A stretch of DNA of 64,000 nt from Chthoniobacterales bacterium (GCA_038207335.1 JBBQZX010000008.1:64001-128000); one strand, 5' to 3'; shown: positions 1 through 64,000, counted from the stretch's first letter. Notes: a model not told the origin generated them from the letters alone. Made by a program: numbers and translations.

Positions 1-1
1 T

Positions 2-712
2 GAAATGACCGACAGAGCACTCAAAGTGCTGAGCAAAAACGCGAATGGCTTCATCCTCATGGTCGAGGGCGCGTCAATCGACAAGCAGGCGCACAACATG
101 GACACTGAGCGGTGGATTCTCGACACGATCGAGATGGATAACGCGATCGCGAGGGCGAAGGCATTTGCCGGCAAGCGCAATGACACGCTCATTATCGTCA
201 CCGCGGATCACGAGTGCGCGGGCGTCGCGATCATCGGCGCTAGCACCGTGACCGATGCGGCGCTCGCCACCGCTGCTGCCGGCGGGGGGGGCGCGGCGAC
301 GCTGCGCGACCCGATCGTGGGCACCTACGATCTCGCGAGCTTCCCGGAATACACGAACGCCCCGGACGGCTACCCCGTCACGACCGACGTGAACTTCCGC
401 ATGCTCATCGGCTACGCGGCGAACGCGGATCGCTTCGAAGACTGGCGCACGAATCCGCTCCCGCTGCGCGACGGCCAGCAGCCGCTGAACAACGTGGCGC
501 CGCTCAACACCTATCCGAGCGGCCCGCTCAATCGCGACACAGCCGGTAACTACATGATCACCGGCCAGGTCGGCGGCAGCAGCGCCGTGCATTCCGGCGG
601 CGACATCCCAGTGAGCGCATTCGGGCGCGGATCGTCGCTCTTCACCGGAGTCATGGATAACACGGACGTGTTCTTCAAGGTGATGCAGGCAACCGTCGGC
701 GGCGCGCGGTAA
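2..712 (+). CDS. phoA: Alkaline phosphatase (PhoA family), C-terminal part; 5' end lies outside the window
   Basis: Motifs GFILMVEGASIDKQAH, LIIVTADHE and HSGGDIPVSAFG...GVMDNTDVF are the metal-binding segments of PhoA-type phosphatases; the frame is open from base 2. Confidence 0.85.
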   Translation, partial: EMTDRALKVLSKNANGFILMVEGASIDKQAHNMDTERWILDTIEMDNAIARAKAFAGKRNDTLIIVTADHECAGVAIIGASTVTDAALATAAAGGGGAATLRDPIVGTYDLASFPEYTNAPDGYPVTTDVNFRMLIGYAANADRFEDWRTNPLPLRDGQQPLNNVAPLNTYPSGPLNRDTAGNYMITGQVGGSSAVHSGGDIPVSAFGRGSSLFTGVMDNTDVFFKVMQATVGGAR

Positions 713-735
713 GCACATCGCGGTCTGTTGGTTCC

Positions 736-771
736 CCCGCCCTTCGGTTTGCCGGAGGGCGGGTTTTTTTT
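736..771 (+). terminator. Rho-independent terminator after the phosphatase gene
   Basis: CCCGCCCTTCGG-TTTG-CCGGAGGGCGGG stem followed by 8 T. Confidence 0.85.
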
Positions 772-808
772 CCGCGGAATGGCGAGCGAATCCATACATC
801 CTCGCGCG

Positions 809-3763
809 ATGAAGTCGCTCCCAGCTTCCGTCATCCTGCTGCTGTTCGCTGTGTGTCTCACGACGCCGAGCTTTTCCAACGCGCAGACCTCGCCTGCAAA
901 GAAGATCGTCCTGATCGCGGGGAAGAAAAGTCACGGGCCGGAGGGCAATCGCATCCATGACTACGCGTGGTCTGTGCGGCTCCTAAAAGTGATGCTCGAG
1001 CACTCGAGCGTCCGCTCGAAAATCAAGGTGGAGACAGCATTCGATGGCTGGCCGCTTGATCCAAAGATGCTCGACGATGCGGATACGATCATGGTGATTT
1101 CGGACGGACGCGATGGGGACAAGTTTGAGGAAGCACCGCATCTCGCATCGCCCGAGCATGTCGCCACGATCGAGCGGCAGATGGCGCGTGGCTGCGGGCT
1201 CGTAACGTTTCATTTTTCAACATTCGCGCCCGAGCAATTTGGCCCGCAAATGTTGCGGTGGAACGGCGCGTATTTCGGCTGGGAGAAAGATGGAAAGCGC
1301 GACTGGTATTCCGCAATCACGACGACTGAGGCGGACGTGGCGCTGCCGACTCCGACGCACCCGGCGACGCGCGGCGTGAAGCCGTTTCGCATGCGCGAGG
1401 AGTTTTACTACAACCTGCGCTTCGCACCGGGCGACGCCGCGCTCGTGCCGCTGCTCGCGGTCCCCGCGCTGCACGGTCGCGAGCCGGATGGAAACGTCGT
1501 CGCGTGGGCGCGGCAGCGCGACGACGGCGGACGCGGATTCGGCACGACGTGCGGACATTTTTACGACAACTGGCAGAACGCCGACTTCCGCAAACTCGTG
1601 CTGAACGGACTGGTCTGGAGCGCGGGCATCGACGTGCCGGCGGGCGGAGTGGACGCGCGATATTTCGAGCGCGATGAAGTGATGGCCGCGTTGGAACGGG
1701 AGATGCCACGCGCGACGATGCCGGAGTTTCTTGAAATCCCTGCGGCGCCCGCCGACTCGCTCACGACAACAAATGGCGCGACACCGCGCGCCGATTATCG
1801 CGACTGGCCCCGCTCGCTCGGCGACGCAACTTCCACGCGTTACTCCGGCTTGAGCGCAATCAATCGCGGAAACGTGAAAGATTTGCAGGTCGCGTGGACA
1901 TACCACTCGAAGGACGGCGGTGGAAATATTCAGTGCAATCCGATCGTCGTGGACGGCGTGATGTTCGCACCGACGGCGGGGAATTTCGTTGTCGCAGTGA
2001 ACGCCGCGAACGGTGAGGAGCTGTGGCGCTTCAAGCCCGAAGTGCCGCCGCACCCGAGCCTTCCGGAGTTCCCGGCCCGTCGTGGACTCTTGTACTGGCG
2101 CGGCACGGATGGCATTTCAGACCGCCTGGTCTTCACTGCGGGCAATTGGATTTACGCACTCGATCCGAAGGCTGGAAAGCCGGTTGTCGGCTTCGGCGAA
2201 AACGGGCGCACGGCGATTCCGACCGGCGGGACGGCAGCGGGCGCGGTCTTCAAGCGCGTGCTCGTCGTGCCTGGATTCAACCGCGACGTCTTTGGCTACG
2301 ACATCGCGGACGGGCGTTTACTGTGGACGTTTCACACAATCCCGCACTCTGGCGAATTCGGCAATGAGACGTGGTCGCACATCGACGACGGCGCAAACTG
2401 CTGGGGCGGCATGGCGCTTGATGAAGCGCGTGGCATCGCCTTCATCGCGACCGGTTCGCCGAAGCCGAACTTCAACGGCACCGGCCATCTCGGCGAAAAT
2501 CTTTTTGCAAACTGCGTGATCGCGCTGAACGCCGAGACCGGCGAGCGGCTCTGGCATTTTCAGGAAATCCGCCACGACATCTGGGACCTTGATATCCCCA
2601 CGCAGCCGAATCTTGTGACGGTCATACACGAGGGCCGCCGCGTGGATGCGGTGGCGCAGGGCACGAAAATCGGCAACACGCTGCTGCTCGACCGCGTGAC
2701 TGGAAAGCCGCTCTTCCCATTTCGCCTCCGCCGCGCGCCGGCTTCACAGCTCGCTGGCGAGACGACCTGGCCGTATCAGCCCGACGTGCAAATGCCCGAG
2801 CCGTTTGCGCGGAAAGAGTTCACGCGCGAGGACATCACGACACGCACACCGGAGGCTCACGCATTCGTCGAGCAGCAGCTCACGCGCGCGAACATCGGCT
2901 GGTTTGCGCCATTCGAGGAGTCGAAACCGACTGCATTTTACGGTCTCCACGGCGGCGCGGAGTGGACGGGCGCGGCGGTCGATCCGAAGACCACGCGGCT
3001 ATACGTCACGGCCAATGAAATGCCGTGGCTCATCACCGTTTTCCGCGACGACGACGCGCCTCCCGCCATGCCACCGACGCCCGGAGAACAGCTCTACCAA
3101 ATGAATTGCGCGGCATGTCACGGCCCCGATCGCGTCGGGATCGGCGTGGCTCCGCCGCTCCGCGGAGTGCGCCATCGGATGAAAGACGACGACTTCCTCG
3201 CGCTGCTGAAAACCGGCCGCAACCTCATGCCGCCCGCGCCGCCGATGACCGCGGAGCAACAAAAGCAGCTCCTTGATTTCCTATTCGTCCGCGACCGCCC
3301 ACAGCCGCCCGCCGACCCGTCCGCGCCGCCGCGATACTCATTTGCCGGCTATCGCAAGCTGCTCGATCAGGACGACTTTCCCGGCTGCAAGCCACCGTGG
3401 GGATCGCTGAATTGCGTCGATCTCAACACCGGAAAACTAGTCTGGAAAGTGCCGCTCGGCGAATACGACGCACTCACCAAGCTCGGCATCCCAAAGACCG
3501 GCACCGAGAATTTCGGTGGCGCGATCGTCACCGCAGGCGGCCTCGTCTTCGCCTCCGGCACGCGCGACAACAAGATCCGCGCCTTCGATTCCGACACCGG
3601 CGAGGAACTCTGGAGCGCAATACTCCCGCTCCACGGCACCACCGCGCCGACGACTTACGAAACTGGCGGACGCCAGTTCCTCGTGATCCCCGCGACCGGG
3701 GGCGGCAAGCTCGGCGGCCTCACGAGCGACGCTTACGTAGCCTTCGCACTGCCGGAGAAGTAG
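809..3763 (+). CDS. Secreted fusion of a ThuA-like domain and a PQQ-dependent glucose/quinate-type dehydrogenase beta-propeller with an inserted c-type cytochrome
   Basis: Signal peptide from ATG 809 (MKSLPASVILLLFAVC...); ThuA-like KKIVLIAGKKSHG...GRGFGTTCGH; PQQ repeats (ALNAETGERLWHFQ, RHDIWDLD, GGAEWTG, GGAIVTAGGLVF); CAACH at 3107-3121. The ORF-track start 728 lies in or before the terminator. Confidence 0.85.
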   Translation: MKSLPASVILLLFAVCLTTPSFSNAQTSPAKKIVLIAGKKSHGPEGNRIHDYAWSVRLLKVMLEHSSVRSKIKVETAFDGWPLDPKMLDDADTIMVISDGRDGDKFEEAPHLASPEHVATIERQMARGCGLVTFHFSTFAPEQFGPQMLRWNGAYFGWEKDGKRDWYSAITTTEADVALPTPTHPATRGVKPFRMREEFYYNLRFAPGDAALVPLLAVPALHGREPDGNVVAWARQRDDGGRGFGTTCGHFYDNWQNADFRKLVLNGLVWSAGIDVPAGGVDARYFERDEVMAALEREMPRATMPEFLEIPAAPADSLTTTNGATPRADYRDWPRSLGDATSTRYSGLSAINRGNVKDLQVAWTYHSKDGGGNIQCNPIVVDGVMFAPTAGNFVVAVNAANGEELWRFKPEVPPHPSLPEFPARRGLLYWRGTDGISDRLVFTAGNWIYALDPKAGKPVVGFGENGRTAIPTGGTAAGAVFKRVLVVPGFNRDVFGYDIADGRLLWTFHTIPHSGEFGNETWSHIDDGANCWGGMALDEARGIAFIATGSPKPNFNGTGHLGENLFANCVIALNAETGERLWHFQEIRHDIWDLDIPTQPNLVTVIHEGRRVDAVAQGTKIGNTLLLDRVTGKPLFPFRLRRAPASQLAGETTWPYQPDVQMPEPFARKEFTREDITTRTPEAHAFVEQQLTRANIGWFAPFEESKPTAFYGLHGGAEWTGAAVDPKTTRLYVTANEMPWLITVFRDDDAPPAMPPTPGEQLYQMNCAACHGPDRVGIGVAPPLRGVRHRMKDDDFLALLKTGRNLMPPAPPMTAEQQKQLLDFLFVRDRPQPPADPSAPPRYSFAGYRKLLDQDDFPGCKPPWGSLNCVDLNTGKLVWKVPLGEYDALTKLGIPKTGTENFGGAIVTAGGLVFASGTRDNKIRAFDSDTGEELWSAILPLHGTTAPTTYETGGRQFLVIPATGGGKLGGLTSDAYVAFALPEK

Positions 3764-3816
3764 GAGGCTTCATCCAGACGCATCGGTCACAACTCTGCGG
3801 AGTGTGCTCGTCCCAA

Positions 3817-4782
3817 CTAATCACCCGTCGGAACTGATTGGTACAACGCCGCGAGTCGGCGCAGCAATGTTTCGAGATCGCTGAAATACTGCGCCTCCGG
3901 CAGCGTCGCCTTTGCCTCGCGCAACTTTGCGACTTCCAGTTCCAGCGCGTCCCTCTCAACTCGAATTTCTGGCGGCAGCGCCCGTTCGGCAGCGTTGGGA
4001 ATGAGGTGAATCTGCTGCGCTCGCAATCCGTCCGGCGGCGCGCCGTCTTTAGCGCGCTTCACAGCCCGCACACCTTCAAACCAGTCCGCCGGAGTGCCGG
4101 CCCCGTCGCCGTTGTCGTCGAGCAGCGAGTGCTCCGTAGCGAGCCGTCCGTCGTCATCGTAGAATGCCTTCACCCGCTGTGCCGCCGCGAGCCACGCCTC
4201 CAAAACGGACACCTGCCCGTCTCGGTTCAAGTCCGCCGCGGGGTCGGAAATCGCATGGGAAAGATACTCCGCAAATCGCGAATAATTCTGCTCGCTCCCG
4301 CTCCGAGTCGCCGTGATGACAACCCGCCCGGGCGAGGAAAGCGGTGCGAGAAATCCTCCGCTTGCGGAGAACGCGTTCACGAGAACTAGCGGGCGCTGAA
4401 ACGGCTTCAGCAAACGCGCGAACTCGGTCGCCGAAAGGTCGTCCCCGAGCAGGTTAAACTTCGCCTCCTTGCCATCGAACGTCCCGTGCCCGATTAGCAC
4501 GAGCCAAAGTTCCGAAGCGCCTTCGACCCTCTCGGCCCCGAGCGCTTTTCGAAACTCCTCGAGGGCGTCGGGCTCGTCGCTATCACCTCCGATCACCATC
4601 GCTTTCGCTCCGCCCGCCTCCGCCGCGAGCTGCCATTCATTCGCCGCTTTCGCAAAGCCCGCGGCGTATTCCGCCGTCCCGCCCGCGCCCACGAGCACAA
4701 GCACGGAGGCCCGATCGCCCGTGCCCGCCGCGCTCGCGAGCCCGGCGGCAGCCATGAAAATCACAGCGCAGAAACGTTTCAC
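3817..4782 (-). CDS. Exported caspase/legumain (clan CD)-fold protein lacking the catalytic Cys
   Basis: GTG 4782 overlaps the upstream TGA; signal peptide; LVLIGHG, VNAFSASGG, VVITAT and ADLNRDGQVS motifs. Confidence 0.6.
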   Translation of the reverse strand: MKRFCAVIFMAAAGLASAAGTGDRASVLVLVGAGGTAEYAAGFAKAANEWQLAAEAGGAKAMVIGGDSDEPDALEEFRKALGAERVEGASELWLVLIGHGTFDGKEAKFNLLGDDLSATEFARLLKPFQRPLVLVNAFSASGGFLAPLSSPGRVVITATRSGSEQNYSRFAEYLSHAISDPAADLNRDGQVSVLEAWLAAAQRVKAFYDDDGRLATEHSLLDDNGDGAGTPADWFEGVRAVKRAKDGAPPDGLRAQQIHLIPNAAERALPPEIRVERDALELEVAKLREAKATLPEAQYFSDLETLLRRLAALYQSVPTGD

Positions 4783-7100
4783 GCCAATCCCCTCCAGCGG
4801 CGCAAACCCCACTCCCCGGCGAAGCACGCGAGTGCGAATAAGAATATCTCCGGCGTCTGCCACAGCGGGCGCGTCCACGCCTCCATCGACGGCGCTTTTC
4901 GAGTCGGCAGTGACTTTACGAATTCCTCCAGCTTTTCCGCCGCGATCACCTGCCCGCCAGTCCCACGTGCCAGTCGCTGCATCAGTTCGCGATTCGGCCG
5001 CAGCGTACGAAACTCCGCGTTATCGAGATTTGCAGCCCATCCTGCGTGTGCCTCGCCAAGGCTCGCGCCCGCCTCGCTCACGACTGTCGCCTCAATGCGA
5101 AATCCGCCGTTTTCCCGTGCCGTGAAGCTCGTCTCATAAACGCCCGCCTCGCTCGCCGATGCTTCTGCCATCAGGCTTGCCGGCGCGTTAATACTCCCAG
5201 TTGCTTGCACGTTCACACGCACCGAAGCGTTGTCGATCGGTTGAAACTTCGCGTCCCGCACGCGCACCTGAATCTTCACTTCCGCGTCGTTTACCGGCTC
5301 AATCCGCAGCTCGATCGGCTCAGGCACATCGGCCACGAGCCAGCGCGCGAGCTGTCGCCACGCCTTTGCGAGATCGGCACTGCGCGCATCATCGCCGAGC
5401 GCCGTCTCCCACAAATCCCCAACCAGCATCGCCGCCGCCCGGCCGCGTCCGAAGCGCTGCGTCACGAGCGCCGGCCACTCGCGCCGCCCGTCCGTCACAT
5501 TTGCCACGACCATCGCGCCCGGCTTTACGCCGCTCGTCCTATTCAGCACATCGATCGCGGGCAGTGCGCCGAGCCGCTTCGTTTCATCCGCCTCCGTCGT
5601 GCGCAGCCGCACCCACGGCTGCACCCATCCCTCGCGCGTCAAAGCGAGCCGCAGTCCCGCAGTCGTGGGCAGTGCGGGCGCGTCGAGATATACCGGCAGG
5701 ACTTCGTTGATCGCAGTGCGCTGATATCCGCCTTCGCGAAACGATTCCGTACCTCCGAGCATCAAAACCCCACCGCCGCGCTCCGAGACGAATCGCTGCA
5801 CAAGCGCCATTTGATCCGGGGTGAAAAAACCCGCCTCCAAGTCATCCACGACCACCGCGTGATATTTGAAAAGCTCCTCCGCGGTCTTTGGAAATCCACC
5901 GCGCAGTTCGACTTCATCCTCTGTCCCAAGCCGCACCAGCACTGGCTGATCGTATTGCTCCACCTCCTCTTTCGATTGACTTCCAAAGCCGCGAAAAAGC
6001 GGATTGCTCGATTCTCCCGTGCGTCCTCGGAACGTGAATTTCGGCTCCCGTTTCGCGATGCGGATCAAGCCCACAAGCCGCGTTTGCTCGTCAGCCTCGA
6101 TCGCGCGATGCAGAAATTTGTATTCCCAATTTGGCCTCCCAGAAACGTAGAGAATCCGGCGGTCGCCCGCCCCGCGATCCACTGCCAGCGTGATTCCGTT
6201 GTTCAAGAGCGTTGCCTCCGGTGGCGCATCTTTGCTCCCCGGGTCCACCTCGAGTTTGTAGAAACTGAGGCCACTTTTCTCGGGACGAAACTGAAACCGG
6301 AGCGTGGTGCGATCCCCCTCCTTCGGCATCGTGAGCGTTTGCTCCGACGCCACTTTTCCGTCGTCGAGCGCCACGACTTTTCCCACGATCTTCTCGCCGG
6401 AAAATCCGCTCGCGTTGACGTCCGCCTGCACGGTCACCGGCGCGTCTTCGAAAGCAGTCTGCGCCACCGAGAAGCTGCCAACGCCGAGGTCTCGGGGCGC
6501 TTCATCGCTGCCGAAAATCACGGGAAATACGGGCGGCAATCCGCTCAAATCAACATCGGGCGGCAGGTCCGCTGCGATCCCGTCGGTGAGCAAAACGATG
6601 CCCGCGAGCGACTGCCCACGGGCCCGCTCCACTAGCTCCCGCAAAGCTTCACCGAGCGCTGAAGCCCGGCCCGAAAAATCCAGGTCGGCGAAATCGCGCG
6701 ATGCTTCGAGCCGCTGTGCTGCGACGTAATTGCGCACCTCGAAATCCTCCGCAAGCCGCGTGCGCCAGCCGCGCCGCTCACCCGTCAGGTAGCCACGCAT
6801 CGCTTCGCCGCGCGACGCTCCGTCATCGCCTCCCGGCAGGGTCATGCTCCGGCTGTTGTCCGCCACCACCGCGATCAAGTTCGCCCGCGGCTTCGCCCGC
6901 TGCCCGACCCACGCGGGCTCCAGCAGACAGGCGAGCAGTGCGAGCAGGCCCAGCAGCTTCAACGCCGCACACGTCACCCGAAACCCGGTTGGCGCAGACG
7001 AGCGAAGATAACTCCACGCGACGAACGCGAATGCTCCCGCGGCCAACGCCACCGTCGCGACGAGCCAGTCTTTACCCAAAAGAATCAGCGTCCCGATCAT
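4779..7100 (-). CDS. Membrane protein with vWA (MIDAS), Ig-like and glutamine-amidotransferase-like domains
   Basis: Two N-terminal TM helices; DNSRSM and LLTDG; RILYVSGRPNWEYKFL; GGGVLMLGG; C-terminal TM ending EWGLRRWRGLA; typical of MoxR operons. Confidence 0.8.
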   Translation of the reverse strand: MIGTLILLGKDWLVATVALAAGAFAFVAWSYLRSSAPTGFRVTCAALKLLGLLALLACLLEPAWVGQRAKPRANLIAVVADNSRSMTLPGGDDGASRGEAMRGYLTGERRGWRTRLAEDFEVRNYVAAQRLEASRDFADLDFSGRASALGEALRELVERARGQSLAGIVLLTDGIAADLPPDVDLSGLPPVFPVIFGSDEAPRDLGVGSFSVAQTAFEDAPVTVQADVNASGFSGEKIVGKVVALDDGKVASEQTLTMPKEGDRTTLRFQFRPEKSGLSFYKLEVDPGSKDAPPEATLLNNGITLAVDRGAGDRRILYVSGRPNWEYKFLHRAIEADEQTRLVGLIRIAKREPKFTFRGRTGESSNPLFRGFGSQSKEEVEQYDQPVLVRLGTEDEVELRGGFPKTAEELFKYHAVVVDDLEAGFFTPDQMALVQRFVSERGGGVLMLGGTESFREGGYQRTAINEVLPVYLDAPALPTTAGLRLALTREGWVQPWVRLRTTEADETKRLGALPAIDVLNRTSGVKPGAMVVANVTDGRREWPALVTQRFGRGRAAAMLVGDLWETALGDDARSADLAKAWRQLARWLVADVPEPIELRIEPVNDAEVKIQVRVRDAKFQPIDNASVRVNVQATGSINAPASLMAEASASEAGVYETSFTARENGGFRIEATVVSEAGASLGEAHAGWAANLDNAEFRTLRPNRELMQRLARGTGGQVIAAEKLEEFVKSLPTRKAPSMEAWTRPLWQTPEIFLFALACFAGEWGLRRWRGLA

Positions 7101-7185
7101 CGTGAATCAATCAGCTGCACGCGGTGCGAAGACTCCGGGAAGTGCACTCGTTCTTGCGAGCGCTCGGCATCCCGCGCATCACGCA

Positions 7186-10100
7186 TCATCGCGGGGCGCT
7201 CCGTCCGAGGTCTTCGTAATACTTTCGCACCTGCTCCGCGAACCGCGCTGGCACAGGATCGCGGTCGATCGGGACCAGCGATTCCTTCGAGTCGCGACGC
7301 GCGAGTTCCTCCGACACGCGGTTGCGCAATTCCGCGAGTGGCAAGCTGATCTTCGAACGCACTTCATCCCACGCAGGTTGCGCGGCATTCTTCTTCGACT
7401 CTGCACGAATTCCCCGCGCGGCTTCGCGCACCTGCGCCGCTTCGTTTCGCAGCGCAGGTTGATCGAGCATCTCCTCGACATTCCGCAGGCGGTCAGACCA
7501 CTCCACAAATCCTCCGCCCGCCAGCGGTCCGTACTCGGTGCCCCCAGCACCGCCGTTACCACTTCCTACACGGTTATTTGAGGTCAATTGCCGCAGCCCC
7601 TCACCCGGACGCTGCGGGTCACCGGCCTCGCCGCCCGGCGCAGACCCTTTGCCATTTTGGCCTTTCGACGATGCGCCCTCTCCGCCTTGCGGCTTGCCTT
7701 CTCCCTTCCCGTCACCCGTTTTGCCCGACCCCCTCTTCTCTCCGCCTTCCGTCCCGCTTCCATTTTCACTCTGTGCCTGCGCGGTCGATTCGCCTTTTCC
7801 CGACCCATTCGGCGTCTCAGCCGACTGTGCGGAGTCCTCCCTTGGCTTCAGACCCGGCCCACCCCCCTCTTTCGGCTCCGCAGAATCTTTGCCCTGTGCG
7901 GCAACCGGCTTGCCAGCTTGATCTCCGGACGATGTCTTTTTGAACGCCTCCGCGGAATCCTGAGTATTTGCGCCCGCACCACCAGCGGCAGCGGCGTCAT
8001 TCTGCGCGAGCTTTGGCTCTGCCTTGGCGATTTCACGGTTGAGCTGTTCGCTCAGCGCGTCGATTTCCGCACGCGCAGTCCGCAGCGCCTCCGCTTCATT
8101 CCCAAGCACGCTCTCCGCAGCGCGCTCCACGCCACTCTTCACCTCTTCGATTTCTTCCCGCGCTTTCGATTCGAATTTCCGCGCGTGCTCGCCGAATCCG
8201 TTCGTCGCGAGCTGTCCCGCGCGCTTGAGCGTCTCATCCGTCCCCTGCTGCGCGTTCTTTCGAAGCGTGTCGTAGAGCTCTTTTGAAAGCAGCGGCTCGA
8301 CTGCTTCCGCCTGCTCCGACACGCGCTTCATCGCCTCACGCAACTGCCCGAGCTTCTCCTGCTGCGACTCGAAATCTTTTGCAAGCTGCTGAGCTCCGCT
8401 GCCATCGAGCGTGCGCCTCGCCGTCTTCTGCGCGTCTTCCGCGAGTTGCTTTGAAATCGCCTCCTGCCGCGCCGCGAGTTCGCGCGCATCGGTGCGCATC
8501 TCGCGCATTTCATCCGAAAATTGTCCCGCGCTCTTCTTCCGAAAGTCGTCCCGCAACTGCTGCAGTTCGCGCCCCGTTCGCGTGCCCGACGCAAGCGCCT
8601 CCGGCACCGCACCGCGCTCCATCGCCTCCGCCGCGCGCTGAGCCTGATCGCGAGTTTGCTCGAGCTGCTTGCGCTCTTGGGCGAGTGCCGCGGCATTTTC
8701 CGGCTGCTGCATTTTTTGCTGCGTTGCATCCGCCTCCGACACGAGCTGCTGCTCCTCCTCGCGCAGCCGCTTGAGCCGCCGCCGAATCTCCTCCTTCTGC
8801 GCCTCGTCCTTTGCCTCTTGCAGAGCGGTCTGCAGTTCCTTCAGCCGCTCATTGATGTCCTGCTGCCGCTGCGCCAGCTCCTTCAACCGATTGAGAATCG
8901 CGAGTTGTGCGGTCTGCTGTGCATTCTGCTGCGGAGCCGCTTCCTTCCTTGTTTCGTAGCGCTTTTCCTCAGCTTTCAAATCGAGCTGCTCGAGCTCCTG
9001 CTGCCGATTCTGGCTGCTGCTCGGCTTCCCGTTGCTCTTGCTTTTCGAGACCTGAAATTCATGAGACGCGAGTTTCAAGAGCGCGCTGTAAGCCGACTGC
9101 TCCGCGGTGAGCGCGGCAGGCAGCGGCTCGGTGGAATTTGCGGCCTCGCCGAGCCGCTTCCCAGCCTCCTGCATTGCGTCGATCGCGGTCTCCAGAAATG
9201 CCCTGGCACGAGGCTGATCGATCTTTTCGCGCATCGCCTCCGCCATCTCCACGACGTGCTTTTGCGAGTCGCGGATGACGGGCTCGTCGGTCGCGTATTT
9301 TGGCGAAACGTGTCCGCCCTGCGTGCTCTCGCCGCGCTGAAGATTCCACGTCGCCGCAATGATTTGTTTCTGCAATTCCGCCAGCTTGCTCGTCTCCTCT
9401 CCCGAGCCCGCTTCGCCCTCACCGCCGCCTTCCTGGCCTGGCCGGTATACCTCTTCAAATGGGCGCACTTCCGCAAAGTACAGGTCGCTAGAGGTGCGGC
9501 GCACCGCACCATCCGGCCCAATGTCCTCCGCCCAGAGCGTCCATGAAATGAGGTCATCCGGCTTCACGCCGACTTCCTCCAGTTTCACCATCTGCCGTCC
9601 CTGCACTCGCTCGTCGGGCTTTGTGTCCTGAGTGAAAACCACCTCTTTAGACTCACTGTCGGCGACCGTGTAGCTCATGCCAAACCGCGGCATTCCAAAG
9701 TCGTCCCACGCCTCCGCGACGAATGAAATCTCCTGGAGCGCCGAGACGCGTTGATCCCCTTTCGGTTGGATAAATTTCAGTTCGGGACGGCGATTCGGGA
9801 GCGCCTCGATCGTGAATTGGTCGGGCACTTTGTTCGAGCGTCCATCGGCATCGACGAGCTTCAACTCGTATGTCGCGCTTGCCGCAATCGGCAGTTCGCG
9901 CAATGAAACCACGGCCTTGCCGGCTTCGACTGTGAGCGCGATCGGAGGCTGATTTTTCGCAACGAGTTGCGCCGCTTTCACGGGCTTGTTGAGCTGCATC
10001 GTGAAACTCAGCTTCGTCCCTTCCACTGCGCTCACACGGCGCGTGTCAGCGATCTTTTTTTCGGGAAGCTGAGTGTAATTCGGAAAGTGAAGAACGGCGT

Positions 10101-10908
10101 CCGCGCGCTCCAACCTCGGATGTTCGAAGACGTGGACGTGGAATTCGCGCGTCGCTTCGCTCGCGTATTCGACATGGTAGCTGAGGTCGGCATCGACATT
10201 CGGCAGACCGCCGCCGAAGACCGGATCGTCGAGATTTTTTGCGAGCGGAACTCGCTCCGGCGCTTGATTTGCGCGCGTCACCACAAGCGTCGCTTCGGGT
10301 GGAGGATTACTCGCGAATTTCGCCAGAACGACGAACCCGTTGCCGCGCTCGAGCTCCGTGTCGCCGGGCGTGACGCTCACCGCTTTTCCACCCGGCACCA
10401 TAGCCGCCACGTCGGCGTTTCGACTGAGCGGGAGGTCGTGTAGCGCGACGATCATCGCGAGGAAAAGCAGCGCATTTGCGATGACGGCCGCACCCAGCAC
10501 CCACTGCGGGATCGCATCCACCCACGGGCGTTCGCGACTCGCACGGATGGCCTCGGTAACCACACGTTGCTGGAGGAAACTCAGTTCGCCGCCCGATCGC
10601 CGGGGGCGCTGCTCGACCGCAGTGACGAGCAGCGCGTGGAGGTCGGGTTGCCGCTCCTCGATCGTGCGCGCAATGCTGTGATAATTGGGCTTCCACGCCG
10701 CCGCGCGCCGCCAGACAAGCCACGAAATAATCGCGGCAATGAGCCCGAGGATGAGCGGAGCAAACGGAATCTCGAGTTTGGCCACCACGATCACGCGCGC
10801 GGCGATCAGGATCGCCATCCAGCAGAGCGCGAGTCCGCGCCAGCGGCGGAGGCTGCGATGCCGCTCTGCGACTGGATTCAGCGCGGTCTGGAGAAGTGAG
10901 GCGATCAT
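7186..10908 (-). CDS. Large membrane-anchored coiled-coil protein (DUF4175-like)
   Basis: ATG 10908 overlaps the upstream stop; N-terminal TMs, Ig-like region (AWDDFG), long Q/E coiled coil, G/S/E low-complexity tail, end motif PVPARFAEQVRKYYEDL. Confidence 0.75.
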   Translation of the reverse strand: MIASLLQTALNPVAERHRSLRRWRGLALCWMAILIAARVIVVAKLEIPFAPLILGLIAAIISWLVWRRAAAWKPNYHSIARTIEERQPDLHALLVTAVEQRPRRSGGELSFLQQRVVTEAIRASRERPWVDAIPQWVLGAAVIANALLFLAMIVALHDLPLSRNADVAAMVPGGKAVSVTPGDTELERGNGFVVLAKFASNPPPEATLVVTRANQAPERVPLAKNLDDPVFGGGLPNVDADLSYHVEYASEATREFHVHVFEHPRLERADAVLHFPNYTQLPEKKIADTRRVSAVEGTKLSFTMQLNKPVKAAQLVAKNQPPIALTVEAGKAVVSLRELPIAASATYELKLVDADGRSNKVPDQFTIEALPNRRPELKFIQPKGDQRVSALQEISFVAEAWDDFGMPRFGMSYTVADSESKEVVFTQDTKPDERVQGRQMVKLEEVGVKPDDLISWTLWAEDIGPDGAVRRTSSDLYFAEVRPFEEVYRPGQEGGGEGEAGSGEETSKLAELQKQIIAATWNLQRGESTQGGHVSPKYATDEPVIRDSQKHVVEMAEAMREKIDQPRARAFLETAIDAMQEAGKRLGEAANSTEPLPAALTAEQSAYSALLKLASHEFQVSKSKSNGKPSSSQNRQQELEQLDLKAEEKRYETRKEAAPQQNAQQTAQLAILNRLKELAQRQQDINERLKELQTALQEAKDEAQKEEIRRRLKRLREEEQQLVSEADATQQKMQQPENAAALAQERKQLEQTRDQAQRAAEAMERGAVPEALASGTRTGRELQQLRDDFRKKSAGQFSDEMREMRTDARELAARQEAISKQLAEDAQKTARRTLDGSGAQQLAKDFESQQEKLGQLREAMKRVSEQAEAVEPLLSKELYDTLRKNAQQGTDETLKRAGQLATNGFGEHARKFESKAREEIEEVKSGVERAAESVLGNEAEALRTARAEIDALSEQLNREIAKAEPKLAQNDAAAAGGAGANTQDSAEAFKKTSSGDQAGKPVAAQGKDSAEPKEGGGPGLKPREDSAQSAETPNGSGKGESTAQAQSENGSGTEGGEKRGSGKTGDGKGEGKPQGGEGASSKGQNGKGSAPGGEAGDPQRPGEGLRQLTSNNRVGSGNGGAGGTEYGPLAGGGFVEWSDRLRNVEEMLDQPALRNEAAQVREAARGIRAESKKNAAQPAWDEVRSKISLPLAELRNRVSEELARRDSKESLVPIDRDPVPARFAEQVRKYYEDLGRSAPR

Positions 10909-12971
10909 GGCTGTGGCTCGGGCACCGGGGTGGCGGAGGAGAGTTTTGCGGCGAGCAATGTTTCGGCCAGCAAAACCCCGAGCGCAAAGACGATCAACCA
11001 GCGCCACAATTTCTGGCGGCTCTCCTGCTCGCCGGCACGCGCTCGCATTTGCTCGCGCGGGGTCGGCGGCGGCGCGGCTGCGGAGTGCAACGGAACACCG
11101 AGGCTGGCGAGACGTGAAGGCTCCATCGGAGCAGTTTTGCCTTCTTCTGGGTCGCTATTCACGACGAAGCGCTCGTTTTCCGGCGTGATGAGATAGACGC
11201 CCGGCTCATCCGTTCCAGTGAATTTCGCGCCGCTCGCGACTTCGGTTTCTTTGCCGTGCGGTCTGCGAACCTTGTGAGGAAGAGGGCTGGCCGACATCGC
11301 CACATCGTCACCGACGAAATACTGCGCCGGACGTGGCTGCGCGTCGCTGCTGAGATCGAGAAGCGCATAGAGGAGCGGAACGAACTTCGACGAGAGCGCG
11401 AGCTGGCTGTCGGCGGGCCTCCAACTGCTCGTGAAGACGACAACGCTGCCTTTACCGATCGGCACCTGGACCACTGCCGCGTCGCCCGTATCGAAGTGCG
11501 CGAGGATCTTCGCACCGGGAATCTTCGCGGTGTCGAGCTGGCGGTAATTCCAGAAGTGAATCTTCGTGAAATCACTAAACCGCGGATCGGCAAACGCCGC
11601 GAAAATCGGGTGAGCGAAATCGATCTGCGAGAGCATCGCATAGTCTTTCGACGCAGCCTCGGCGGCGGAGAGCGCGGGAGACTCGAGAAGCCTGGAAAGC
11701 GCTTGCTCGCTTGATTCCGAGGTCATGGGCAGCAGGACTATCTTTCCCCCGAGAGCAAACTTTCGCGCCGCCGCGATGGCTGGCTCGCTTGTTTCATCGC
11801 CGATTACGAGGAGCTGCGCACCGCGGAGTTCCATCTCGGACGGCGGCTGGCCATCCGAGTGCGCGATGAGTTCGACACGCTGACGCCGCGTGTCCTGAAA
11901 AGCGCGCGCCAGATAGTAGAGCGACTGTTTCGGGTTTTCCGCAGTTTCGTTGCCGAGAAAAAGCACGGGGATGTGTGTGGGCTTGGGCGTCACGACGTAG
12001 AGCCGCTCGAACATCGCACCCTCACCGATCAGATCGATTTCACCGGTCGCTGCCGCGAGGTCGCTGGGCTTGGGCGCGTGGACGATCCGCGATTGCCCGG
12101 GTGGGACTTGAAGTTGGATTCCCGCCTCTCCCGCCCACTGCAACGTGAATCGGTCTGAGGTGGAATCGGCTAAATTGATCACACGGAGCCGGGATTCGGA
12201 ATCGGCGGTCGTCGGCTCGCTCGCATCCGCATCGGTGAGCCATTGGATGCTCGCGCCACCGCTCCGTTTCGCGCGCACCGGCGCGAGCGTTACTTCGATT
12301 CCACGAGGCCAGTTGAAGCCCTGCAAGCTGCCGAGTCGCGAGCCTTCTTGAAGGTCGCTGACGAGAATGATTTCACGACTTTTGGGTTGCTCGGAGTGTT
12401 GCCCGTCGAGGAGAGCGGCTGCGTTCTCGAGGGCGTGTCCGAGTTCCGTGGAGGCCCACGTCGGCCGCGTGGTCTTAAGACGCGAAGCAGCGGCTGAATC
12501 TCGCACGCCCGGCGGAATCTGCCGCCATTCCTCGAAACTGAGGAGAGTGCGGGAGGTGCGATCGAAGGCAATGAGCGCGAGCTCGTCGCCCGACGCGGCG
12601 TGAGCGAAAACGTCGTCCACTTTCGCCTGCGCCTGCTGCCACAAATCCTCGCGCGTCATGCTTGCGCTCGTGTCGATCAGGACGACCGCGCGTTTTCCAG
12701 CCGGCTGCAAAGGCTGTGTGGAGGCTGATTCGCGCTGGATGAGCGGACGCGCAAAACCGAGCGCGAGCAACACGATCGCGAGACAACGCAGCAGGAGAAG
12801 CCAGATATTCTCGAGCCGACTGCGGCGCGTGACGCGCGGCGGCGTCGCTTTCAAAAACATGAGGGAGCTGAACAGCGTCACCTCGCGGCTCGTGCGGCGG
12901 ATGAGGTGAAACGCGACCGGGAGCCCAATCGCGAGCGCGCCGAGGAGGAAGAGCGGTGCGAGGAAAAGCAT
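10905..12971 (-). CDS. BatA (aerotolerance N-terminal) plus vWA domain membrane protein
   Basis: MLFLAPLFLLGALAIGLPVAFHLIRR...FSSLMFL...LLLLRCL...ARP; MIDAS LIDTSASM; LVSDLQ; C-terminal TM. Confidence 0.85.
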   Translation of the reverse strand: MLFLAPLFLLGALAIGLPVAFHLIRRTSREVTLFSSLMFLKATPPRVTRRSRLENIWLLLLRCLAIVLLALGFARPLIQRESASTQPLQPAGKRAVVLIDTSASMTREDLWQQAQAKVDDVFAHAASGDELALIAFDRTSRTLLSFEEWRQIPPGVRDSAAASRLKTTRPTWASTELGHALENAAALLDGQHSEQPKSREIILVSDLQEGSRLGSLQGFNWPRGIEVTLAPVRAKRSGGASIQWLTDADASEPTTADSESRLRVINLADSTSDRFTLQWAGEAGIQLQVPPGQSRIVHAPKPSDLAAATGEIDLIGEGAMFERLYVVTPKPTHIPVLFLGNETAENPKQSLYYLARAFQDTRRQRVELIAHSDGQPPSEMELRGAQLLVIGDETSEPAIAAARKFALGGKIVLLPMTSESSEQALSRLLESPALSAAEAASKDYAMLSQIDFAHPIFAAFADPRFSDFTKIHFWNYRQLDTAKIPGAKILAHFDTGDAAVVQVPIGKGSVVVFTSSWRPADSQLALSSKFVPLLYALLDLSSDAQPRPAQYFVGDDVAMSASPLPHKVRRPHGKETEVASGAKFTGTDEPGVYLITPENERFVVNSDPEEGKTAPMEPSRLASLGVPLHSAAAPPPTPREQMRARAGEQESRQKLWRWLIVFALGVLLAETLLAAKLSSATPVPEPQP

Positions 12972-13006
12972 CGGCTAGCTCCGTGTCGGTCGCGCGTGAA
13001 GAGAAC

Positions 13007-13927
13007 TCATGCGCGCTGGTGGCGGCGGATGATCTTCTTGCCGCGCTGGGTGCGGGACTTCAGAAAATCGAAGAGCGCGAGTTCGAGAGGTCTGTCTGTG
13101 CCAACCCGGTGCAGACTGATGCCAAGGCGCTCGCAGGTCGAGCGGACGGCGGCGACATGGGCATCGAAAAGCCGCGCGTAATCAGCGCGCGCTGCCGATG
13201 GATCGAGGTAGAGATCGCGGCCGGTTTCGGCATCACGAAAGCGCGAAGATTTCTCGAAATCGAACCGCGCCTCCGCGGGATCGAGGAGGTGAAAAAGCAG
13301 CACCTCATGGCCGGCGGCGGTGAGGAGCGAAAGGCTGGAGTCCAACGTTTCAATCGGCGCGAGGAGATCGGAGATGAGGACGATGAGGCCACGTTTGCGC
13401 ATCAGCTCTGCCATGCGTTTCAGCGGCGCGGAGAGATCGGTCGCAGCGCCGGATGTTTCCTTTTCCAGCGCGAGCATGAGATGCCGCAGATGGCCGGGGC
13501 GATGCCGCGCGGGGAGATATTCGCGAACGGTTTCGTCGAAGGTGAGGAGGCCGACGGCGTCGCCCTGCTGATGCAGGAAATGCGCGAATGTGGCGGCGAG
13601 CGTGTTGGCGTATTTCGCCTTTGAGTAGCCGCGCGAGCCGAAGCTCATCGAGCGGCTGTTATCGACGAGGAGATGGCAGCGGAGGTTCGTTTCGTCCTCG
13701 AATTTCTTGATGAAATAGCGGTCGGTGCGCGCGACGAGACGCCAGTCGAGATGCCGCGGATCGTCGCCGGGCGTGTAGGCACGATACTCGGTGAACTCGA
13801 CGGAAAAGCCGTGATACGGGCTGCGATGCTGGCCGTGCCAAAAGCCCTCCACGACAGTGCGTGCGCGCAATTCGAGATTGCGAATGCTCATGAGCGCCTG
13901 CGAATCGAGGAGAGTCGCCGAGGTCAT
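13007..13927 (-). CDS. DUF58 / vWA-like MoxR-associated protein
   Basis: GQHRSPYHGFSVEFTEYRAYTPGDDPRHLDWR, KKFEDETN, VDNSRSM, VLISD. Confidence 0.9.
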   Translation of the reverse strand: MTSATLLDSQALMSIRNLELRARTVVEGFWHGQHRSPYHGFSVEFTEYRAYTPGDDPRHLDWRLVARTDRYFIKKFEDETNLRCHLLVDNSRSMSFGSRGYSKAKYANTLAATFAHFLHQQGDAVGLLTFDETVREYLPARHRPGHLRHLMLALEKETSGAATDLSAPLKRMAELMRKRGLIVLISDLLAPIETLDSSLSLLTAAGHEVLLFHLLDPAEARFDFEKSSRFRDAETGRDLYLDPSAARADYARLFDAHVAAVRSTCERLGISLHRVGTDRPLELALFDFLKSRTQRGKKIIRRHQRA

Positions 13928-13939
13928 TTCATCCGACGC

Positions 13940-14938
13940 TTACTTCACCTCCGCGAGCAGACGGGCGATGACTTTCTCAACGCTCACGGCATCGGCCTCG
14001 GCGCGATAATTCACCAAAATACGATGCCGTAAAACCGGCGATGCGAGCGCGACGATGTCCTCGCGGGTGACGTGTGCGCGGCCGTGGAGCAGCGCGCGGG
14101 TTTTCGCGCCGAGTGTGAGAAATTGCGCGGCGCGCGTGCCTGCGCCCCAGCTCACCCATTCGTTGATAAAGTCGGGCGTCCCGGGCTGGCGCGGGCGCGA
14201 CGCTGCGGCGATGCGCACCGCGTAGCGGACGAGTTCTTCGGCGATCGGCACTTTTCTCACGATGTCGTGAAAGCGAAGCACGTCTTCGCCGGTGAAAATC
14301 GCCTCGATTGGCTCGCTATCTCCCGCAGTCGTGCGCGTGACCACGGCGACCTCGTCGTCCTCGGGCAGGTAGTCGATCACGACGTTGAACATTAACCGGT
14401 CGAGCTGCGCCTCGGGCAACGGATAGGTGCCTTCCATCTCGATCGGATTCTGCGTCGCCAGCACGAAGAACGGCTCGGGCAGCGCGTATCTTTTTCCCGA
14501 CGCGGTGACCTGGTGCTCACCCATCGCCTCGAGCAGCGCCGCCTGCGTCTTTGGCGGAGTGCGGTTGATCTCATCGGCGAGAATCATGTGGCCGAAGATC
14601 GGCCCGGGTACGAAGACGAGCGCCCGCCCGTCGCCCGTCTCCTGCAGGATTTCGACGCCCGTGATGTCCGTCGGCATGAGGTCGGGCGTGAATTGAATGC
14701 GACGAAAATCGAGGTGGAAAATGCGCGCGATCGACTTAACGAGCAGCGTCTTCGCGAGGCCCGGCGCGCCGGTGATGAGGCAGTGCCCGCCGGCGAAAAG
14801 CGCAATGAGAAGCTGCTCGATCACGGCCTGCTGGCCGACGATCACCTTGCCGAGTTCCGCTGCGATCCGGGGCCGCGCGCGCTCGAGCATTTGCACCGTT
14901 TCGTGGTCGCTATTCGGAGTCGGCTCGGAGTTGCTCAT
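13940..14938 (-). CDS. moxR: MoxR family AAA+ ATPase
   Basis: Walker A GAPGLAKT, RIQFTPDLMPTDITG, Walker B ILADEINRTPPKTQAALLEAM, ATQNPIEMEGTYPLPEAQLDR. Confidence 0.93.
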   Translation of the reverse strand: MSNSEPTPNSDHETVQMLERARPRIAAELGKVIVGQQAVIEQLLIALFAGGHCLITGAPGLAKTLLVKSIARIFHLDFRRIQFTPDLMPTDITGVEILQETGDGRALVFVPGPIFGHMILADEINRTPPKTQAALLEAMGEHQVTASGKRYALPEPFFVLATQNPIEMEGTYPLPEAQLDRLMFNVVIDYLPEDDEVAVVTRTTAGDSEPIEAIFTGEDVLRFHDIVRKVPIAEELVRYAVRIAAASRPRQPGTPDFINEWVSWGAGTRAAQFLTLGAKTRALLHGRAHVTREDIVALASPVLRHRILVNYRAEADAVSVEKVIARLLAEVK

Positions 14939-15007
14939 CGGGGGTGGAAGAGAGCCCCTTTTCGCGAAGAGCGCGAGCGGGAATCGGATGCTGCAAGATC
15001 CGGCATT

Positions 15008-17545
15008 TCAAAACAGCGTCATCTGCGGCTTCATAGTGGCGCGGGCCTTTTCGAGTTTTCTTTTGCCGCGGGGTCTGCCGTGCGTGGGTGGCGGCGGGGC
15101 TTCGGCGAGGGCGGGTTTTCCCTCGGCGTTTAGCTCTGATTGCTCAAGGTTCGAGAGGATTTCCTTTGCGCGTTTGATGATCGTGGGTGGCAGGCCGGCG
15201 AGGCGCGCGACTTGGATGCCGTAGCTTTTGTCCGCACCACCGCGGACGATTTTTCGGAGGAAGATGATCTGGTCGTTCCATTCGCGGACGGCGACGTTGT
15301 AATTTCTCACGCCGCCGCGCGTCATTTCGAGCTCGGTGAGTTCGTGGTAGTGCGTGGCGAAAAGCGTGCGGGCGCGCACTTCATCGTGGAGAAACTCGGC
15401 GACGCTCCACGCGATCGAGAGACCGTCGAATGTCGAGGTGCCGCGCCCGATTTCGTCCAAAATGATGAGCGAACGCGCGGTCGCGTTGTTGGTGATATTC
15501 GCGGTTTCGTTCATCTCGACCATGAAGGTCGATTGGCCGCGCGAGAGGTCGTCATTTGCGCCGACCCTCGTAAATATGCGGTCTGCGAGGCCGATCTCGG
15601 CGCTGGCGGCGGGGAGCCATGAGCCGATTTGCGCCATTAGGACGAGGAGCGCGACCTGCCGGATATAGGTCGATTTTCCCGCCATGTTTGGCCCGGTGAG
15701 GATGAGCAGACGGTTGCGGTCGCCGTCGAGTTCGACGTCGTTCGGTACGAATTTTTCGTCGGCGAGGCATTGGTCGAGGACAGGGTGCCGGCCATCCGAG
15801 ACGCGGATTTTCAACTCCCCGCTCAGCGCGGGCCGGCAGTATCCGAAGAGGCGCGCGGTCTCGGCGAGCGAGCCGAGAACATCGAGCGCGGCGATGGCGG
15901 CAGCGGTTTGCTGGAGCGGCACGAGTTCGCGCAGGACGTCGTCGCGGAGCTGGTTGAAAAGTTCGATTTCGAGGGCTTTCCCTCGCTCGTCTGCGCCGAG
16001 GATTTTGCCTTCGACTTCCTTCAACTCGGGCGTGATGAAGCGCTCGCCGGTGGCCACGGTTTGCTTGCGATGCCACGTTGGCGGAACAGCGCCGAGATTG
16101 GATTTCGTGACCTCGATGAAGTACCCGAAAACCGAGGTGAAGCGGACTTTGAGCGACTTGATGCCGGTAGCCTCGATCTCGCGCTGCTGGAGTTGCGCGA
16201 TCCAGTCTTTGCCCTCGCGCGCGGCGTTGCGGAGCTCGTCGAGTGGGGCGTGGTAGCCATCGCGGAACATGCCGCCGTCGCGCGTGATGGCGGGCGGCTC
16301 GTCCACGATCGCGGTGGCGAGGAGGGAGACGAGGTCGGGGAGTTCGTGGAGTTCGGCGGCAATGCCGGCGGCGAGCGATTCGCTTTGCCCGATCGCGAAG
16401 GTGTCGGCGGCGAGCAACGCCGCGAGGTCGGCTTTGATCTGCGGGATTTGCTCCAGACTGGAGCGCAGGACGAGCAGGTCCCGCGCGTTGCCGCCGGTCT
16501 GCGTGAGGCGGCCGACGGTGCGCTCCATGTCCCGGATCGATTTCAGCGAGTCGCGGATTTTCCCGAGCAGGAACGGCTCGGCGAGCAGGTCGCCGATCAT
16601 TTGCTGGCGGGCATTCAGCGGTGACAGCTCGCAGAGCGGATGCAGGATCCAGTCGCGCAATTTCCGCGCGCCCATCGGCGTGACAGTGCGGTCGAGCGCG
16701 CCGAGCAGGGAGGTGTCGCGCCCGCCACCGCGCGCGGTGACGAGTTCGAGATTTGCCTGCGTCGTGGCGTCAAGCAACATGAACTGCGAGCTGCGATAAA
16801 CCGTGAGCCGCGCGATGTGGCCGAGTTCGCGGCGCAGCTCGTTTTTCAAATAATGCAGGATCGCGCCCGCCGCGCAGATGGCCGCGGGGACGTCGTCGCA
16901 GCCAAAGCCGTCGAGCGACTGCACTTTGAAATGCTCGCGCAAAGTGAAGGACGCCTGCTCGTGGAGAAACGTGTAGCCGTCGCGCGCGACGAGACCGCGG
17001 AGGTGGGAGAAAAGCGCGGCTTGCTCGTCGCTCACGAGCACCTCGGCAGGCTGGACGCGGGCGAGCTCGTCGGCGAGCGCGGCGTTGTCGGCGAGTTCGG
17101 TGAGGCGGAAATCGCCGGTGGTTAGATCGACGAATGCGAAGCCGAATGCGCCGTCGCGCCCGGCGGAAATGGAGGCGAGGAAATTGTTCCTTTTCGCATC
17201 GAGCATCTGCACGTCGGAGACGGTGCCGGGGCTCACGATTTGCGTGACCTCGCGCTGCACGATCTGGCCTTTTTGCGGCTCGCTGACTTGGTCGCAGATC
17301 GCCACGCGTCTCCCGGCTTTGATGAGCCGGCGGAGATATCCGTCAAGCGCGTGGTAAGGGATGCCACACATGGGGACCGTGTTTCGCTTGGTCAGCGCAA
17401 CATTCAGGATGGCGGAGGCGTCCTTCGCGTCGTCGAAGAACATCTCGTAGAAATCGCCGAGGCGGAAAAGCAGAAGGGTATCCGGCGGGAGGCTGCGCCG
17501 GATGCCCTGGTACTGGCGCATCATCGGGGTGAGTTCTTCGGGCAC
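15008..17545 (-). CDS. mutS: DNA mismatch repair protein MutS
   Basis: TPMMRQY, FRLGDFYEMF, TGPNMAGKSTY, GQSTFMVEM, LDEIGRGTSTFDG, ATHYHEL; GTG start 17545 is supported by the promoter just upstream. Confidence 0.97.
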   Translation of the reverse strand: MPEELTPMMRQYQGIRRSLPPDTLLLFRLGDFYEMFFDDAKDASAILNVALTKRNTVPMCGIPYHALDGYLRRLIKAGRRVAICDQVSEPQKGQIVQREVTQIVSPGTVSDVQMLDAKRNNFLASISAGRDGAFGFAFVDLTTGDFRLTELADNAALADELARVQPAEVLVSDEQAALFSHLRGLVARDGYTFLHEQASFTLREHFKVQSLDGFGCDDVPAAICAAGAILHYLKNELRRELGHIARLTVYRSSQFMLLDATTQANLELVTARGGGRDTSLLGALDRTVTPMGARKLRDWILHPLCELSPLNARQQMIGDLLAEPFLLGKIRDSLKSIRDMERTVGRLTQTGGNARDLLVLRSSLEQIPQIKADLAALLAADTFAIGQSESLAAGIAAELHELPDLVSLLATAIVDEPPAITRDGGMFRDGYHAPLDELRNAAREGKDWIAQLQQREIEATGIKSLKVRFTSVFGYFIEVTKSNLGAVPPTWHRKQTVATGERFITPELKEVEGKILGADERGKALEIELFNQLRDDVLRELVPLQQTAAAIAALDVLGSLAETARLFGYCRPALSGELKIRVSDGRHPVLDQCLADEKFVPNDVELDGDRNRLLILTGPNMAGKSTYIRQVALLVLMAQIGSWLPAASAEIGLADRIFTRVGANDDLSRGQSTFMVEMNETANITNNATARSLIILDEIGRGTSTFDGLSIAWSVAEFLHDEVRARTLFATHYHELTELEMTRGGVRNYNVAVREWNDQIIFLRKIVRGGADKSYGIQVARLAGLPPTIIKRAKEILSNLEQSELNAEGKPALAEAPPPPTHGRPRGKRKLEKARATMKPQMTLF

Positions 17546-17552
17546 GGCGCGG

Positions 17553-17581
17553 ACGCTAGGGGCGGCGTGGCGGAGCTTCAA
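17553..17581 (-). promoter_or_regulatory. Putative sigma70 promoter of mutS (leaderless)
   Basis: Minus strand TTGAAG-17 nt-TAGCGT, ending 7 nt before the GTG start. Confidence 0.55.
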
Positions 17582-17683
17582 GCCCGACCGGGGGCGCCTC
17601 GTTGTTCAAGCATGCCGTTGCAGCCCGGGAATGCGTCGTTTCTCGTCGGTGAAAAAAATATTAGCTCCGAAGCAAAGGCGCGC

Positions 17684-17711
17684 TTGAGAATGGCTAGAAC
17701 GCTTCTACGTT
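17684..17711 (+). promoter_or_regulatory. Putative sigma70 promoter of the surface-protein gene
   Basis: TTGAGA-16 nt-TACGTT, ending 10 nt before ATG 17722. Confidence 0.4.
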
Positions 17712-17721
17712 CCGCCCGCCC

Positions 17722-20019
17722 ATGCACCTCCGGCTCCCCCACTTTGCCCTGATTTTCCTCGCACTCCTGACGTGCCTGCGCGCGCACGGGCAGGACCCGT
17801 TTGCGGCGTCTCCGGTGCCCACTTTCAACTTCACGGAGACCGTGACCGAGTCTCTGGATGCAGACGATGAATCCATCTATAAAGGCGGACTGCACATCAA
17901 AGGGCGTGTCTCGATGGCTGGCATCGACCTGAGCACGATCGATGGGGACACGCTGTTCGAGATTTACATCGAGACCTCGCAGCTCGATGAGGACGATCTG
18001 GATCTCTACACGACGCTGGATGGCGGTTCGGATTTCGATGACATCGGGCCTGTGATCGCCGGCTCGATCGCCCAGAAGACGCTCACATTCCAGATCAACA
18101 GCGCAGACTCGGACAAGCTCGATGGCGTCGGAACGCTGAAGATCACTTGGAACGCGACGGAGATGAATTACGCGATCGATATCACCAACGGCTCCACGGA
18201 GTACTCGGTGCTCGCGCAGTCGCTTGCGGACGAGTACACCGAAGATGAAGGGTATCAGGACATCGCGACGCTCGACGTGATCTTTGCGGAGCACGAACTG
18301 TCGTATCGCACAATCTACGTGAGCGGCACTGCGAGGGTCGTCTACGATGCCAACGACAATCCGCTCGCCCGCGAGAATATCAGCGGCGCGATCGATTCCG
18401 CAGCGCCGCGAGTAACGATTTCGAATCCCGCGGCGCAGTTGAAATTCAACATCAAGCCTTACGTCGCGAGTGGCACCGCCACGGATGAGCATCTCTCGCG
18501 GGTCGAGGTGACCCTGAATAGCGATACGCCGATCGTCGCGACGCTGAGTGGTGAAAACTGGTCCGTGTCCCTTTCGAATTTTAAGATTGGGGAAAATCGG
18601 ATCGTCGTGACTGCCTACGACGAAGATGAAAACAGCACGGCCACTGCGCCGCGAAAATTCACCTACTACCCGGGGAGCACGCTCACGGTACGAGCGGCGG
18701 GGCCGGGCTCCGGGTCTGTGACGAGCGGGTATTTCAAGACGCTAAACTACCCCGCGAACTCGCAGGCGGTGTCGATCGGCCAGCGCGTCGAGGGGACCAA
18801 GCAGACGGTCACCGCGACCGCAAATTTCCCGGCGTCTGTTTTCGATGGGTGGACATCGGTGCCGCCGCTGTGGATGGACGAGGACGCTAGCGCGTCGAAA
18901 CTCACCTTCCGAATGCAGCCGAATCAGGTGCTCACCGCACACTTCATCCTGAATCCATTTCTCGGCAAATTCGGGAAATTCTCCGGCCTCGTACGGCCGA
19001 ATGCGACGGGCGGCGCGCAGGGCTTCGTCGCGTTGAAAATCACGAACAAGGGAACTTTCACTGGGAAATTCAAGATCGGTAAGATCAGCGTGCCGGTGAA
19101 GGGCAGCCTGGCGAATTCCCTGCAATTCAGCCGGACATTCACCGTCGCAGGCGTGCCGTATGCGGTGACGTTCGCGTTGACTGACCTGCCGAGCGGCGCG
19201 CACCAAGTCACGGGGTCGATCAATGGCGGGGGGATTGATTCGAGCATCGCCGCGGATCTCTCGACCTTCTCGAAAAGCGCGCCTGCGCCACAGGCTGGGA
19301 GCTACAATGTGCTGCTGCCGGCGGCTGCCGGAGCGGGCGCGGACTTCCCGGTCGGCGTCGGTTTTGGGCGGGTGAAAGTTAGCGTTAAGGGGCTCACGAA
19401 ATTTGTCGGGAAGCTGGGCGACGGCACCGTGGTCAGCTTCGGCACGACGCTTTCAGCGGACGGCGTCTGGCCGTTCTTCGCCGCGCTCTACGGAAAAACG
19501 GGTTCGATCTCCGGTTCGGTCACTTTCGATGATAGCGATCTCGATCACGATCTCAGTGGCACGCTCGATTGGACGCGTCCGCCTGGCATTGGAAAAGTGC
19601 ATCGCACAGGCTTCAGCGGACAAAGCGACCTCATCGGCGCGCGCTATGCGAAGCCCGCGACGGGGCTGATCTTCCTGACTCCCAACGGCGCGGGCCTCCT
19701 TTCACTGGATGCGCCAGCGGCGACCGTGCCGATGCTGCCGACGTTTTCCACCGACCCCGATTTGAGCGTGACTCTCGCGCCCGTCGAGTTGCAAAGCACC
19801 GTTACAATCGGTGACGCCACGCTCGGGGTGAAAGTGAAGATTTCAGGCGGCTCGGGACTCTTCAGCGGGAGCTTTAACGATCCGGCGCAAGCGGGCAAAA
19901 CGCTGAAATTCAGCGGCGCGATCGTGCAGAAAAACGTGAACGCCGCGGGCGGTCTCTTCATCCGTGGCGACCGCACCGGCGCGGTTCAGATCGCCGCACC
20001 GCCGGAACAGAATAACTGA
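17722..20019 (+). CDS. Secreted surface protein: acidic N-domain, Ig-like domain, InlB B-repeat-like segment, Gly-rich beta C-terminal module
   Basis: Signal peptide; SGTATD...VEVTLN...WSV...GENRIVVTAYD (Ig-like); G.GSV...TVTA...FDGWT...LTAHF (B-repeat-like); repeated G.F.G strands. Confidence 0.7.
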   Translation: MHLRLPHFALIFLALLTCLRAHGQDPFAASPVPTFNFTETVTESLDADDESIYKGGLHIKGRVSMAGIDLSTIDGDTLFEIYIETSQLDEDDLDLYTTLDGGSDFDDIGPVIAGSIAQKTLTFQINSADSDKLDGVGTLKITWNATEMNYAIDITNGSTEYSVLAQSLADEYTEDEGYQDIATLDVIFAEHELSYRTIYVSGTARVVYDANDNPLARENISGAIDSAAPRVTISNPAAQLKFNIKPYVASGTATDEHLSRVEVTLNSDTPIVATLSGENWSVSLSNFKIGENRIVVTAYDEDENSTATAPRKFTYYPGSTLTVRAAGPGSGSVTSGYFKTLNYPANSQAVSIGQRVEGTKQTVTATANFPASVFDGWTSVPPLWMDEDASASKLTFRMQPNQVLTAHFILNPFLGKFGKFSGLVRPNATGGAQGFVALKITNKGTFTGKFKIGKISVPVKGSLANSLQFSRTFTVAGVPYAVTFALTDLPSGAHQVTGSINGGGIDSSIAADLSTFSKSAPAPQAGSYNVLLPAAAGAGADFPVGVGFGRVKVSVKGLTKFVGKLGDGTVVSFGTTLSADGVWPFFAALYGKTGSISGSVTFDDSDLDHDLSGTLDWTRPPGIGKVHRTGFSGQSDLIGARYAKPATGLIFLTPNGAGLLSLDAPAATVPMLPTFSTDPDLSVTLAPVELQSTVTIGDATLGVKVKISGGSGLFSGSFNDPAQAGKTLKFSGAIVQKNVNAAGGLFIRGDRTGAVQIAAPPEQNN

Positions 20020-20113
20020 TCGCCGTCGTCCCGTGATTCGGAAGTAGTAGGAGAATCACCCGGAGACGTCGGGCTTGGCGCCATTCGTGCCCAAGTCATT
20101 AGATCCCCGGTGT

Positions 20114-20130
20114 TCAGATCGCCGATCTGA
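20114..20130. other. Perfect hairpin between convergent genes (possible terminator or binding site)
   Basis: TCAGATC-GCC-GATCTGA. Confidence 0.35.
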
Positions 20131-20144
20131 CTTGTGAAGCCACT

Positions 20145-20555
20145 TTACCGCAGGGCTTGCGCGATCCGACTGAGTGTTCGCTCAGCCCGCTTCGGAATTA
20201 GCGCGCATTCCCAAATCCGCAGGACTGTCCACCCGGCTTTGCGCAGGGTGCGCGTGACCTCCCGGTCGCGCGCCGCGTTGCGTGCGAGCTTGGCTTTCCA
20301 AAAATCGCGGTTGCCCGCCGGCGTCGTCGCGTGGCGCGGACATCTGTGCCAAAAGCAGCCATCGACGAACACCGCCACGCGCTCGCGCCGGAAGACGAAA
20401 TCGGGTTTGCCGAAAACGCGCGCGTTCCGCCGCCAGCCGGTGATGCCGTATTCGCGCATCAGCGCGATGAAGCGGAGTTCCGTAGCGCGGTTGCCGCTCG
20501 AGCGGATGAGCGACATGACGGCGCTGCGCTTCGCCTTGGTGAAGACATCAGCCAT
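20145..20555 (-). CDS. vsr: Very short patch repair endonuclease Vsr
   Basis: MADVFTKAKRSAVMSLIRS, GKPDFVF, VFVDGCFWH.C, FWKAKLARNAARD, GWTVLRIWEC. Confidence 0.93.
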   Translation of the reverse strand: MADVFTKAKRSAVMSLIRSSGNRATELRFIALMREYGITGWRRNARVFGKPDFVFRRERVAVFVDGCFWHRCPRHATTPAGNRDFWKAKLARNAARDREVTRTLRKAGWTVLRIWECALIPKRAERTLSRIAQALR

Positions 20556-20919
20556 CGGCGCGCGCACCGTAGTCGGCGGCGATTTGGAAACGGCGGGCGG
20601 TTTCGTCGTCCTCGTGTGTGTGCATCCGGTCGTAGAGGCCCGACCATTGGGCGGCGCAGGGGTAGAGTTCTTCGTCGGCGAGTTCACCCGCGTCCGCCCG
20701 GCGCCACGCCTCGGCGGCGAAGCGTTTCAGCACGCGCGGCCAACCGCTCCCGGCGTCTTCGTAGCCATCGGGATGCAGGCCGGGGAAGGCGTAGGCGACG
20801 GCGCACCATGCGCGTAGGAAGGCCGGTTTAGGGAGTTGTTCGACTTGCGCGGTTAAGGCGTGGCGAAGCTCGCGGCCAGCGCCGCGAAGCGTTGAAGGAA
20901 CGACGATGTCGGTGCTCAT
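20548..20919 (-). CDS. Hypothetical protein (123 aa) inside the RM cassette
   Basis: Fills the gap between the nuclease and vsr, overlaps the vsr start by 8 nt, protein-like composition; no family recognised. Confidence 0.55.
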   Translation of the reverse strand: MSTDIVVPSTLRGAGRELRHALTAQVEQLPKPAFLRAWCAVAYAFPGLHPDGYEDAGSGWPRVLKRFAAEAWRRADAGELADEELYPCAAQWSGLYDRMHTHEDDETARRFQIAADYGARADG

Positions 20920-20983
20920 ACGTCATCTCGCTACCAGGTCGTCATCCGCTTGCCAGGAAAAATCTTGCGCCTCCGAGAAAAAA

Positions 20984-22291
20984 TCAGCCGCACGCCTCGA
21001 CCGTGTCGAGCTGGCGGTAAATGGCGGTGAGGTCGGCCGAACGAATGCGGAACTGGCTGCGACGCTTGAGCCGGGGCGCGGTGGTCGATGCGGCTTCGAG
21101 TTTGATTCCCGGATCGTAATACACCGTGCCGGCGGCGAACGCCGCGAGCAGCCAGAGGAAATCCGGCTGCCCGGCGAGCCGCACGCGCCCGCCGTAACGG
21201 TATTGCCGCGCCGGTTCCGTGCGGTTCTCCGAGGGAACGTAGGCGGCGTGAGCATGCTTGCGCGTCCAGTGCTGCATCAGCCCCGCGAAATCCCACGATG
21301 CGGCGACGGTGCCGGCGTCGTCCACCAAGGCGACGCTTCCCTTTTTGTCGGTGATGACGCCGCCCGCGTAACCGGGCAGCGTCAAGGTCAGCCCAGTTCC
21401 TGCGTGCCGCTGGCCTGCGCGATGAAGTCCGCCGAAATTCAGGCGATCGTCGCGGCCCATCTTGTCCGCATAGCCATAGCGCCGGAGAAATGCGATGGGG
21501 CTTTCGTCGGCATAAACTCCGCCCGTCGGCTCGGGCGTCAGGAGAGTGATCCTTCCTGAATCTAGGCGGCTGAGTTCAGGAACGGTGTATTGCTTCACTT
21601 CGTAACCACGATAATCCGGCTCCGCTCTCCCATTTGGCCGCACTCCAAGCTCAGCCTCCAAAGTGTAGCCGCCGCAGTTGGGCGCATTGCACGGCAGAAG
21701 TTCTCCGCTGCTGCCGAGCCGTTTTGAATCAATCCAGCCAAGTCGGAAAATCCGGCAAAGCTCCGTAAGCAACAATTCGCGGTCGTCCGGTGCGCGGCTG
21801 CCGAGAGTCAAAGCCAGCTCCACAAAAACGCCGAGCGACGGCGCGAGTGCCAAGGCACGGAATTCGTATGCAAGGTCGGAGCTTCCGTCGGCAACAAAGC
21901 CGACGATCTGCCGCTCGGCAGTGACGCCTAGAAACAAGACGCGCCCCACCAACCGCTGGTTCAGCAATTCGTTTGGCGCTGCTGCGCTGCCCTTCAAGAA
22001 CCCTGAGAACCGAACTTCTGGATACTGCGGGTAGAGAATCAATTGCGCGCCCGGCGCTGGTGAAATACCGCCTGCATCGCTCAGCCATCCGAAATCGAGC
22101 ACCGCTTTATAGATAAGATTTTTCGGGCTGCTGTCCGGTCGAACTTCTCTAGTGGGAAACAAAGTCAGCGCCGTAAAGTCAGGCCCAAAATAAATCTGGT
22201 TCTTTGAATTGTCGTTCTCCGCGAGCGGCTTTGCATACAACCGAATGCAACCGACGCGAGAGAACAGAGAGCGGAGTTCATCCAGCTTCAT
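20984..22291 (-). CDS. MvaI/BcnI family restriction endonuclease
   Basis: NCGGYTLEAELGV.PN...PDYRGYEVK (PD-(D/E)xK), RITLLTPEPTGG, YYDPGIK, RRSQFR; N-terminal NDNSKNQIY...YPEVRFSGF domain. Confidence 0.85.
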   Translation of the reverse strand: MKLDELRSLFSRVGCIRLYAKPLAENDNSKNQIYFGPDFTALTLFPTREVRPDSSPKNLIYKAVLDFGWLSDAGGISPAPGAQLILYPQYPEVRFSGFLKGSAAAPNELLNQRLVGRVLFLGVTAERQIVGFVADGSSDLAYEFRALALAPSLGVFVELALTLGSRAPDDRELLLTELCRIFRLGWIDSKRLGSSGELLPCNAPNCGGYTLEAELGVRPNGRAEPDYRGYEVKQYTVPELSRLDSGRITLLTPEPTGGVYADESPIAFLRRYGYADKMGRDDRLNFGGLHRAGQRHAGTGLTLTLPGYAGGVITDKKGSVALVDDAGTVAASWDFAGLMQHWTRKHAHAAYVPSENRTEPARQYRYGGRVRLAGQPDFLWLLAAFAAGTVYYDPGIKLEAASTTAPRLKRRSQFRIRSADLTAIYRQLDTVEACG

Positions 22292-23415
22292 TTTTTCGCC
22301 TGCCTTTTCCTCGGTGCCTTTGAATACGTAACCGGTTTTTGCGTGAACTTGATGGGAGCGGCGTTCGGTTTTTCTGCCGCGGTGAGCACGAAGTCAGCAG
22401 GGACGTTCAATGGCTGCCGCAGAGTTCGGACAACGGCGGAGGCGATGCGCTCGACAACAGGAACGACTACCGAGTTGCCGAATTGCCGATACGCCTGCGT
22501 GTCGGACACCACGATTTTGAATGTCTCCGGGTAGCCCATGAGGCGAGCACATTCACGCGGTGTCAGCCGTCGCGGGATGCGCCCGCCGTTCTGCGCGATG
22601 AGGATCTCCGAGCCGTCCTTGTAGTAGCGCGCGCTGAGCGTGCGGGCGATGTCGCGCTCGGTGACGAGGCCGAAGCCGAAGCCGTTGCCGGCGGCACGAT
22701 GCTTGGCAGCGTAGTTCTGGAGGTAAGTCCAGAGATGGTCGGAGAGCGTGTATTTCGGTTCCGGTTTCGGTTCGAGAATGCTGCCGAGCTTGGGGCCATC
22801 GGCGGGAAATTTCGGGAACTCGAAATACCGCCATTCGCGGAAGCCGACGACGAAGATGCGCTCGCGGTGCTGGGGGACGACGCTCTGCGCGTCGATGATC
22901 TTGTGATAGACGGTGTAGCCGAGCGCTTCGGTGAGGGTGCGGTGGATGATCTCGAAGGTTTTGCCGCCGTCGTGGCCCTTGAGGTTCTTGACGTTCTCCA
23001 GGACGAACGCGGCGGGGCGGTGGAAGTCGAGGATGTCGGCGATGGAGAAGAAGAGGTTGCCCTGCTTGATATCCTCGAAGCCGTGCTTGCGGCCCAGGCT
23101 CAGCTTCTTCGACACGCCCGCGATGCTGAACGGCTGGCAGGGGAAGCCGCCGCAGAGGATGTCGTGCGCGGGGATGTCGGCGACGGCGATGCTGTGGATG
23201 TCGCCATGCGGTCGCTCGCCGAAATTGGCCTCGTAAGTCTGCTGGCTGAATTTGTCGTAGTCGGAGGAGAAGACGCACTGGCCGCCCACCTTCTCGAACG
23301 CGATGCGGAATCCGCCGATGCCGCAGAAGAGGTCGATGAAGCGCGGCGCGGTGGCGCCGTACGTCGGGGACTCTTCGCGAACTCGCGCGCCTTCTCCTTC
23401 GGGCCGCTTTCTCAC
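22288..23415 (-). CDS. dcm: DNA (cytosine-5) methyltransferase, Dcm/EcoRII-like (probable CCWGG)
   Basis: FIDLFCGIGG, GGFPCQPFS, ENVKNL, QHRERIF; target-recognition segment TLSARYYKDGSEILI as in Dcm/M.EcoRII; YRQFGNSV. Confidence 0.92.
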   Translation of the reverse strand: MRKRPEGEGARVREESPTYGATAPRFIDLFCGIGGFRIAFEKVGGQCVFSSDYDKFSQQTYEANFGERPHGDIHSIAVADIPAHDILCGGFPCQPFSIAGVSKKLSLGRKHGFEDIKQGNLFFSIADILDFHRPAAFVLENVKNLKGHDGGKTFEIIHRTLTEALGYTVYHKIIDAQSVVPQHRERIFVVGFREWRYFEFPKFPADGPKLGSILEPKPEPKYTLSDHLWTYLQNYAAKHRAAGNGFGFGLVTERDIARTLSARYYKDGSEILIAQNGGRIPRRLTPRECARLMGYPETFKIVVSDTQAYRQFGNSVVVPVVERIASAVVRTLRQPLNVPADFVLTAAEKPNAAPIKFTQKPVTYSKAPRKRQAKK

Positions 23416-23639
23416 TGCTCCACACCGGTAAAGAGTTCGGCCAGCGAGAGGCGAAACGCCTTCGCCAGCTGCCCGACGATGAGCATCGACGGATTCCGCT
23501 CCCCGCGCTCGATGTCGCTGATGTAGGTCTGATCGAGATCGGCCTTCTCGCCGAGATTCTCCTGCGTCAGGCCTTGGCTTTCGCGCAGGCCGCGCACGCG
23601 GCGACCCAAGGCGGTGAGGAGTGGATCGCGTCTCGGCAT
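23412..23639 (-). CDS. XRE-family HTH regulator, probable RM controller (C) protein
   Basis: LGRRVRGLRESQGLTQENLGEKADLDQTYISDIERGERNPS; stop overlaps the methylase start. Confidence 0.85.
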   Translation of the reverse strand: MPRRDPLLTALGRRVRGLRESQGLTQENLGEKADLDQTYISDIERGERNPSMLIVGQLAKAFRLSLAELFTGVEQ

Positions 23640-23677
23640 GACGCGGAGTGTGCGTGGCGCGCTCCGCGAAGTTTATT

Positions 23678-23688
23678 GACGATCAGTT
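23678..23688 (-). promoter_or_regulatory. Candidate C-box upstream of the controller gene
   Basis: AACT-GAT-CGTC matches 6 of 8 positions of the GACT-N3-AGTC C-box core, in an AT-rich patch about 40 nt upstream of the ATG. Confidence 0.35.
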
Positions 23689-23866
23689 ATATTTTTGAGT
23701 CGTGCCGCGTAGCTAGTTTTTCCCACGAAGGCCGAAAATTTCGGTCCGGCTGAAATTCCCGACAACCGCGGCGTTGCCCGCGATCTTCACTTCGTAAAGT
23801 CCCCCCAACCCCCCGCGCCACCGAAATTCTTCCAAGGCTGACGTTCGTCCGCGCGATACCGCCGCC

Positions 23867-24319
23867 TCACTGCTCACGCTCGAGCGTCCGCCGGACTTGG
23901 CGCAGCGCGGTCGAGTATTCACTGGAATAAATCTGAAACCGGCGCACCGCATCATCCATCCCGGTGCCGAGTCCGCGCACGGCGTACGGCAGGCACGAGA
24001 GTCGATATTTTCCCGCCGACAGCTCGATCACCTGCACGACCACCCGGTCGGCCAGCTTGTCGTCATTCCAGTTTCCGTAGAGAACGCCATCAACACCGCT
24101 TGCATCGCGCTCGAACGTGAGGTCGTGGCGCACGTTGCTTGCGAGGTGAAAATTTCGGGCGACAAACGCGCCCGTCACTGCCGCCTCCACCTCGGTGCCG
24201 GAATCCGCAGTCACCACCACCGAAGCCGAGGGCGCACCGGAATGAAATACTGCGCACGAGGCGAAAAAGCTGACACTTGCGAGAAGGAAAATGAGATGCG
24301 GGAGGCGGCGGATATTCAT
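23867..24319 (-). CDS. Hypothetical lipoprotein
   Basis: MNIRRLPHLIFLLASVSFFASC lipobox-type signal; 150 aa. Confidence 0.7.
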   Translation of the reverse strand: MNIRRLPHLIFLLASVSFFASCAVFHSGAPSASVVVTADSGTEVEAAVTGAFVARNFHLASNVRHDLTFERDASGVDGVLYGNWNDDKLADRVVVQVIELSAGKYRLSCLPYAVRGLGTGMDDAVRRFQIYSSEYSTALRQVRRTLEREQ

Positions 24320-24384
24320 CGGGAAGAAATGTGCGAATAGCGGCGAAACCGCACTGCGACAAGCGCGCCGGCGCATCGCACCGC

Positions 24385-27123
24385 TCAGTCCTTTTCGAGA
24401 ATCGCGCGCATCTTCGCGCGCAGCGTTCCGGGTTTGAACGGTTTTTGCATGAATCCTGCGAGCCCGCGCCCGGCGAAATTCGCGATCGCCTCCTGCTCGT
24501 TGAAGCCGCTCATCAGCAGCACGCACATGTGCGGATCGATCCGTCGCAGCTCCACGAACGCCTCGGTGCCATCCATCTCAGGCATCGTGAGATCGAGCAG
24601 CACTGCTGTGAACCGCGACGGTGCCGCGCGAAACTTCTCCACGGCTTCACGCCCGTTCTCCGCCATCACCACGCTGAAACCGATCGACTCGAGCATCCGT
24701 CCCGCGATGCGGCGCACAGTCTCTTCATCATCGACGACCAGCACGCATCCGGAGCCGCGCCACGTTTCTTCGTCCGGCTCGGAAGGCGCGATATCCTCAG
24801 CGACCCCCTCGGCGCACGGCAGCAGCAGCGTGAAAGTCGTTCCTCTCCCCGGCTCGCTGTCCACCCGCAGCGCTGCGTGATGCCCGCGCACGATCCCGAG
24901 CACAGCTGCGAGACCGAGACCGCGCCCGGTAAATTTCGTGGTGAAAAACGGGTCGAAGATCTTGGCCCGGATATCGGCGCTCATGCCGCAGCCGGTGTCC
25001 CTTACCTCAAGGAAAACATAGCTGCCGGGTGCCAGGTCCGATCCGAGGTGTGCGCCGGAAAATGTCGCGCGATCGGCATTCCGCAGGCCGGTGCGAATCC
25101 CGATGACGCCGCTATTTTCACCCATCGCATCGGAGGCGTTGATCACGAGATTCATGATGATCTGGCGGAGTTGCGTGGGGTCGGCGGAGATGGCAGGAAG
25201 GCTGCACTCGTTGTGGCATTCAAGGGTCGCGTTTTTGCTGATCGAGACGCGCAGCAGCGGCGCCATCTCGGCGATGAGCTGGCTCAAATCGAGTTGCTGG
25301 ATGACGAATCGCGCCTTGCCCGAGTAGGCCAGCATTTGCTTGCACAGCTCCGCCGCGCGCTGTGAGACGCGCTCGATTTGATCAAGGTAGGTCTGGATCG
25401 GCGAGGCCGGCTCGAGGTCCATGCGCGCGAGGCTGGCGTTGCCGAGGATGCCGGTGAGGAGGTTGTTAAAATCGTGTGCGATGCCGCCCGCGAGCACGCC
25501 GAGGCTTTCGAGCTTTTGCGTCTCCTGGAGTCGTCGGTCGAATTCCGCGCGCTCCTCGACCGCCGCGCGCTGCGCGGTCACATCCATCACCGCCCCGATC
25601 ATGCGCGTCACCTTCCCCGAACTGTCGCGCAGCACATCGCCGCGCGATGTGAGCCAGCGAACTGTGCCATCCGGCCACACGATGCGATGTTCGTGGAAAA
25701 TCTCATCGCCGCGATCCCACGCTCCGCGATTCACCGAGTCGATGCGCTCATGTTCGTCCGGATGAAGGCAGCGGTGATACATTTCGTATGTGCCATCGAA
25801 CGCGCCCGGCGCGATGCCGAAAATACGCTCTGTCTCCGGCGACCACGTCACGCGATTCGACTCGCGGTCCCACTCCCAAGTGCCCAGCTCCGCCGCGGAA
25901 AGTGCGAGCCGCAGCCGCGCGCCCTGATCAATCCCTTCCTCGATCATTCGCTGGCGCTCGACGAGGTCTTCCTCGAGTGCGAGCTGCGTGGCGTGCAGCG
26001 CGGCGGTGCGCTCGCTCACGAGCTGCTCGATCGCGGCAGTGCGCTTCTGCGCGCCTCGCACCGAGCCGGTGCCGAGAGCCGTCAGCAACAGTCCGATGGC
26101 AAAAAACTCGTAAGGATAAAAGCACCGCTGAGCCGCAATCCATTCCGCCGCCGGACGACAAAGCAGTGTCCACTCACGCCCATTTTCGCGCAGAGGAAAC
26201 ACGCGATGCATCCCGCTCTCAAAGCTCGCAATCGTCCGCGGCATCTCAGGATTCGCGCCATTGGCCACGCTCACGACTAAGATTTGCTCCGGCTCGCTGG
26301 GCGTCCGGTCGGCAAGCAACAGATCGAGTGAGCGGTCAGGCAACCCGAGCAAATCGGAGTCCATCAGCGCGCTGAACCGGAACTCGCCGAGCAGCACGCC
26401 CAGCAGTTTTGCGCGCCTTTCTTCAACAGTCGGCGGCGTCGAATCGGCCGCATAAACGGGCATGAAAACAAGCCAGCCGGGCTCTCCATTTTCGCTGCCA
26501 TAAAGCGGCACGCGTGGCGTCGCCACACGCTTGGCGGAATCGATGGCGAGTTCGATCTCCCGCCGGTGCAGGCCGTGGAGAAAATCGCTGCCGAGCGCCG
26601 AGCGGAGATTCTCAATCGGCTCCGTATAAAGCGCGGGCGCGTATCCGTCGCTCACCGGCGCGGGTTCGAGCGGTGAGCCGGGCTCGTGCTGTCGATTGAT
26701 GAAAAATGGTTTTTGCAGCCCTTCTCGCACGCGCGCCTCGAACTCGGCGCGCTGCTCTTGCCGCACATACGGCAGCCATTGCAGCGAATGCACGCCGGGG
26801 TGCCGCGCGCGCAGGTCGGCAGCGGTCCGGCGGAACTCGTCGGCGGTGACCTCCTCGGAGGAATCGTAAAGATTCCACATCGTGAAAATCACCTCGTCGT
26901 GATCGAGCAGCGTGTCACGCAGCGCCTGCGCCTGGCTGTGCGCGCGCCACTCGAATTCCTGCCGCGTGCGCGCTTCTTCGGTCCTCCACACATACGCAAA
27001 CACAGCGCATGAAAGCGCGACGCCGCCGAGCCAGATGGATGCAATGACCATTGACCGCCGCACCAGCGGGGGCCGCGGGCCAGCCCCCATCGCTGCCGCT
27101 GTAATCGGAGCGCTCACAGCCAT
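24385..27123 (-). CDS. Hybrid sensor histidine kinase (CHASE-PAS-HisKA-HATPase-REC)
   Basis: TM-CHASE-TM; PAS (LHPDEH...HRIVWPDG); H-box LAGGIAHDFNNLL; N-box NLVINASDA; DTGCGM, GRGLGL; receiver LVVDDE, LLDLTMP. Start codon uncertain. Confidence 0.9.
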   Translation of the reverse strand: MAVSAPITAAAMGAGPRPPLVRRSMVIASIWLGGVALSCAVFAYVWRTEEARTRQEFEWRAHSQAQALRDTLLDHDEVIFTMWNLYDSSEEVTADEFRRTAADLRARHPGVHSLQWLPYVRQEQRAEFEARVREGLQKPFFINRQHEPGSPLEPAPVSDGYAPALYTEPIENLRSALGSDFLHGLHRREIELAIDSAKRVATPRVPLYGSENGEPGWLVFMPVYAADSTPPTVEERRAKLLGVLLGEFRFSALMDSDLLGLPDRSLDLLLADRTPSEPEQILVVSVANGANPEMPRTIASFESGMHRVFPLRENGREWTLLCRPAAEWIAAQRCFYPYEFFAIGLLLTALGTGSVRGAQKRTAAIEQLVSERTAALHATQLALEEDLVERQRMIEEGIDQGARLRLALSAAELGTWEWDRESNRVTWSPETERIFGIAPGAFDGTYEMYHRCLHPDEHERIDSVNRGAWDRGDEIFHEHRIVWPDGTVRWLTSRGDVLRDSSGKVTRMIGAVMDVTAQRAAVEERAEFDRRLQETQKLESLGVLAGGIAHDFNNLLTGILGNASLARMDLEPASPIQTYLDQIERVSQRAAELCKQMLAYSGKARFVIQQLDLSQLIAEMAPLLRVSISKNATLECHNECSLPAISADPTQLRQIIMNLVINASDAMGENSGVIGIRTGLRNADRATFSGAHLGSDLAPGSYVFLEVRDTGCGMSADIRAKIFDPFFTTKFTGRGLGLAAVLGIVRGHHAALRVDSEPGRGTTFTLLLPCAEGVAEDIAPSEPDEETWRGSGCVLVVDDEETVRRIAGRMLESIGFSVVMAENGREAVEKFRAAPSRFTAVLLDLTMPEMDGTEAFVELRRIDPHMCVLLMSGFNEQEAIANFAGRGLAGFMQKPFKPGTLRAKMRAILEKD

Positions 27124-27151
27124 TGAAATTACCGCTCGCCCACTCCCGCGG

Positions 27152-27183
27152 CAATCGCCAATCGCCAATCGGCAGTCGCCAAT
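27152..27183. repeat. Heptamer tandem repeat (CAATCGC) x about 4.5
   Basis: CAATCGC CAATCGC CAATCGG CAGTCGC CAAT between divergent genes. Confidence 0.75.
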
Positions 27184-27203
27184 GCACCCTCCCGCCCCGC
27201 GCG

Positions 27204-28100
27204 ATGCTGCCCTCTTTTCTCACAACGATTCTGTTTTCGTTCTCGGTGATTTTCGCCGCCCGCTCCGCCCGTGTGCTCGGCGCAGGCATTGCGAATCTTT
27301 GCCGCATTACCCTCGCCACCGCTCTCCTCGCGGCGTGGGCACACGGCTGGGGCGCCGGGCTCCACGGGCCGTCACTGCGCTGGTTTTTCCTCAGTGGCGT
27401 CGTCGGCTTTGGACTCGGAGACATGGCGCTTTTCGGCGCACTCCCGCGCATCGGTCCGCGGCTGTCGATCCTGCTGACTCAGTGCCTCGGCGCACCCATC
27501 GCCGCCGCTGCCGAGTGGGCATGGCTCGGCACCACATTGCGCCTCGCCGATGTGCTCTGCGCGATCGTAATCCTCGCGGGTGTCGCGCTCGCGCTCGCGC
27601 CCGATCGCGGCCTGAAAGTCGAGCGCCGCGTCTTTTGGTTCGGCGTCCTCTTCGGCGTCGGATCAGCCATGGGACAGGCTTTCGGGGCGGTCATCAGCCG
27701 CAAGGCGAACGGCGTCGCCGAGCTCGCGAATTTCCAAATCGACGGTGGAACCGCGGCATATCAACGCATCATCGGTGGCGTGCTCATCACCGCGCTCGCA
27801 TTCATTTTCATGCGGAAAGTGCGGCCCACGGTGCCCGAGGCAGACCCCGCGCGCTGGCGTCGCGGCTGGCCGCTTGTGGTGGGAAATGCGGTCGCAGGAC
27901 CCGCGCTCGGTGTCGGCTGCTACCAATGGGCGCTCAAGTCCACGCCGAGCGGAATCGTGCTGCCAATCGTCGCGACCTCACCTCTCGTCACGCTCATCCT
28001 CGCGCGCTTCATCGACGGCGAACGCCCGACGCGACGCGCGATCACCGGCGGCTTGATCGCCGTCGGCGGTGCCGTCGCGCTGAAGATCGCGCACGGATGA
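27204..28100 (+). CDS. DMT/EamA family transporter
   Basis: About 10 hydrophobic helices in two repeats; SGVVGFGLGD...A...IGPR; ATSP. Confidence 0.85.
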   Translation: MLPSFLTTILFSFSVIFAARSARVLGAGIANLCRITLATALLAAWAHGWGAGLHGPSLRWFFLSGVVGFGLGDMALFGALPRIGPRLSILLTQCLGAPIAAAAEWAWLGTTLRLADVLCAIVILAGVALALAPDRGLKVERRVFWFGVLFGVGSAMGQAFGAVISRKANGVAELANFQIDGGTAAYQRIIGGVLITALAFIFMRKVRPTVPEADPARWRRGWPLVVGNAVAGPALGVGCYQWALKSTPSGIVLPIVATSPLVTLILARFIDGERPTRRAITGGLIAVGGAVALKIAHG

Positions 28101-28125
28101 GGGTGACGACGCGTTTCACCCTCCC

Positions 28126-29010
28126 CTACGCCCGCGGATGTGCGTCGTCGTAGGCGCTCTTGAGCCGTTCGATCGTCACGTGTGTGTAAATCTGCGTCGT
28201 CGAGAGGCTCGCGTGGCCGAGCAGCGATTGCACGCTGCGGAGGTCCGCACCGGCGTCGAGCATATGCGTCGCGAAGCTGTGCCGCAGCTTGTGCGGGCTG
28301 ATTTTCAACGCAATCGACGTATGCCCAAGATACCGTTTCAGCAGCAGCCAGACCGAGCGCGCGCTGAGCCGTTTGCGCAGTTTGCTGATGAAAAGCGGAC
28401 CTGCTTTCACATCCGCTGCGTGGCGGTATTTTTGGATCGCCTCCAGCGCGGGCGCGCCAACCGGCACCACGCGTTCCTTCCGCCCTTTTCCGAAGACGCG
28501 CACATTTTCGCTGAAGACATCGACGCTCGCCACATCGAGCCCGACGAGTTCCGAGAGCCGCAGCCCGCTGCTGTAAAAAAGCTCCATGATCGCCACATCG
28601 CGCAGCGGCATCCACACGGGCGCCTGGCCCTGTTTTTCGATCCGCAGCGGCGCGGTGAAAAGCTCGTCGATCTGCTTTCCCGTCAGCACGATGGGCAGCT
28701 TTTTCTCCAGCTTCGGCAGCAGCACTTCCTTCAGCGGGTTCACCTGCAGGCCGTGGCGTTCGCTCAGATATTTGTAAAAGGTACGCAGCGCCGCGAAGTG
28801 CATCCGAATGGTCGCCCGCGCCATCTCGCGCTTCGCCATCGTGAAAAGATGACGTCGGAAATGGTCGGCGTTCAGCTCCAGCCAGCCGGGTAGATTCGGC
28901 GTCTTGCGCAGCTCCGCGAGCGCATGGCGGTAATTCACGAGCGTCTGCGGCGAGACGTTGCGCTCGAATTCGAGCGCCTTGAAAAATCCGTCGGCGTAGC
29001 GGTCGCGCAT
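28126..29010 (-). CDS. xerC: Tyrosine recombinase XerC
   Basis: ERNVSPQT..NY, RDVAIMELFYSSGLRLSEL, GKGRKER.VP, SPHKLRHSFATH, LLGHASLSTTQIYTHV. Confidence 0.88.
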   Translation of the reverse strand: MRDRYADGFFKALEFERNVSPQTLVNYRHALAELRKTPNLPGWLELNADHFRRHLFTMAKREMARATIRMHFAALRTFYKYLSERHGLQVNPLKEVLLPKLEKKLPIVLTGKQIDELFTAPLRIEKQGQAPVWMPLRDVAIMELFYSSGLRLSELVGLDVASVDVFSENVRVFGKGRKERVVPVGAPALEAIQKYRHAADVKAGPLFISKLRKRLSARSVWLLLKRYLGHTSIALKISPHKLRHSFATHMLDAGADLRSVQSLLGHASLSTTQIYTHVTIERLKSAYDDAHPRA

Positions 29011-29026
29011 GCAGGAGCTTTAGACA

Positions 29027-29108
29027 GGATCACCGATCCCGGCAACGCGCGTGCGGCTCTAACGAGATCGCCAGGTACGCACGCCAGCCGGGATCAGCGA
29101 TCCCGGCT
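29027..29108. repeat. Duplicated palindromic motif / structured element upstream of xerC
   Basis: GGATCACCGATCCCGGC (29027-29043) and GGATCAGCGATCCCGGC (29091-29107); inner inverted repeat GCGTGCG/CGCACGC. Confidence 0.6.
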
Positions 29109-30384
29109 ACAACCGCCCGATCGGCCCCAGCTCCACCGGCTGCGCGCTACTCCCCACATCGCCGACCCGCGCCGTGCCGCGCGCGAACGTCAGCGTCGCC
29201 GACCGCTGCTCCACTTTATCCGCCGACTCCGCCACGATCGGGATCGTGAAATCCCCATCCGGCAGCGTGAAATGATACCGGAACGTCCCGTCCGGGTTCA
29301 GCTTGATCTGCTTTCCCTCGATCCAGACCGTCGCATCCGGCGACGTGCCGCCGTAGAAAATGATCTCCGCATTTACGTGCATATAAAAGCCGCGCTCCGT
29401 CTTCGCGCTAAACGGCTGCGCGCTCCAACTCCCGCCCCAGCTCGACATCCCGCCGCTCGAGAGCCCGCCGACGATCCCGCTGAAAAGACTGCTCTCCGCC
29501 GAGGTCAGCGAGTCGTAAAACTTCGACGCCAGCCCGCTCGAGCTCTCGCTCTGCAGCCGCTCCGTAAGCTGCTTTCGCAGAAGTTGATCGATTTCGGCCG
29601 ACCCCAGCCCCACACGATCCACCAGGCTGTCGCCCAACAGCGCCGTCAGAAGCGCCCGCTGCGTCTCGCTCCACGATGGCACGCGCCCCGGCGCAAACGC
29701 GATCTCGCGCCCCTCGCCAGTGATCCGCGAAATCGCCTGCAGCAGCGACTCGCCATTCTGCATGTGCTCAGTCACCAGCATCAGCAGCCGCTCGAATGCG
29801 AGATGCGCCGGCACCGTCGCAAACTGCGCCTCCGTTTCCTCCGCCAGCGCATCCGGCGGAGTCTGCGCCGCCTCGGAACTTACGATCGAGCGCCACGCGC
29901 CGGCCTTTTCAAAAAAGCCGATCTCGCCGACATACGACGCGCCCGGCGTGCTCACCGGCACATACCAGTTCCGCGCCTCCGGCTTGATCTCCACCGTCGT
30001 CTCCTCCGCGCCCGCCGCCGTGCGGATTTTGAGAAAAAATTGCGCCACATTGTAGCGGTGCGCATTGGCCGGATACGCCGTCCAGTTGAAATCCCAGTAG
30101 CAAAACAGCCACCGCGGATCGCGCGCCACGAGGAAAATCGTGTCCTCGTAATAGCTCGCCGGCAGCGCGCCGAGGTCCTCGAATTCCGGCACCGCGCCCT
30201 CCCCACCGCCGCCGCTCGCGGGTGCCTCCTGCAGGCCCGCAGCCTCATATTTATGCACATCCGCCTCCACCGCCTCGCCGCTCACCGGCTCCTGCGAGAT
30301 GGAAAACGCGGATGTCTTTTTCACCTCCGCTTTCTCGTCAGAGTCAGCGGAAGTTGCGGATTGATCGGTGGTCTTCTTGTTCAT
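29107..30384 (-). CDS. DUF4912 domain protein
   Basis: LPASY...IFLVARDPRWLFCYWD...NWYV...Y.GEIG; C-terminal VNAEIIFYGGT.PDA...LNPDGTFRYHF.LPDG. Confidence 0.85.
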   Translation of the reverse strand: MNKKTTDQSATSADSDEKAEVKKTSAFSISQEPVSGEAVEADVHKYEAAGLQEAPASGGGGEGAVPEFEDLGALPASYYEDTIFLVARDPRWLFCYWDFNWTAYPANAHRYNVAQFFLKIRTAAGAEETTVEIKPEARNWYVPVSTPGASYVGEIGFFEKAGAWRSIVSSEAAQTPPDALAEETEAQFATVPAHLAFERLLMLVTEHMQNGESLLQAISRITGEGREIAFAPGRVPSWSETQRALLTALLGDSLVDRVGLGSAEIDQLLRKQLTERLQSESSSGLASKFYDSLTSAESSLFSGIVGGLSSGGMSSWGGSWSAQPFSAKTERGFYMHVNAEIIFYGGTSPDATVWIEGKQIKLNPDGTFRYHFTLPDGDFTIPIVAESADKVEQRSATLTFARGTARVGDVGSSAQPVELGPIGRL

Positions 30385-30549
30385 AGTGGTTTCAGGTTCG
30401 TTTCAGTGCTGCTTTCAAAAAGGCGGTGCGGGCGTAAGTCCTCCAGACACATCTGTCAAACACGAATTTCTCACAAAACCTCGCTTTATGGCAAAATCAG
30501 GACACTCCCTGACTATTAGCGTCACAAATCCGCCACATTAGAATCCCGA

Positions 30550-31326
30550 ATGCTCACTAAACGCGTCATCCCCTGCCTCGATGTCCACGATGGAAAAGTC
30601 ACCCGCGGCCTGCAGTTCGGCCGCGCCGAGGAGGGTGGCCTGCGCAATGTCGGCGACCCCGTCGAGCTCGCAGTCCGCTACAACGACCAGGGCGCCGACG
30701 AGATGGTTTTCTTCGACATCACCGCCAGCGCCCACGGCCGCGGCACCATGATCGACGTCATCGAGCGAACCGCCGCGCGCTGCTTCATGCCGCTCACCGT
30801 CGGCGGCGGCATCCGCACCACCGACGACATGCACGCCATGCTCGGCGCGGGCGCGGATAAAATCAGCATCAACTCCAGCGCCCTCGCGACCCCCGAGCTC
30901 ATCGGCGCGGGAGCCCAGCGCTTTGGCAGCCAGTGCATCGTCGTCTCCATCGACGCGAAAAAGGTCGCGCCCGACCGCTGGGAAGTCTTCAGCCACGGCG
31001 GACGCCACTCCACCGGCCTCGACGCCGTCGAGTGGGCCACGCGCGCCACCGGCCTCGGCGCCGGCGAGATCGTCCTAAACTCCATCGACGCCGACGGCAC
31101 CAAAGCCGGCTACGACCTCACCATCACGCGCCGCATCAGCGAAGCCGTCGGCGTCCCCGTCGTCGCCAGCGGCGGTGCGGGCACCCTGGACCACATGGCC
31201 GAGGTGCTTTTGGAGGGAAAAGCCGACGCCGTCCTAGCCGCGAGCATTTTCCACTTCGGCACCTTTACCGTCGCCGATGTAAAGCAGCACCTCGCCGCCC
31301 GCGGCCTCCCCATGCGCATCGCGTAA
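30550..31326 (+). CDS. hisF: Imidazole glycerol phosphate synthase cyclase subunit
   Basis: [67 protein letters not shown]. Confidence 0.97.
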
Positions 31327-31403
31327 CGAGCACGCGCCCCACTTTTCTCCTAGCGAAATCCCGCGCATTCCTGCCTCCTCTCCGTCCCGTCGATAGCACC
31401 TTC

Positions 31404-31424
31404 CGAAATTCAAAATTCAAAATC
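31404..31424. repeat. Heptamer tandem repeat (CAAAATT) x3
   Basis: CGAAATT CAAAATT CAAAATC just upstream of the aminotransferase gene. Confidence 0.55.
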
Positions 31425-31431
31425 CCCCGCC

Positions 31432-32589
31432 ATGCGTTCCGACTTCCTCGTCTTTTCCCAGCCGGAAATCCTCCAGCCCGAAATCGATGAAGTCATCGAC
31501 TCCATGCAGAAATGCTGGCTCGGCACCGGGCCGAAAGTGGCCCAATTCAAGCGCGACTTTGCCGCCTACAAAGGCGCGCAGCACGTCACTGCCGTCAATT
31601 CCTGCACCGCCGCCCTGCACCTCAGCTGCCTCGTCGCCGGGCTGAAACCCGGCGACGAAGTCATCACCACCGCGCTCACATTTTGCGCCACGGTAAATGC
31701 CATCATCCACAGCGGCGCCACGCCCGTCCTCGCCGATTGCGAGCCCGGCACCCTGAATATCTCCCCCACGGATGTCGCCGCGAAAATCACGCCGCGCACC
31801 CGCGCCATCGTCCCCGTCCACTTCGCCGGGCGCCCTTGCGACATGGATGCGCTCCTTTTACTCGCCGAAAAGCACTGCCTGAAAATCATCGAAGACTGCG
31901 CCCACGCCATCGAGACCGAGTCCCGCGGGCGGAAGGCCGGCACCCTCGGCGACTTCGGATGCTTCAGCTTCTACGCGACCAAAAACGTATCCACCGGCGA
32001 AGGCGGCATGATTGTCGCCCGCGATGCCGCCGACGCCGCGCGCCTCGAGCGGCTCGCGCTCCACGGCATGAGCAACGACGCGTGGAAACGCTTCAGCGAC
32101 GCCGGCTTCAAGCACTACGAAGTCGTCGAGTGCGGCTTCAAATACAACATGATGGACCTCCAGGCCGCCATCGGCCTCCACCAGCTCGCGCGCGTCGAAA
32201 AAAGCTGGCAGCGCCGCCGCGCCATCTGGGCTCGCTACGACACCGCGCTCGCCGACCTCCCCATCACCCTCCCGCTCGCGCCCGACCCCGACACCGTCCA
32301 TGCCTACCACCTCTACACGATCCTCATCGACCCCGCGCGCACCGGCATCACGCGCGACGCCTTCCTCGACGCAATGACCGCGCACCGCCTCGGAGTCGGC
32401 GTCCACTACCGGGCCATCCCCGAGCACCCCTACTACCGCCAAGCCTTCGCTTGGAACCCCGAAAACTACCCCCACGCCCTCCGCATCGGCCGCCAAACCG
32501 TCAGCCTCCCCCTCTCCCCGAAACTCACCGAGTCCGACGTGAACGACGTCATCACCGCCGTCCACGAAATCCTGAAAGCGGGAAGTTGA
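31432..32589 (+). CDS. DegT/DnrJ/EryC1/StrS family PLP-dependent nucleotide-sugar aminotransferase
   Basis: VNSCTAALHL, PVHFAG, IIEDCAHA, SFYATKN (PLP Lys), GEGG, GFKYNM, VSLPL. Confidence 0.93.
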   Translation: MRSDFLVFSQPEILQPEIDEVIDSMQKCWLGTGPKVAQFKRDFAAYKGAQHVTAVNSCTAALHLSCLVAGLKPGDEVITTALTFCATVNAIIHSGATPVLADCEPGTLNISPTDVAAKITPRTRAIVPVHFAGRPCDMDALLLLAEKHCLKIIEDCAHAIETESRGRKAGTLGDFGCFSFYATKNVSTGEGGMIVARDAADAARLERLALHGMSNDAWKRFSDAGFKHYEVVECGFKYNMMDLQAAIGLHQLARVEKSWQRRRAIWARYDTALADLPITLPLAPDPDTVHAYHLYTILIDPARTGITRDAFLDAMTAHRLGVGVHYRAIPEHPYYRQAFAWNPENYPHALRIGRQTVSLPLSPKLTESDVNDVITAVHEILKAGS

Positions 32590-32676
32590 GAGTCACGAGC
32601 TGAGAGTTGAGTGAGCAACACCTGCAACGCACTCGAAAAGCCACGTCACCCCGCTGCCCTCTCTCAACTCTCGACT
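32584..32676. repeat. Inverted pair of heptamer arrays (AGTTGAG)n ... (CTCAACT)n
   Basis: AGTTGAG AGTCACG AGCTGAG AGTTGAG at 32584-32611; CTCAACT CTCGACT at 32663-32676. Confidence 0.6.
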
Positions 32677-32758
32677 AAAAGGCCTCACCCTCCGCTCTCC
32701 CCATTCCCTCATTGAAAACTTCCCCAACCCGGCGAACAGTCCACTCCCCGCCCCGACG

Positions 32759-34315
32759 ATGAAAGACTTCCGCACCGCCATCGACCGAGTCCCGCAGGCC
32801 ACCGTCATCATCATCGGCCTCTCGATCGCGCTCACGCTCGGCATCGTCATCCCTAGCACCCACGGCAACATCCTCACCGGCACGGCAAAGCTCACCGGGG
32901 TTGTGACATTCCTCTGCGCCCTCGTCTGGCCGCGCACGATGCTCTACGGGCTCGTCGTCATGGCCGCTTCGCTCGACTTTGTCAAACGCCTCCTCGTCGT
33001 CTTCGGCACCGTCTATCAAGCCGACCTCGCCGTCGTTCTCACCATCGCCCCCCTCACCCTAGGCGGCGTCGTCTGTGGCCACATCATCCATCGCATCTTC
33101 GCCCACGGGAGAATTCTCAACAAGCGCGAGTGGGTGATCCTTGCCTGCGCAGGCACCGCGATCGGAATCTCGTTTGCGAAGGCGATGGTCGACTCCCACA
33201 ATATCCTTCGCGCAGGCCAGGCCGTCGTCGATGGCATGAGCTATCTTCTAGCCGTTCTAGTCACCGTCAGCCTCCTTCGCGACGACCGGGCGACTGTGAA
33301 ATATATCAACTTCATGGTGTGGATATTCTTCTGTGTCGCGCTCTACGGCATCTTCCAGTTCTTCCACGGATATGCCAAGTTTGAATATGATTATATCCTG
33401 TCGAGCAACACCTCGACGATCGGCGAACTCAGCGAAGCTCACCCGCGGATTTTCTCCACGTTAAATTCGAGCCATGCATTCGGCGTTAGCATGGCGATCT
33501 TCCTGATTATTTCGGTTGCAAAAAACTATATCTACTTTCGGCAGCGCCGCTCCTTTCGGATCGCAGACCTTCTGCTCATGATCACTTTCACCATCGCGCT
33601 CGGGCTTGGCTTCGGGCGGACGGCATGGGTTCTGGCATTGCTCGGCATAGCGGGTATCTTCTTCTTCACCTCCGCCCGACGGACGAAGTTTTTTTACGCT
33701 TGTTGCACCGGAATGTTTCTGATCGTACTTTTCAACTCCGAATATATCCTCGAGAAACTTCCGGAGTGGCAAAGGCAGCTTCCAGGTGATTCGGCATCCC
33801 AAGAGCAGGCGTTCCGGCTCGGAACTTATTCGGATCGTTTGATAGGCTTCACCTCATTTATGCGAGATGACTCTTATTGGACTCCTTTTGGCGTGAAAGG
33901 TTTTACCACCGAGGCTCAGCATGCGGGAGACCAGTTCTATACACACGACGCGTTCACGGCGGCGCTGCTTCGCTACGGAATCGTTGGCGTTGGCATCCTC
34001 GCCATCATCAGCATTTTCTTCCTAATTCAAGTTCACAAAGGCATCCTAGGGGTCCAAAATCGCAACTTGCGTATTTTCTCCGCGGCGACCGCCAGCGCGT
34101 GCTTTTCCGTCTTCTTCACTGGCCTCCTCTCCGGCTCGAATATCACTGTTTTCCCGGTAAATTTCCTCTTTTGGGCCCTCATTGGATGCACTCTGGTAAT
34201 GACTGGGTCCGAGCGCGCCGTGCGAAAGTCGCAAACAGCGCAGCAGCAAAGAGACAGGGCGACCCCAGCCCCGGCACCCAATCGCCCGCGCCCCCGGCGC
34301 CCGGCGTATACCTGA
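32759..34315 (+). CDS. O-antigen polymerase/ligase-like (Wzy/WaaL) membrane protein
   Basis: About 12 TMs; R.FST...H, GRTAW, late periplasmic loop with R and HD.F...L..YGIVG; lies beside the flippase. Confidence 0.7.
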   Translation: MKDFRTAIDRVPQATVIIIGLSIALTLGIVIPSTHGNILTGTAKLTGVVTFLCALVWPRTMLYGLVVMAASLDFVKRLLVVFGTVYQADLAVVLTIAPLTLGGVVCGHIIHRIFAHGRILNKREWVILACAGTAIGISFAKAMVDSHNILRAGQAVVDGMSYLLAVLVTVSLLRDDRATVKYINFMVWIFFCVALYGIFQFFHGYAKFEYDYILSSNTSTIGELSEAHPRIFSTLNSSHAFGVSMAIFLIISVAKNYIYFRQRRSFRIADLLLMITFTIALGLGFGRTAWVLALLGIAGIFFFTSARRTKFFYACCTGMFLIVLFNSEYILEKLPEWQRQLPGDSASQEQAFRLGTYSDRLIGFTSFMRDDSYWTPFGVKGFTTEAQHAGDQFYTHDAFTAALLRYGIVGVGILAIISIFFLIQVHKGILGVQNRNLRIFSAATASACFSVFFTGLLSGSNITVFPVNFLFWALIGCTLVMTGSERAVRKSQTAQQQRDRATPAPAPNRPRPRRPAYT

Positions 34316-34338
34316 GCCGTCGGCTTTTCTCTTTCCGA

Positions 34339-35652
34339 TTGAAAGTCCTACGTCGACCCGAGGAGGGATGGAGGCGCGCGGGAATCAATCGCTTTAACTC
34401 CTCCCTGAAAAGCCGCTCGGTTGCCTACTACGCGAGCAGTTCACTCGTGTGTCAGGCGATGCGATTCACCGGTGTTGTGGTCGCGACCCGGGTGTTGAAT
34501 CCGGTCGATTTCGGCGCATTTGCTCAAGCGCTCCTTTTGATGGGCGTTCCCTGCACTTTGAGGGATCTCGGGATCAGCAATGCGCTGATCGCTTACGATG
34601 GCACCGATCGAAGCTATCCTCGATTTCATTTCCAAATCATCGTTTGCAGCAGTCTCGTATGCGCGGGATTGATTTTTGCGACCAGCAGCTTGTGGACGAA
34701 GTTCTCTTCGGATGTCCTTGCGACCGCCCCGTGGCTTGCGTTGCTGGTGATAATCGAGGGGCTTGGCATCACCGGTGTGATCGCTGCACAAAAGAGCTTT
34801 CGATTCAAAGCGCTTGCCGGGGTTGAAATCTGCGCAGTCGCAGGATCGCTTGCCGTCATCATTCTCGGAGCGGGACGAGTCAATGGATTGTCGCTCCTCC
34901 TCGGCGCGCGCTTTACCGAGTCGCTCATCCGAACCGGTTCGGTCGGTATTCTGGAGACTTGGAAGCACGTCGGCCTCGTGCGAAACCTTGAGATTCTTCG
35001 GTATTACGCCGGGTTTGCGAGGTATGGTGCTCCGCAGGCATTGGTCGAAAACGCCATCGCACAGCTCGATAGCTTTTTGCTTTCCACATTCAGCACGGTC
35101 TATCAGCTCGGGCTTTACGATCGGATTTTGCAATTCAGCCGCATCCCCTTATCGCTCAGCATCAATCTCATCGACAAAGTCGCCTTGGTCTCATTTAGCC
35201 AGCACCAGCATGAGACTCAAAGGCTCCAACAGCTTCTCCGTATCTTCGCGGGCATCAGTCTGGGTGCGGCTACGGTAGTCGTTTTGGTCGTCACGTTCGC
35301 GCTGCCAGCCGTCGTCACTCAGATGCTCGGAGAGGAATGGATGCACCGCTTGTTGCCGCTCTGGTGGGCCGCGCTCCCACTCATGCTTTTACGTCCGCTT
35401 TCGTGGTGCCTCAGCATCTTCATGCAAGGCGTCGGAAACATTCCCGCGCTCTTTCGTTTCATGGTTTTCGGCCTCTGTGCCACGGCGTTGGGCGGCATCG
35501 CGTTCGTTCCAGCCTTCGGTGCCATCGGAATGCTTACGGCCTTGGCGTTCGCACACATCCTTTTGGTGACTTACCAATTGCTCGTCATCCGCGGATGGTT
35601 CCGTTCCAGAATCCCCGCGCAACCTGCCAGTGCCGATTTGCCGATTCGATGA
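34339..35652 (+). CDS. wzx: Polysaccharide flippase (Wzx/PST family)
   Basis: TRVLNPVDFG...DLGISNALI; QKSFRFK.LA; QLDSFLL...LGLY; many TMs. Start uncertain (TTG 34339 chosen; the ORF-track start overlaps the upstream gene). Confidence 0.75.
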   Translation: MKVLRRPEEGWRRAGINRFNSSLKSRSVAYYASSSLVCQAMRFTGVVVATRVLNPVDFGAFAQALLLMGVPCTLRDLGISNALIAYDGTDRSYPRFHFQIIVCSSLVCAGLIFATSSLWTKFSSDVLATAPWLALLVIIEGLGITGVIAAQKSFRFKALAGVEICAVAGSLAVIILGAGRVNGLSLLLGARFTESLIRTGSVGILETWKHVGLVRNLEILRYYAGFARYGAPQALVENAIAQLDSFLLSTFSTVYQLGLYDRILQFSRIPLSLSINLIDKVALVSFSQHQHETQRLQQLLRIFAGISLGAATVVVLVVTFALPAVVTQMLGEEWMHRLLPLWWAALPLMLLRPLSWCLSIFMQGVGNIPALFRFMVFGLCATALGGIAFVPAFGAIGMLTALAFAHILLVTYQLLVIRGWFRSRIPAQPASADLPIR

Positions 35653-35653
35653 A

Positions 35654-36523
35654 TTAGCCGTTCCAGTTCAGGCCGGCGCGGATCTCTCCAAGCGATTCGA
35701 GATCGGTCCGCAGCCCCGGCAGATGGTAGATGCATTGTTCGCCTACTTTTGATAGTTCGTATCCAGCGGCCAGCATTTGGTCGTGGATGGTCTGGCACCG
35801 TTCGGCACCTTTCCCATCGCCGCCTGCCCACGGATGCAATTCCATCGCGATGAAGTCGAAGGCTTTCCTTGCGAGGAGCTGGGTCGCTCCACCCATGACT
35901 TTCGATTCAAATCCTTCGCAGTCCACTTTCATCAGCCGAATTCTTCCGGTCCCGGTGCTCTCGGCGACTGAGTCGAGCGTCAACCCGCTAACCGGTTGCC
36001 GGAGAACGGCGCTTTTCGAGCCTTTGAAGACGCCGGTCATCCCGGAGTTCATCGTTGACGCAAGATACAGTTCGAGTTCTTCTTCGCGATCGGAAAGCGC
36101 CACCTCGTGGACGCGAACTCGTTCAGCGGTGCCGGGATTCAGTTCGAGATTGCGGGCGAGGACGGGTTGAAGCCTGATTTGCGGTTCGAAGGCTTCGACC
36201 GTCGCCCCGTGGAGTGCCGCGCAAAGGGTAAAGTAACCTTCATTGGCCCCGACATCGAAAAAAACGTCTCCTTGCCGGAGGACGCCTTCGACGAGGCGGC
36301 GCATCTCGATCTCATAGACTCCGTTTTTCAAGACAAGGATACCAAATGCGCTGCCCGGATCGAGCCATAGCCGCGGGCCAGTCGGCGGCTCGACGATTCG
36401 CCGCCCGATGCAAAGAAGCCGTTTAAGCGCTCCTCCAAGAATGGCCGGTTTGACGCGGATAAGCGCATCGTAGAAGGCGACCGCCCACTTACCTGCAAGC
36501 GCGGATGATGAGGGGCTGGGCAT
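35654..36523 (-). CDS. FkbM family methyltransferase
   Basis: FFDVGANEG, AFEP, VALSD, TLD, LMKVDCEGFE. Confidence 0.88.
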   Translation of the reverse strand: MPSPSSSALAGKWAVAFYDALIRVKPAILGGALKRLLCIGRRIVEPPTGPRLWLDPGSAFGILVLKNGVYEIEMRRLVEGVLRQGDVFFDVGANEGYFTLCAALHGATVEAFEPQIRLQPVLARNLELNPGTAERVRVHEVALSDREEELELYLASTMNSGMTGVFKGSKSAVLRQPVSGLTLDSVAESTGTGRIRLMKVDCEGFESKVMGGATQLLARKAFDFIAMELHPWAGGDGKGAERCQTIHDQMLAAGYELSKVGEQCIYHLPGLRTDLESLGEIRAGLNWNG

Positions 36524-36823
36524 TGTTTTGGGTTCGAGAGCAGATCGTTTTGACCCGAAGCTGGACTCGCGTAGGAAAAGCGAATTAGTAGGACAATTCA
36601 ATGTCCATTCTCATCAGCTACAAGGTCAAAGCCTGGCTCGTTGCCGGTTGCGGTGGCGGCACCTACGCGAACGAGAACCACCTCAAAAATGGAACTCGGG
36701 CGACGCTTTCCGGCCATTCGGAACACCTCCTCGAGAGGGCACGTCGTGGAGGGGTGTCGCGCGCCGGAAATTCTCGGGCTCGTCGCAAAATGTGGTCGGC
36801 ATCCAATCCGCAACGAATACTCC

Positions 36824-37867
36824 ATGCTTATCCTAACGCGGCTGATCGCGTCGCTCCTGATGATTTCACGGGTCCCTCTGCCTCTGAACCCACTCAGGTG
36901 GCTGGAGAATCTCTTGCCGAATCGCCTCCGCGCTTTTCTGCTGCCGTGCGATAAGTGGTCGTCGCAGAAAAGCGTTGACCTTTCCTCTGTGAACTTTGAA
37001 TTCGCCCGCGAAGTCGGGCTTCCCAGATATATTTTCCGGCACCTGCTCCTTGCTCTTTTGCAGCGGGTGGGATCAGGGGATGTCCGGCTCCGACTTCCGA
37101 CCGGGTTGAAAATCGTCCTTCCTCGACCAAGCACTTTCGGGCGGGATGCTTTCGCCACAAATTCAGACGTGGACTGGGGCAGTGAGGCGCTTTTTTTCTC
37201 CCATCTGGATGCAAGTAGGGACTTCATCGATGTCGGTGCAAATATTGGATATTACAGCGTTTACGCGGCTCCGATCGTCCGGCAGGTTTTCAGCTTTGAG
37301 CCCGATCCGCGGAACCACACAGGGCTAGAGGTCAACGCCGCGCTCTCGAACAACATCGCGGTGCAAAAATCGGCACTTTCGTCCGAAGCATGTGAAGTCC
37401 TGCTGGATGTGTCGCGAAATACTTGTGTCAGTAAGGTGATTTCGGCCTCCGAGGCTGCCGCGGCCACGGTGCTGAAACTGCGCGCGACGACTCTCGACGC
37501 CTTTGCCAATGAAAACCCGAAACTCCGAGCAACTGGGATCAAACTCGACACGGAAGGTCACGAATTGGCAATTCTTCGTGGCGGGCTGAAGATGATCCAG
37601 CGGGATCAGCCGCTCATTTTGACAGAACTCATGCGCTGGCCGGCACAGGGCGGTGAGCCCGCGTATCGCGAACTATCCGCATTTGCGGAAAGTCTCAGCT
37701 ACCAGCTGTTTGCGTTCGTTCCATGCGCGCGCGGATTTCTTTTGCCGGGCCGTTACCGATTCATCGCGCTCGGTTCCGAAGCATTGTTTTCTGCGAATGC
37801 GACGAAGATGATTTTCGCAGTACCGGCGAGACTCTGCCCGGCATTTGAGAAGAAAACGAGGGAGTAA
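36824..37867 (+). CDS. FkbM family methyltransferase
   Basis: FIDVGANIGYYS, SFEPDP, ALS, TTLD, IKLDTEGHE; start uncertain. Confidence 0.85.
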   Translation: MLILTRLIASLLMISRVPLPLNPLRWLENLLPNRLRAFLLPCDKWSSQKSVDLSSVNFEFAREVGLPRYIFRHLLLALLQRVGSGDVRLRLPTGLKIVLPRPSTFGRDAFATNSDVDWGSEALFFSHLDASRDFIDVGANIGYYSVYAAPIVRQVFSFEPDPRNHTGLEVNAALSNNIAVQKSALSSEACEVLLDVSRNTCVSKVISASEAAAATVLKLRATTLDAFANENPKLRATGIKLDTEGHELAILRGGLKMIQRDQPLILTELMRWPAQGGEPAYRELSAFAESLSYQLFAFVPCARGFLLPGRYRFIALGSEALFSANATKMIFAVPARLCPAFEKKTRE

Positions 37868-37874
37868 AAGCTGC

Positions 37875-39155
37875 TCACGAGTCAATCAGGTCGAGCAGAC
37901 CGGGGAGTTCAGCGCCACCGGCTTTCGCCAAAAGTTCAAGCAATCCTGCGAGTCGGCGCTCGTGTTCGGCCCAAGTGAATTGCTGAACACGTTCGCGCGC
38001 TGCACGCCCCATGCGGGCCCGGAGTTCGGGGTTTTCGTAAAGCTGGAGGATTGCGCGTTTGAGAGCCGGAACGTCGCCGACGGGCGTTACGAATCCCTGC
38101 ACGCCGTCGGTGATCGCTGAACCTGCGTTGCGGCTGACGATGCTAGGGATACCGGAGGCCATCGCCTCGTAAACGACGTTGCAGCCCCCCTCGGCGAGCG
38201 ACGGAATCACAAAGGCGTCGCTTTCCTGAAAAAGCTCCGGCAAGCGGTCGTGCGGGACAAACCCAAGGTAGTCGAACTCCCCCGCATACTTGTCCAGATA
38301 GGGCTTCGAGTCCGGATCGCCTAGTGCGCCGACGAGCAGGAGCTTTGCGTTTGGGAGCGCGAGTTCATGCCACGCCTGGAGCAGATGGTGGAGGCCCTTC
38401 CGGATCGAAAGCTGGCCGAGGAAAAGGAGTTGGAAGGGCCGGTCCGGACGCGGCCCCTCGGCAGGTCGATAGCGCGTGACGTCGCCGCCCATCGGCAGAT
38501 GAATCATCCGCCTGTCGTTCGCGCCGAGATGCCGCATGCAATCGATGCTGAAATAAGATTGGTTGATCAGATATTGCGCCTCTTTGATTTCCTGAAGCGG
38601 GCGGGCGGGCGGCGCGCTCTGGCCGGGAGGGTGGCCAAGTCGCACACGCTCTTCAGCAACGATGCGAAACTGGCACGGCGGCAGCGTGATCTCCATCAAC
38701 GTGATGAAGCCGCGCTCGCGCGCCGCGCGAAAAGTGTGAAGGCACGAGCCTTGAAAACCGTACACGATGACCGGCGCGTCTGTTTTCGGATATCGCCTCA
38801 CCCACTTGGCCGCGACCCGATCGTGGATGTCATCCTGAAACTCTACGAAAGGGGCCGCAGTGCCCCCAAATAAGCTCCAAGGTCGTGTGGCCAGTTCCAA
38901 CCACGGCCCGCAGACGGGAACGATGGCGTCATCCGACAGCCCCTCCTGCGTCCGGCTGCGCAACGATTTGTGCAGTCGTTCTCCGATGCGTTTTGGAAAA
39001 AGCCGCCAGAGATCGTAAGGAAAATATCCTTTCCGATAGTAAAAACCCGTCAGCAGCTTCGTCGGGAAACCGCCGCGCTCAGCCCCCAGCGCTCTGCGGT
39101 AGATGTTGCTCTGTTTCGACGGATGAGTGACGAGGATGTGTGGCAGGCCTGCCAT
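37875..39155 (-). CDS. Glycosyltransferase family 4
   Basis: LFLGQLSIRKG, PSLAEGGCNVVYEAMASGIP. Confidence 0.9.
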   Translation of the reverse strand: MAGLPHILVTHPSKQSNIYRRALGAERGGFPTKLLTGFYYRKGYFPYDLWRLFPKRIGERLHKSLRSRTQEGLSDDAIVPVCGPWLELATRPWSLFGGTAAPFVEFQDDIHDRVAAKWVRRYPKTDAPVIVYGFQGSCLHTFRAARERGFITLMEITLPPCQFRIVAEERVRLGHPPGQSAPPARPLQEIKEAQYLINQSYFSIDCMRHLGANDRRMIHLPMGGDVTRYRPAEGPRPDRPFQLLFLGQLSIRKGLHHLLQAWHELALPNAKLLLVGALGDPDSKPYLDKYAGEFDYLGFVPHDRLPELFQESDAFVIPSLAEGGCNVVYEAMASGIPSIVSRNAGSAITDGVQGFVTPVGDVPALKRAILQLYENPELRARMGRAARERVQQFTWAEHERRLAGLLELLAKAGGAELPGLLDLIDS

Positions 39156-39170
39156 GACAAAAGGATAAAT

Positions 39171-40343
39171 CTATCGAGGAAGGTGGGTGAGAAAACCCGC
39201 CCAATTCTCGCTGAGCGCGCGGTTCGTATAAAGGGCAAGTGTGCGCGCGCGCTGTTTTTCCGCGTTCTCACTCCGCGCCCTTTCGTTGCACGCAAGCCAC
39301 TCGATTTTCTCTGCAAGAGCGGAGCGATCACCCGCGCGGAAGATCGCTTCGGGCTCGCCGATCACGTTTGGGATTTCACCGGAATCCGAACCGATGCACG
39401 CCACTCCGCACATCATCGCTTCGATGAGAACGTGCCCGAATTGCTCTTCCCAGACGCTTCCTTCTTCGCGCCGCGCTTTGCTTGGGAGGACGAAGAGGTC
39501 GAGCATTTTCATGAAGGCCGCGACTTCGACGTGGGGGCGCGACCGGAGCAGTCGGAGCCACGGACGCGCGGTGGCGAGCGCTTCGAGCCGGGCCCGAAGC
39601 GGGCCGGCTCCGAGCAATGCCAGTTCGATCGAAAGAAGCGGGTTGTGATCACGCACCGCATCGACCGCTGCGACCAAATCGAGCACGCCTTTTTCCTCCA
39701 CGAAGCGCCCGCAAAAGCCAATCAGCATGGCATCGGGTGAAAGCTGCTCACTTGCGCGCTGCGCTGCGCGAGCGTGAGATTCCAGCGGATGGAGCGCTGT
39801 CTCATCGACTCCGAGTTGTGGCGCGATAAGAAGCCGCGATGCGGGTAAACCCGCGCGGCGAAAGAGTTCGCCGGCCGCGCTATTGCCAGCGATCACGAAG
39901 TCGTCCGTCCACACCGCAGCCCGGTAGATCGCAGCGAGGATGCGACCGCGCCAGCCCGGACGCGGGAGATTTTCCCAACTGAACTCGCCGAAGAATGCAG
40001 CAGGCTGGGTGAGCTTTTTCCAACACCATGCCTGCCAGCGCACCCACGCCCACGGCTCGGATTCGACGAGGATGAAATCGAAGCGGCGTCCGCGAAACAC
40101 TCGCCGTAATCCGCGAAAAACGTAGCGAGTGCTGGTGTGCGCGGCACCGATCGTGTGCAAGCCGATCAACAGGTAATTTAGCGGCTCGGCAGATGGATTG
40201 AGGGTCGCGTGAAAGCCGAGGCTGGCGGCTTCCGTGCAGGTGACGCAGACGAGGTCGAAATGCTCCGCGAGATGGGCGAGCTTCTTTCGGTTTTCGTCCA
40301 CGACATAGGTCGCGCTGATGAGGAGGAGAGTCGGCTTTGGCAC
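39171..40343 (-). CDS. Glycosyltransferase family 4
   Basis: GFCGRFVEEKG, WEEQFGHVLIEAM, SDSGEIP. Confidence 0.9.
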   Translation of the reverse strand: MPKPTLLLISATYVVDENRKKLAHLAEHFDLVCVTCTEAASLGFHATLNPSAEPLNYLLIGLHTIGAAHTSTRYVFRGLRRVFRGRRFDFILVESEPWAWVRWQAWCWKKLTQPAAFFGEFSWENLPRPGWRGRILAAIYRAAVWTDDFVIAGNSAAGELFRRAGLPASRLLIAPQLGVDETALHPLESHARAAQRASEQLSPDAMLIGFCGRFVEEKGVLDLVAAVDAVRDHNPLLSIELALLGAGPLRARLEALATARPWLRLLRSRPHVEVAAFMKMLDLFVLPSKARREEGSVWEEQFGHVLIEAMMCGVACIGSDSGEIPNVIGEPEAIFRAGDRSALAEKIEWLACNERARSENAEKQRARTLALYTNRALSENWAGFLTHLPR

Positions 40344-40476
40344 CGGTGCGTGCGTGTTTAATCCGCTTTGAGGAAGACGGCAAGCAGGGCACTTTTACTG
40401 AACCGAAATTTCCTGTCGCCGACTCAAATCGCGCAGCTACGTTCCACCGCACCAAGCGCCGCATTTCTCCCCCCGC

Positions 40477-41235
40477 ATGAACTACCGTGAAATCCTCTAC
40501 AACAATTACTCCGCGAACTTTGGAGCGGGTCGGGCGCCGAATCCGGCGGTGCAGTTTCGGCAGTACGAGGTCTGCTATCGGGATGCGCTTCCGGCCGTTT
40601 CGAGCGTGATCGGCGACCTCGGCTGCGGGACGGCGGATTGGCTCGGGTGGTTGCAATATCGGGGGTTCAAGAATCTGTGGGGCGTGGATTGGAGCGCGAG
40701 CGATGTGGCACTCGGGCGCGCGGCTTTTCCAGGGATCGAGATCGAGCAGGGCGACATCTTGAAGCATTTGCGGGAGAAGCCGGGGCACTTCGATCTGCTG
40801 CACGCAAAGGACGTGATCGAGCACATGAAGCCGGATGAATTGTTCGACTTTCTCGATGCCTGCCGCGGCGCGCTGAAGCCGGGCGGCGCGCTCTGGATCC
40901 TGACTTACAACGCGCAAAGCCCGTTTGCGAATGTGACCCGTTACGGGGATTTCACCCATGAAATCGGGCTCACACCCTCAAGCATGGCGCAGGTGCTTTG
41001 CGCTGCGGGATTCACGGTCGATCGGGTGGACGGGATTCATGTGTGTCCTTCCACTCTGCTAGGTACGGCCCGAAAGTTTATGTGGAAGGCGCTGACTCCA
41101 TTTTTTCGGCTGCTTCTCAAGGCGCGCCACGGCGGCAGCGGCGGGCCAATCGATTTTCTAGCCACGCATCCAGACCTGTTTGCAATAGCACACTACCAAG
41201 GATGGACAAGTAACCCCGAACCTTCCAATCAATGA
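40477..41235 (+). CDS. Class I SAM-dependent methyltransferase
   Basis: DLGCG, GVD.S, DVIEH, LKPGG, N..SPF...RYGDFTHE. Confidence 0.85.
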   Translation: MNYREILYNNYSANFGAGRAPNPAVQFRQYEVCYRDALPAVSSVIGDLGCGTADWLGWLQYRGFKNLWGVDWSASDVALGRAAFPGIEIEQGDILKHLREKPGHFDLLHAKDVIEHMKPDELFDFLDACRGALKPGGALWILTYNAQSPFANVTRYGDFTHEIGLTPSSMAQVLCAAGFTVDRVDGIHVCPSTLLGTARKFMWKALTPFFRLLLKARHGGSGGPIDFLATHPDLFAIAHYQGWTSNPEPSNQ

Positions 41236-42221
41236 ACAAGAGCGCACTAGTTACCGGGATCACCGGGCAGGACGGAAGCCATCTGGCGGAACATCTTCTG
41301 GACTTGGGTTACGAAGTCCATGGATTGGTGCGAAGGGTGGCCATGGAAGATCCCGATCGCCGCCTTGGACGGCTGGTTCATCTCCGGGACAGAATCAAGC
41401 TGCATCCGGCGAGCTTGGAGAGCTACGCGAGTGTCTTCCACGTTCTCAGCCGGAACAAGTTCGACGAATGTTATCATTTGGCGGCGCAGAGCTTTGTCGC
41501 GGAGAGTTTTTCCGATGGCTTTTCGACGATGAACACTAACATCAATGGAACGCATTATATGCTCGCCGCCGTTCAGGAGGTGCAGCCCCAGTGCAAGTTT
41601 TATTTCGCTGGCACAAGCGAAATGTTCGGCAAAGTCCGCGAGATGCCGCAGCGGGAGACGACGCCTTTCCATCCGCGGAGTCCTTACGGCATCAGCAAGA
41701 CCGCGGGCTTTGAACTCACTCGCAATTATCGAGAGTCTTACGGGATGTTTTGCTGTAGCGGGATCCTCTTCAATCACGAAGGACCGCGCCGCGGGCATGA
41801 ATTCGTGACGCGCAAAATTACCAGCACTTTAGCGAGGATTAAACTCGGCCTGGCCAGTGAGCTGCGCTTGGGAAACCTTGAGGCCAAACGGGACTGGGGA
41901 CACGCTATGGATTTTGTCCGCGCAATGCATTTAATGCTCCAACATCCGGAACCGGACGATTACGTCATCGCTACGGGAGAAACGCATTCGATCCGTGAGT
42001 TCTGCGAGCTGGCCTTTTCCGAGTTGAGCCTCAACTATGAGGACTACGTAAAAGCAGATCCCGCGTTTTATCGACCCGCAGAAGTCGATCTCCTTATAGG
42101 CGACAGTTCAAAGGCGCACCGTGTTCTTGGCTGGAAACCGACCTACACCTTCGAGATGCTCGTCAAGGAGATGGTTCACTCCGATCTCGAAACACTCTCG
42201 CGGACGCGGGGTATGTCCTGA
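41232..42221 (+). CDS. gmd: GDP-mannose 4,6-dehydratase
   Basis: ALVTGITGQDG, LAAQSFV..SF, TSEMFG, PRSPYGISK, GILFNHE, FVTRKIT, LGNLEAKRDWG, RPAEVDLL.GD. Confidence 0.95.
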   Translation: MNKSALVTGITGQDGSHLAEHLLDLGYEVHGLVRRVAMEDPDRRLGRLVHLRDRIKLHPASLESYASVFHVLSRNKFDECYHLAAQSFVAESFSDGFSTMNTNINGTHYMLAAVQEVQPQCKFYFAGTSEMFGKVREMPQRETTPFHPRSPYGISKTAGFELTRNYRESYGMFCCSGILFNHEGPRRGHEFVTRKITSTLARIKLGLASELRLGNLEAKRDWGHAMDFVRAMHLMLQHPEPDDYVIATGETHSIREFCELAFSELSLNYEDYVKADPAFYRPAEVDLLIGDSSKAHRVLGWKPTYTFEMLVKEMVHSDLETLSRTRGMS

Positions 42222-43311
42222 CGGAGTTTTCGGAGAGGTAGTAACTTGTGAGCTGATCAAAATGGTTCTGCCATGACAGCTCAAGAGCGCGCCTGCGTCC
42301 ACGATCGATCAACCGGATTCGGAGTTCTTCGTCACCCAAGAGCCGACACGTTTGGGCGGCAGCCTCCTCCGGCGCGAGCGGATCAAAGTACAATGCCGCA
42401 TCGGCCCCCACCTCCGGCAGGCTGGAAGCGTTGCTCGACACTACCGGACAGCCCGCGCCCATTGCCTCGATGATCGGGAGGCCAAAACCCTCCAACGTGG
42501 AGGGAAACAAGAGCAACTTCGCGCGCTGGTAGAGAGCGATCAACTGCTCTTCGGATAGGCCACCAAGCTCAACAATATGCTCGGCGGGCATCACCTTGGC
42601 GAGAGCCGTCAGTAAATCGTTATCGAGGCGTCCACCCACCCGTACCAAGGCGACCGGACCGAATTCTCGGATCACCCGCTCCATTACTTCGGGCAGGATC
42701 CGAAGATTTTTACGACCGAGCGTGCTGCCGATACTCAGAACGAGCGGAGCAGTTGGAAGTGGCTTGACCAGATCCAGGCTTCGCGGGTGGGAATATGCGT
42801 CGGCGTCCACACCCAAGGGCAACACGCAGATGGGTAGGTCGGTCTGGAGAAAGTTCCTCAACGCCTGCGCGGTGTATGCCGAGTCGGACAACAGCAAGTC
42901 AGCATCGCGCAGACGGGAAACTGTTTTTCGGAACCGGCGGAGTTGAGCCTGCGTCAATCCTGTCGAGTCTTCCAAGGGTGCCAAGTCATGAACAGTGACG
43001 ATCTTGAACGTAGACCGTGGGACCTGCTGCAGGAGATGCGTGTAGCTGTGATCAAGGACATGAACTACATCGACGCGAGACGATTTCCTGACCTCGAAAG
43101 GATAGCTGAGATACTTTTTAAAAGCTTTTTCCCATCGCCCCCGAGCAGCGGAACGCATCGGGGCAGTCCCCAGGGGACACGAGACTTCAAAAGGCAGGTT
43201 CTCGCGCTGCGACGAGCATTTCTCAATTTCACGCCAGTAACGATCCATGCTGGCATAGCCGTCAGCCGGATGAGCGGGCAGCCAGAGGATTGTTTTTAGC
43301 AGACGATCCAT
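42163..43311 (-). CDS. Glycosyltransferase family 4 (WbpY/MtfB-like)
   Basis: VTVHDL, GS...RKN, FPSTLEGFGLPIIEAMGAGCPVVSSNASSLPEV. Confidence 0.9.
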   Translation of the reverse strand: MDRLLKTILWLPAHPADGYASMDRYWREIEKCSSQRENLPFEVSCPLGTAPMRSAARGRWEKAFKKYLSYPFEVRKSSRVDVVHVLDHSYTHLLQQVPRSTFKIVTVHDLAPLEDSTGLTQAQLRRFRKTVSRLRDADLLLSDSAYTAQALRNFLQTDLPICVLPLGVDADAYSHPRSLDLVKPLPTAPLVLSIGSTLGRKNLRILPEVMERVIREFGPVALVRVGGRLDNDLLTALAKVMPAEHIVELGGLSEEQLIALYQRAKLLLFPSTLEGFGLPIIEAMGAGCPVVSSNASSLPEVGADAALYFDPLAPEEAAAQTCRLLGDEELRIRLIDRGRRRALELSWQNHFDQLTSYYLSENSVRTYPASARVFRDRSEPSP

Positions 43312-43485
43312 TGAAGAAGATTTTCGGTGCGAGGAGTCGAAGAAAGGTGCGCACGCTCATCCAAGAACCCGCCCTCGTCACGCACGAAAGCCGTGAAAGC
43401 AAGCCGACGGGACAGGGCTTGATAAAACATCGACGGCGGGGGAATGCTGAGGCTTGCTCACTCTCCCTCACCGTCGGCTGGCACC

Positions 43486-44625
43486 GTGAAAATCGCGCTC
43501 TCCATTCTCTGCGAAAATCCGAATCGGAAGACGGGGCTGACGACGCTTTTTCACGAGTTCGTGCGTGAGAGTCTCGCGCTGGAGCCGGGCGTTGAGTGGA
43601 TCGTTTTTGCGGGGCCAAAACAGACGTGGACGATCGACGATCCGCGGGTGCGGGTGGTGCGGGATTTTCCAGCAAACGACCGGCTGCAAATGCGGCTGCT
43701 TGCGGATCATTTCCGGGTGCCGGGACGGGCACGCGAACTCGGCGCGACCGTGCTGCTGACGGTGGGCTTCGTCCCGTTGCGGAAAACGCTGCCGACGGTG
43801 ATGCACATGCTTTCGCTACAGCATCTGGACCGGAGCAATCGCGTCGGATTTTTGCGGCAATTTTACCGGCGTTGGATGGCGCGGCGCGGCTTTACGGACG
43901 CGGAGATGATCGTGACGAATTCGGAATGCGCACGGGACCAAATCCTCGCGGATGAGCCGTACTGCGGGGAGCGGCTCTTCGTGAGCTACGAAGGTTTGCA
44001 GCACGCGCAATTTCATCCGCGCTCCGAGCCGGACGAGGCGGTGGCGGTGGAGGAAAAGTTCGGTTTGCGACCCGACTATCTGCTGTGGGTTTCCAACTTT
44101 TATCCCTACAAACAGGCGGTGCTTTTGCTGGAGGGCTACGCGCTTTTGGAGCCGGCACTCCGAAACTCAATGCCGCTCTTGATGGTCGGCGGCGATTGGG
44201 AAAATCGGGTGGAACTCGCGAAGGCGCGGGCGCGGACGCTCGGCATTTTGGACGATGTGAAATTCGTCGGCTGGGTCGGGGACGAATGGCTTGCTCCGCT
44301 CTTCCGTCAGGCGCGGATTTTCGCGCTGCCGAGCCGTGAGGAGACGTTTGGCCGCTGCGTGCTGGAGGCGATGGCGTGCGGCACGCCGTGCTTGGTGAAC
44401 GACATCCCCATCATGCACGAGGTGACCGCCGAACACGCGGAGATCGTCGATTTTCGCGATGCGCAGGCAGTGGCAGCGGCGCTGCGACGGCTCATTTCGG
44501 ATGCCGCGTTGCGCGAAAATTTGCGCTCCGCGGGTATCCGGCGGGCGGACGATTTCAGCTTCGAAAAGCTGACGCGGGAGCGCCTTAATATCATCCGCGC
44601 CGCGGCCGGGCAGGTCGCGAGGTAA
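43486..44625 (+). CDS. Glycosyltransferase family 4
   Basis: VSNFYPYK, PSREETFGRCVLEAMACGTP; GTG start at 43486. Confidence 0.88.
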   Translation: MKIALSILCENPNRKTGLTTLFHEFVRESLALEPGVEWIVFAGPKQTWTIDDPRVRVVRDFPANDRLQMRLLADHFRVPGRARELGATVLLTVGFVPLRKTLPTVMHMLSLQHLDRSNRVGFLRQFYRRWMARRGFTDAEMIVTNSECARDQILADEPYCGERLFVSYEGLQHAQFHPRSEPDEAVAVEEKFGLRPDYLLWVSNFYPYKQAVLLLEGYALLEPALRNSMPLLMVGGDWENRVELAKARARTLGILDDVKFVGWVGDEWLAPLFRQARIFALPSREETFGRCVLEAMACGTPCLVNDIPIMHEVTAEHAEIVDFRDAQAVAAALRRLISDAALRENLRSAGIRRADDFSFEKLTRERLNIIRAAAGQVAR

Positions 44626-44663
44626 GCGGGCGCGGCGCGTGACGCAGGGGTTTCCAACCCGCG

Positions 44664-44860
44664 AACGCCAACGGCGTTTCCTCATCCAGCTCAGGGTTGA
44701 CCCGAGCAGGAGGCCTACCCTGGGGTCCGACCCAAAACTCCGGCGAGCCCCACCGGGGTTCCATCTGCAACTCTTTCGGAGTTGGCAGCTTTTCCTCCAA
44801 AATTCTAGGGTAGCTCGTCCCACGCAACCCTGGGCTGACGGATCCAACGCCGTTGGCGTA
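44664..44860. repeat. Composite palindromic REP/REPIN-like element (about 195 bp)
   Basis: Outer inverted repeats ACGCCAACGGCGTT / AACGCCGTTGGCGT; next pair CAGCTCAGGGTTG / CAACCCTGGGCTG; inner CTACCCT / AGGGTAG; internal hairpins CCCCACCGGGG and CAACTCTTTCGGAGTTG. Confidence 0.8.
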
Positions 44861-44968
44861 TCTAGGCGCGGGATTGCTTGAATGGACGCAACTCCAATCA
44901 TTCCTGGAGCCGCTGGTGCGGGCTTTCCCTCGACAACCGCGCTTTTCCCCGTCGAAGGTAGCTGTCTC

Positions 44969-45940
44969 ATGCAAAAAGTTTTCGTCACCGGAGCAGCCGG
45001 CTTCATCGGCAGCACGCTCGTCGATCGGCTGCTGGAAAAAGGGTGCGAGGTAGTGGGGTGGGACAACTTTTCAACCGGGCAGGAGCGGTTCGTTTTGGCG
45101 GCGGCGGAGCAGCCGAAATTCAACCTCGTGCGCGGCGATACGCTCAATCTCGCCGCGTTGACGGCGGCGATGGCGGGATGCGATTTCGTGGTGCATTTCG
45201 CGGCGAATGCGGACGTGCGTTTCGGCACCGAGCAGCCGGGGAAGGACGTGGAGCAAAACACGATCGCGACTTTCAACGTGCTCGAAGCGATGCGCGCGAA
45301 TGGCATCAAGCGCATCGCGTTTTCCTCCACCGGATCGGTTTACGGCGAGGCGGCGAAAATCCCGACGCCGGAGGATGCGCCGTTCCCGATCCAGACTTCG
45401 CTCTACGGCGCGTCGAAGCTCGCGGGCGAGGGGCTCATCGCGGCGTATTGCGAGGGGTTCGGATTCGAAGGTTACGTGTTTCGCTTCGTCTCGATCCTCG
45501 GCGAGCGCTACACGCACGGGCACATTTTCGACTTCTACAAGCAGCTCCTCGAGCATCCAGATCACCTCCGCGTGCTCGGCGATGGGGCGCAGCGAAAGTC
45601 GTATTTGTATGTGCAGGATTGCATCGACGCGATCCTGCACGTCACCTCCGCGCGGCTCGCGGACGCATCAAAACATCGCGTGGAAATCTACAATCTCGGC
45701 GCGCCGGAATACTGCCGCGTGACGGATTCGATCGGTTGGATTTGCGCGCATCTCGGGCTGTCACCCCGGCTCGATTTCACCGGCGGCGAACGCGGCTGGA
45801 TTGGCGATAATCCGTTCATCTTCCTGGACACGGAAAAGGCGCAGGCGACCGGCTGGAAGCCGAGGCTGACGATCCGCGAAGGCGTGGTGCGGACAGTCGA
45901 TTGGCTGCGCGAAAATCAATGGGTTTTCGTCCAACGATGA
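44969..45940 (+). CDS. NAD-dependent nucleotide-sugar epimerase/dehydratase (extended SDR)
   Basis: VTGAAGFIG, SSTGSVYG, YGASK, HGHIFDF, GW.GD. Confidence 0.9.
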   Translation: MQKVFVTGAAGFIGSTLVDRLLEKGCEVVGWDNFSTGQERFVLAAAEQPKFNLVRGDTLNLAALTAAMAGCDFVVHFAANADVRFGTEQPGKDVEQNTIATFNVLEAMRANGIKRIAFSSTGSVYGEAAKIPTPEDAPFPIQTSLYGASKLAGEGLIAAYCEGFGFEGYVFRFVSILGERYTHGHIFDFYKQLLEHPDHLRVLGDGAQRKSYLYVQDCIDAILHVTSARLADASKHRVEIYNLGAPEYCRVTDSIGWICAHLGLSPRLDFTGGERGWIGDNPFIFLDTEKAQATGWKPRLTIREGVVRTVDWLRENQWVFVQR

Positions 45941-46803
45941 AGCTGGCCGGGCAGAATGTGATCGTCACGGGAGGCAGTCAGGGACTCGGGCGGGCAATTG
46001 TGGAGGAGTTCGGAAGCGCGGGAGCGAATGTGCTTTTTTGCGCACGTGACGAAATGCAGGCGCGGGGCGCGATGGAGGCAATGAAGCTCATTTTTTCGCA
46101 CGGAAATCGCATCGTTGCGCAGCCATGCGATGTGTCGAACGAAGACGATGTCTCGCGATTGTTTTCTTACGCGGAGTCGGAATTTGGAGCTGTGAATGCA
46201 GTGATTAACAATGCGGGTGTTCAAGCTCCGATCGGCCTCGCAGAGGAGAACGATTGGTCGGAATGGCGGCGATGCGTGGAGGTGAATCTTTTTGGCACGA
46301 TGCTGATGTGCCGCGCCGCAATCCCGATTTTCAAAAAGGTCGGGTGCGGAAAAATTGTGAATCTCTCTGGCGGCGGAGCAGCAAGTCCGCGGGCAAATTA
46401 TTCGGCTTACGCAGCTTCGAAAGCAGCGGTGGTGCGGCTGACGGAAACACTTGCGGAAGAACTTTGCGGATTTCGCGTCGATGTGAACGCGGTTGCGCCC
46501 GGAGCGTTGAACACGCGGATGCTTGCGGAGACGCTCGCGGCGGGATCGGAGCAGGCGGGGGCAACGGCCTTTGGGCAGGCGGAGAAGCAGGCGGGCAGCG
46601 GCGGCAATTCAATGCAACGTGCGGCTGCGCTGTGCGTTTTTCTCGCGTCACCCGAGAGCAATGGAATCACCGGGCGGCTGCTTTCAGCGCCTTGGGATCC
46701 GTGGTCGACGTTGAGCGCACGCGCGGACGAATTGGCCGCGTCCGACATTTATACGTTGCGACGAATCCTGCCCGAAGACCGTGGAAGAAACTGGAATGAA
46801 TGA
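45937..46803 (+). CDS. Classical SDR oxidoreductase
   Basis: TGGSQGLG, NNAG, YAASK, VNAVAPG; ATGA overlap with the epimerase. Confidence 0.9.
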   Translation: MKLAGQNVIVTGGSQGLGRAIVEEFGSAGANVLFCARDEMQARGAMEAMKLIFSHGNRIVAQPCDVSNEDDVSRLFSYAESEFGAVNAVINNAGVQAPIGLAEENDWSEWRRCVEVNLFGTMLMCRAAIPIFKKVGCGKIVNLSGGGAASPRANYSAYAASKAAVVRLTETLAEELCGFRVDVNAVAPGALNTRMLAETLAAGSEQAGATAFGQAEKQAGSGGNSMQRAAALCVFLASPESNGITGRLLSAPWDPWSTLSARADELAASDIYTLRRILPEDRGRNWNE

Positions 46804-47788
46804 GACGCTGAAATTCGCAGTCGTCGGGTGCGGCTTGATCGGGCGGAAACGGGTCACAGCGATGCGTGCGGGGCAGCTCGCGGTGGCTTGCGATGTGCAG
46901 CTCGCGCGGGCTGAAAGCCTGGTCGCCGAGGCGCGTTCGGGACGCGCGACGGCGGACTTTCACGATGCGGTGAATGATGCGGCGGTGGATGCGGTGATCG
47001 TCTCGACCCTGAACGGCTCGCTCGCGGAAATCGGACTCGCAGCGATTCACGCCGGCAAGCATGTGCTCGTGGAAAAACCGGGCGGGATTTCAGCCGCGCA
47101 ACTCGCAGAAATGCGCGAAGCCGCGACGGCGAAAAACGTGCGGGTGCGGGTCGGCTACAATCACCGGTTTCATCCCGCGTTTCAAAAGGCGCGCGAGCTT
47201 TTCGAGGCGGGCGCACTGGGGCCGATGATGTTCATCCGCGCGCGCTACGGGCACGGTGGGCGGGTCGGCTACGATCGCGAATGGCGCGCCGATCCGGCGG
47301 TTTCCGGCGGCGGCGAGCTGATCGATCAGGGCGTGCATTTGATCGATCTCGCGCGCTGGTTTCTCGGCAATTTCACCGGTCTCGAGGGACACGCGACGAC
47401 GAGCTTTTGGGATATGAAGGTGGACGACAATGCGTTCCTTTCGCTCCGCACCGCGGGCGGGCAGACGGCGTGGCTGCACGCGAGCTGCACGGAGTGGAAA
47501 AATCTTTTCTCGTTCGAGATTTACGGGCGCGACGCGAAGCTGCACGTCGAGGGGCTCGGCGGGAGCTACGGAATCGAGCGGCTCTATTTTTACAGGATGT
47601 TGCCGGAGATGGGGCCGCCCGAGACGACGATCTGGGAATATCCGCGCGGCGATCGGTCGTGGGCGCTGGAGATGGCGGAGTTTGAACAAGACATCGCGCG
47701 CGGGCGCGAGCCGTCGCCGGGGCTCGATGAGGGGCTGGCGGTGATGCGCGTGGTGGACACGATTTACAAGAAATGCGGTTACCCGTGA
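46796..47788 (+). CDS. Gfo/Idh/MocA family oxidoreductase
   Basis: VVGCGLIG, GKHVLVEKP, VGYNHRF, GGGELIDQGVHLID. Confidence 0.92.
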   Translation: MNETLKFAVVGCGLIGRKRVTAMRAGQLAVACDVQLARAESLVAEARSGRATADFHDAVNDAAVDAVIVSTLNGSLAEIGLAAIHAGKHVLVEKPGGISAAQLAEMREAATAKNVRVRVGYNHRFHPAFQKARELFEAGALGPMMFIRARYGHGGRVGYDREWRADPAVSGGGELIDQGVHLIDLARWFLGNFTGLEGHATTSFWDMKVDDNAFLSLRTAGGQTAWLHASCTEWKNLFSFEIYGRDAKLHVEGLGGSYGIERLYFYRMLPEMGPPETTIWEYPRGDRSWALEMAEFEQDIARGREPSPGLDEGLAVMRVVDTIYKKCGYP

Positions 47789-47898
47789 TCCGCGCTTCGC
47801 GCGCCCGTGGCTTTCCGCAAATGCTCTAGGTTCGCTGAACGCCGCAAGAAGAACGGAACTGTCGCCAAGGAGATTTGAATCATCCAGTTTACCCACGC

Positions 47899-48951
47899 AT
47901 GCGCAAACTACTCGTCACCGGCTCTTCGGGACTGATCGGCTCCGAAGTCACGGGCTATTTCTGCGAACGAGGCTGGGAAGTGCATGGAGCCGACAACAAC
48001 ATGCGGGCGGACTTTTTCGGCCCCGCGGGAGACACGCGCTGGAACCAGAACCGGCTCCTGGCGACACATACGGGGTTCCGCCATCACGAGCTGGACATCC
48101 GGGATCGCGCGGCGGTGCTCGCGTGTGTCGAGTCGCTGCGTCCGGCGATGATCGTCCATACCGCAGCACAGCCCAGCCACGATCTCGCCGCCTCACGGCC
48201 GTTCGACGATTTTGATGTCAACGCTGGCGGCACGCTGAATCTGCTCGAAGCGGCGAGGCGTCATGCGCCCGAGACAGTCTTTGTGCACATGAGCACTAAC
48301 AAGGTGTACGGCGACCGTCCCAACTCCATCCGACTCCGCGAACTTCCCACCCGATGGGACTACGATGATCCGGCTTACGCAGAGGGGATCTCGGAAACAT
48401 TTCCCATCGATCAGAGCAAGCACAGCCTCTTCGGCGCATCGAAGGTCGCGGCAGACATCATGGTGCAGGAATATGGACGTTATTTCGGCATGAAGACTTG
48501 CTGCCTGCGAGGGGGCTGCCTCACCGGTCCGAATCACAGCGGAGTCGAGCTGCACGGATTCCTCAGCTACCTGATTCAGTGTAACCTTCAAGGCTGCCCG
48601 TATCATGTTTACGGCTATGGGGGTAAGCAGGTGCGTGATAACATCCACGCCCTGGATGTTGCGCGGTTCATCCACGCATTCTCCGAGGCACCGCGTTCCG
48701 GGGAAGTTTATAACATCGGGGGCGGTCGCGCCAATAGCTGTTCGATACTGGAGGCGTTTGATCGCATCGCCGCGCTCACCGGAAAGAAGATGGAACACGA
48801 TTACATGAACAAAAATCGCGAGGGTGACCACATCTGCTACATCAGCGACCTATCGAAAATGAAGGCGCACTTCCCCGGGTGGAACATCACTCAGTCGCTT
48901 GATAACATCTTCGAGCAGATCCACCAGTCAGCTGCTTCGGGGAGGGTGTGA
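47899..48951 (+). CDS. NAD-dependent epimerase, CDP-paratose 2-epimerase (RfbE/Tyv)-like
   Basis: [41 protein letters not shown]. Confidence 0.82.
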
Positions 48952-48989
48952 GCGCTTCGAGGGAAGGCACACCGCGAGACCGCTTCCGC

Positions 48990-50933
48990 TCAATCCGCCG
49001 CCGGGAGAACTGAGGGTTGCAAGCGCAGCAGCGGGGCGGAGGCCAGAACGGTGACGAAGCTGATGGAAAACAGGAGTATCCACTTGCCGCTTTGCGCGAG
49101 GCCTTCCGTGAATGGGGTGCAACGCCCAGAGGCGCGAGGCTCGGAAAACGCAAACCACGCCGTTTCGCTCGCATCGGTGGCCTCGAGGTGGTAGGACGTG
49201 CCGGGATGGACGCGGGCATAGATCGCATCGCGATCGCGCAGCAGAGAGGGGAATGTGGTGCGCAGTTTCGGGAGCAGATCCTCGCGGGTGCCGGCTGCTT
49301 CATCGACGAGTTCGAGCTTCGCCTCGGGGATCCGGTATGCGGAGAAACGCGCGCGTTTGTCCAAGAGGAATTCGACGACGATGTAGTCGCGCTGCGGGAC
49401 GAACGCATTCGAGATGAAGCGCGCGGTAAAGGCCTCCCGCATTTCGGGATGGTAGCTGCCCCAATAGTTTGCCGCCGGCCGACCGAAGTAGGCTGGGTGG
49501 GCGGCACCAGGGAGAAAATTCGCGGCACCCGCGTTCACGGGCGAGAGCGGCCAGCCGATGACATCGGCACTGGCGAGCACAGGGTTGGTTCCCGCCGTCC
49601 GGAGCCAGGGGCGGAGTACTTCCGCCGGGGCGATGTCACGGGTTTCGTCAGTCCCGGCAGGCAGGACGGATGGTTCTTCGGAGATCCATCTACGCAAATC
49701 CCCTACCTTGGGGGGCTCTGGCCATTCGCCATTTTCCCGCGCGACGAAAGGCCATGTGCGGTAAAGGAGATGCAGGGAAAACCCGAAGGCGAGGAGGGTG
49801 ATCGTGCCAAGGGTGAAGACGCGCACCGGGAAGCCGACGGGCGTCTCCTGCCAAAGCCTCCGCAGGCAGATCGCGCTGAGGAGCGGGAGCAGGACGAGAA
49901 TATCTGTGTAGCGGTTCGAAGGCATGTTGAAATTGCCCTCGTCCGCGCGGAAGAGTCCCATGCCCACCGTTTGAAGCAGCACCAGCGCCGCGACGGCGAG
50001 CGTGAATTCGTTGGCCGACGTGCGCCATCGTGACAGGCGTATGTAGCGCCAGACGAAGAGGCCGACCGGGAGCAAAGTCACCAAGGCGGAGGCCGGAAGG
50101 AAGACGTTGGGCCACGCCGCCGCCTTAAGCACCGTGGTGAAGAACTGAATCACGCCGGGGCGCGGAGCAGCGGCTTCACCGCGCGGCATGGAGATGAAGG
50201 CATAGAGGAAAAGGGCCAGCGAGGCGGCGATGAGCAGCGCATCCGGTCCGCTGCAGCGCCTTCGGAAGAAGGAGCGCAGGCCCGCGACCGCGACGATTGC
50301 GAGACAGACGAGGCAACCCGAACCGAGGCTCCACGTGGCCATCAGCGCGAGCACGAGCGCCGCAAAGGCATGCCACCATCGATCGCGGCGGAAGACCACC
50401 AGGGACAGAGCTAGCAGCGAGAAAGACATCGTGGCAGCGAAACCCGAAAGGAAGCCCCAGCTAACGCGATGGCCCGCGAAGGGAATGCCAATCAGAAAAA
50501 CCACGGCGAGCGAGAGCAAGAGGTTCTGGCGTGCCGGAATCCCGCGCGCGAAGAGCGCCTGCACGATCGCCGCATAACCCCCTGCGACGAGCGCCCCGAT
50601 CACGAATTCAAGCCGCATGTCGTACGCGCCGTTGAGGAGGAAACAGAGCAGGCTGCTCGCACGAGCGAAGGCGTAAAAATGCGCGCCGTGCCGCTCGAAA
50701 ACGAACTGCCAGTGATGCTCGCCCTGCGACCAACGCTCGAGCCAGGCGACCGTCGTCCAGTCGTCGGCGAAAGGCACCTGCGTGGTGAATCTTTCACCCA
50801 CAGCCAGACGAAGCGCGGCGACCATCAGTCCCGTGAGTACCACGCAAAGCCACGGGCGCGCCCACTCGAGTCGCTGACTGAGACCCGCAACGAAGCGTGC
50901 GGGCAGGGAGGGGAGTGCGAGGTTGCTATTCAT
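48990..50933 (-). CDS. Polytopic membrane protein, probable GT-C-type glycosyltransferase
   Basis: N-terminal TM then P..DDW acidic loop and H..H, about 11 TMs, SNRY motif, C-terminal periplasmic domain; downstream of a polyprenyl-type GT2. Confidence 0.55.
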   Translation of the reverse strand: MNSNLALPSLPARFVAGLSQRLEWARPWLCVVLTGLMVAALRLAVGERFTTQVPFADDWTTVAWLERWSQGEHHWQFVFERHGAHFYAFARASSLLCFLLNGAYDMRLEFVIGALVAGGYAAIVQALFARGIPARQNLLLSLAVVFLIGIPFAGHRVSWGFLSGFAATMSFSLLALSLVVFRRDRWWHAFAALVLALMATWSLGSGCLVCLAIVAVAGLRSFFRRRCSGPDALLIAASLALFLYAFISMPRGEAAAPRPGVIQFFTTVLKAAAWPNVFLPASALVTLLPVGLFVWRYIRLSRWRTSANEFTLAVAALVLLQTVGMGLFRADEGNFNMPSNRYTDILVLLPLLSAICLRRLWQETPVGFPVRVFTLGTITLLAFGFSLHLLYRTWPFVARENGEWPEPPKVGDLRRWISEEPSVLPAGTDETRDIAPAEVLRPWLRTAGTNPVLASADVIGWPLSPVNAGAANFLPGAAHPAYFGRPAANYWGSYHPEMREAFTARFISNAFVPQRDYIVVEFLLDKRARFSAYRIPEAKLELVDEAAGTREDLLPKLRTTFPSLLRDRDAIYARVHPGTSYHLEATDASETAWFAFSEPRASGRCTPFTEGLAQSGKWILLFSISFVTVLASAPLLRLQPSVLPAAD

Positions 50934-50940
50934 GGGGAAC

Positions 50941-51621
50941 CTACTTCACGCCGACGACGAGGAACTGTCGGCCGATAAAGCGCCACGCGAACGCGAGCCG
51001 CAGGTAGAGTCGCAGGAAAAACAGCGGTGGCCGGAAGCCGGCCGACATCGAGTAGGGCAGGAACTTTGGAATGCACCGCTCGATGCGGAAGGATTCCAGC
51101 CGGAGCAATTCGGAGAGCGATGCTTCGGTCAGAGTCACGTGATGATCCCAAAAATCCCAATAGGAGCCAGGCAGGAATTTGATGTTCGGCCCCATGCAGA
51201 TGAGGCGTCCGCCAGGTCGCAGGCAGCGCCAAGCCTGCGCGACTGTCTTCTGCAGCAATTCCTTATCCGGCAAATGCTCGAAGAAGTTTGAGGTGAAGAC
51301 GACGTCGAGCGACTCGTCGGGAAGCGGCCACATTGCGGAACAATCCTGATTGAGGAAAGTGACTCCTTCACCGAGTCGCTGGCCACCTTCGGGGTTGAGA
51401 TCCATCCCATATTTTTTGGTCGCCTGGATCTGGCTGATGAATTCACCCCAGCCGCAGCCGAGATCGAGCACGGTCTGATCCGTGCCGACGAGACGCTGGA
51501 AATACTCGCGCGTGAGCACGGCCCAGACACGACGGCGGTATTCGTGCATCGCGCTGAAACGCAATTGGTATTCGCGCTGGAGTTCAGCGCCTTTTTCCGT
51601 AGCAGAGGATTCGGGGTTCAT
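50941..51621 (-). CDS. Class I SAM-dependent methyltransferase
   Basis: VLDLGCG.G, GMDLN, SNFFEHL, LRPGG. Confidence 0.87.
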   Translation of the reverse strand: MNPESSATEKGAELQREYQLRFSAMHEYRRRVWAVLTREYFQRLVGTDQTVLDLGCGWGEFISQIQATKKYGMDLNPEGGQRLGEGVTFLNQDCSAMWPLPDESLDVVFTSNFFEHLPDKELLQKTVAQAWRCLRPGGRLICMGPNIKFLPGSYWDFWDHHVTLTEASLSELLRLESFRIERCIPKFLPYSMSAGFRPPLFFLRLYLRLAFAWRFIGRQFLVVGVK

Positions 51622-52424
51622 GGGTTTGATTCCTCCGCCGGCAGGTTATTCTTGTGGTAGTCGCCCCGGCTGAAATATTTCTCCAGCCACACATAGAGGC
51701 AGATGAAAAGGTAGCGGCTGCCCATCTCGCGGATTTTCAGCTTCGCCTCGCCCGTCCGGCGGTTGCGCCAGGTGATGGGTATGACGGTCCACGAATAGCC
51801 GCGCACGATAGCCTTGAGCGGGATTTCGACAGTGAGGTTAAAGTGCGGCGCGATGAGCGGACGGCAGCCATCTATCACCGTCTTGCGATAGGCCTTGAAG
51901 GCATTCGTCACGTCGTTGAGGCGGATGTTGAAAAGCAGGCGGAGGAAGAGGTTCGCCAGACGGTTCATGCGGAGCTTCAGCCAGGGGTAATCAATGACGC
52001 CGCCGCCTTTCACAAACCGGCTGCCAAAGACGCAGTCGTGTCCCTCGTTGAGGAGTTGCCAATAGCGGACGACATCCCGGCAGTCGTCGGAATCATCCGC
52101 CATCATGATGGTGACCGCATCGCCCTTCATCTGATCGAGACCGCAGACAATGGCGCGGCCGAAGCCGTGCGGGCCCTCGTTTCGCAGCGACTGAAGCTCG
52201 GGAATGCGCCCACGCATCTCCTGCAGGATCGGCCAAGTCGCATCGCTGCTGCCGTCATCTACCACGATGATTTCGTGGGGGACATTGTGCAGGCGCAGTT
52301 CCAAGTGCAGGCGCTCGACGGTCGCGGCGATGCAGCCCGCCTCGTCGCGCGCGGGGATGACGATGCTCATTAGGCGCAACGGCGGCGGCGGGATGGGAGC
52401 AGGAACTGTTTCAACCATGTTCAT
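51618..52424 (-). CDS. Glycosyltransferase family 2 (polyprenyl-phosphate/DPM1-GtrB-like)
   Basis: SIVIPARDE, IVVDDGSSDAT, G.GRA...G, MMADDSD, VFGSRF, D...AFKAY; ATG 52424 overlaps the upstream stop. Confidence 0.88.
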   Translation of the reverse strand: MNMVETVPAPIPPPPLRLMSIVIPARDEAGCIAATVERLHLELRLHNVPHEIIVVDDGSSDATWPILQEMRGRIPELQSLRNEGPHGFGRAIVCGLDQMKGDAVTIMMADDSDDCRDVVRYWQLLNEGHDCVFGSRFVKGGGVIDYPWLKLRMNRLANLFLRLLFNIRLNDVTNAFKAYRKTVIDGCRPLIAPHFNLTVEIPLKAIVRGYSWTVIPITWRNRRTGEAKLKIREMGSRYLFICLYVWLEKYFSRGDYHKNNLPAEESNP

Positions 52425-53488
52425 GCGCCGGAAAGTTCCAGCCAACGGGGATTTTTCTCCGCGTGCTCCGCGATCTCTGTGAGCACGGATTGCATCGGGC
52501 GCCGGGGTTTCCAATCCCAGAATTTTTCCGCACGGCTGCTGTCCATGACCATCCACGGGATGTCGAAGCGGCGAGGCCTGCCATCGGGTTCCACCGTGTG
52601 GGAGCCGAATCGTTCCGCGCACCACGCGCTGAGTTCCGCGAGCGACATGGCGTTTTCCGGGCCGCCGCCGGCATGGGTAATCCTCGGCGCGGATGCGTCA
52701 GGGTTTTGCATTTGCCGCACCAGCAACGGCACGAGATCGGCCGGGTGCAGCATATCGCGCACTTGGCCGCCCAAACCCTCGAAACCGAGGTAACGCAGCG
52801 GAAGCCGGGCGCGCCAGGCATGAAGCCAATAAGAGAATATGCCCTGCTCCGCAGTCCCGAACTGTCCCGGTCCCGCCAAGACCCCGCAGCGGTTGATCCA
52901 TACGGGAAAGGAAAACGTCGCGCCGTATTCGAGTGCGAGCTGCTCGGAAGCCAGTTTCGTGCTTCCGTAGAGCGAAATGGGCGGTTCGGTGCTGAAATCC
53001 TCGCGAAGGCCGCGGGCGCTCACTCCCGGCGCGAGGGGCTTGGCGTCATCCAGCTCAAAGCGCAGGCCCTCCCGCCGAAGCGGCAGGCTGGTGAGCGCAG
53101 CGATCGAGTAAACACGGCTCGTGCTCAGCAGGATCAAGCCGGCGGCGGTGCGCCGACAGTATTCGAGCAGGTTGATCGTACCGAGCAGGTTGTGCTCGAC
53201 GAGCTGTCGGCTGCTGGCCTTGCCATCAATACCCGCCTGCACGCTGGGATTCGCGGCGGCATCAATCACCCAATCGACGGGCGGGAGAGTTTCCAGATCG
53301 CTGGCAGAGCGCAAATCACCATGGAGAACCCTAACCCTGGATTTCTGAAGCAAGGCGCGATTCGTTTCACTGCCGGGGCGGCTCAAGTTATCCATGCCCG
53401 AGATTTCCAAACCGGGCGAATGGCCGCAGAATGCCTGCGACAAGGCCGCTCCGGCAAATCCGCAAATGCCTGTGATGAAAACCTTCAT
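52421..53488 (-). CDS. NAD-dependent epimerase, second RfbE/Tyv-like paralog
   Basis: ITGICGFAG, DNLSRPGSE.N, STSRVY, SLYGSTK, NRCGVLAGPGQFG...QG, GGQVRD. Confidence 0.82.
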   Translation of the reverse strand: MKVFITGICGFAGAALSQAFCGHSPGLEISGMDNLSRPGSETNRALLQKSRVRVLHGDLRSASDLETLPPVDWVIDAAANPSVQAGIDGKASSRQLVEHNLLGTINLLEYCRRTAAGLILLSTSRVYSIAALTSLPLRREGLRFELDDAKPLAPGVSARGLREDFSTEPPISLYGSTKLASEQLALEYGATFSFPVWINRCGVLAGPGQFGTAEQGIFSYWLHAWRARLPLRYLGFEGLGGQVRDMLHPADLVPLLVRQMQNPDASAPRITHAGGGPENAMSLAELSAWCAERFGSHTVEPDGRPRRFDIPWMVMDSSRAEKFWDWKPRRPMQSVLTEIAEHAEKNPRWLELSGA

Positions 53489-53635
53489 GGGAAATCCGCA
53501 AAATTGCACGGATGGGCAAGCCATGTAAACACGGGATGGACGCAACCTCTTCGCCTGCCGGTGGTTGATCGCTGCATTTCAACCTTTGCAGAGCCCGGCG
53601 CTTTCGAGTTTGAAGGAGGCTGTGACTCTTCCGGA

Positions 53636-54613
53636 ATGATTATCACCCGCTCACCTTTGCGCATTTCCCTCGGCGGCGGCGGCACGGATTTGCCGTCTTA
53701 TTATGAGGAGCACGGCGGGTTTCTCGTTGCGGCGGCGATCGACAAATATGTCTATCTCACGCTGCACGAGACGTTTGTGCCTGAGCTAATCATCAAATAT
53801 TCCAAAATGGAGCGGGTGAAAACGGTGGAGGAAGTGGAGCACCCGATCATTCGCGAGACAATGAAACTGCTCGGGGTGAAAGCGCCGTCGCTGGAGCTGA
53901 CCTCCATGGCGGACATCCCGGCGGGGACTGGGCTGGGGTCGTCGGGGAGTTTCACGACGGCACTTTTGAAGGCGCTGCACGCGCACAAAAATCATCTCGT
54001 GCATCCGAGCGAACTCGCGGCGCAGGCGTGCCGGATAGAGATCGACATCCTCGGTGAGCCGATCGGGAAACAGGATCAGTACATCGCGGCGTATGGCGGG
54101 CTGACTTGTTTTGAGTTCAAGCCGGACGGCAGCGTGGTCGCGGAGGCGCTGAAAATTTCGCAGGAGACGATCTTCAATTTGGAGGACGATCTGCTGCTTT
54201 TTTTCACGGGTTATTCGCGCTCGGCGTCGGCTATTTTGAAAGAGCAGGACGTGAAGAGCAAAGGGCGCGACCAGGCGATGATCGACAATCTGCATTTCGT
54301 GAAAGAGCTCGGATACAAGAGCCGCGCGGCGCTGGAGAGCGGCGATCTCGCGGAGTTTGGGCGGCTCATGGATGTGCATTGGCAGAACAAAAAGAAGCGC
54401 TCCGGCGGCATGAGCAATCCGCGCATCAATGAATGGTACGAGCTCGCGATGGCGAATGGCGCGACGGGCGGAAAGCTGATCGGCGCGGGCGGCGGCGGCT
54501 TCCTCATGTTTCACGCGAGCGACAAGGCGCGGCTGCGGCATGTGCTGCGCGAGGCGGGGATGACGGAGGTGCGCTTCCGTTTCGATTTCGAGGGCACCAA
54601 GCGGGTGATCTGA
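53636..54613 (+). CDS. hddA: GHMP-family sugar-phosphate 1-kinase (HddA/LmbP-like)
   Basis: MIITRSPLRISLGGGGTD, PAGTGLGSS, GKQDQY, GGKLIGAGGGGF. Confidence 0.85.
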   Translation: MIITRSPLRISLGGGGTDLPSYYEEHGGFLVAAAIDKYVYLTLHETFVPELIIKYSKMERVKTVEEVEHPIIRETMKLLGVKAPSLELTSMADIPAGTGLGSSGSFTTALLKALHAHKNHLVHPSELAAQACRIEIDILGEPIGKQDQYIAAYGGLTCFEFKPDGSVVAEALKISQETIFNLEDDLLLFFTGYSRSASAILKEQDVKSKGRDQAMIDNLHFVKELGYKSRAALESGDLAEFGRLMDVHWQNKKKRSGGMSNPRINEWYELAMANGATGGKLIGAGGGGFLMFHASDKARLRHVLREAGMTEVRFRFDFEGTKRVI

Positions 54614-54615
54614 GA

Positions 54616-55332
54616 ATGGGTCTCGCCGGCACTCCAGTCGCGATCCTCGCGGGCGGGCTCGCGACGCGGCTGCGGCCGATTACGGAGACGGTGCCGAAGG
54701 TGCTCATTCCGGTGGCGGGGCGGCCATTTCTGGCACATCAGCTCGAGATGCTGCGCTCGCAGGGAATCCGCCGGGCAGTGCTGTGTGTCGGGCATCTCGG
54801 CGAGCGCGTGCGGGGGGAATTTGGGGACGGCAGCGCGCATGGTGTGGCGCTCGAATATTCGTTCGACGGGCCCACGCTTCTCGGGACGGGAGGCGCGCTG
54901 AAGCAAGCGTGCGGCTTGCTTGGCGAGCGGTTCTTCGTCTTGTACGGCGACTCGTATTTGCCGACGAGGTTCGCGCCGATCGCCGAGTTTTTTGAAATGA
55001 GCGGGCGGCTCGGACTGATGACTGTTTTCAAAAATGAAGGTCTCTACGACACGAGCAACGTCGTGTTTCGCGACGGCGAGATTTTGATCTACGACAAAAA
55101 ATCGCGCACGCCGGAGACGCGCCACATCGACTACGGGCTGAGCCTTTTTCGTGCGGCTGCGTTTGCGGATTGGCCAGCGCGCGAGGCATTCGATCTAGCG
55201 GATGTGATGCAGCGGCTGCTCGCGCGCGGCCAACTCGCGGGGTATGAAGTGCGCGAGCGTTTTTACGAGATCGGCTCGCACGCCGGGCTCGCCGAACTGA
55301 ACCTCCTCCTCAACTCAAAACCCACGCCATGA
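54616..55332 (+). CDS. hddC: Sugar-1-phosphate nucleotidyltransferase (HddC/LmbO-like)
   Basis: ILAGGLATRL.P.T..VPK.L, LGTGGAL, LYGDSY, FYEIG. Confidence 0.8.
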   Translation: MGLAGTPVAILAGGLATRLRPITETVPKVLIPVAGRPFLAHQLEMLRSQGIRRAVLCVGHLGERVRGEFGDGSAHGVALEYSFDGPTLLGTGGALKQACGLLGERFFVLYGDSYLPTRFAPIAEFFEMSGRLGLMTVFKNEGLYDTSNVVFRDGEILIYDKKSRTPETRHIDYGLSLFRAAAFADWPAREAFDLADVMQRLLARGQLAGYEVRERFYEIGSHAGLAELNLLLNSKPTP

Positions 55333-55925
55333 CCTTTGCCGAACAATATCTCAGCGAAACCACCGACATCGTCTCGAAGCTCGATCCGGGCGTGATGGAG
55401 GCGATGGCGGACAAGCTCGCGGATCTGCGCGCGGGCGGCGGGCGGCTCTTCATCCTCGGCGTCGGAGGCAGCGCTGCGAATGCCTCGCACGCGGTGAACG
55501 ACTTCCGAAAAATCGCGGGGATCGAGTGCTACGCGCCGACCGACAATGTCTCCGAACTGTCCGCGCGGACGAACGACGAAGGCTGGGCGACGGTCTTCGC
55601 AGAATGGCTTCGCGGAAGCCGGCTCAATGCAAAAGACGGGCTCCTCATTTTCTCGGTCGGTGGTGGGAATCTCGAAAAAAACGTGAGCCCGAATCTCGTG
55701 CAGGCGGTGCAGCTCGCGAAAGAAGTCGGCGCGCTCGTACTCGGCATCGTCGGGCGCGACGGCGGCTTCACGGCGAAAAACGCTGACGTGTGCGCGATCG
55801 TGCCGACGGTGAATGCGGCAAACGTCACGCCGCATTCGGAGGCGTTTCAGGGCGTGCTGTGGCATCTGCTCGTCTCGCATCCCAAGCTGAAAATCGTGGA
55901 GACGAAGTGGGAGAGCGTGAAGTGA
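55329..55925 (+). CDS. gmhA: SIS-domain phospho-sugar isomerase (GmhA-like, divergent)
   Basis: G.GGSAA..SH, A..ND.G, S.GG...S.NL..A, G..G.DGG. Confidence 0.75.
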   Translation: MTFAEQYLSETTDIVSKLDPGVMEAMADKLADLRAGGGRLFILGVGGSAANASHAVNDFRKIAGIECYAPTDNVSELSARTNDEGWATVFAEWLRGSRLNAKDGLLIFSVGGGNLEKNVSPNLVQAVQLAKEVGALVLGIVGRDGGFTAKNADVCAIVPTVNAANVTPHSEAFQGVLWHLLVSHPKLKIVETKWESVK

Positions 55926-56458
55926 GCGCGGCGCGCGCGGTTTTTCTCGACCGCGACGGCGTGCTGAATGGCGCGGTCGTGCGGGATGGAAAGCCGTATC
56001 CGCCGGCGAATGCGGAGGAGTTCGAACTGCTGCCGGGAGTCGTCGAGGCGTGCCTGCTTTTGAAGGAACGCGGCTTTCTGCTGATCGTCGCGACGAATCA
56101 GCCGGACGTCGGTCGCGGCACGCAGGAGCAGGCCGTCGTCGAGGTGATGCACCGAAAAATGTGCGATGCGCTGCCGCTCGATCACGTCGAAGTCTGCTAC
56201 GATCCGGGGCAAGGCGTGGCGTCGGATTTTCGCAAACCCGCGCCGGGGATGCTGCTGCGCGCGTCGTCGCTTTTCGGGATCGACCTGAGCCAGTCGTACA
56301 TGGTCGGCGACCGGTGGCGCGACATCGACTGCGGGCAAGCCGCGGGCTGCCAGACGATTTTCATCGACCGCGGATACGATGAAAGTTTGCGCCAGCAGCC
56401 TGACTTTCGCGCCGCCGATCTGGCCGCGGCGGCGGCGCTGATTCTTCGCTTGAATTGA
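55922..56458 (+). CDS. gmhB: HAD-IIIA sugar-bisphosphate phosphatase (GmhB/LmbK-like)
   Basis: AVFLDRDGVLN, ATNQ, RKPAPGML, MVGDRWRDI; GTG start overlaps the upstream stop. Confidence 0.87.
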   Translation: MSAARAVFLDRDGVLNGAVVRDGKPYPPANAEEFELLPGVVEACLLLKERGFLLIVATNQPDVGRGTQEQAVVEVMHRKMCDALPLDHVEVCYDPGQGVASDFRKPAPGMLLRASSLFGIDLSQSYMVGDRWRDIDCGQAAGCQTIFIDRGYDESLRQQPDFRAADLAAAAALILRLN

Positions 56459-56504
56459 CCAATTCCGAGGCGATGCCAGTCTGAAACAACCATCCCAAAA
56501 TCCC

Positions 56505-57227
56505 ATGAACCCGCTCGAATCTCTCAAAGTCAAAATCTTCGCTGACGGCGCGGACAAAAAAGGAATGCTCGATCTTTACGCCAACCCGCTGATCCAGGGG
56601 ATGACGACGAATCCGACGCTGATGAACAAGATCGGAATCAAGGACTATGAAGCCTTCGCGCGCGACGTGCTGGAGACCGTGACGGACAAGCCGATTTCGT
56701 TCGAGGTGTTCTCGGATGAGTTCGCCGACATGCGGAAGCAGGCGCTGAAAATCGCGGCGTGGCAGAAGAATGTGTTCGTGAAGATCCCGGTGATGAATCC
56801 GCGTGGCGAGGCGTCCTACGAGCTGATTAGCGATCTCGCGAACGAAGGCGTGCAACTCAATGTGACCGCAATTTTGACGGTCGAGCAGGTGAGCTGCGTG
56901 GCGGAATCGCTCTCGCCGAAGACGGCGTCGGTGGTGTCGGTCTTCGCCGGCCGCATCGCGGACACGGGTCGCGATCCGGGGCCGATCATGGAAGAAAGCT
57001 TGAAGGTTCTGCGCGACTTGCCGGCCGCGGAATTGCTGTGGGCGAGCGTGCGCGAAGTGCTGAATATTTTCCAAGCCGACGCGTGCGGCACTCACATCGT
57101 GACGGTGCAGCACGACATCCTCGGCAAGGCATTGAAAATGGCCGGGATGGACCTCACGGAGCTGTCGCTCGATACCGTGCGGATGTTCGACAAGGATGCA
57201 AAAGCGGCCGGCTTCACATTGAGCTGA
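56505..57227 (+). CDS. tal: Small (TalC-type) transaldolase
   Basis: KIFADGAD, GMTTNPTL, ISFEV, VKIP (Schiff-base Lys), NVT, SVFAGRIAD, WAS.R. Confidence 0.9.
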   Translation: MNPLESLKVKIFADGADKKGMLDLYANPLIQGMTTNPTLMNKIGIKDYEAFARDVLETVTDKPISFEVFSDEFADMRKQALKIAAWQKNVFVKIPVMNPRGEASYELISDLANEGVQLNVTAILTVEQVSCVAESLSPKTASVVSVFAGRIADTGRDPGPIMEESLKVLRDLPAAELLWASVREVLNIFQADACGTHIVTVQHDILGKALKMAGMDLTELSLDTVRMFDKDAKAAGFTLS

Positions 57228-57274
57228 CGGCGCCAGCCCGGTCCATCGCGGAGTCCGAAGAGCAAAATCGACCG

Positions 57275-58489
57275 ATGACCGCGCGAGCCGCTCCGACACG
57301 GATACTTTCGATTTTCAACAAGTACATCGAGCGCGGCGGGGAGGAGGTCGCGGTCGAGGAAATCTGCGCGGCGCTGGCGCGTCATCCGGCGGAGTTCGAG
57401 CCGCGGGAGCTGCTTTTTCACAGCGCGGATTGGCGTCGCGAGCCGGTGCCGTCGGTGTGGAAAAAGGCGCGGTGGTTTGTGCGAAATCCGACCTCGATCG
57501 CGCGGCTGCGTGAGTCGCAATCGGCGCTGCGGGCGGATTGCTGGCTGGCGCACAATCTTTTTCCGGTCGGCTCGGCGGCGATTTATCGCGAGGCGCTGCG
57601 ACTCGGCGTGCCAATGATCCAGTATCTGCACAACTACCGCCCGTTCTCAGTGAGCGGCTATTTGTGGGATGGCGAGAAGCTCGCACCGGGCGGATTGCGT
57701 GGCTCGTTTTGGCAGGAGATCCGCGCGGGCGCGTGGCAGGATTCGCAACTCAAGACGGCGGGCTACGCGGTCGTGCTGAAGGCAATGCACGCGCTCGGGT
57801 GGTTCGAGGCGGTGAAGTCGTGGGTGGCAATTTCGGAGTTCATGCGGCAGCGGTTCATCGAGGCTGGGGTGCCGGCTGAGCGGATTTTCACGGCACCGCA
57901 TTTTTGGCGCGCGATGGAGTCGCCGCCCGCGCCGCGCGACGACGGGTATTTTCTTTTTTTGGGAAGACTGATCACGGCAAAGGGCGTACGCGTGCTTTTC
58001 GAGGCGTGGGCGCTGGTGGAGGAGGCCCTCGGCTCACGCGCGCCGCGGCTGGTGATCGCAGGCGCGGGGCCGCTGGAGGGCTCGGTGCGCGAGTGCTGCG
58101 GGCGGCGGGAGCGCGTGGAATTTGCGGGGCATGTGAGCGGGGAGAAGAAGGCGGAATTGATCGCGGGCTGCTCGGCGATGGTGGCGCCGTCGATCTGGTG
58201 GGAACCGCTCGGGCTGGTGACTTATGAGGCCTACGATTTTCAAAAGCCGATGCTCGCCGCGGCGTCGGGTGGACTGACGGAAACAGTGGTCGATGGCGAG
58301 ACGGGGCTGTTACACGAGCCCGGCAATGCGCGGCAACTCGCGGAGCAAGTGCTCGCGCTGCACAGCGACCCCGGCCGGCGCGCGGCGATGGGTGCAAACG
58401 GCCGCGCGTGGCTGGTGGGAAATACGAACGAGGCGCTGTGGCTGCAGCGCTTTGACCGGGCAGTGGAGTATGCGCTGGCAGGGCGGTGA
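57275..58489 (+). CDS. Glycosyltransferase family 4
   Basis: Y..RGGE, HN.FP, LHNYR, FLGRL...KG, PSIWWEPLGLVTYEA. Confidence 0.9.
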   Translation: MTARAAPTRILSIFNKYIERGGEEVAVEEICAALARHPAEFEPRELLFHSADWRREPVPSVWKKARWFVRNPTSIARLRESQSALRADCWLAHNLFPVGSAAIYREALRLGVPMIQYLHNYRPFSVSGYLWDGEKLAPGGLRGSFWQEIRAGAWQDSQLKTAGYAVVLKAMHALGWFEAVKSWVAISEFMRQRFIEAGVPAERIFTAPHFWRAMESPPAPRDDGYFLFLGRLITAKGVRVLFEAWALVEEALGSRAPRLVIAGAGPLEGSVRECCGRRERVEFAGHVSGEKKAELIAGCSAMVAPSIWWEPLGLVTYEAYDFQKPMLAAASGGLTETVVDGETGLLHEPGNARQLAEQVLALHSDPGRRAAMGANGRAWLVGNTNEALWLQRFDRAVEYALAGR

Positions 58490-58600
58490 GGGCTGCCGAC
58501 CTTTCAGGCTGACTTTAGACAAGTGCAGTTCGCCTTCGCAGGTTAAAATCCCCTGCAGCGTTTCAAAGGCAAAGCTTGCAACGGAAATTGCGTGTTCCCG

Positions 58601-60157
58601 TCACGCGCAGTCGAGTTCTACGGCGCTCACGGAGGCTGCAGGGACGCGCCAACGGTAGGTCTCGGCGGGGGGCAGGACGTGCTCCTGAGGCTGGAAGGCG
58701 CGGGGATTGATCTCGCTGGCTTCGTGGCGGAGGGAGTCGGGGGCGATGGCGAGGACTCGTGCCGCGATGATGGTCTCCCCTTTCACAGAAAAGGAAACCT
58801 CGGTGCTGCCGTTGAAGTCCTTGTTGGCAACGTGGAGGAAGACTTTCTTTCCGGTGCGGCTGGCGGCGATGTCGAGGCTGCCGGGGGCCGAAGTGACGGC
58901 GATGGCCTGGCGTCCGTTGTGGTGCTTGAAGAGGCGCATGACGGCGCCGGCCGGGAGCAGGTAGCTGAGGCGGCCGGGGATCTGGAGGAGGAGGGCGCTG
59001 GAGGTCCAGCGGTTGCCGTTGAAGTCGGCGCAGGTCGCGATTTTCACGCGGGCGCCGGCGCGCTGGTAGCTGTTCATGGAGCGGGCGTGATAGACGCCGG
59101 TGAGCCACTCGGTGAGGATGGGGTTGAGGTTTCGCGGGGAGAGGCTGAGGTGGCCCTCGGTGACGGCGAGGCCGTGCGGGGTTTTCTTTGCGTCGATGAT
59201 TTCGACCATGCGCCGGAGCCGCTGCTCCACGCGGTCGGCGAGGCCGGCGAGTTCCTGCCAGGCCTGCTCTGGATTGGACTGGTAGCGGTTGCCGGCGAGG
59301 ACGGTGTCTTTGCGCTGCGGCGACTGGCCCATCATGTGCATGGCAATGTGGTCGATTTGCTCGCCGGCGCGCTCGATCATGTCGCCGGCCCATGCTTCGC
59401 CGCGGCCGGGGAGGTCGCCCCACGCGATGAGTTGGAGCGCTGGGTCGCGCTCGCGCATGGCTTTGGCAAAGTCGATGGTGTGGGCGATGCAGTCGTCTTT
59501 GGAGAAGTTGTCGGGCGCGTAGCTGGTCTCGTTCCCCAGCTGCCAGAGTCGGAGGTTGAAGGGCTCGGGATGCCCATTGGCACGGCGTTCGCGGTCGGAG
59601 GGGTCGTTGCAATAACTGACCCAGTCGGCCGCTTCGCGCGCGTCCCCGGTGCGGTCGCCCTCGGGCGTCTTGCGGTATTCCTCACGCCCGTCGCCGAGGA
59701 AATTGACGCAGTAGAAACCTTCGCACCCGACGCGCTGGCAGTAGTCGGCAAACTCGTGCGTGCCGACGCGGTTGCTCTCCCAGCCATCCCACATGTAGTT
59801 GCGATGCCGCGGTCGCTCGGCCGCGGGGCCGATGCCTTCGCGCCATTTATAGTAGCGGCTGTAGATGCCGCCGAAGCGCATGAGGTCGGGCGCGAGGTCG
59901 CGCGTGGTCTCGATGAAGTCTGCGCGCCAGTCGTCGGCACGGTGATCCCACGAGCCCTCTACGCTGGCGTCGGTGAGGCCGAGCGGCTCCATGAATTGCA
60001 TGTGGAGCCACGGCGAGATGTCGAAGAGCGGCGCGGGATCGACGACGATCGCGGCGCCGGGACGCGGCTCTGCGGCGGATTGCGCTAGCGCTTGTCGTGC
60101 GAGGAGCGCGCCGCCAGCGACGGCCGTGCAGCGTTGGATGAATGTGCGGCGTTGCAT
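58601..60157 (-). CDS. Tat-exported GH51 alpha-L-arabinofuranosidase-like glycosidase
   Basis: MQRRTFI twin-arginine signal; FMEPLG, RFGG...YKWREGIGP...RP, ESNRVGTHEF, WQLGNE acid/base motif. Confidence 0.85.
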   Translation of the reverse strand: MQRRTFIQRCTAVAGGALLARQALAQSAAEPRPGAAIVVDPAPLFDISPWLHMQFMEPLGLTDASVEGSWDHRADDWRADFIETTRDLAPDLMRFGGIYSRYYKWREGIGPAAERPRHRNYMWDGWESNRVGTHEFADYCQRVGCEGFYCVNFLGDGREEYRKTPEGDRTGDAREAADWVSYCNDPSDRERRANGHPEPFNLRLWQLGNETSYAPDNFSKDDCIAHTIDFAKAMRERDPALQLIAWGDLPGRGEAWAGDMIERAGEQIDHIAMHMMGQSPQRKDTVLAGNRYQSNPEQAWQELAGLADRVEQRLRRMVEIIDAKKTPHGLAVTEGHLSLSPRNLNPILTEWLTGVYHARSMNSYQRAGARVKIATCADFNGNRWTSSALLLQIPGRLSYLLPAGAVMRLFKHHNGRQAIAVTSAPGSLDIAASRTGKKVFLHVANKDFNGSTEVSFSVKGETIIAARVLAIAPDSLRHEASEINPRAFQPQEHVLPPAETYRWRVPAASVSAVELDCA

Positions 60158-60220
60158 GGGGGAGATGCGCCGTCAGCGTAACGGGTGCGGCGTTAAAAAA
60201 ACGCCGGAACCGGAGTGCTG

Positions 60221-62065
60221 CTATGCGGTCGCGGGGACAGGAGCGCGGTAGGCTTCGATCGAGACGATCTCGACCTCGCGGTCGCCTTCCTCGGTCGGGA
60301 GTTTGACTTTCGTCCCGACTGGATTGCCGACGAGCGCCTGCGCGATGGCCGTCTGGTAGCTGATGATCCCCTTCTCCGGCACGCCGTCCCATGCGCCGAG
60401 GATTGTGAAGATTTCCGTCTTTCCCGTCGCCGTGTCTTTCACCGCGACGACCGTGCCGATGCTGACGTTGCGGATGTCGGGGTTTGCAAAATCGGTGCCG
60501 CGGGCGCGTCCGAGGTCGCGCTCGGCTTCGGACTTCCGCCGCATGAGGACGCTTTGCATTTCTTTCGCGGCCTTGAATTCAAAGTTCTCGCGCAAGTCGC
60601 CGTGGCTGCGCGCGACGCTGATTTCCTTGGTGTTGTCGGGAATCTGCTTGGTGATAAGGTCTTCGTATTCGGCCTTGCGCTTCTCGAGGCTCGCCCAAGA
60701 GACGATGAGCGACTCCTGTTTCTCGCCGCTGTCGCCGGAGATCATGGACTGGAGCTCGGGATACTGGCGGATGATGCGACCGAGCAGCGAGCGCTTGTTC
60801 AGCTCCTCGAAGACGGTGGACATCATTATTTTCCGCATGGTCTCGCGGAGCTGCTCGGGCGTGGCGTCGGCGATGATGTCGTTGAGCAGGTTTTTGTCGC
60901 CGAGCAAAAGGTCGTGCAGTTTGCGGTCGCGCTTTTCGCTGAATTGATCGCGCTCGAGGGCGGAAACGATGGCGCTGAGAAGGCGGATGCCGGCGAGTTC
61001 CTTGAACGGCCCGGTGCGCTCTTTTGCGAGCCAATGCAGCGCCTCGCTCGAGATGGAATGCTCGCTGATGGCGCGGGAAAGCGCGGCCCGCAGCTCGTCA
61101 GTTTTGCCCTTCTCCACGAGCAGGCGCCCAGCCTCGCCGACGATCCGCGAATTGCCGCGGAGCGCGAGGTCGATCGCCTTGCCGACCCACTGGTCGCCGA
61201 ATGCGCCGGGCAGTTCGCCGAGAACGCGCTTGAGTTTCGCGGAGGGGATTTCGCCGAGCAGGATCGGGAGCTGGCGCTCGCCCGCCAGCAGGAAATCGGA
61301 CACGGAAGCCACGGCCAGGTTTTTCTCGAGGCCCTCGACGCGCTCGATGATTTCGTCGCGCGTGAGGATGAGGCTGAGCGCCTGCGAGGTGTGCAGGCGC
61401 TGGGTTTTGCGCGCGGTTTCATTCACCGCGGTGATGATCGGCGTGAGCTGCGCGACGGGGTCGGTGAACTCGGCGATGTTCTTCGAGATGATCTCGAGCG
61501 CGGCGATTTGGTCTTTGACCTGACGCACGGATTGGAAGCCGACGATGTATTCATCCGCGTGCGAAATCTGGTCTTCGCGCAGCTCGAACGGCTCGCTCTT
61601 CTTCCCCGGAATCGTGAAGTGGCCGTCCTTTTTCATCCCCTTCTTCGCGCCGTCGAGCCACCGCTTGAATTCCGCCTCGCTCATCACCGCCGGCACGAGC
61701 GCCTGCATGACGTGATCCTGTTTCGCCTTGCCGCCGAAGCTCGTGATGATCTGACGCATGAGGCCGACAGGATCGGCTTTGGCGCGGGCTTTCACGTCGT
61801 TGAGATTGCTGGCGCGCTGCGCGAAAATGTGCTCGTTGGGGATGAAGGTGAGCGACTCCGCGGCATACTGGAGTTGCATCGAGTGGTCTCTTTTTCCCGT
61901 GAAGTGGATCGTCATCTGACTAACGAGAAAATTGATCGAATCGATCTGGCCGAAGCCCCAGCTTTTGTGGATGACGTATGAGCCGGGCTGGAGCGCTTCG
62001 AGTGCGGCGGCGGCGGGGGGTGTGAGTTTACCGGAATCGACGGCCTTCTGAATATCGGGATGCAT
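60221..62065 (-). CDS. greA: Large GreA-family transcription elongation factor with N-terminal extension
   Basis: C-terminal ARSHGDLRENFEFKAAKE, V.IGT.V, ILGAW...ISYQT.IAQAL.G; about 450 aa N-terminal extension. Confidence 0.85.
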   Translation of the reverse strand: MHPDIQKAVDSGKLTPPAAAALEALQPGSYVIHKSWGFGQIDSINFLVSQMTIHFTGKRDHSMQLQYAAESLTFIPNEHIFAQRASNLNDVKARAKADPVGLMRQIITSFGGKAKQDHVMQALVPAVMSEAEFKRWLDGAKKGMKKDGHFTIPGKKSEPFELREDQISHADEYIVGFQSVRQVKDQIAALEIISKNIAEFTDPVAQLTPIITAVNETARKTQRLHTSQALSLILTRDEIIERVEGLEKNLAVASVSDFLLAGERQLPILLGEIPSAKLKRVLGELPGAFGDQWVGKAIDLALRGNSRIVGEAGRLLVEKGKTDELRAALSRAISEHSISSEALHWLAKERTGPFKELAGIRLLSAIVSALERDQFSEKRDRKLHDLLLGDKNLLNDIIADATPEQLRETMRKIMMSTVFEELNKRSLLGRIIRQYPELQSMISGDSGEKQESLIVSWASLEKRKAEYEDLITKQIPDNTKEISVARSHGDLRENFEFKAAKEMQSVLMRRKSEAERDLGRARGTDFANPDIRNVSIGTVVAVKDTATGKTEIFTILGAWDGVPEKGIISYQTAIAQALVGNPVGTKVKLPTEEGDREVEIVSIEAYRAPVPATA

Positions 62066-62074
62066 GCGGTGAGC

Positions 62075-62104
62075 ACTCTAGGGGGTGGGGAGCGGAGGGG
62101 GCAA
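62075..62104 (-). promoter_or_regulatory. Putative sigma70 promoter of greA (near-leaderless)
   Basis: TTGCCC-18 nt-TAGAGT, ending 9 nt before the ATG. Confidence 0.45.
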
Positions 62105-62186
62105 GGATTTCGATTGCGGCGGGTGGAGTGGTTCCTGCTTCCCCGTTTCCGTTCGTGCGGGTAAAAGCCGACGAACACTTTAAAAC

Positions 62187-64000
62187 ATGACTCTGGAGCG
62201 TGAAACATGGATGCCGCCGACGGGCGAAGGCGACGTGGGGTTCCATCTGATGTTCGATCAGAATCCGGTGCCGATGTGGGTCTATGATCACGAGACTCTG
62301 GCCTTTCTCGCGGTGAACAATGCTGCTGTGGAAAAATACGGCTGGCCGCGCGAGGAATTCCTCACGCTCACGATCGAGGATGTGCTGCCGCGCGAGGATT
62401 TGCCGTTTTTTCGGGAATATCGCGTGAATACCGCGCACGAGGTTTCCTCGGGCCGCAACGCGACAATTCCGTGCCAGCATCGGACTCGCACGGGACGGCT
62501 GATCGACATCGAAAGCACCTGGCATGTGATGCCGCTCGGCGACCGGATGGGCGTGCTCGTGATCAATTGCGACCGCTCCGAGCAGAAGCAGATTGAAGAG
62601 AAAATTCGCGAGCAGGCGAGCCTGCTCGACCTCGCCGCGGATGCGATCGTGGTGCGCGATCTCGACCACCGCATTTTGTTTTGGAATCAAGGCGCAGAGC
62701 GGCTCTACGGCTGGTCCACCGAGGAGGCGGTGGGTGCGAAAACGACGGATCTCTTCGCCGGAGACGCCGCGGTTTTTGCTCAGGCATTCAAGGCGCTGCT
62801 GGATCGCGGCATCTGGTCCGGGGAGCTGCAGCAGGCGCGTAAAGATGGGCGCGAAGTGTCGGTCAACAGCCGGTGGACACTAGTCTCGGATGACGCCGGG
62901 AGGCCGAAGTCGGTGCTCGTTTTTAATACCGACATGACGGAGACGAAAAAGCTCGAGTCGCAGTTCCTGCGCGCGCAGCGGCTGGAGTCGATTGGCACGC
63001 TTGCGAGCGGGATCGCGCATGATTTGAACAACATCTTGTCGCCGATCCTGATGTCCGTAGGGATGCTGCGGAACACGGTTAAAGGCGCGTCCGCCGAGCG
63101 GATGCTCGGGATCATCGAGAGCAGCGCGGAGCGGGGCGCAGGGATCGTGAAGCAGGTGCTCACATTTGCGCGCGGCGTGGAGGGCGAGCGCGTGCTTTTG
63201 CAGCCGAAGCATCTCATCGGCGAGCTGTCGAAAATCATGGCGCAGACGTTTCCGCGCAACATCGACATCCAGACGCAATTTTCGCCCGACTTGTGGACGG
63301 TGCTCGGCGATGCGACGCAGCTTCATCAGGTGCTGCTGAATCTCTCCGTGAATGCGCGCGACGCGATGTCCGGCGGCGGCACGCTCACGATCGGGGGCGA
63401 GAACGTCGATGTGGACGCGCACTTCGCCAGCATGAACCCCGGCGCGCAGCTCGGCCCGCACGTCGCACTCCGCGTCTCCGACACCGGCAGCGGCATGTCG
63501 GCTGAGACGATGGAGAAAATTTTCGATCCATTTTTCACCACGAAAGAAGTGGGCAAAGGCACTGGGCTCGGCCTCGCGACGGTGATCGGCATCGTAAAAA
63601 GCCACGGCGGTTTCCTCACGCTCCAGAGCACGATCGGAGTCGGGACGGTGTTCAAAGTTTTTGTCCCCGCATCGACTCAAGCGGAGCAAAGCAACTCGCC
63701 CGCGGAGGCTGCGGCGCCGCCGCGAGGCAATGGCCAACGCATCCTCGTGGTCGATGACGAAGCGGCGATCCGCGAGGCGCTCGTCAGCACGCTCGAGGTG
63801 AATGGCTATCACGTTTTCACAGCGGAGGATGGCACGGATGCGCTCGCCCTTTACTTCCAGCGGCGGGATGAAATCGCGCTCATCATCACCGACATCTCGA
63901 TGGGCCAGATGGACGGCGTCGCGCTCACCCGCGCCGTGAAAAAGCTAAATCCCGCGGCGCGCATCATCGTCTCCAGCGGCCATTTTCAAAAAGAAAACAC
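62187..64000 (+). CDS. PAS-PAS hybrid histidine kinase with receiver domain (3' end outside the window; absent from the ORF track)
   Basis: Manual translation from ATG 62187: MFDQNPVPMWVYD..TL.FLAVN, second PAS FWNQGAERLYGW, H-box LASGIAHDLNNIL, NLSVNARDAM, DTGSGM, GTGLGL, receiver ILVVDDE...ITDISM. Confidence 0.9.
   Translation, partial: MTLERETWMPPTGEGDVGFHLMFDQNPVPMWVYDHETLAFLAVNNAAVEKYGWPREEFLTLTIEDVLPREDLPFFREYRVNTAHEVSSGRNATIPCQHRTRTGRLIDIESTWHVMPLGDRMGVLVINCDRSEQKQIEEKIREQASLLDLAADAIVVRDLDHRILFWNQGAERLYGWSTEEAVGAKTTDLFAGDAAVFAQAFKALLDRGIWSGELQQARKDGREVSVNSRWTLVSDDAGRPKSVLVFNTDMTETKKLESQFLRAQRLESIGTLASGIAHDLNNILSPILMSVGMLRNTVKGASAERMLGIIESSAERGAGIVKQVLTFARGVEGERVLLQPKHLIGELSKIMAQTFPRNIDIQTQFSPDLWTVLGDATQLHQVLLNLSVNARDAMSGGGTLTIGGENVDVDAHFASMNPGAQLGPHVALRVSDTGSGMSAETMEKIFDPFFTTKEVGKGTGLGLATVIGIVKSHGGFLTLQSTIGVGTVFKVFVPASTQAEQSNSPAEAAAPPRGNGQRILVVDDEAAIREALVSTLEVNGYHVFTAEDGTDALALYFQRRDEIALIITDISMGQMDGVALTRAVKKLNPAARIIVSSGHFQKEN

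Follow-up and report, generated by a model that had tools for sequence, protein, structure and literature searches.

An eight-gene cassette probably related to lincosamide sugar synthesis in a surface-glycan locus of a Chthoniobacterales bacterium

Eight genes within the 64,000-nucleotide stretch of Chthoniobacterales DNA analyzed here (the window) constitute a conserved cassette in which a distinct subfamily of GmhA-fold isomerase is coupled to a small transaldolase and accompanied by an oxidoreductase of the CcbZ family. We consider it probable that this cassette makes an NDP-octose, most likely linked to GDP, from octulose 8-phosphate and tailors the sugar for a Wzx/Wzy-type glycan by the logic of lincosamide synthesis. 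To our knowledge, aldo-octoses are not a recognized component of the polysaccharides on bacterial surfaces, for which the usual C8 entries are keto acids of the Kdo type. Octoses in K antigens have been mentioned without being named (PMC10072801).

Gene content and organization

The cassette genes are all open, full-length, intact, and encoded on the plus strand (Table 1). Pfam agrees with the assignment of each, and sequence inspection found catalytic motifs in the encoded proteins. Within each of two blocks, adjacent genes overlap or are separated by 2-46 bases. The first-pass annotation had described the five genes from kinase to transaldolase as a compact operon with the epimerase, SDR, and Gfo genes nearby. 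The genes and their positions were confirmed, but the two blocks are a single cassette that is divided in this genome by an unrelated 5.6-kb module. The order epimerase-SDR-Gfo-kinase-nucleotidyltransferase-isomerase-phosphatase-transaldolase recurs in 25 of 80 related loci and is identical in the distant, cultured carrier Rhizobium jaguaris CCGE525, and Lawsonia intracellularis carries all eight genes in rearranged order, which argues that the set did not arise by chance. No paper describing the cassette was found in the literature searched, whose coverage excludes subscription journals.

Table 1 Features of the cassette and its surroundings in the window.
Feature	Position	Strand	Basis or content
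Host glycan locus, upstream	31432-44625		DegT, Wzy_C-like, Wzx, two FkbM methyltransferases, four GT4s, methyltransferase, Gmd
DegT aminotransferase	31432-32589		12 kb upstream of cassette
NDP-sugar epimerase, LmbM-like position	44969-45940	+	PF01370
Classical SDR	45937-46803	+	PF00106
Gfo/Idh/MocA oxidoreductase, CcbZ/LmbZ family	46796-47788	+	CcbZ comparison; Pfam agrees
Inserted module	47899-53488	mixed	Between the two cassette blocks
GHMP sugar-phosphate kinase, HddA/LmbP-like	53636-54613	+	PF00288, PF08544
Nucleotidyltransferase, LmbO-like position	54616-55332	+	PF00483
SIS protein, GmhA-fold ketose-phosphate isomerase of a distinct subfamily, LmbN-like position	55329-55925	+	
HAD-IIIA bisphosphate phosphatase, GmhB/LmbK-like	55922-56458	+	Motifs
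Small transaldolase (TIGR02134), LmbR-like position	56505-57227	+	TIGR02134 score
Fifth GT4, directly after transaldolase	57275-58489	+	PF00534; start read from sequence

The inserted module begins with an RfbE-like epimerase on the plus strand; a 647-amino acid membrane protein, a SAM methyltransferase, a polyprenol-phosphate-type GT2, and a second RfbE-like epimerase follow on the minus strand. The GT2 was found in 41 of the 301 phylum genomes, and nine of 11 other GT2 loci inspected have RfbE-like neighbors; RfbE-like genes (at least 40%) are found at two of the 80 cassette loci. The GT2 distribution and the RfbE neighbors at other GT2 loci led us to reject this pair as a delivery route or as cassette members, and the insert is best regarded as an independent module that lies outside the cassette.

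The DegT, Wzx, Wzy-like, and five GT4 genes previously assigned to the surrounding locus are all present. The Wzx-family protein matches PF13440 above the cut-off. For the 518-amino acid Wzy_C-like protein, the Pfam match is below cut-off (E 0.0019) and the Atlas score to PF04932 clusters is 0.99, a similarity that covers polymerases and ligases alike. No initiating transferase, Wza, or Wzc was seen in the glycan locus. The DegT aminotransferase had been proposed as the counterpart of LmbS; this assignment was abandoned, since none of 80 transaldolase loci carries a flanking DegT (match threshold E<=1e-6). A promoter scan returned no sites compared with 2.5 in shuffled sequences, and terminator-like sites numbered 22 compared with 14.9 +/- 4.6.

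Coupling of the isomerase to the transaldolase

The window transaldolase belongs by score to TIGR02134 (transald_staph; 305 bits, cut-off 282), a family that includes Coxiella. Residues D14, N36, E67, K93, F147, R150, and S181 align with those of solved transaldolases. A Schiff-base lysine together with glutamate and phenylalanine is the signature of a transaldolase rather than an aldolase, and these residues are present as K93, E67, and F147. A separate housekeeping enzyme, which the first-pass annotation had suggested looking for, does exist: the genome contains two PF00923 matches, a long form elsewhere (C5; 319 bits, no stops) and the window copy (133 bits), so that the glycan-locus gene is a second transaldolase rather than the only one. 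The genome also encodes a transketolase and, elsewhere, a separate set of GmhA-like, GmhB-like, and RfaE-like proteins. Sedoheptulose 7-phosphate and a heptose route are thus available independently of the cassette. Absence of transketolase was considered as a means of discriminating C8 from C7 products and proved uninformative, as five of five genomes have the enzyme. In the transaldolase tree there is no cassette-specific clade; TIGR02134 members from catabolic contexts (loci L083 and L086) fall among those of cassettes.

The cassette isomerase adopts the GmhA fold (TM 0.73; AlphaFold model, pLDDT 84). Its residues H54, D58, E171, and H179 align with GmhA H64, E68, Q175, and H183, and D58, E171, and H179 are invariant in all 39 isomerase sequences. 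The conserved GmhA residues D61, E68, and Q175 are all replaced; E68 and Q175 are described as fully conserved and the Q175E variant as inactive (PMC5705639). The D/E pattern is also seen in a second SIS group (L099, L104).

Defined by at least 54% identity (next match, E 4e-19), the isomerase subfamily occurs in 31 of 301 phylum genomes. TIGR02134 members above cut-off occur in the same 31, and all of them adjoin the isomerase (gap, 45-2060 bases), although these genomes are not independent and co-inheritance as one operon inflates the co-occurrence. Among 99 genomes with only distant GmhA-like matches, none has TIGR02134 above cut-off. All eight transaldolase loci checked that lack a nearby isomerase have one elsewhere in the genome. 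At L155, L271, and L295, a transaldolase of a different subfamily (28-30% identity) adjoins the same isomerase, which indicates that the link survives gene replacement. With at least 3 kb on each side, no transaldolase was found in the flanks of three of 19 metagenome and one of 46 viral isomerase loci; GenBank phages gave no isomerase match. A set of 120 longer homologues, SIS-HAD and nucleotidyltransferase-SIS fusions among them, did not contain LmbN, and none of 21 LmbN candidates checked has a carrier-protein fusion, suggesting that LmbN may not belong to this subfamily.

Kinship with CcbZ and the probable nature of the sugar

When a profile was built from the Gfo protein, its matches included CcbZ of Streptomyces caelestis (E 5.5e-66), alongside Gfo proteins of the cassette type and versions of these fused to SDR, kinase, nucleotidyltransferase, HAD, or SIS domains. 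The window protein is 38% identical to CcbZ over 278 amino acids and is its reciprocal best match, ranking first among the 22 proteins of the genome that match CcbZ (194 bits; next, 88). When 72,556 plasmids were searched with CcbZ, the top five matches were cassette genes of Rhizobium and Lawsonia, and CcbZ is 47-50% identical to the Gfo proteins of cassette loci L093, L094, and L105. In the Gfo tree, CcbZ and the cassette proteins form one clade (27 rows, SH-aLRT 96) apart from six genome paralogues, with long outgroup branches; the window protein falls in the clade sister to the CcbZ branch. An AU test did not reject placement of CcbZ outside all cassette rows (p 0.082). We assign the window protein, from these comparisons, to the LmbZ/CcbZ family of oxidoreductases, with a direct tie to CcbZ. 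CcbZ acts between GDP-octose and GDP-lincosamide (PMC12945683).

The lincosamide sugar genes of S. lincolnensis and S. caelestis comprise LmbR, N, P, K, O, M, L, Z, and S and their Ccb counterparts (PMC4351081); the octulose-forming reaction of LmbR is taken from PMC5854111. Cassettes of nine genes match eight of the nine one-to-one (list from PMC4351081). Transaldolase, isomerase, kinase, phosphatase, nucleotidyltransferase, epimerase, and oxidoreductase classes are shared, and the order Z, P, O in the PMC4351081 table equals that of the cassette Gfo, kinase, and nucleotidyltransferase genes. Orthology is supported for CcbZ, and there is agreement at the level of enzyme class for LmbR, N, P, K, O, and M. 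The lincosamide genes lie in an antibiotic cluster, whereas the cassette is surrounded by GT4s in what is probably a locus for a Wzx/Wzy glycan, lacks a carrier-protein fusion, and has an SDR in the place of LmbS. This SDR (motifs TGxxxGxG, NNAG, and YxxxK) is a predicted ketoreductase or dehydrogenase without a counterpart in the lincosamide list.

The ninth gene, which encodes an LmbL-like homologue of UDP-glucose dehydrogenase, is added in 24 of 43 related cassettes, and the SDR tree follows its presence or absence. The catalytic cysteine is missing in 46 of 46 loci. Such an enzyme would stop at the ketone, as expected if C6 is a secondary alcohol. The first-pass annotation saw no LmbL-like gene in the window; we found none in the entire genome (94.7% complete), only ordinary homologues at ~30%, and the same holds for five of five other eight-gene genomes.

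The closest solved relatives of the cassette epimerase are 3EHE (E 1e-80) and 8RDG (PhGal4E_1; E 2e-74), compared with E 1e-22 for E. coli GalE. Both belong to an archaeal GDP-sugar 4-epimerase subgroup (PMC12171764). Members of the subgroup are promiscuous, and the match therefore suggests GDP as the nucleotide without fixing it.

The GmhA fold, the HddA-like kinase (PDB heptose kinases match it at E 1e-52), the ordinary appearance of the transaldolase, and the few loci without a flanking transaldolase would all suit an unusual NDP-heptose (for example gluco-, altro-, or ido-configured, or deoxy), and a cysteine-less C6 dehydrogenase is as compatible with a heptose as with an octose. The transaldolase would then boost the sedoheptulose 7-phosphate pool or use another tetrose acceptor, and the isomerase would set a different C2/C3 configuration. 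We judge this unlikely: GmhA-like genes occur in the 99 genomes without this transaldolase while the cassette subfamily is paired with it in 31 of 31, and CcbZ, the sole characterized relative found, has a C8 substrate.

A canonical GDP-D-glycero-alpha-D-manno-heptose pathway shares with the cassette its isomerase-kinase-phosphatase-nucleotidyltransferase logic and surface-glycan context, and many homologues are automatically annotated as sedoheptulose 7-phosphate isomerase. That the window encodes this GDP-D-glycero-D-manno-heptose pathway, supplemented by a transaldolase as booster and by three oxidoreductases for tailoring, is nevertheless very improbable. The grouping with canonical heptose enzymes, which the first-pass annotation had named as evidence against an octose, was examined with equivalog models, and all four enzymes scored far below cut-off: 48 of 209 bits for the isomerase (GmhA, TIGR00441), 168 of 600 for the kinase (HddA), 72 of 250 for the phosphatase (GmhB), and 78 of 300 for the nucleotidyltransferase (HddC). 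The last three cut-offs are strict, and the values there make canonical function less probable. The nucleotidyltransferase scores higher for MurU (109.5 of 250), and its best PDB matches are MurU-like; the phosphatase has the motifs DxDG, RKPxPG, and GD. Besides the replaced GmhA residues, the cassette differs in its fixed transaldolase partner and its CcbZ-like and LmbL-like tailoring genes, and a GmhA-like gene that shares no more than 29% identity with the cassette isomerase is present elsewhere in the genome.

Transaldolases accept several aldose phosphates, and a hexose 6-phosphate acceptor giving a nine-carbon aldose, or a higher sugar shortened or branched before entering the glycan, has only a slight chance of being correct, as no result of the analysis points to C9 and CcbZ works on a C8 substrate. 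In its favor, the consulted part of PMC5843353 places heptose-pathway-like genes of unknown function and branched sugars with the Coxiella O-antigen region. The phosphoheptose isomerase gene cbu0674 also lies in this region, and Coxiella counts against the octose reading in that the sugars named in the same part are virenose, dihydrohydroxystreptose, and core D,D-heptose, with no octose among them.

Proposed pathway and implications

In the NDP-octose pathway that we favor, the transaldolase would move a C3 unit from fructose 6-phosphate or sedoheptulose 7-phosphate onto ribose 5-phosphate to give octulose 8-phosphate, which the isomerase would convert to octose 8-phosphate. The kinase, phosphatase, and nucleotidyltransferase would generate the NDP-octose, whose stereochemistry would be set by the epimerase, the CcbZ-like Gfo protein, and the SDR, before transfer by the GT4s. 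In relatives that carry the cysteine-less dehydrogenase, the product would be a deoxy-octose, and the SDR would reduce the ketone to which LmbS adds an amino group. Since this genome lacks an LmbL-like enzyme, its eight-gene variant would yield a non-deoxy octose epimer. The NDP-octose or higher sugar of the first-pass annotation gains support from the separate transaldolase, the non-canonical scores, the kinship with CcbZ, and the LmbL-like gene of related cassettes, and loses DegT in the role of LmbS.

With about even confidence, we propose that a widespread, undescribed cassette family puts aldo-octoses and deoxy-octoses into surface glycans, that marine phages carry a four-gene core, and that the lincomycin sugar pathway represents a branch of this family, recruited from surface-glycan synthesis with its final SDR exchanged for an aminotransferase; the window would be the LmbL-less, non-deoxy variant. 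If the octose reading holds, about a tenth of the sampled phylum genomes (31 of 301), together with rhizobia and others, make an aldo-octose, and many gmhA and hddA annotations are wrong. The cassettes would also supply natural enzymes with which to make NDP-octoses, and the grouping of CcbZ with glycan-locus genes would give the lincomycin sugar pathway a concrete origin.

Gene content and spread of the cassette

All eight genes named in the first-pass annotation are present, open, and on the forward strand. As it also stated, they lie in a glycan locus, which spans 27 kb (31432-58489) and encodes a DegT aminotransferase, a Wzy_C-like protein, Wzx, Gmd, methyltransferases, and five GT4s. The nearest relatives are found in records titled Chthoniobacterales and Verrucomicrobiota. 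Directly past the glycan locus, 58601-60157 encodes a Tat-signal protein with weak alpha-L-arabinofuranosidase domains. Elsewhere in the window, a DNA cytosine methyltransferase-like ORF (22288-23415, FIDLFCGIGG motif) and an ORF of low codon score (20984-22291) look like a restriction-modification pair.

Cassette genes and the insert that separates their two blocks
Feature	Coordinates	Strand	Content
Epimerase	44969-45940	+	
SDR	45937-46803	+	
Gfo/Idh/MocA	46796-47788	+	
Insert between blocks	47899-53488		5.6 kb; two RfbE-like epimerases, GT2, methyltransferase, 647-aa membrane protein
GHMP kinase	53636-54613	+	
Nucleotidyltransferase	54616-55332	+	
SIS isomerase	55329-55925	+	
HAD phosphatase	55922-56458	+	
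Transaldolase	56505-57227	+	

Cassette genes were scored as present at no less than 40% identity and 60% coverage in 80 transaldolase loci, many of them on short contigs. The phosphatase was found in 71, the isomerase in 58, the nucleotidyltransferase in 43, the kinase in 37, Gfo in 30, the epimerase in 27, and the SDR in 18. The order epimerase-SDR-Gfo-kinase-nucleotidyltransferase-isomerase-phosphatase-transaldolase is complete in 25 of the 80 loci. Rhizobium jaguaris (strain CCGE525) has the same gene order, with 48-71% identity to the window cassette, and the cassette recurs in rearranged order in Lawsonia intracellularis. The isomerase also occurs in Roseimicrobium sp. ORNL1. The two gene blocks are one cassette, split in the window by the insert. 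The polyprenol-phosphate-type GT2 of the insert occurs in 41 of the 301 genomes sampled from the phylum (49-76% identity) and accompanies RfbE-like genes, which marks the insert as a separate module; its membrane protein has no Pfam match. The insert has the look of a unit for lipid-carrier glycosylation with a different sugar.

The DegT, Wzx, and Wzy-like protein of the window have no match in any of the 80 loci. DegT, initially proposed as the counterpart of the lincosamide enzyme LmbS, is not supported in that role and more likely goes with different sugars in the glycan locus, for instance the product of Gmd. The cassette was not found in any of ten same-genus genomes (54-96% complete) and is therefore accessory. 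Fusions are frequent among homologous proteins (P0122-P0239, P0399-P0506), joining isomerase to phosphatase, nucleotidyltransferase to isomerase, SDR to Gfo, and Gfo to kinase, nucleotidyltransferase, or phosphatase. Ten records titled Bifidobacteriaceae, Acidoferrum, Sulfotelmatobacter, or Aquilonibacter (loci L010, L053, L057, L071, L073, L076, L079, L022, L060, L070) carry cassette genes. Those of L053, L060, and L070, the three placed in a tree, cluster with Verrucomicrobiota; since the titles are possibly wrong, all ten were excluded from the count of other phyla.

Comparison with the heptose route and coupling to transaldolase

The first-pass annotation noted that the canonical GDP-heptose pathway needs no transaldolase. 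The profile scores of the cassette enzymes also speak against that pathway. The isomerase scores 48 bits against GmhA (cut-off 209), the kinase 168 against HddA (600), the phosphatase 72 against GmhB (250), and the nucleotidyltransferase 78 against HddC (300). Elsewhere, the genome encodes a GmhA-like protein (169 bits, cut-off 209), an RfaE-like protein (338 bits, cut-off 345), a GmhB-like protein, a transketolase, and, in answer to a check proposed earlier, a separate housekeeping transaldolase of the long form (319 bits).

The cassette isomerase has the GmhA fold. Its residues N51, H54, D58, E171, and H179 occupy the positions of GmhA D61, H64, E68, Q175, and H183, and D58, E171, and H179 are invariant in all 39 rows of its subfamily. 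In GmhA, according to an excerpt of PMC5705639, H64, E68, Q175, and H183 are completely conserved and Q175E is inactive. The D/E pattern is not unique to the cassette isomerase, since two other SIS proteins in the same loci share it. We consider an unusual heptose an unlikely product of the cassette. The genome's own GmhA-like protein (L119:5935-6510, that is, G000:C17:111935-112510) has D at the GmhA H64 position, and its activity is uncertain. A second SIS gene, from another GmhA-like subfamily, adjoins the cassette in two related loci, L104 (13086-16483, together with a second nucleotidyltransferase, GalE, and a GHMP kinase) and L099 (15865-16440); these genes may belong to a second higher-sugar pathway.

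Within the 301 genomes, the isomerase subfamily was delimited at 54% identity or above, after which matches drop to E 4e-19. It occurs in 31 genomes, and TIGR02134, the family of the cassette transaldolase, exceeds its cut-off in the same 31, with the genes 45-2060 bases apart, and in none of the 99 genomes having only distant GmhA-like matches; kinship and operon co-transfer inflate these and the following coupling counts. The 30 such loci other than the window contain, at 40% identity or above, the kinase (29), nucleotidyltransferase (27), Gfo (23), epimerase (19), and SDR (18). All eight checked transaldolase loci that have no adjacent isomerase have one elsewhere in the genome. An isomerase-centred survey retrieved 80 viral and 80 metagenome loci; among those with at least 3 kb on each side, a transaldolase flanks the isomerase in 45 of 46 and 16 of 19, respectively. 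In three loci (L155, L271, L295), the flanking transaldolase comes from a different subfamily (28-30% identity). The simplest reading of this partnership is that the isomerase needs a ketose phosphate scarcely supplied by central metabolism. The catalytic residues of the transaldolase are ordinary, and its tree contains no cassette-only clade. A core of four genes, isomerase-phosphatase-transaldolase-(glycosyltransferase)-kinase, is found on many IMG/VR contigs (L133-L212), most of which lack the nucleotidyltransferase. On one 149-kb contig (L165:8001-11853), this core has thymidylate synthase/ribonucleotide reductase on one side and phoH on the other, a context typical of phages.

Relationship to the lincosamide pathway

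The lincosamide sugar genes, as listed in part of PMC4351081, encode a phosphatase (LmbK), dehydrogenase (L), epimerase (M), isomerase (N), oxidoreductase (Z), kinase (P), guanylyltransferase (O), aminotransferase (S), and transaldolase (R). LmbR transfers a C3 unit from fructose 6-P or sedoheptulose 7-P to ribose 5-P (excerpt of PMC5854111), and LmbM, LmbL, CcbZ, and CcbS act between GDP-octose and GDP-lincosamide (excerpt of PMC12945683). LmbN did not turn up among the isomerase homologues listed.

A profile built from four cassette Gfo sequences and searched against proteins longer than 395 aa found CcbZ of Streptomyces caelestis (E 5.5e-66) among the 120 matches listed; the expected C-terminal carrier domain of CcbZ is a weak match. 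The window Gfo is 38% identical to CcbZ and is the best of 22 CcbZ matches in the genome (194 versus 88 bits), and the five highest CcbZ matches among 72,556 plasmids are all cassette genes. A quick tree united CcbZ and 26 cassette rows in one clade (support 96). These sequence comparisons show that CcbZ and the cassette Gfo proteins form a common family. CcbZ is sister to the Gfo proteins of three loci (L093, L094, L105; support 96, 47-50% identity), with the window Gfo in the adjacent clade. Its nesting within the cassette rows is only suggested, since an AU test did not reject a position outside all of them (p 0.082). A second cassette branch (L093, L094, L097, L105) has isomerase-transaldolase-kinase, two epimerases, a Cys-less dehydrogenase, the Gfo nearest CcbZ (47-50%), an extended SDR, a nucleotidyltransferase, and a phosphatase; L105 has both branches. 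This second branch supplies the best candidates for nearest relatives of the lincosamide pathway.

A UDP-glucose-dehydrogenase homologue occurs in 24 of 43 cassettes that have the epimerase and SDR. Its catalytic Cys is replaced in all 46 such genes (by Thr in 42, Ser in two, Asn in one, and His in one), a loss consistent with a putative LmbL role. It was not found in the window's genome, in agreement with the first-pass annotation, or in any of five other eight-gene genomes, and the SDR tree parts eight-gene from nine-gene cassettes; the eight-gene form is therefore a real variant. The nearest solved relatives of the epimerase, GDP-sugar 4-epimerases by a subgroup assignment in part of PMC12171764, favour GDP as the candidate nucleotide, though the nucleotidyltransferase scores higher for MurU than for HddC. 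In Coxiella, the O-antigen region encodes a phosphoheptose isomerase as well as a homologue of heptose kinase/adenylyltransferase whose function is unknown; no octose is named in the available excerpt of PMC5843353.

Proposed route and significance

The cassette product is probably an octose. In the route we infer, the transaldolase would convert ribose 5-P to octulose 8-P, the isomerase would form octose 8-P, and the kinase, phosphatase, and nucleotidyltransferase would yield NDP-octose. Where the cassette has nine genes (as in L046), oxidation of the secondary alcohol at C6 by the Cys-less dehydrogenase would give a ketone, and water would leave at C8. A reduction by the CcbZ-like enzyme would follow, and the SDR would act on the ketone by reduction, where LmbS of the lincosamide route aminates it. 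A 6,8-dehydration in the lincomycin pathway was reportedly described by Wang in 2020. In the eight-gene form, the epimerase, Gfo, and SDR would remove no oxygen but set stereocentres by oxidising and reducing. Transfer of the sugar to a Wzx/Wzy repeat unit would fall to a GT4.

No published description of the cassette was found in the literature covered, which lies outside subscription journals. The direct CcbZ match, the coupling in 31 of 31 genomes with transaldolase replacement, and the two cassette variants are new. The cassette is real, conserved, and uncharacterised, and is probably a variant of the lincosamide octose route.
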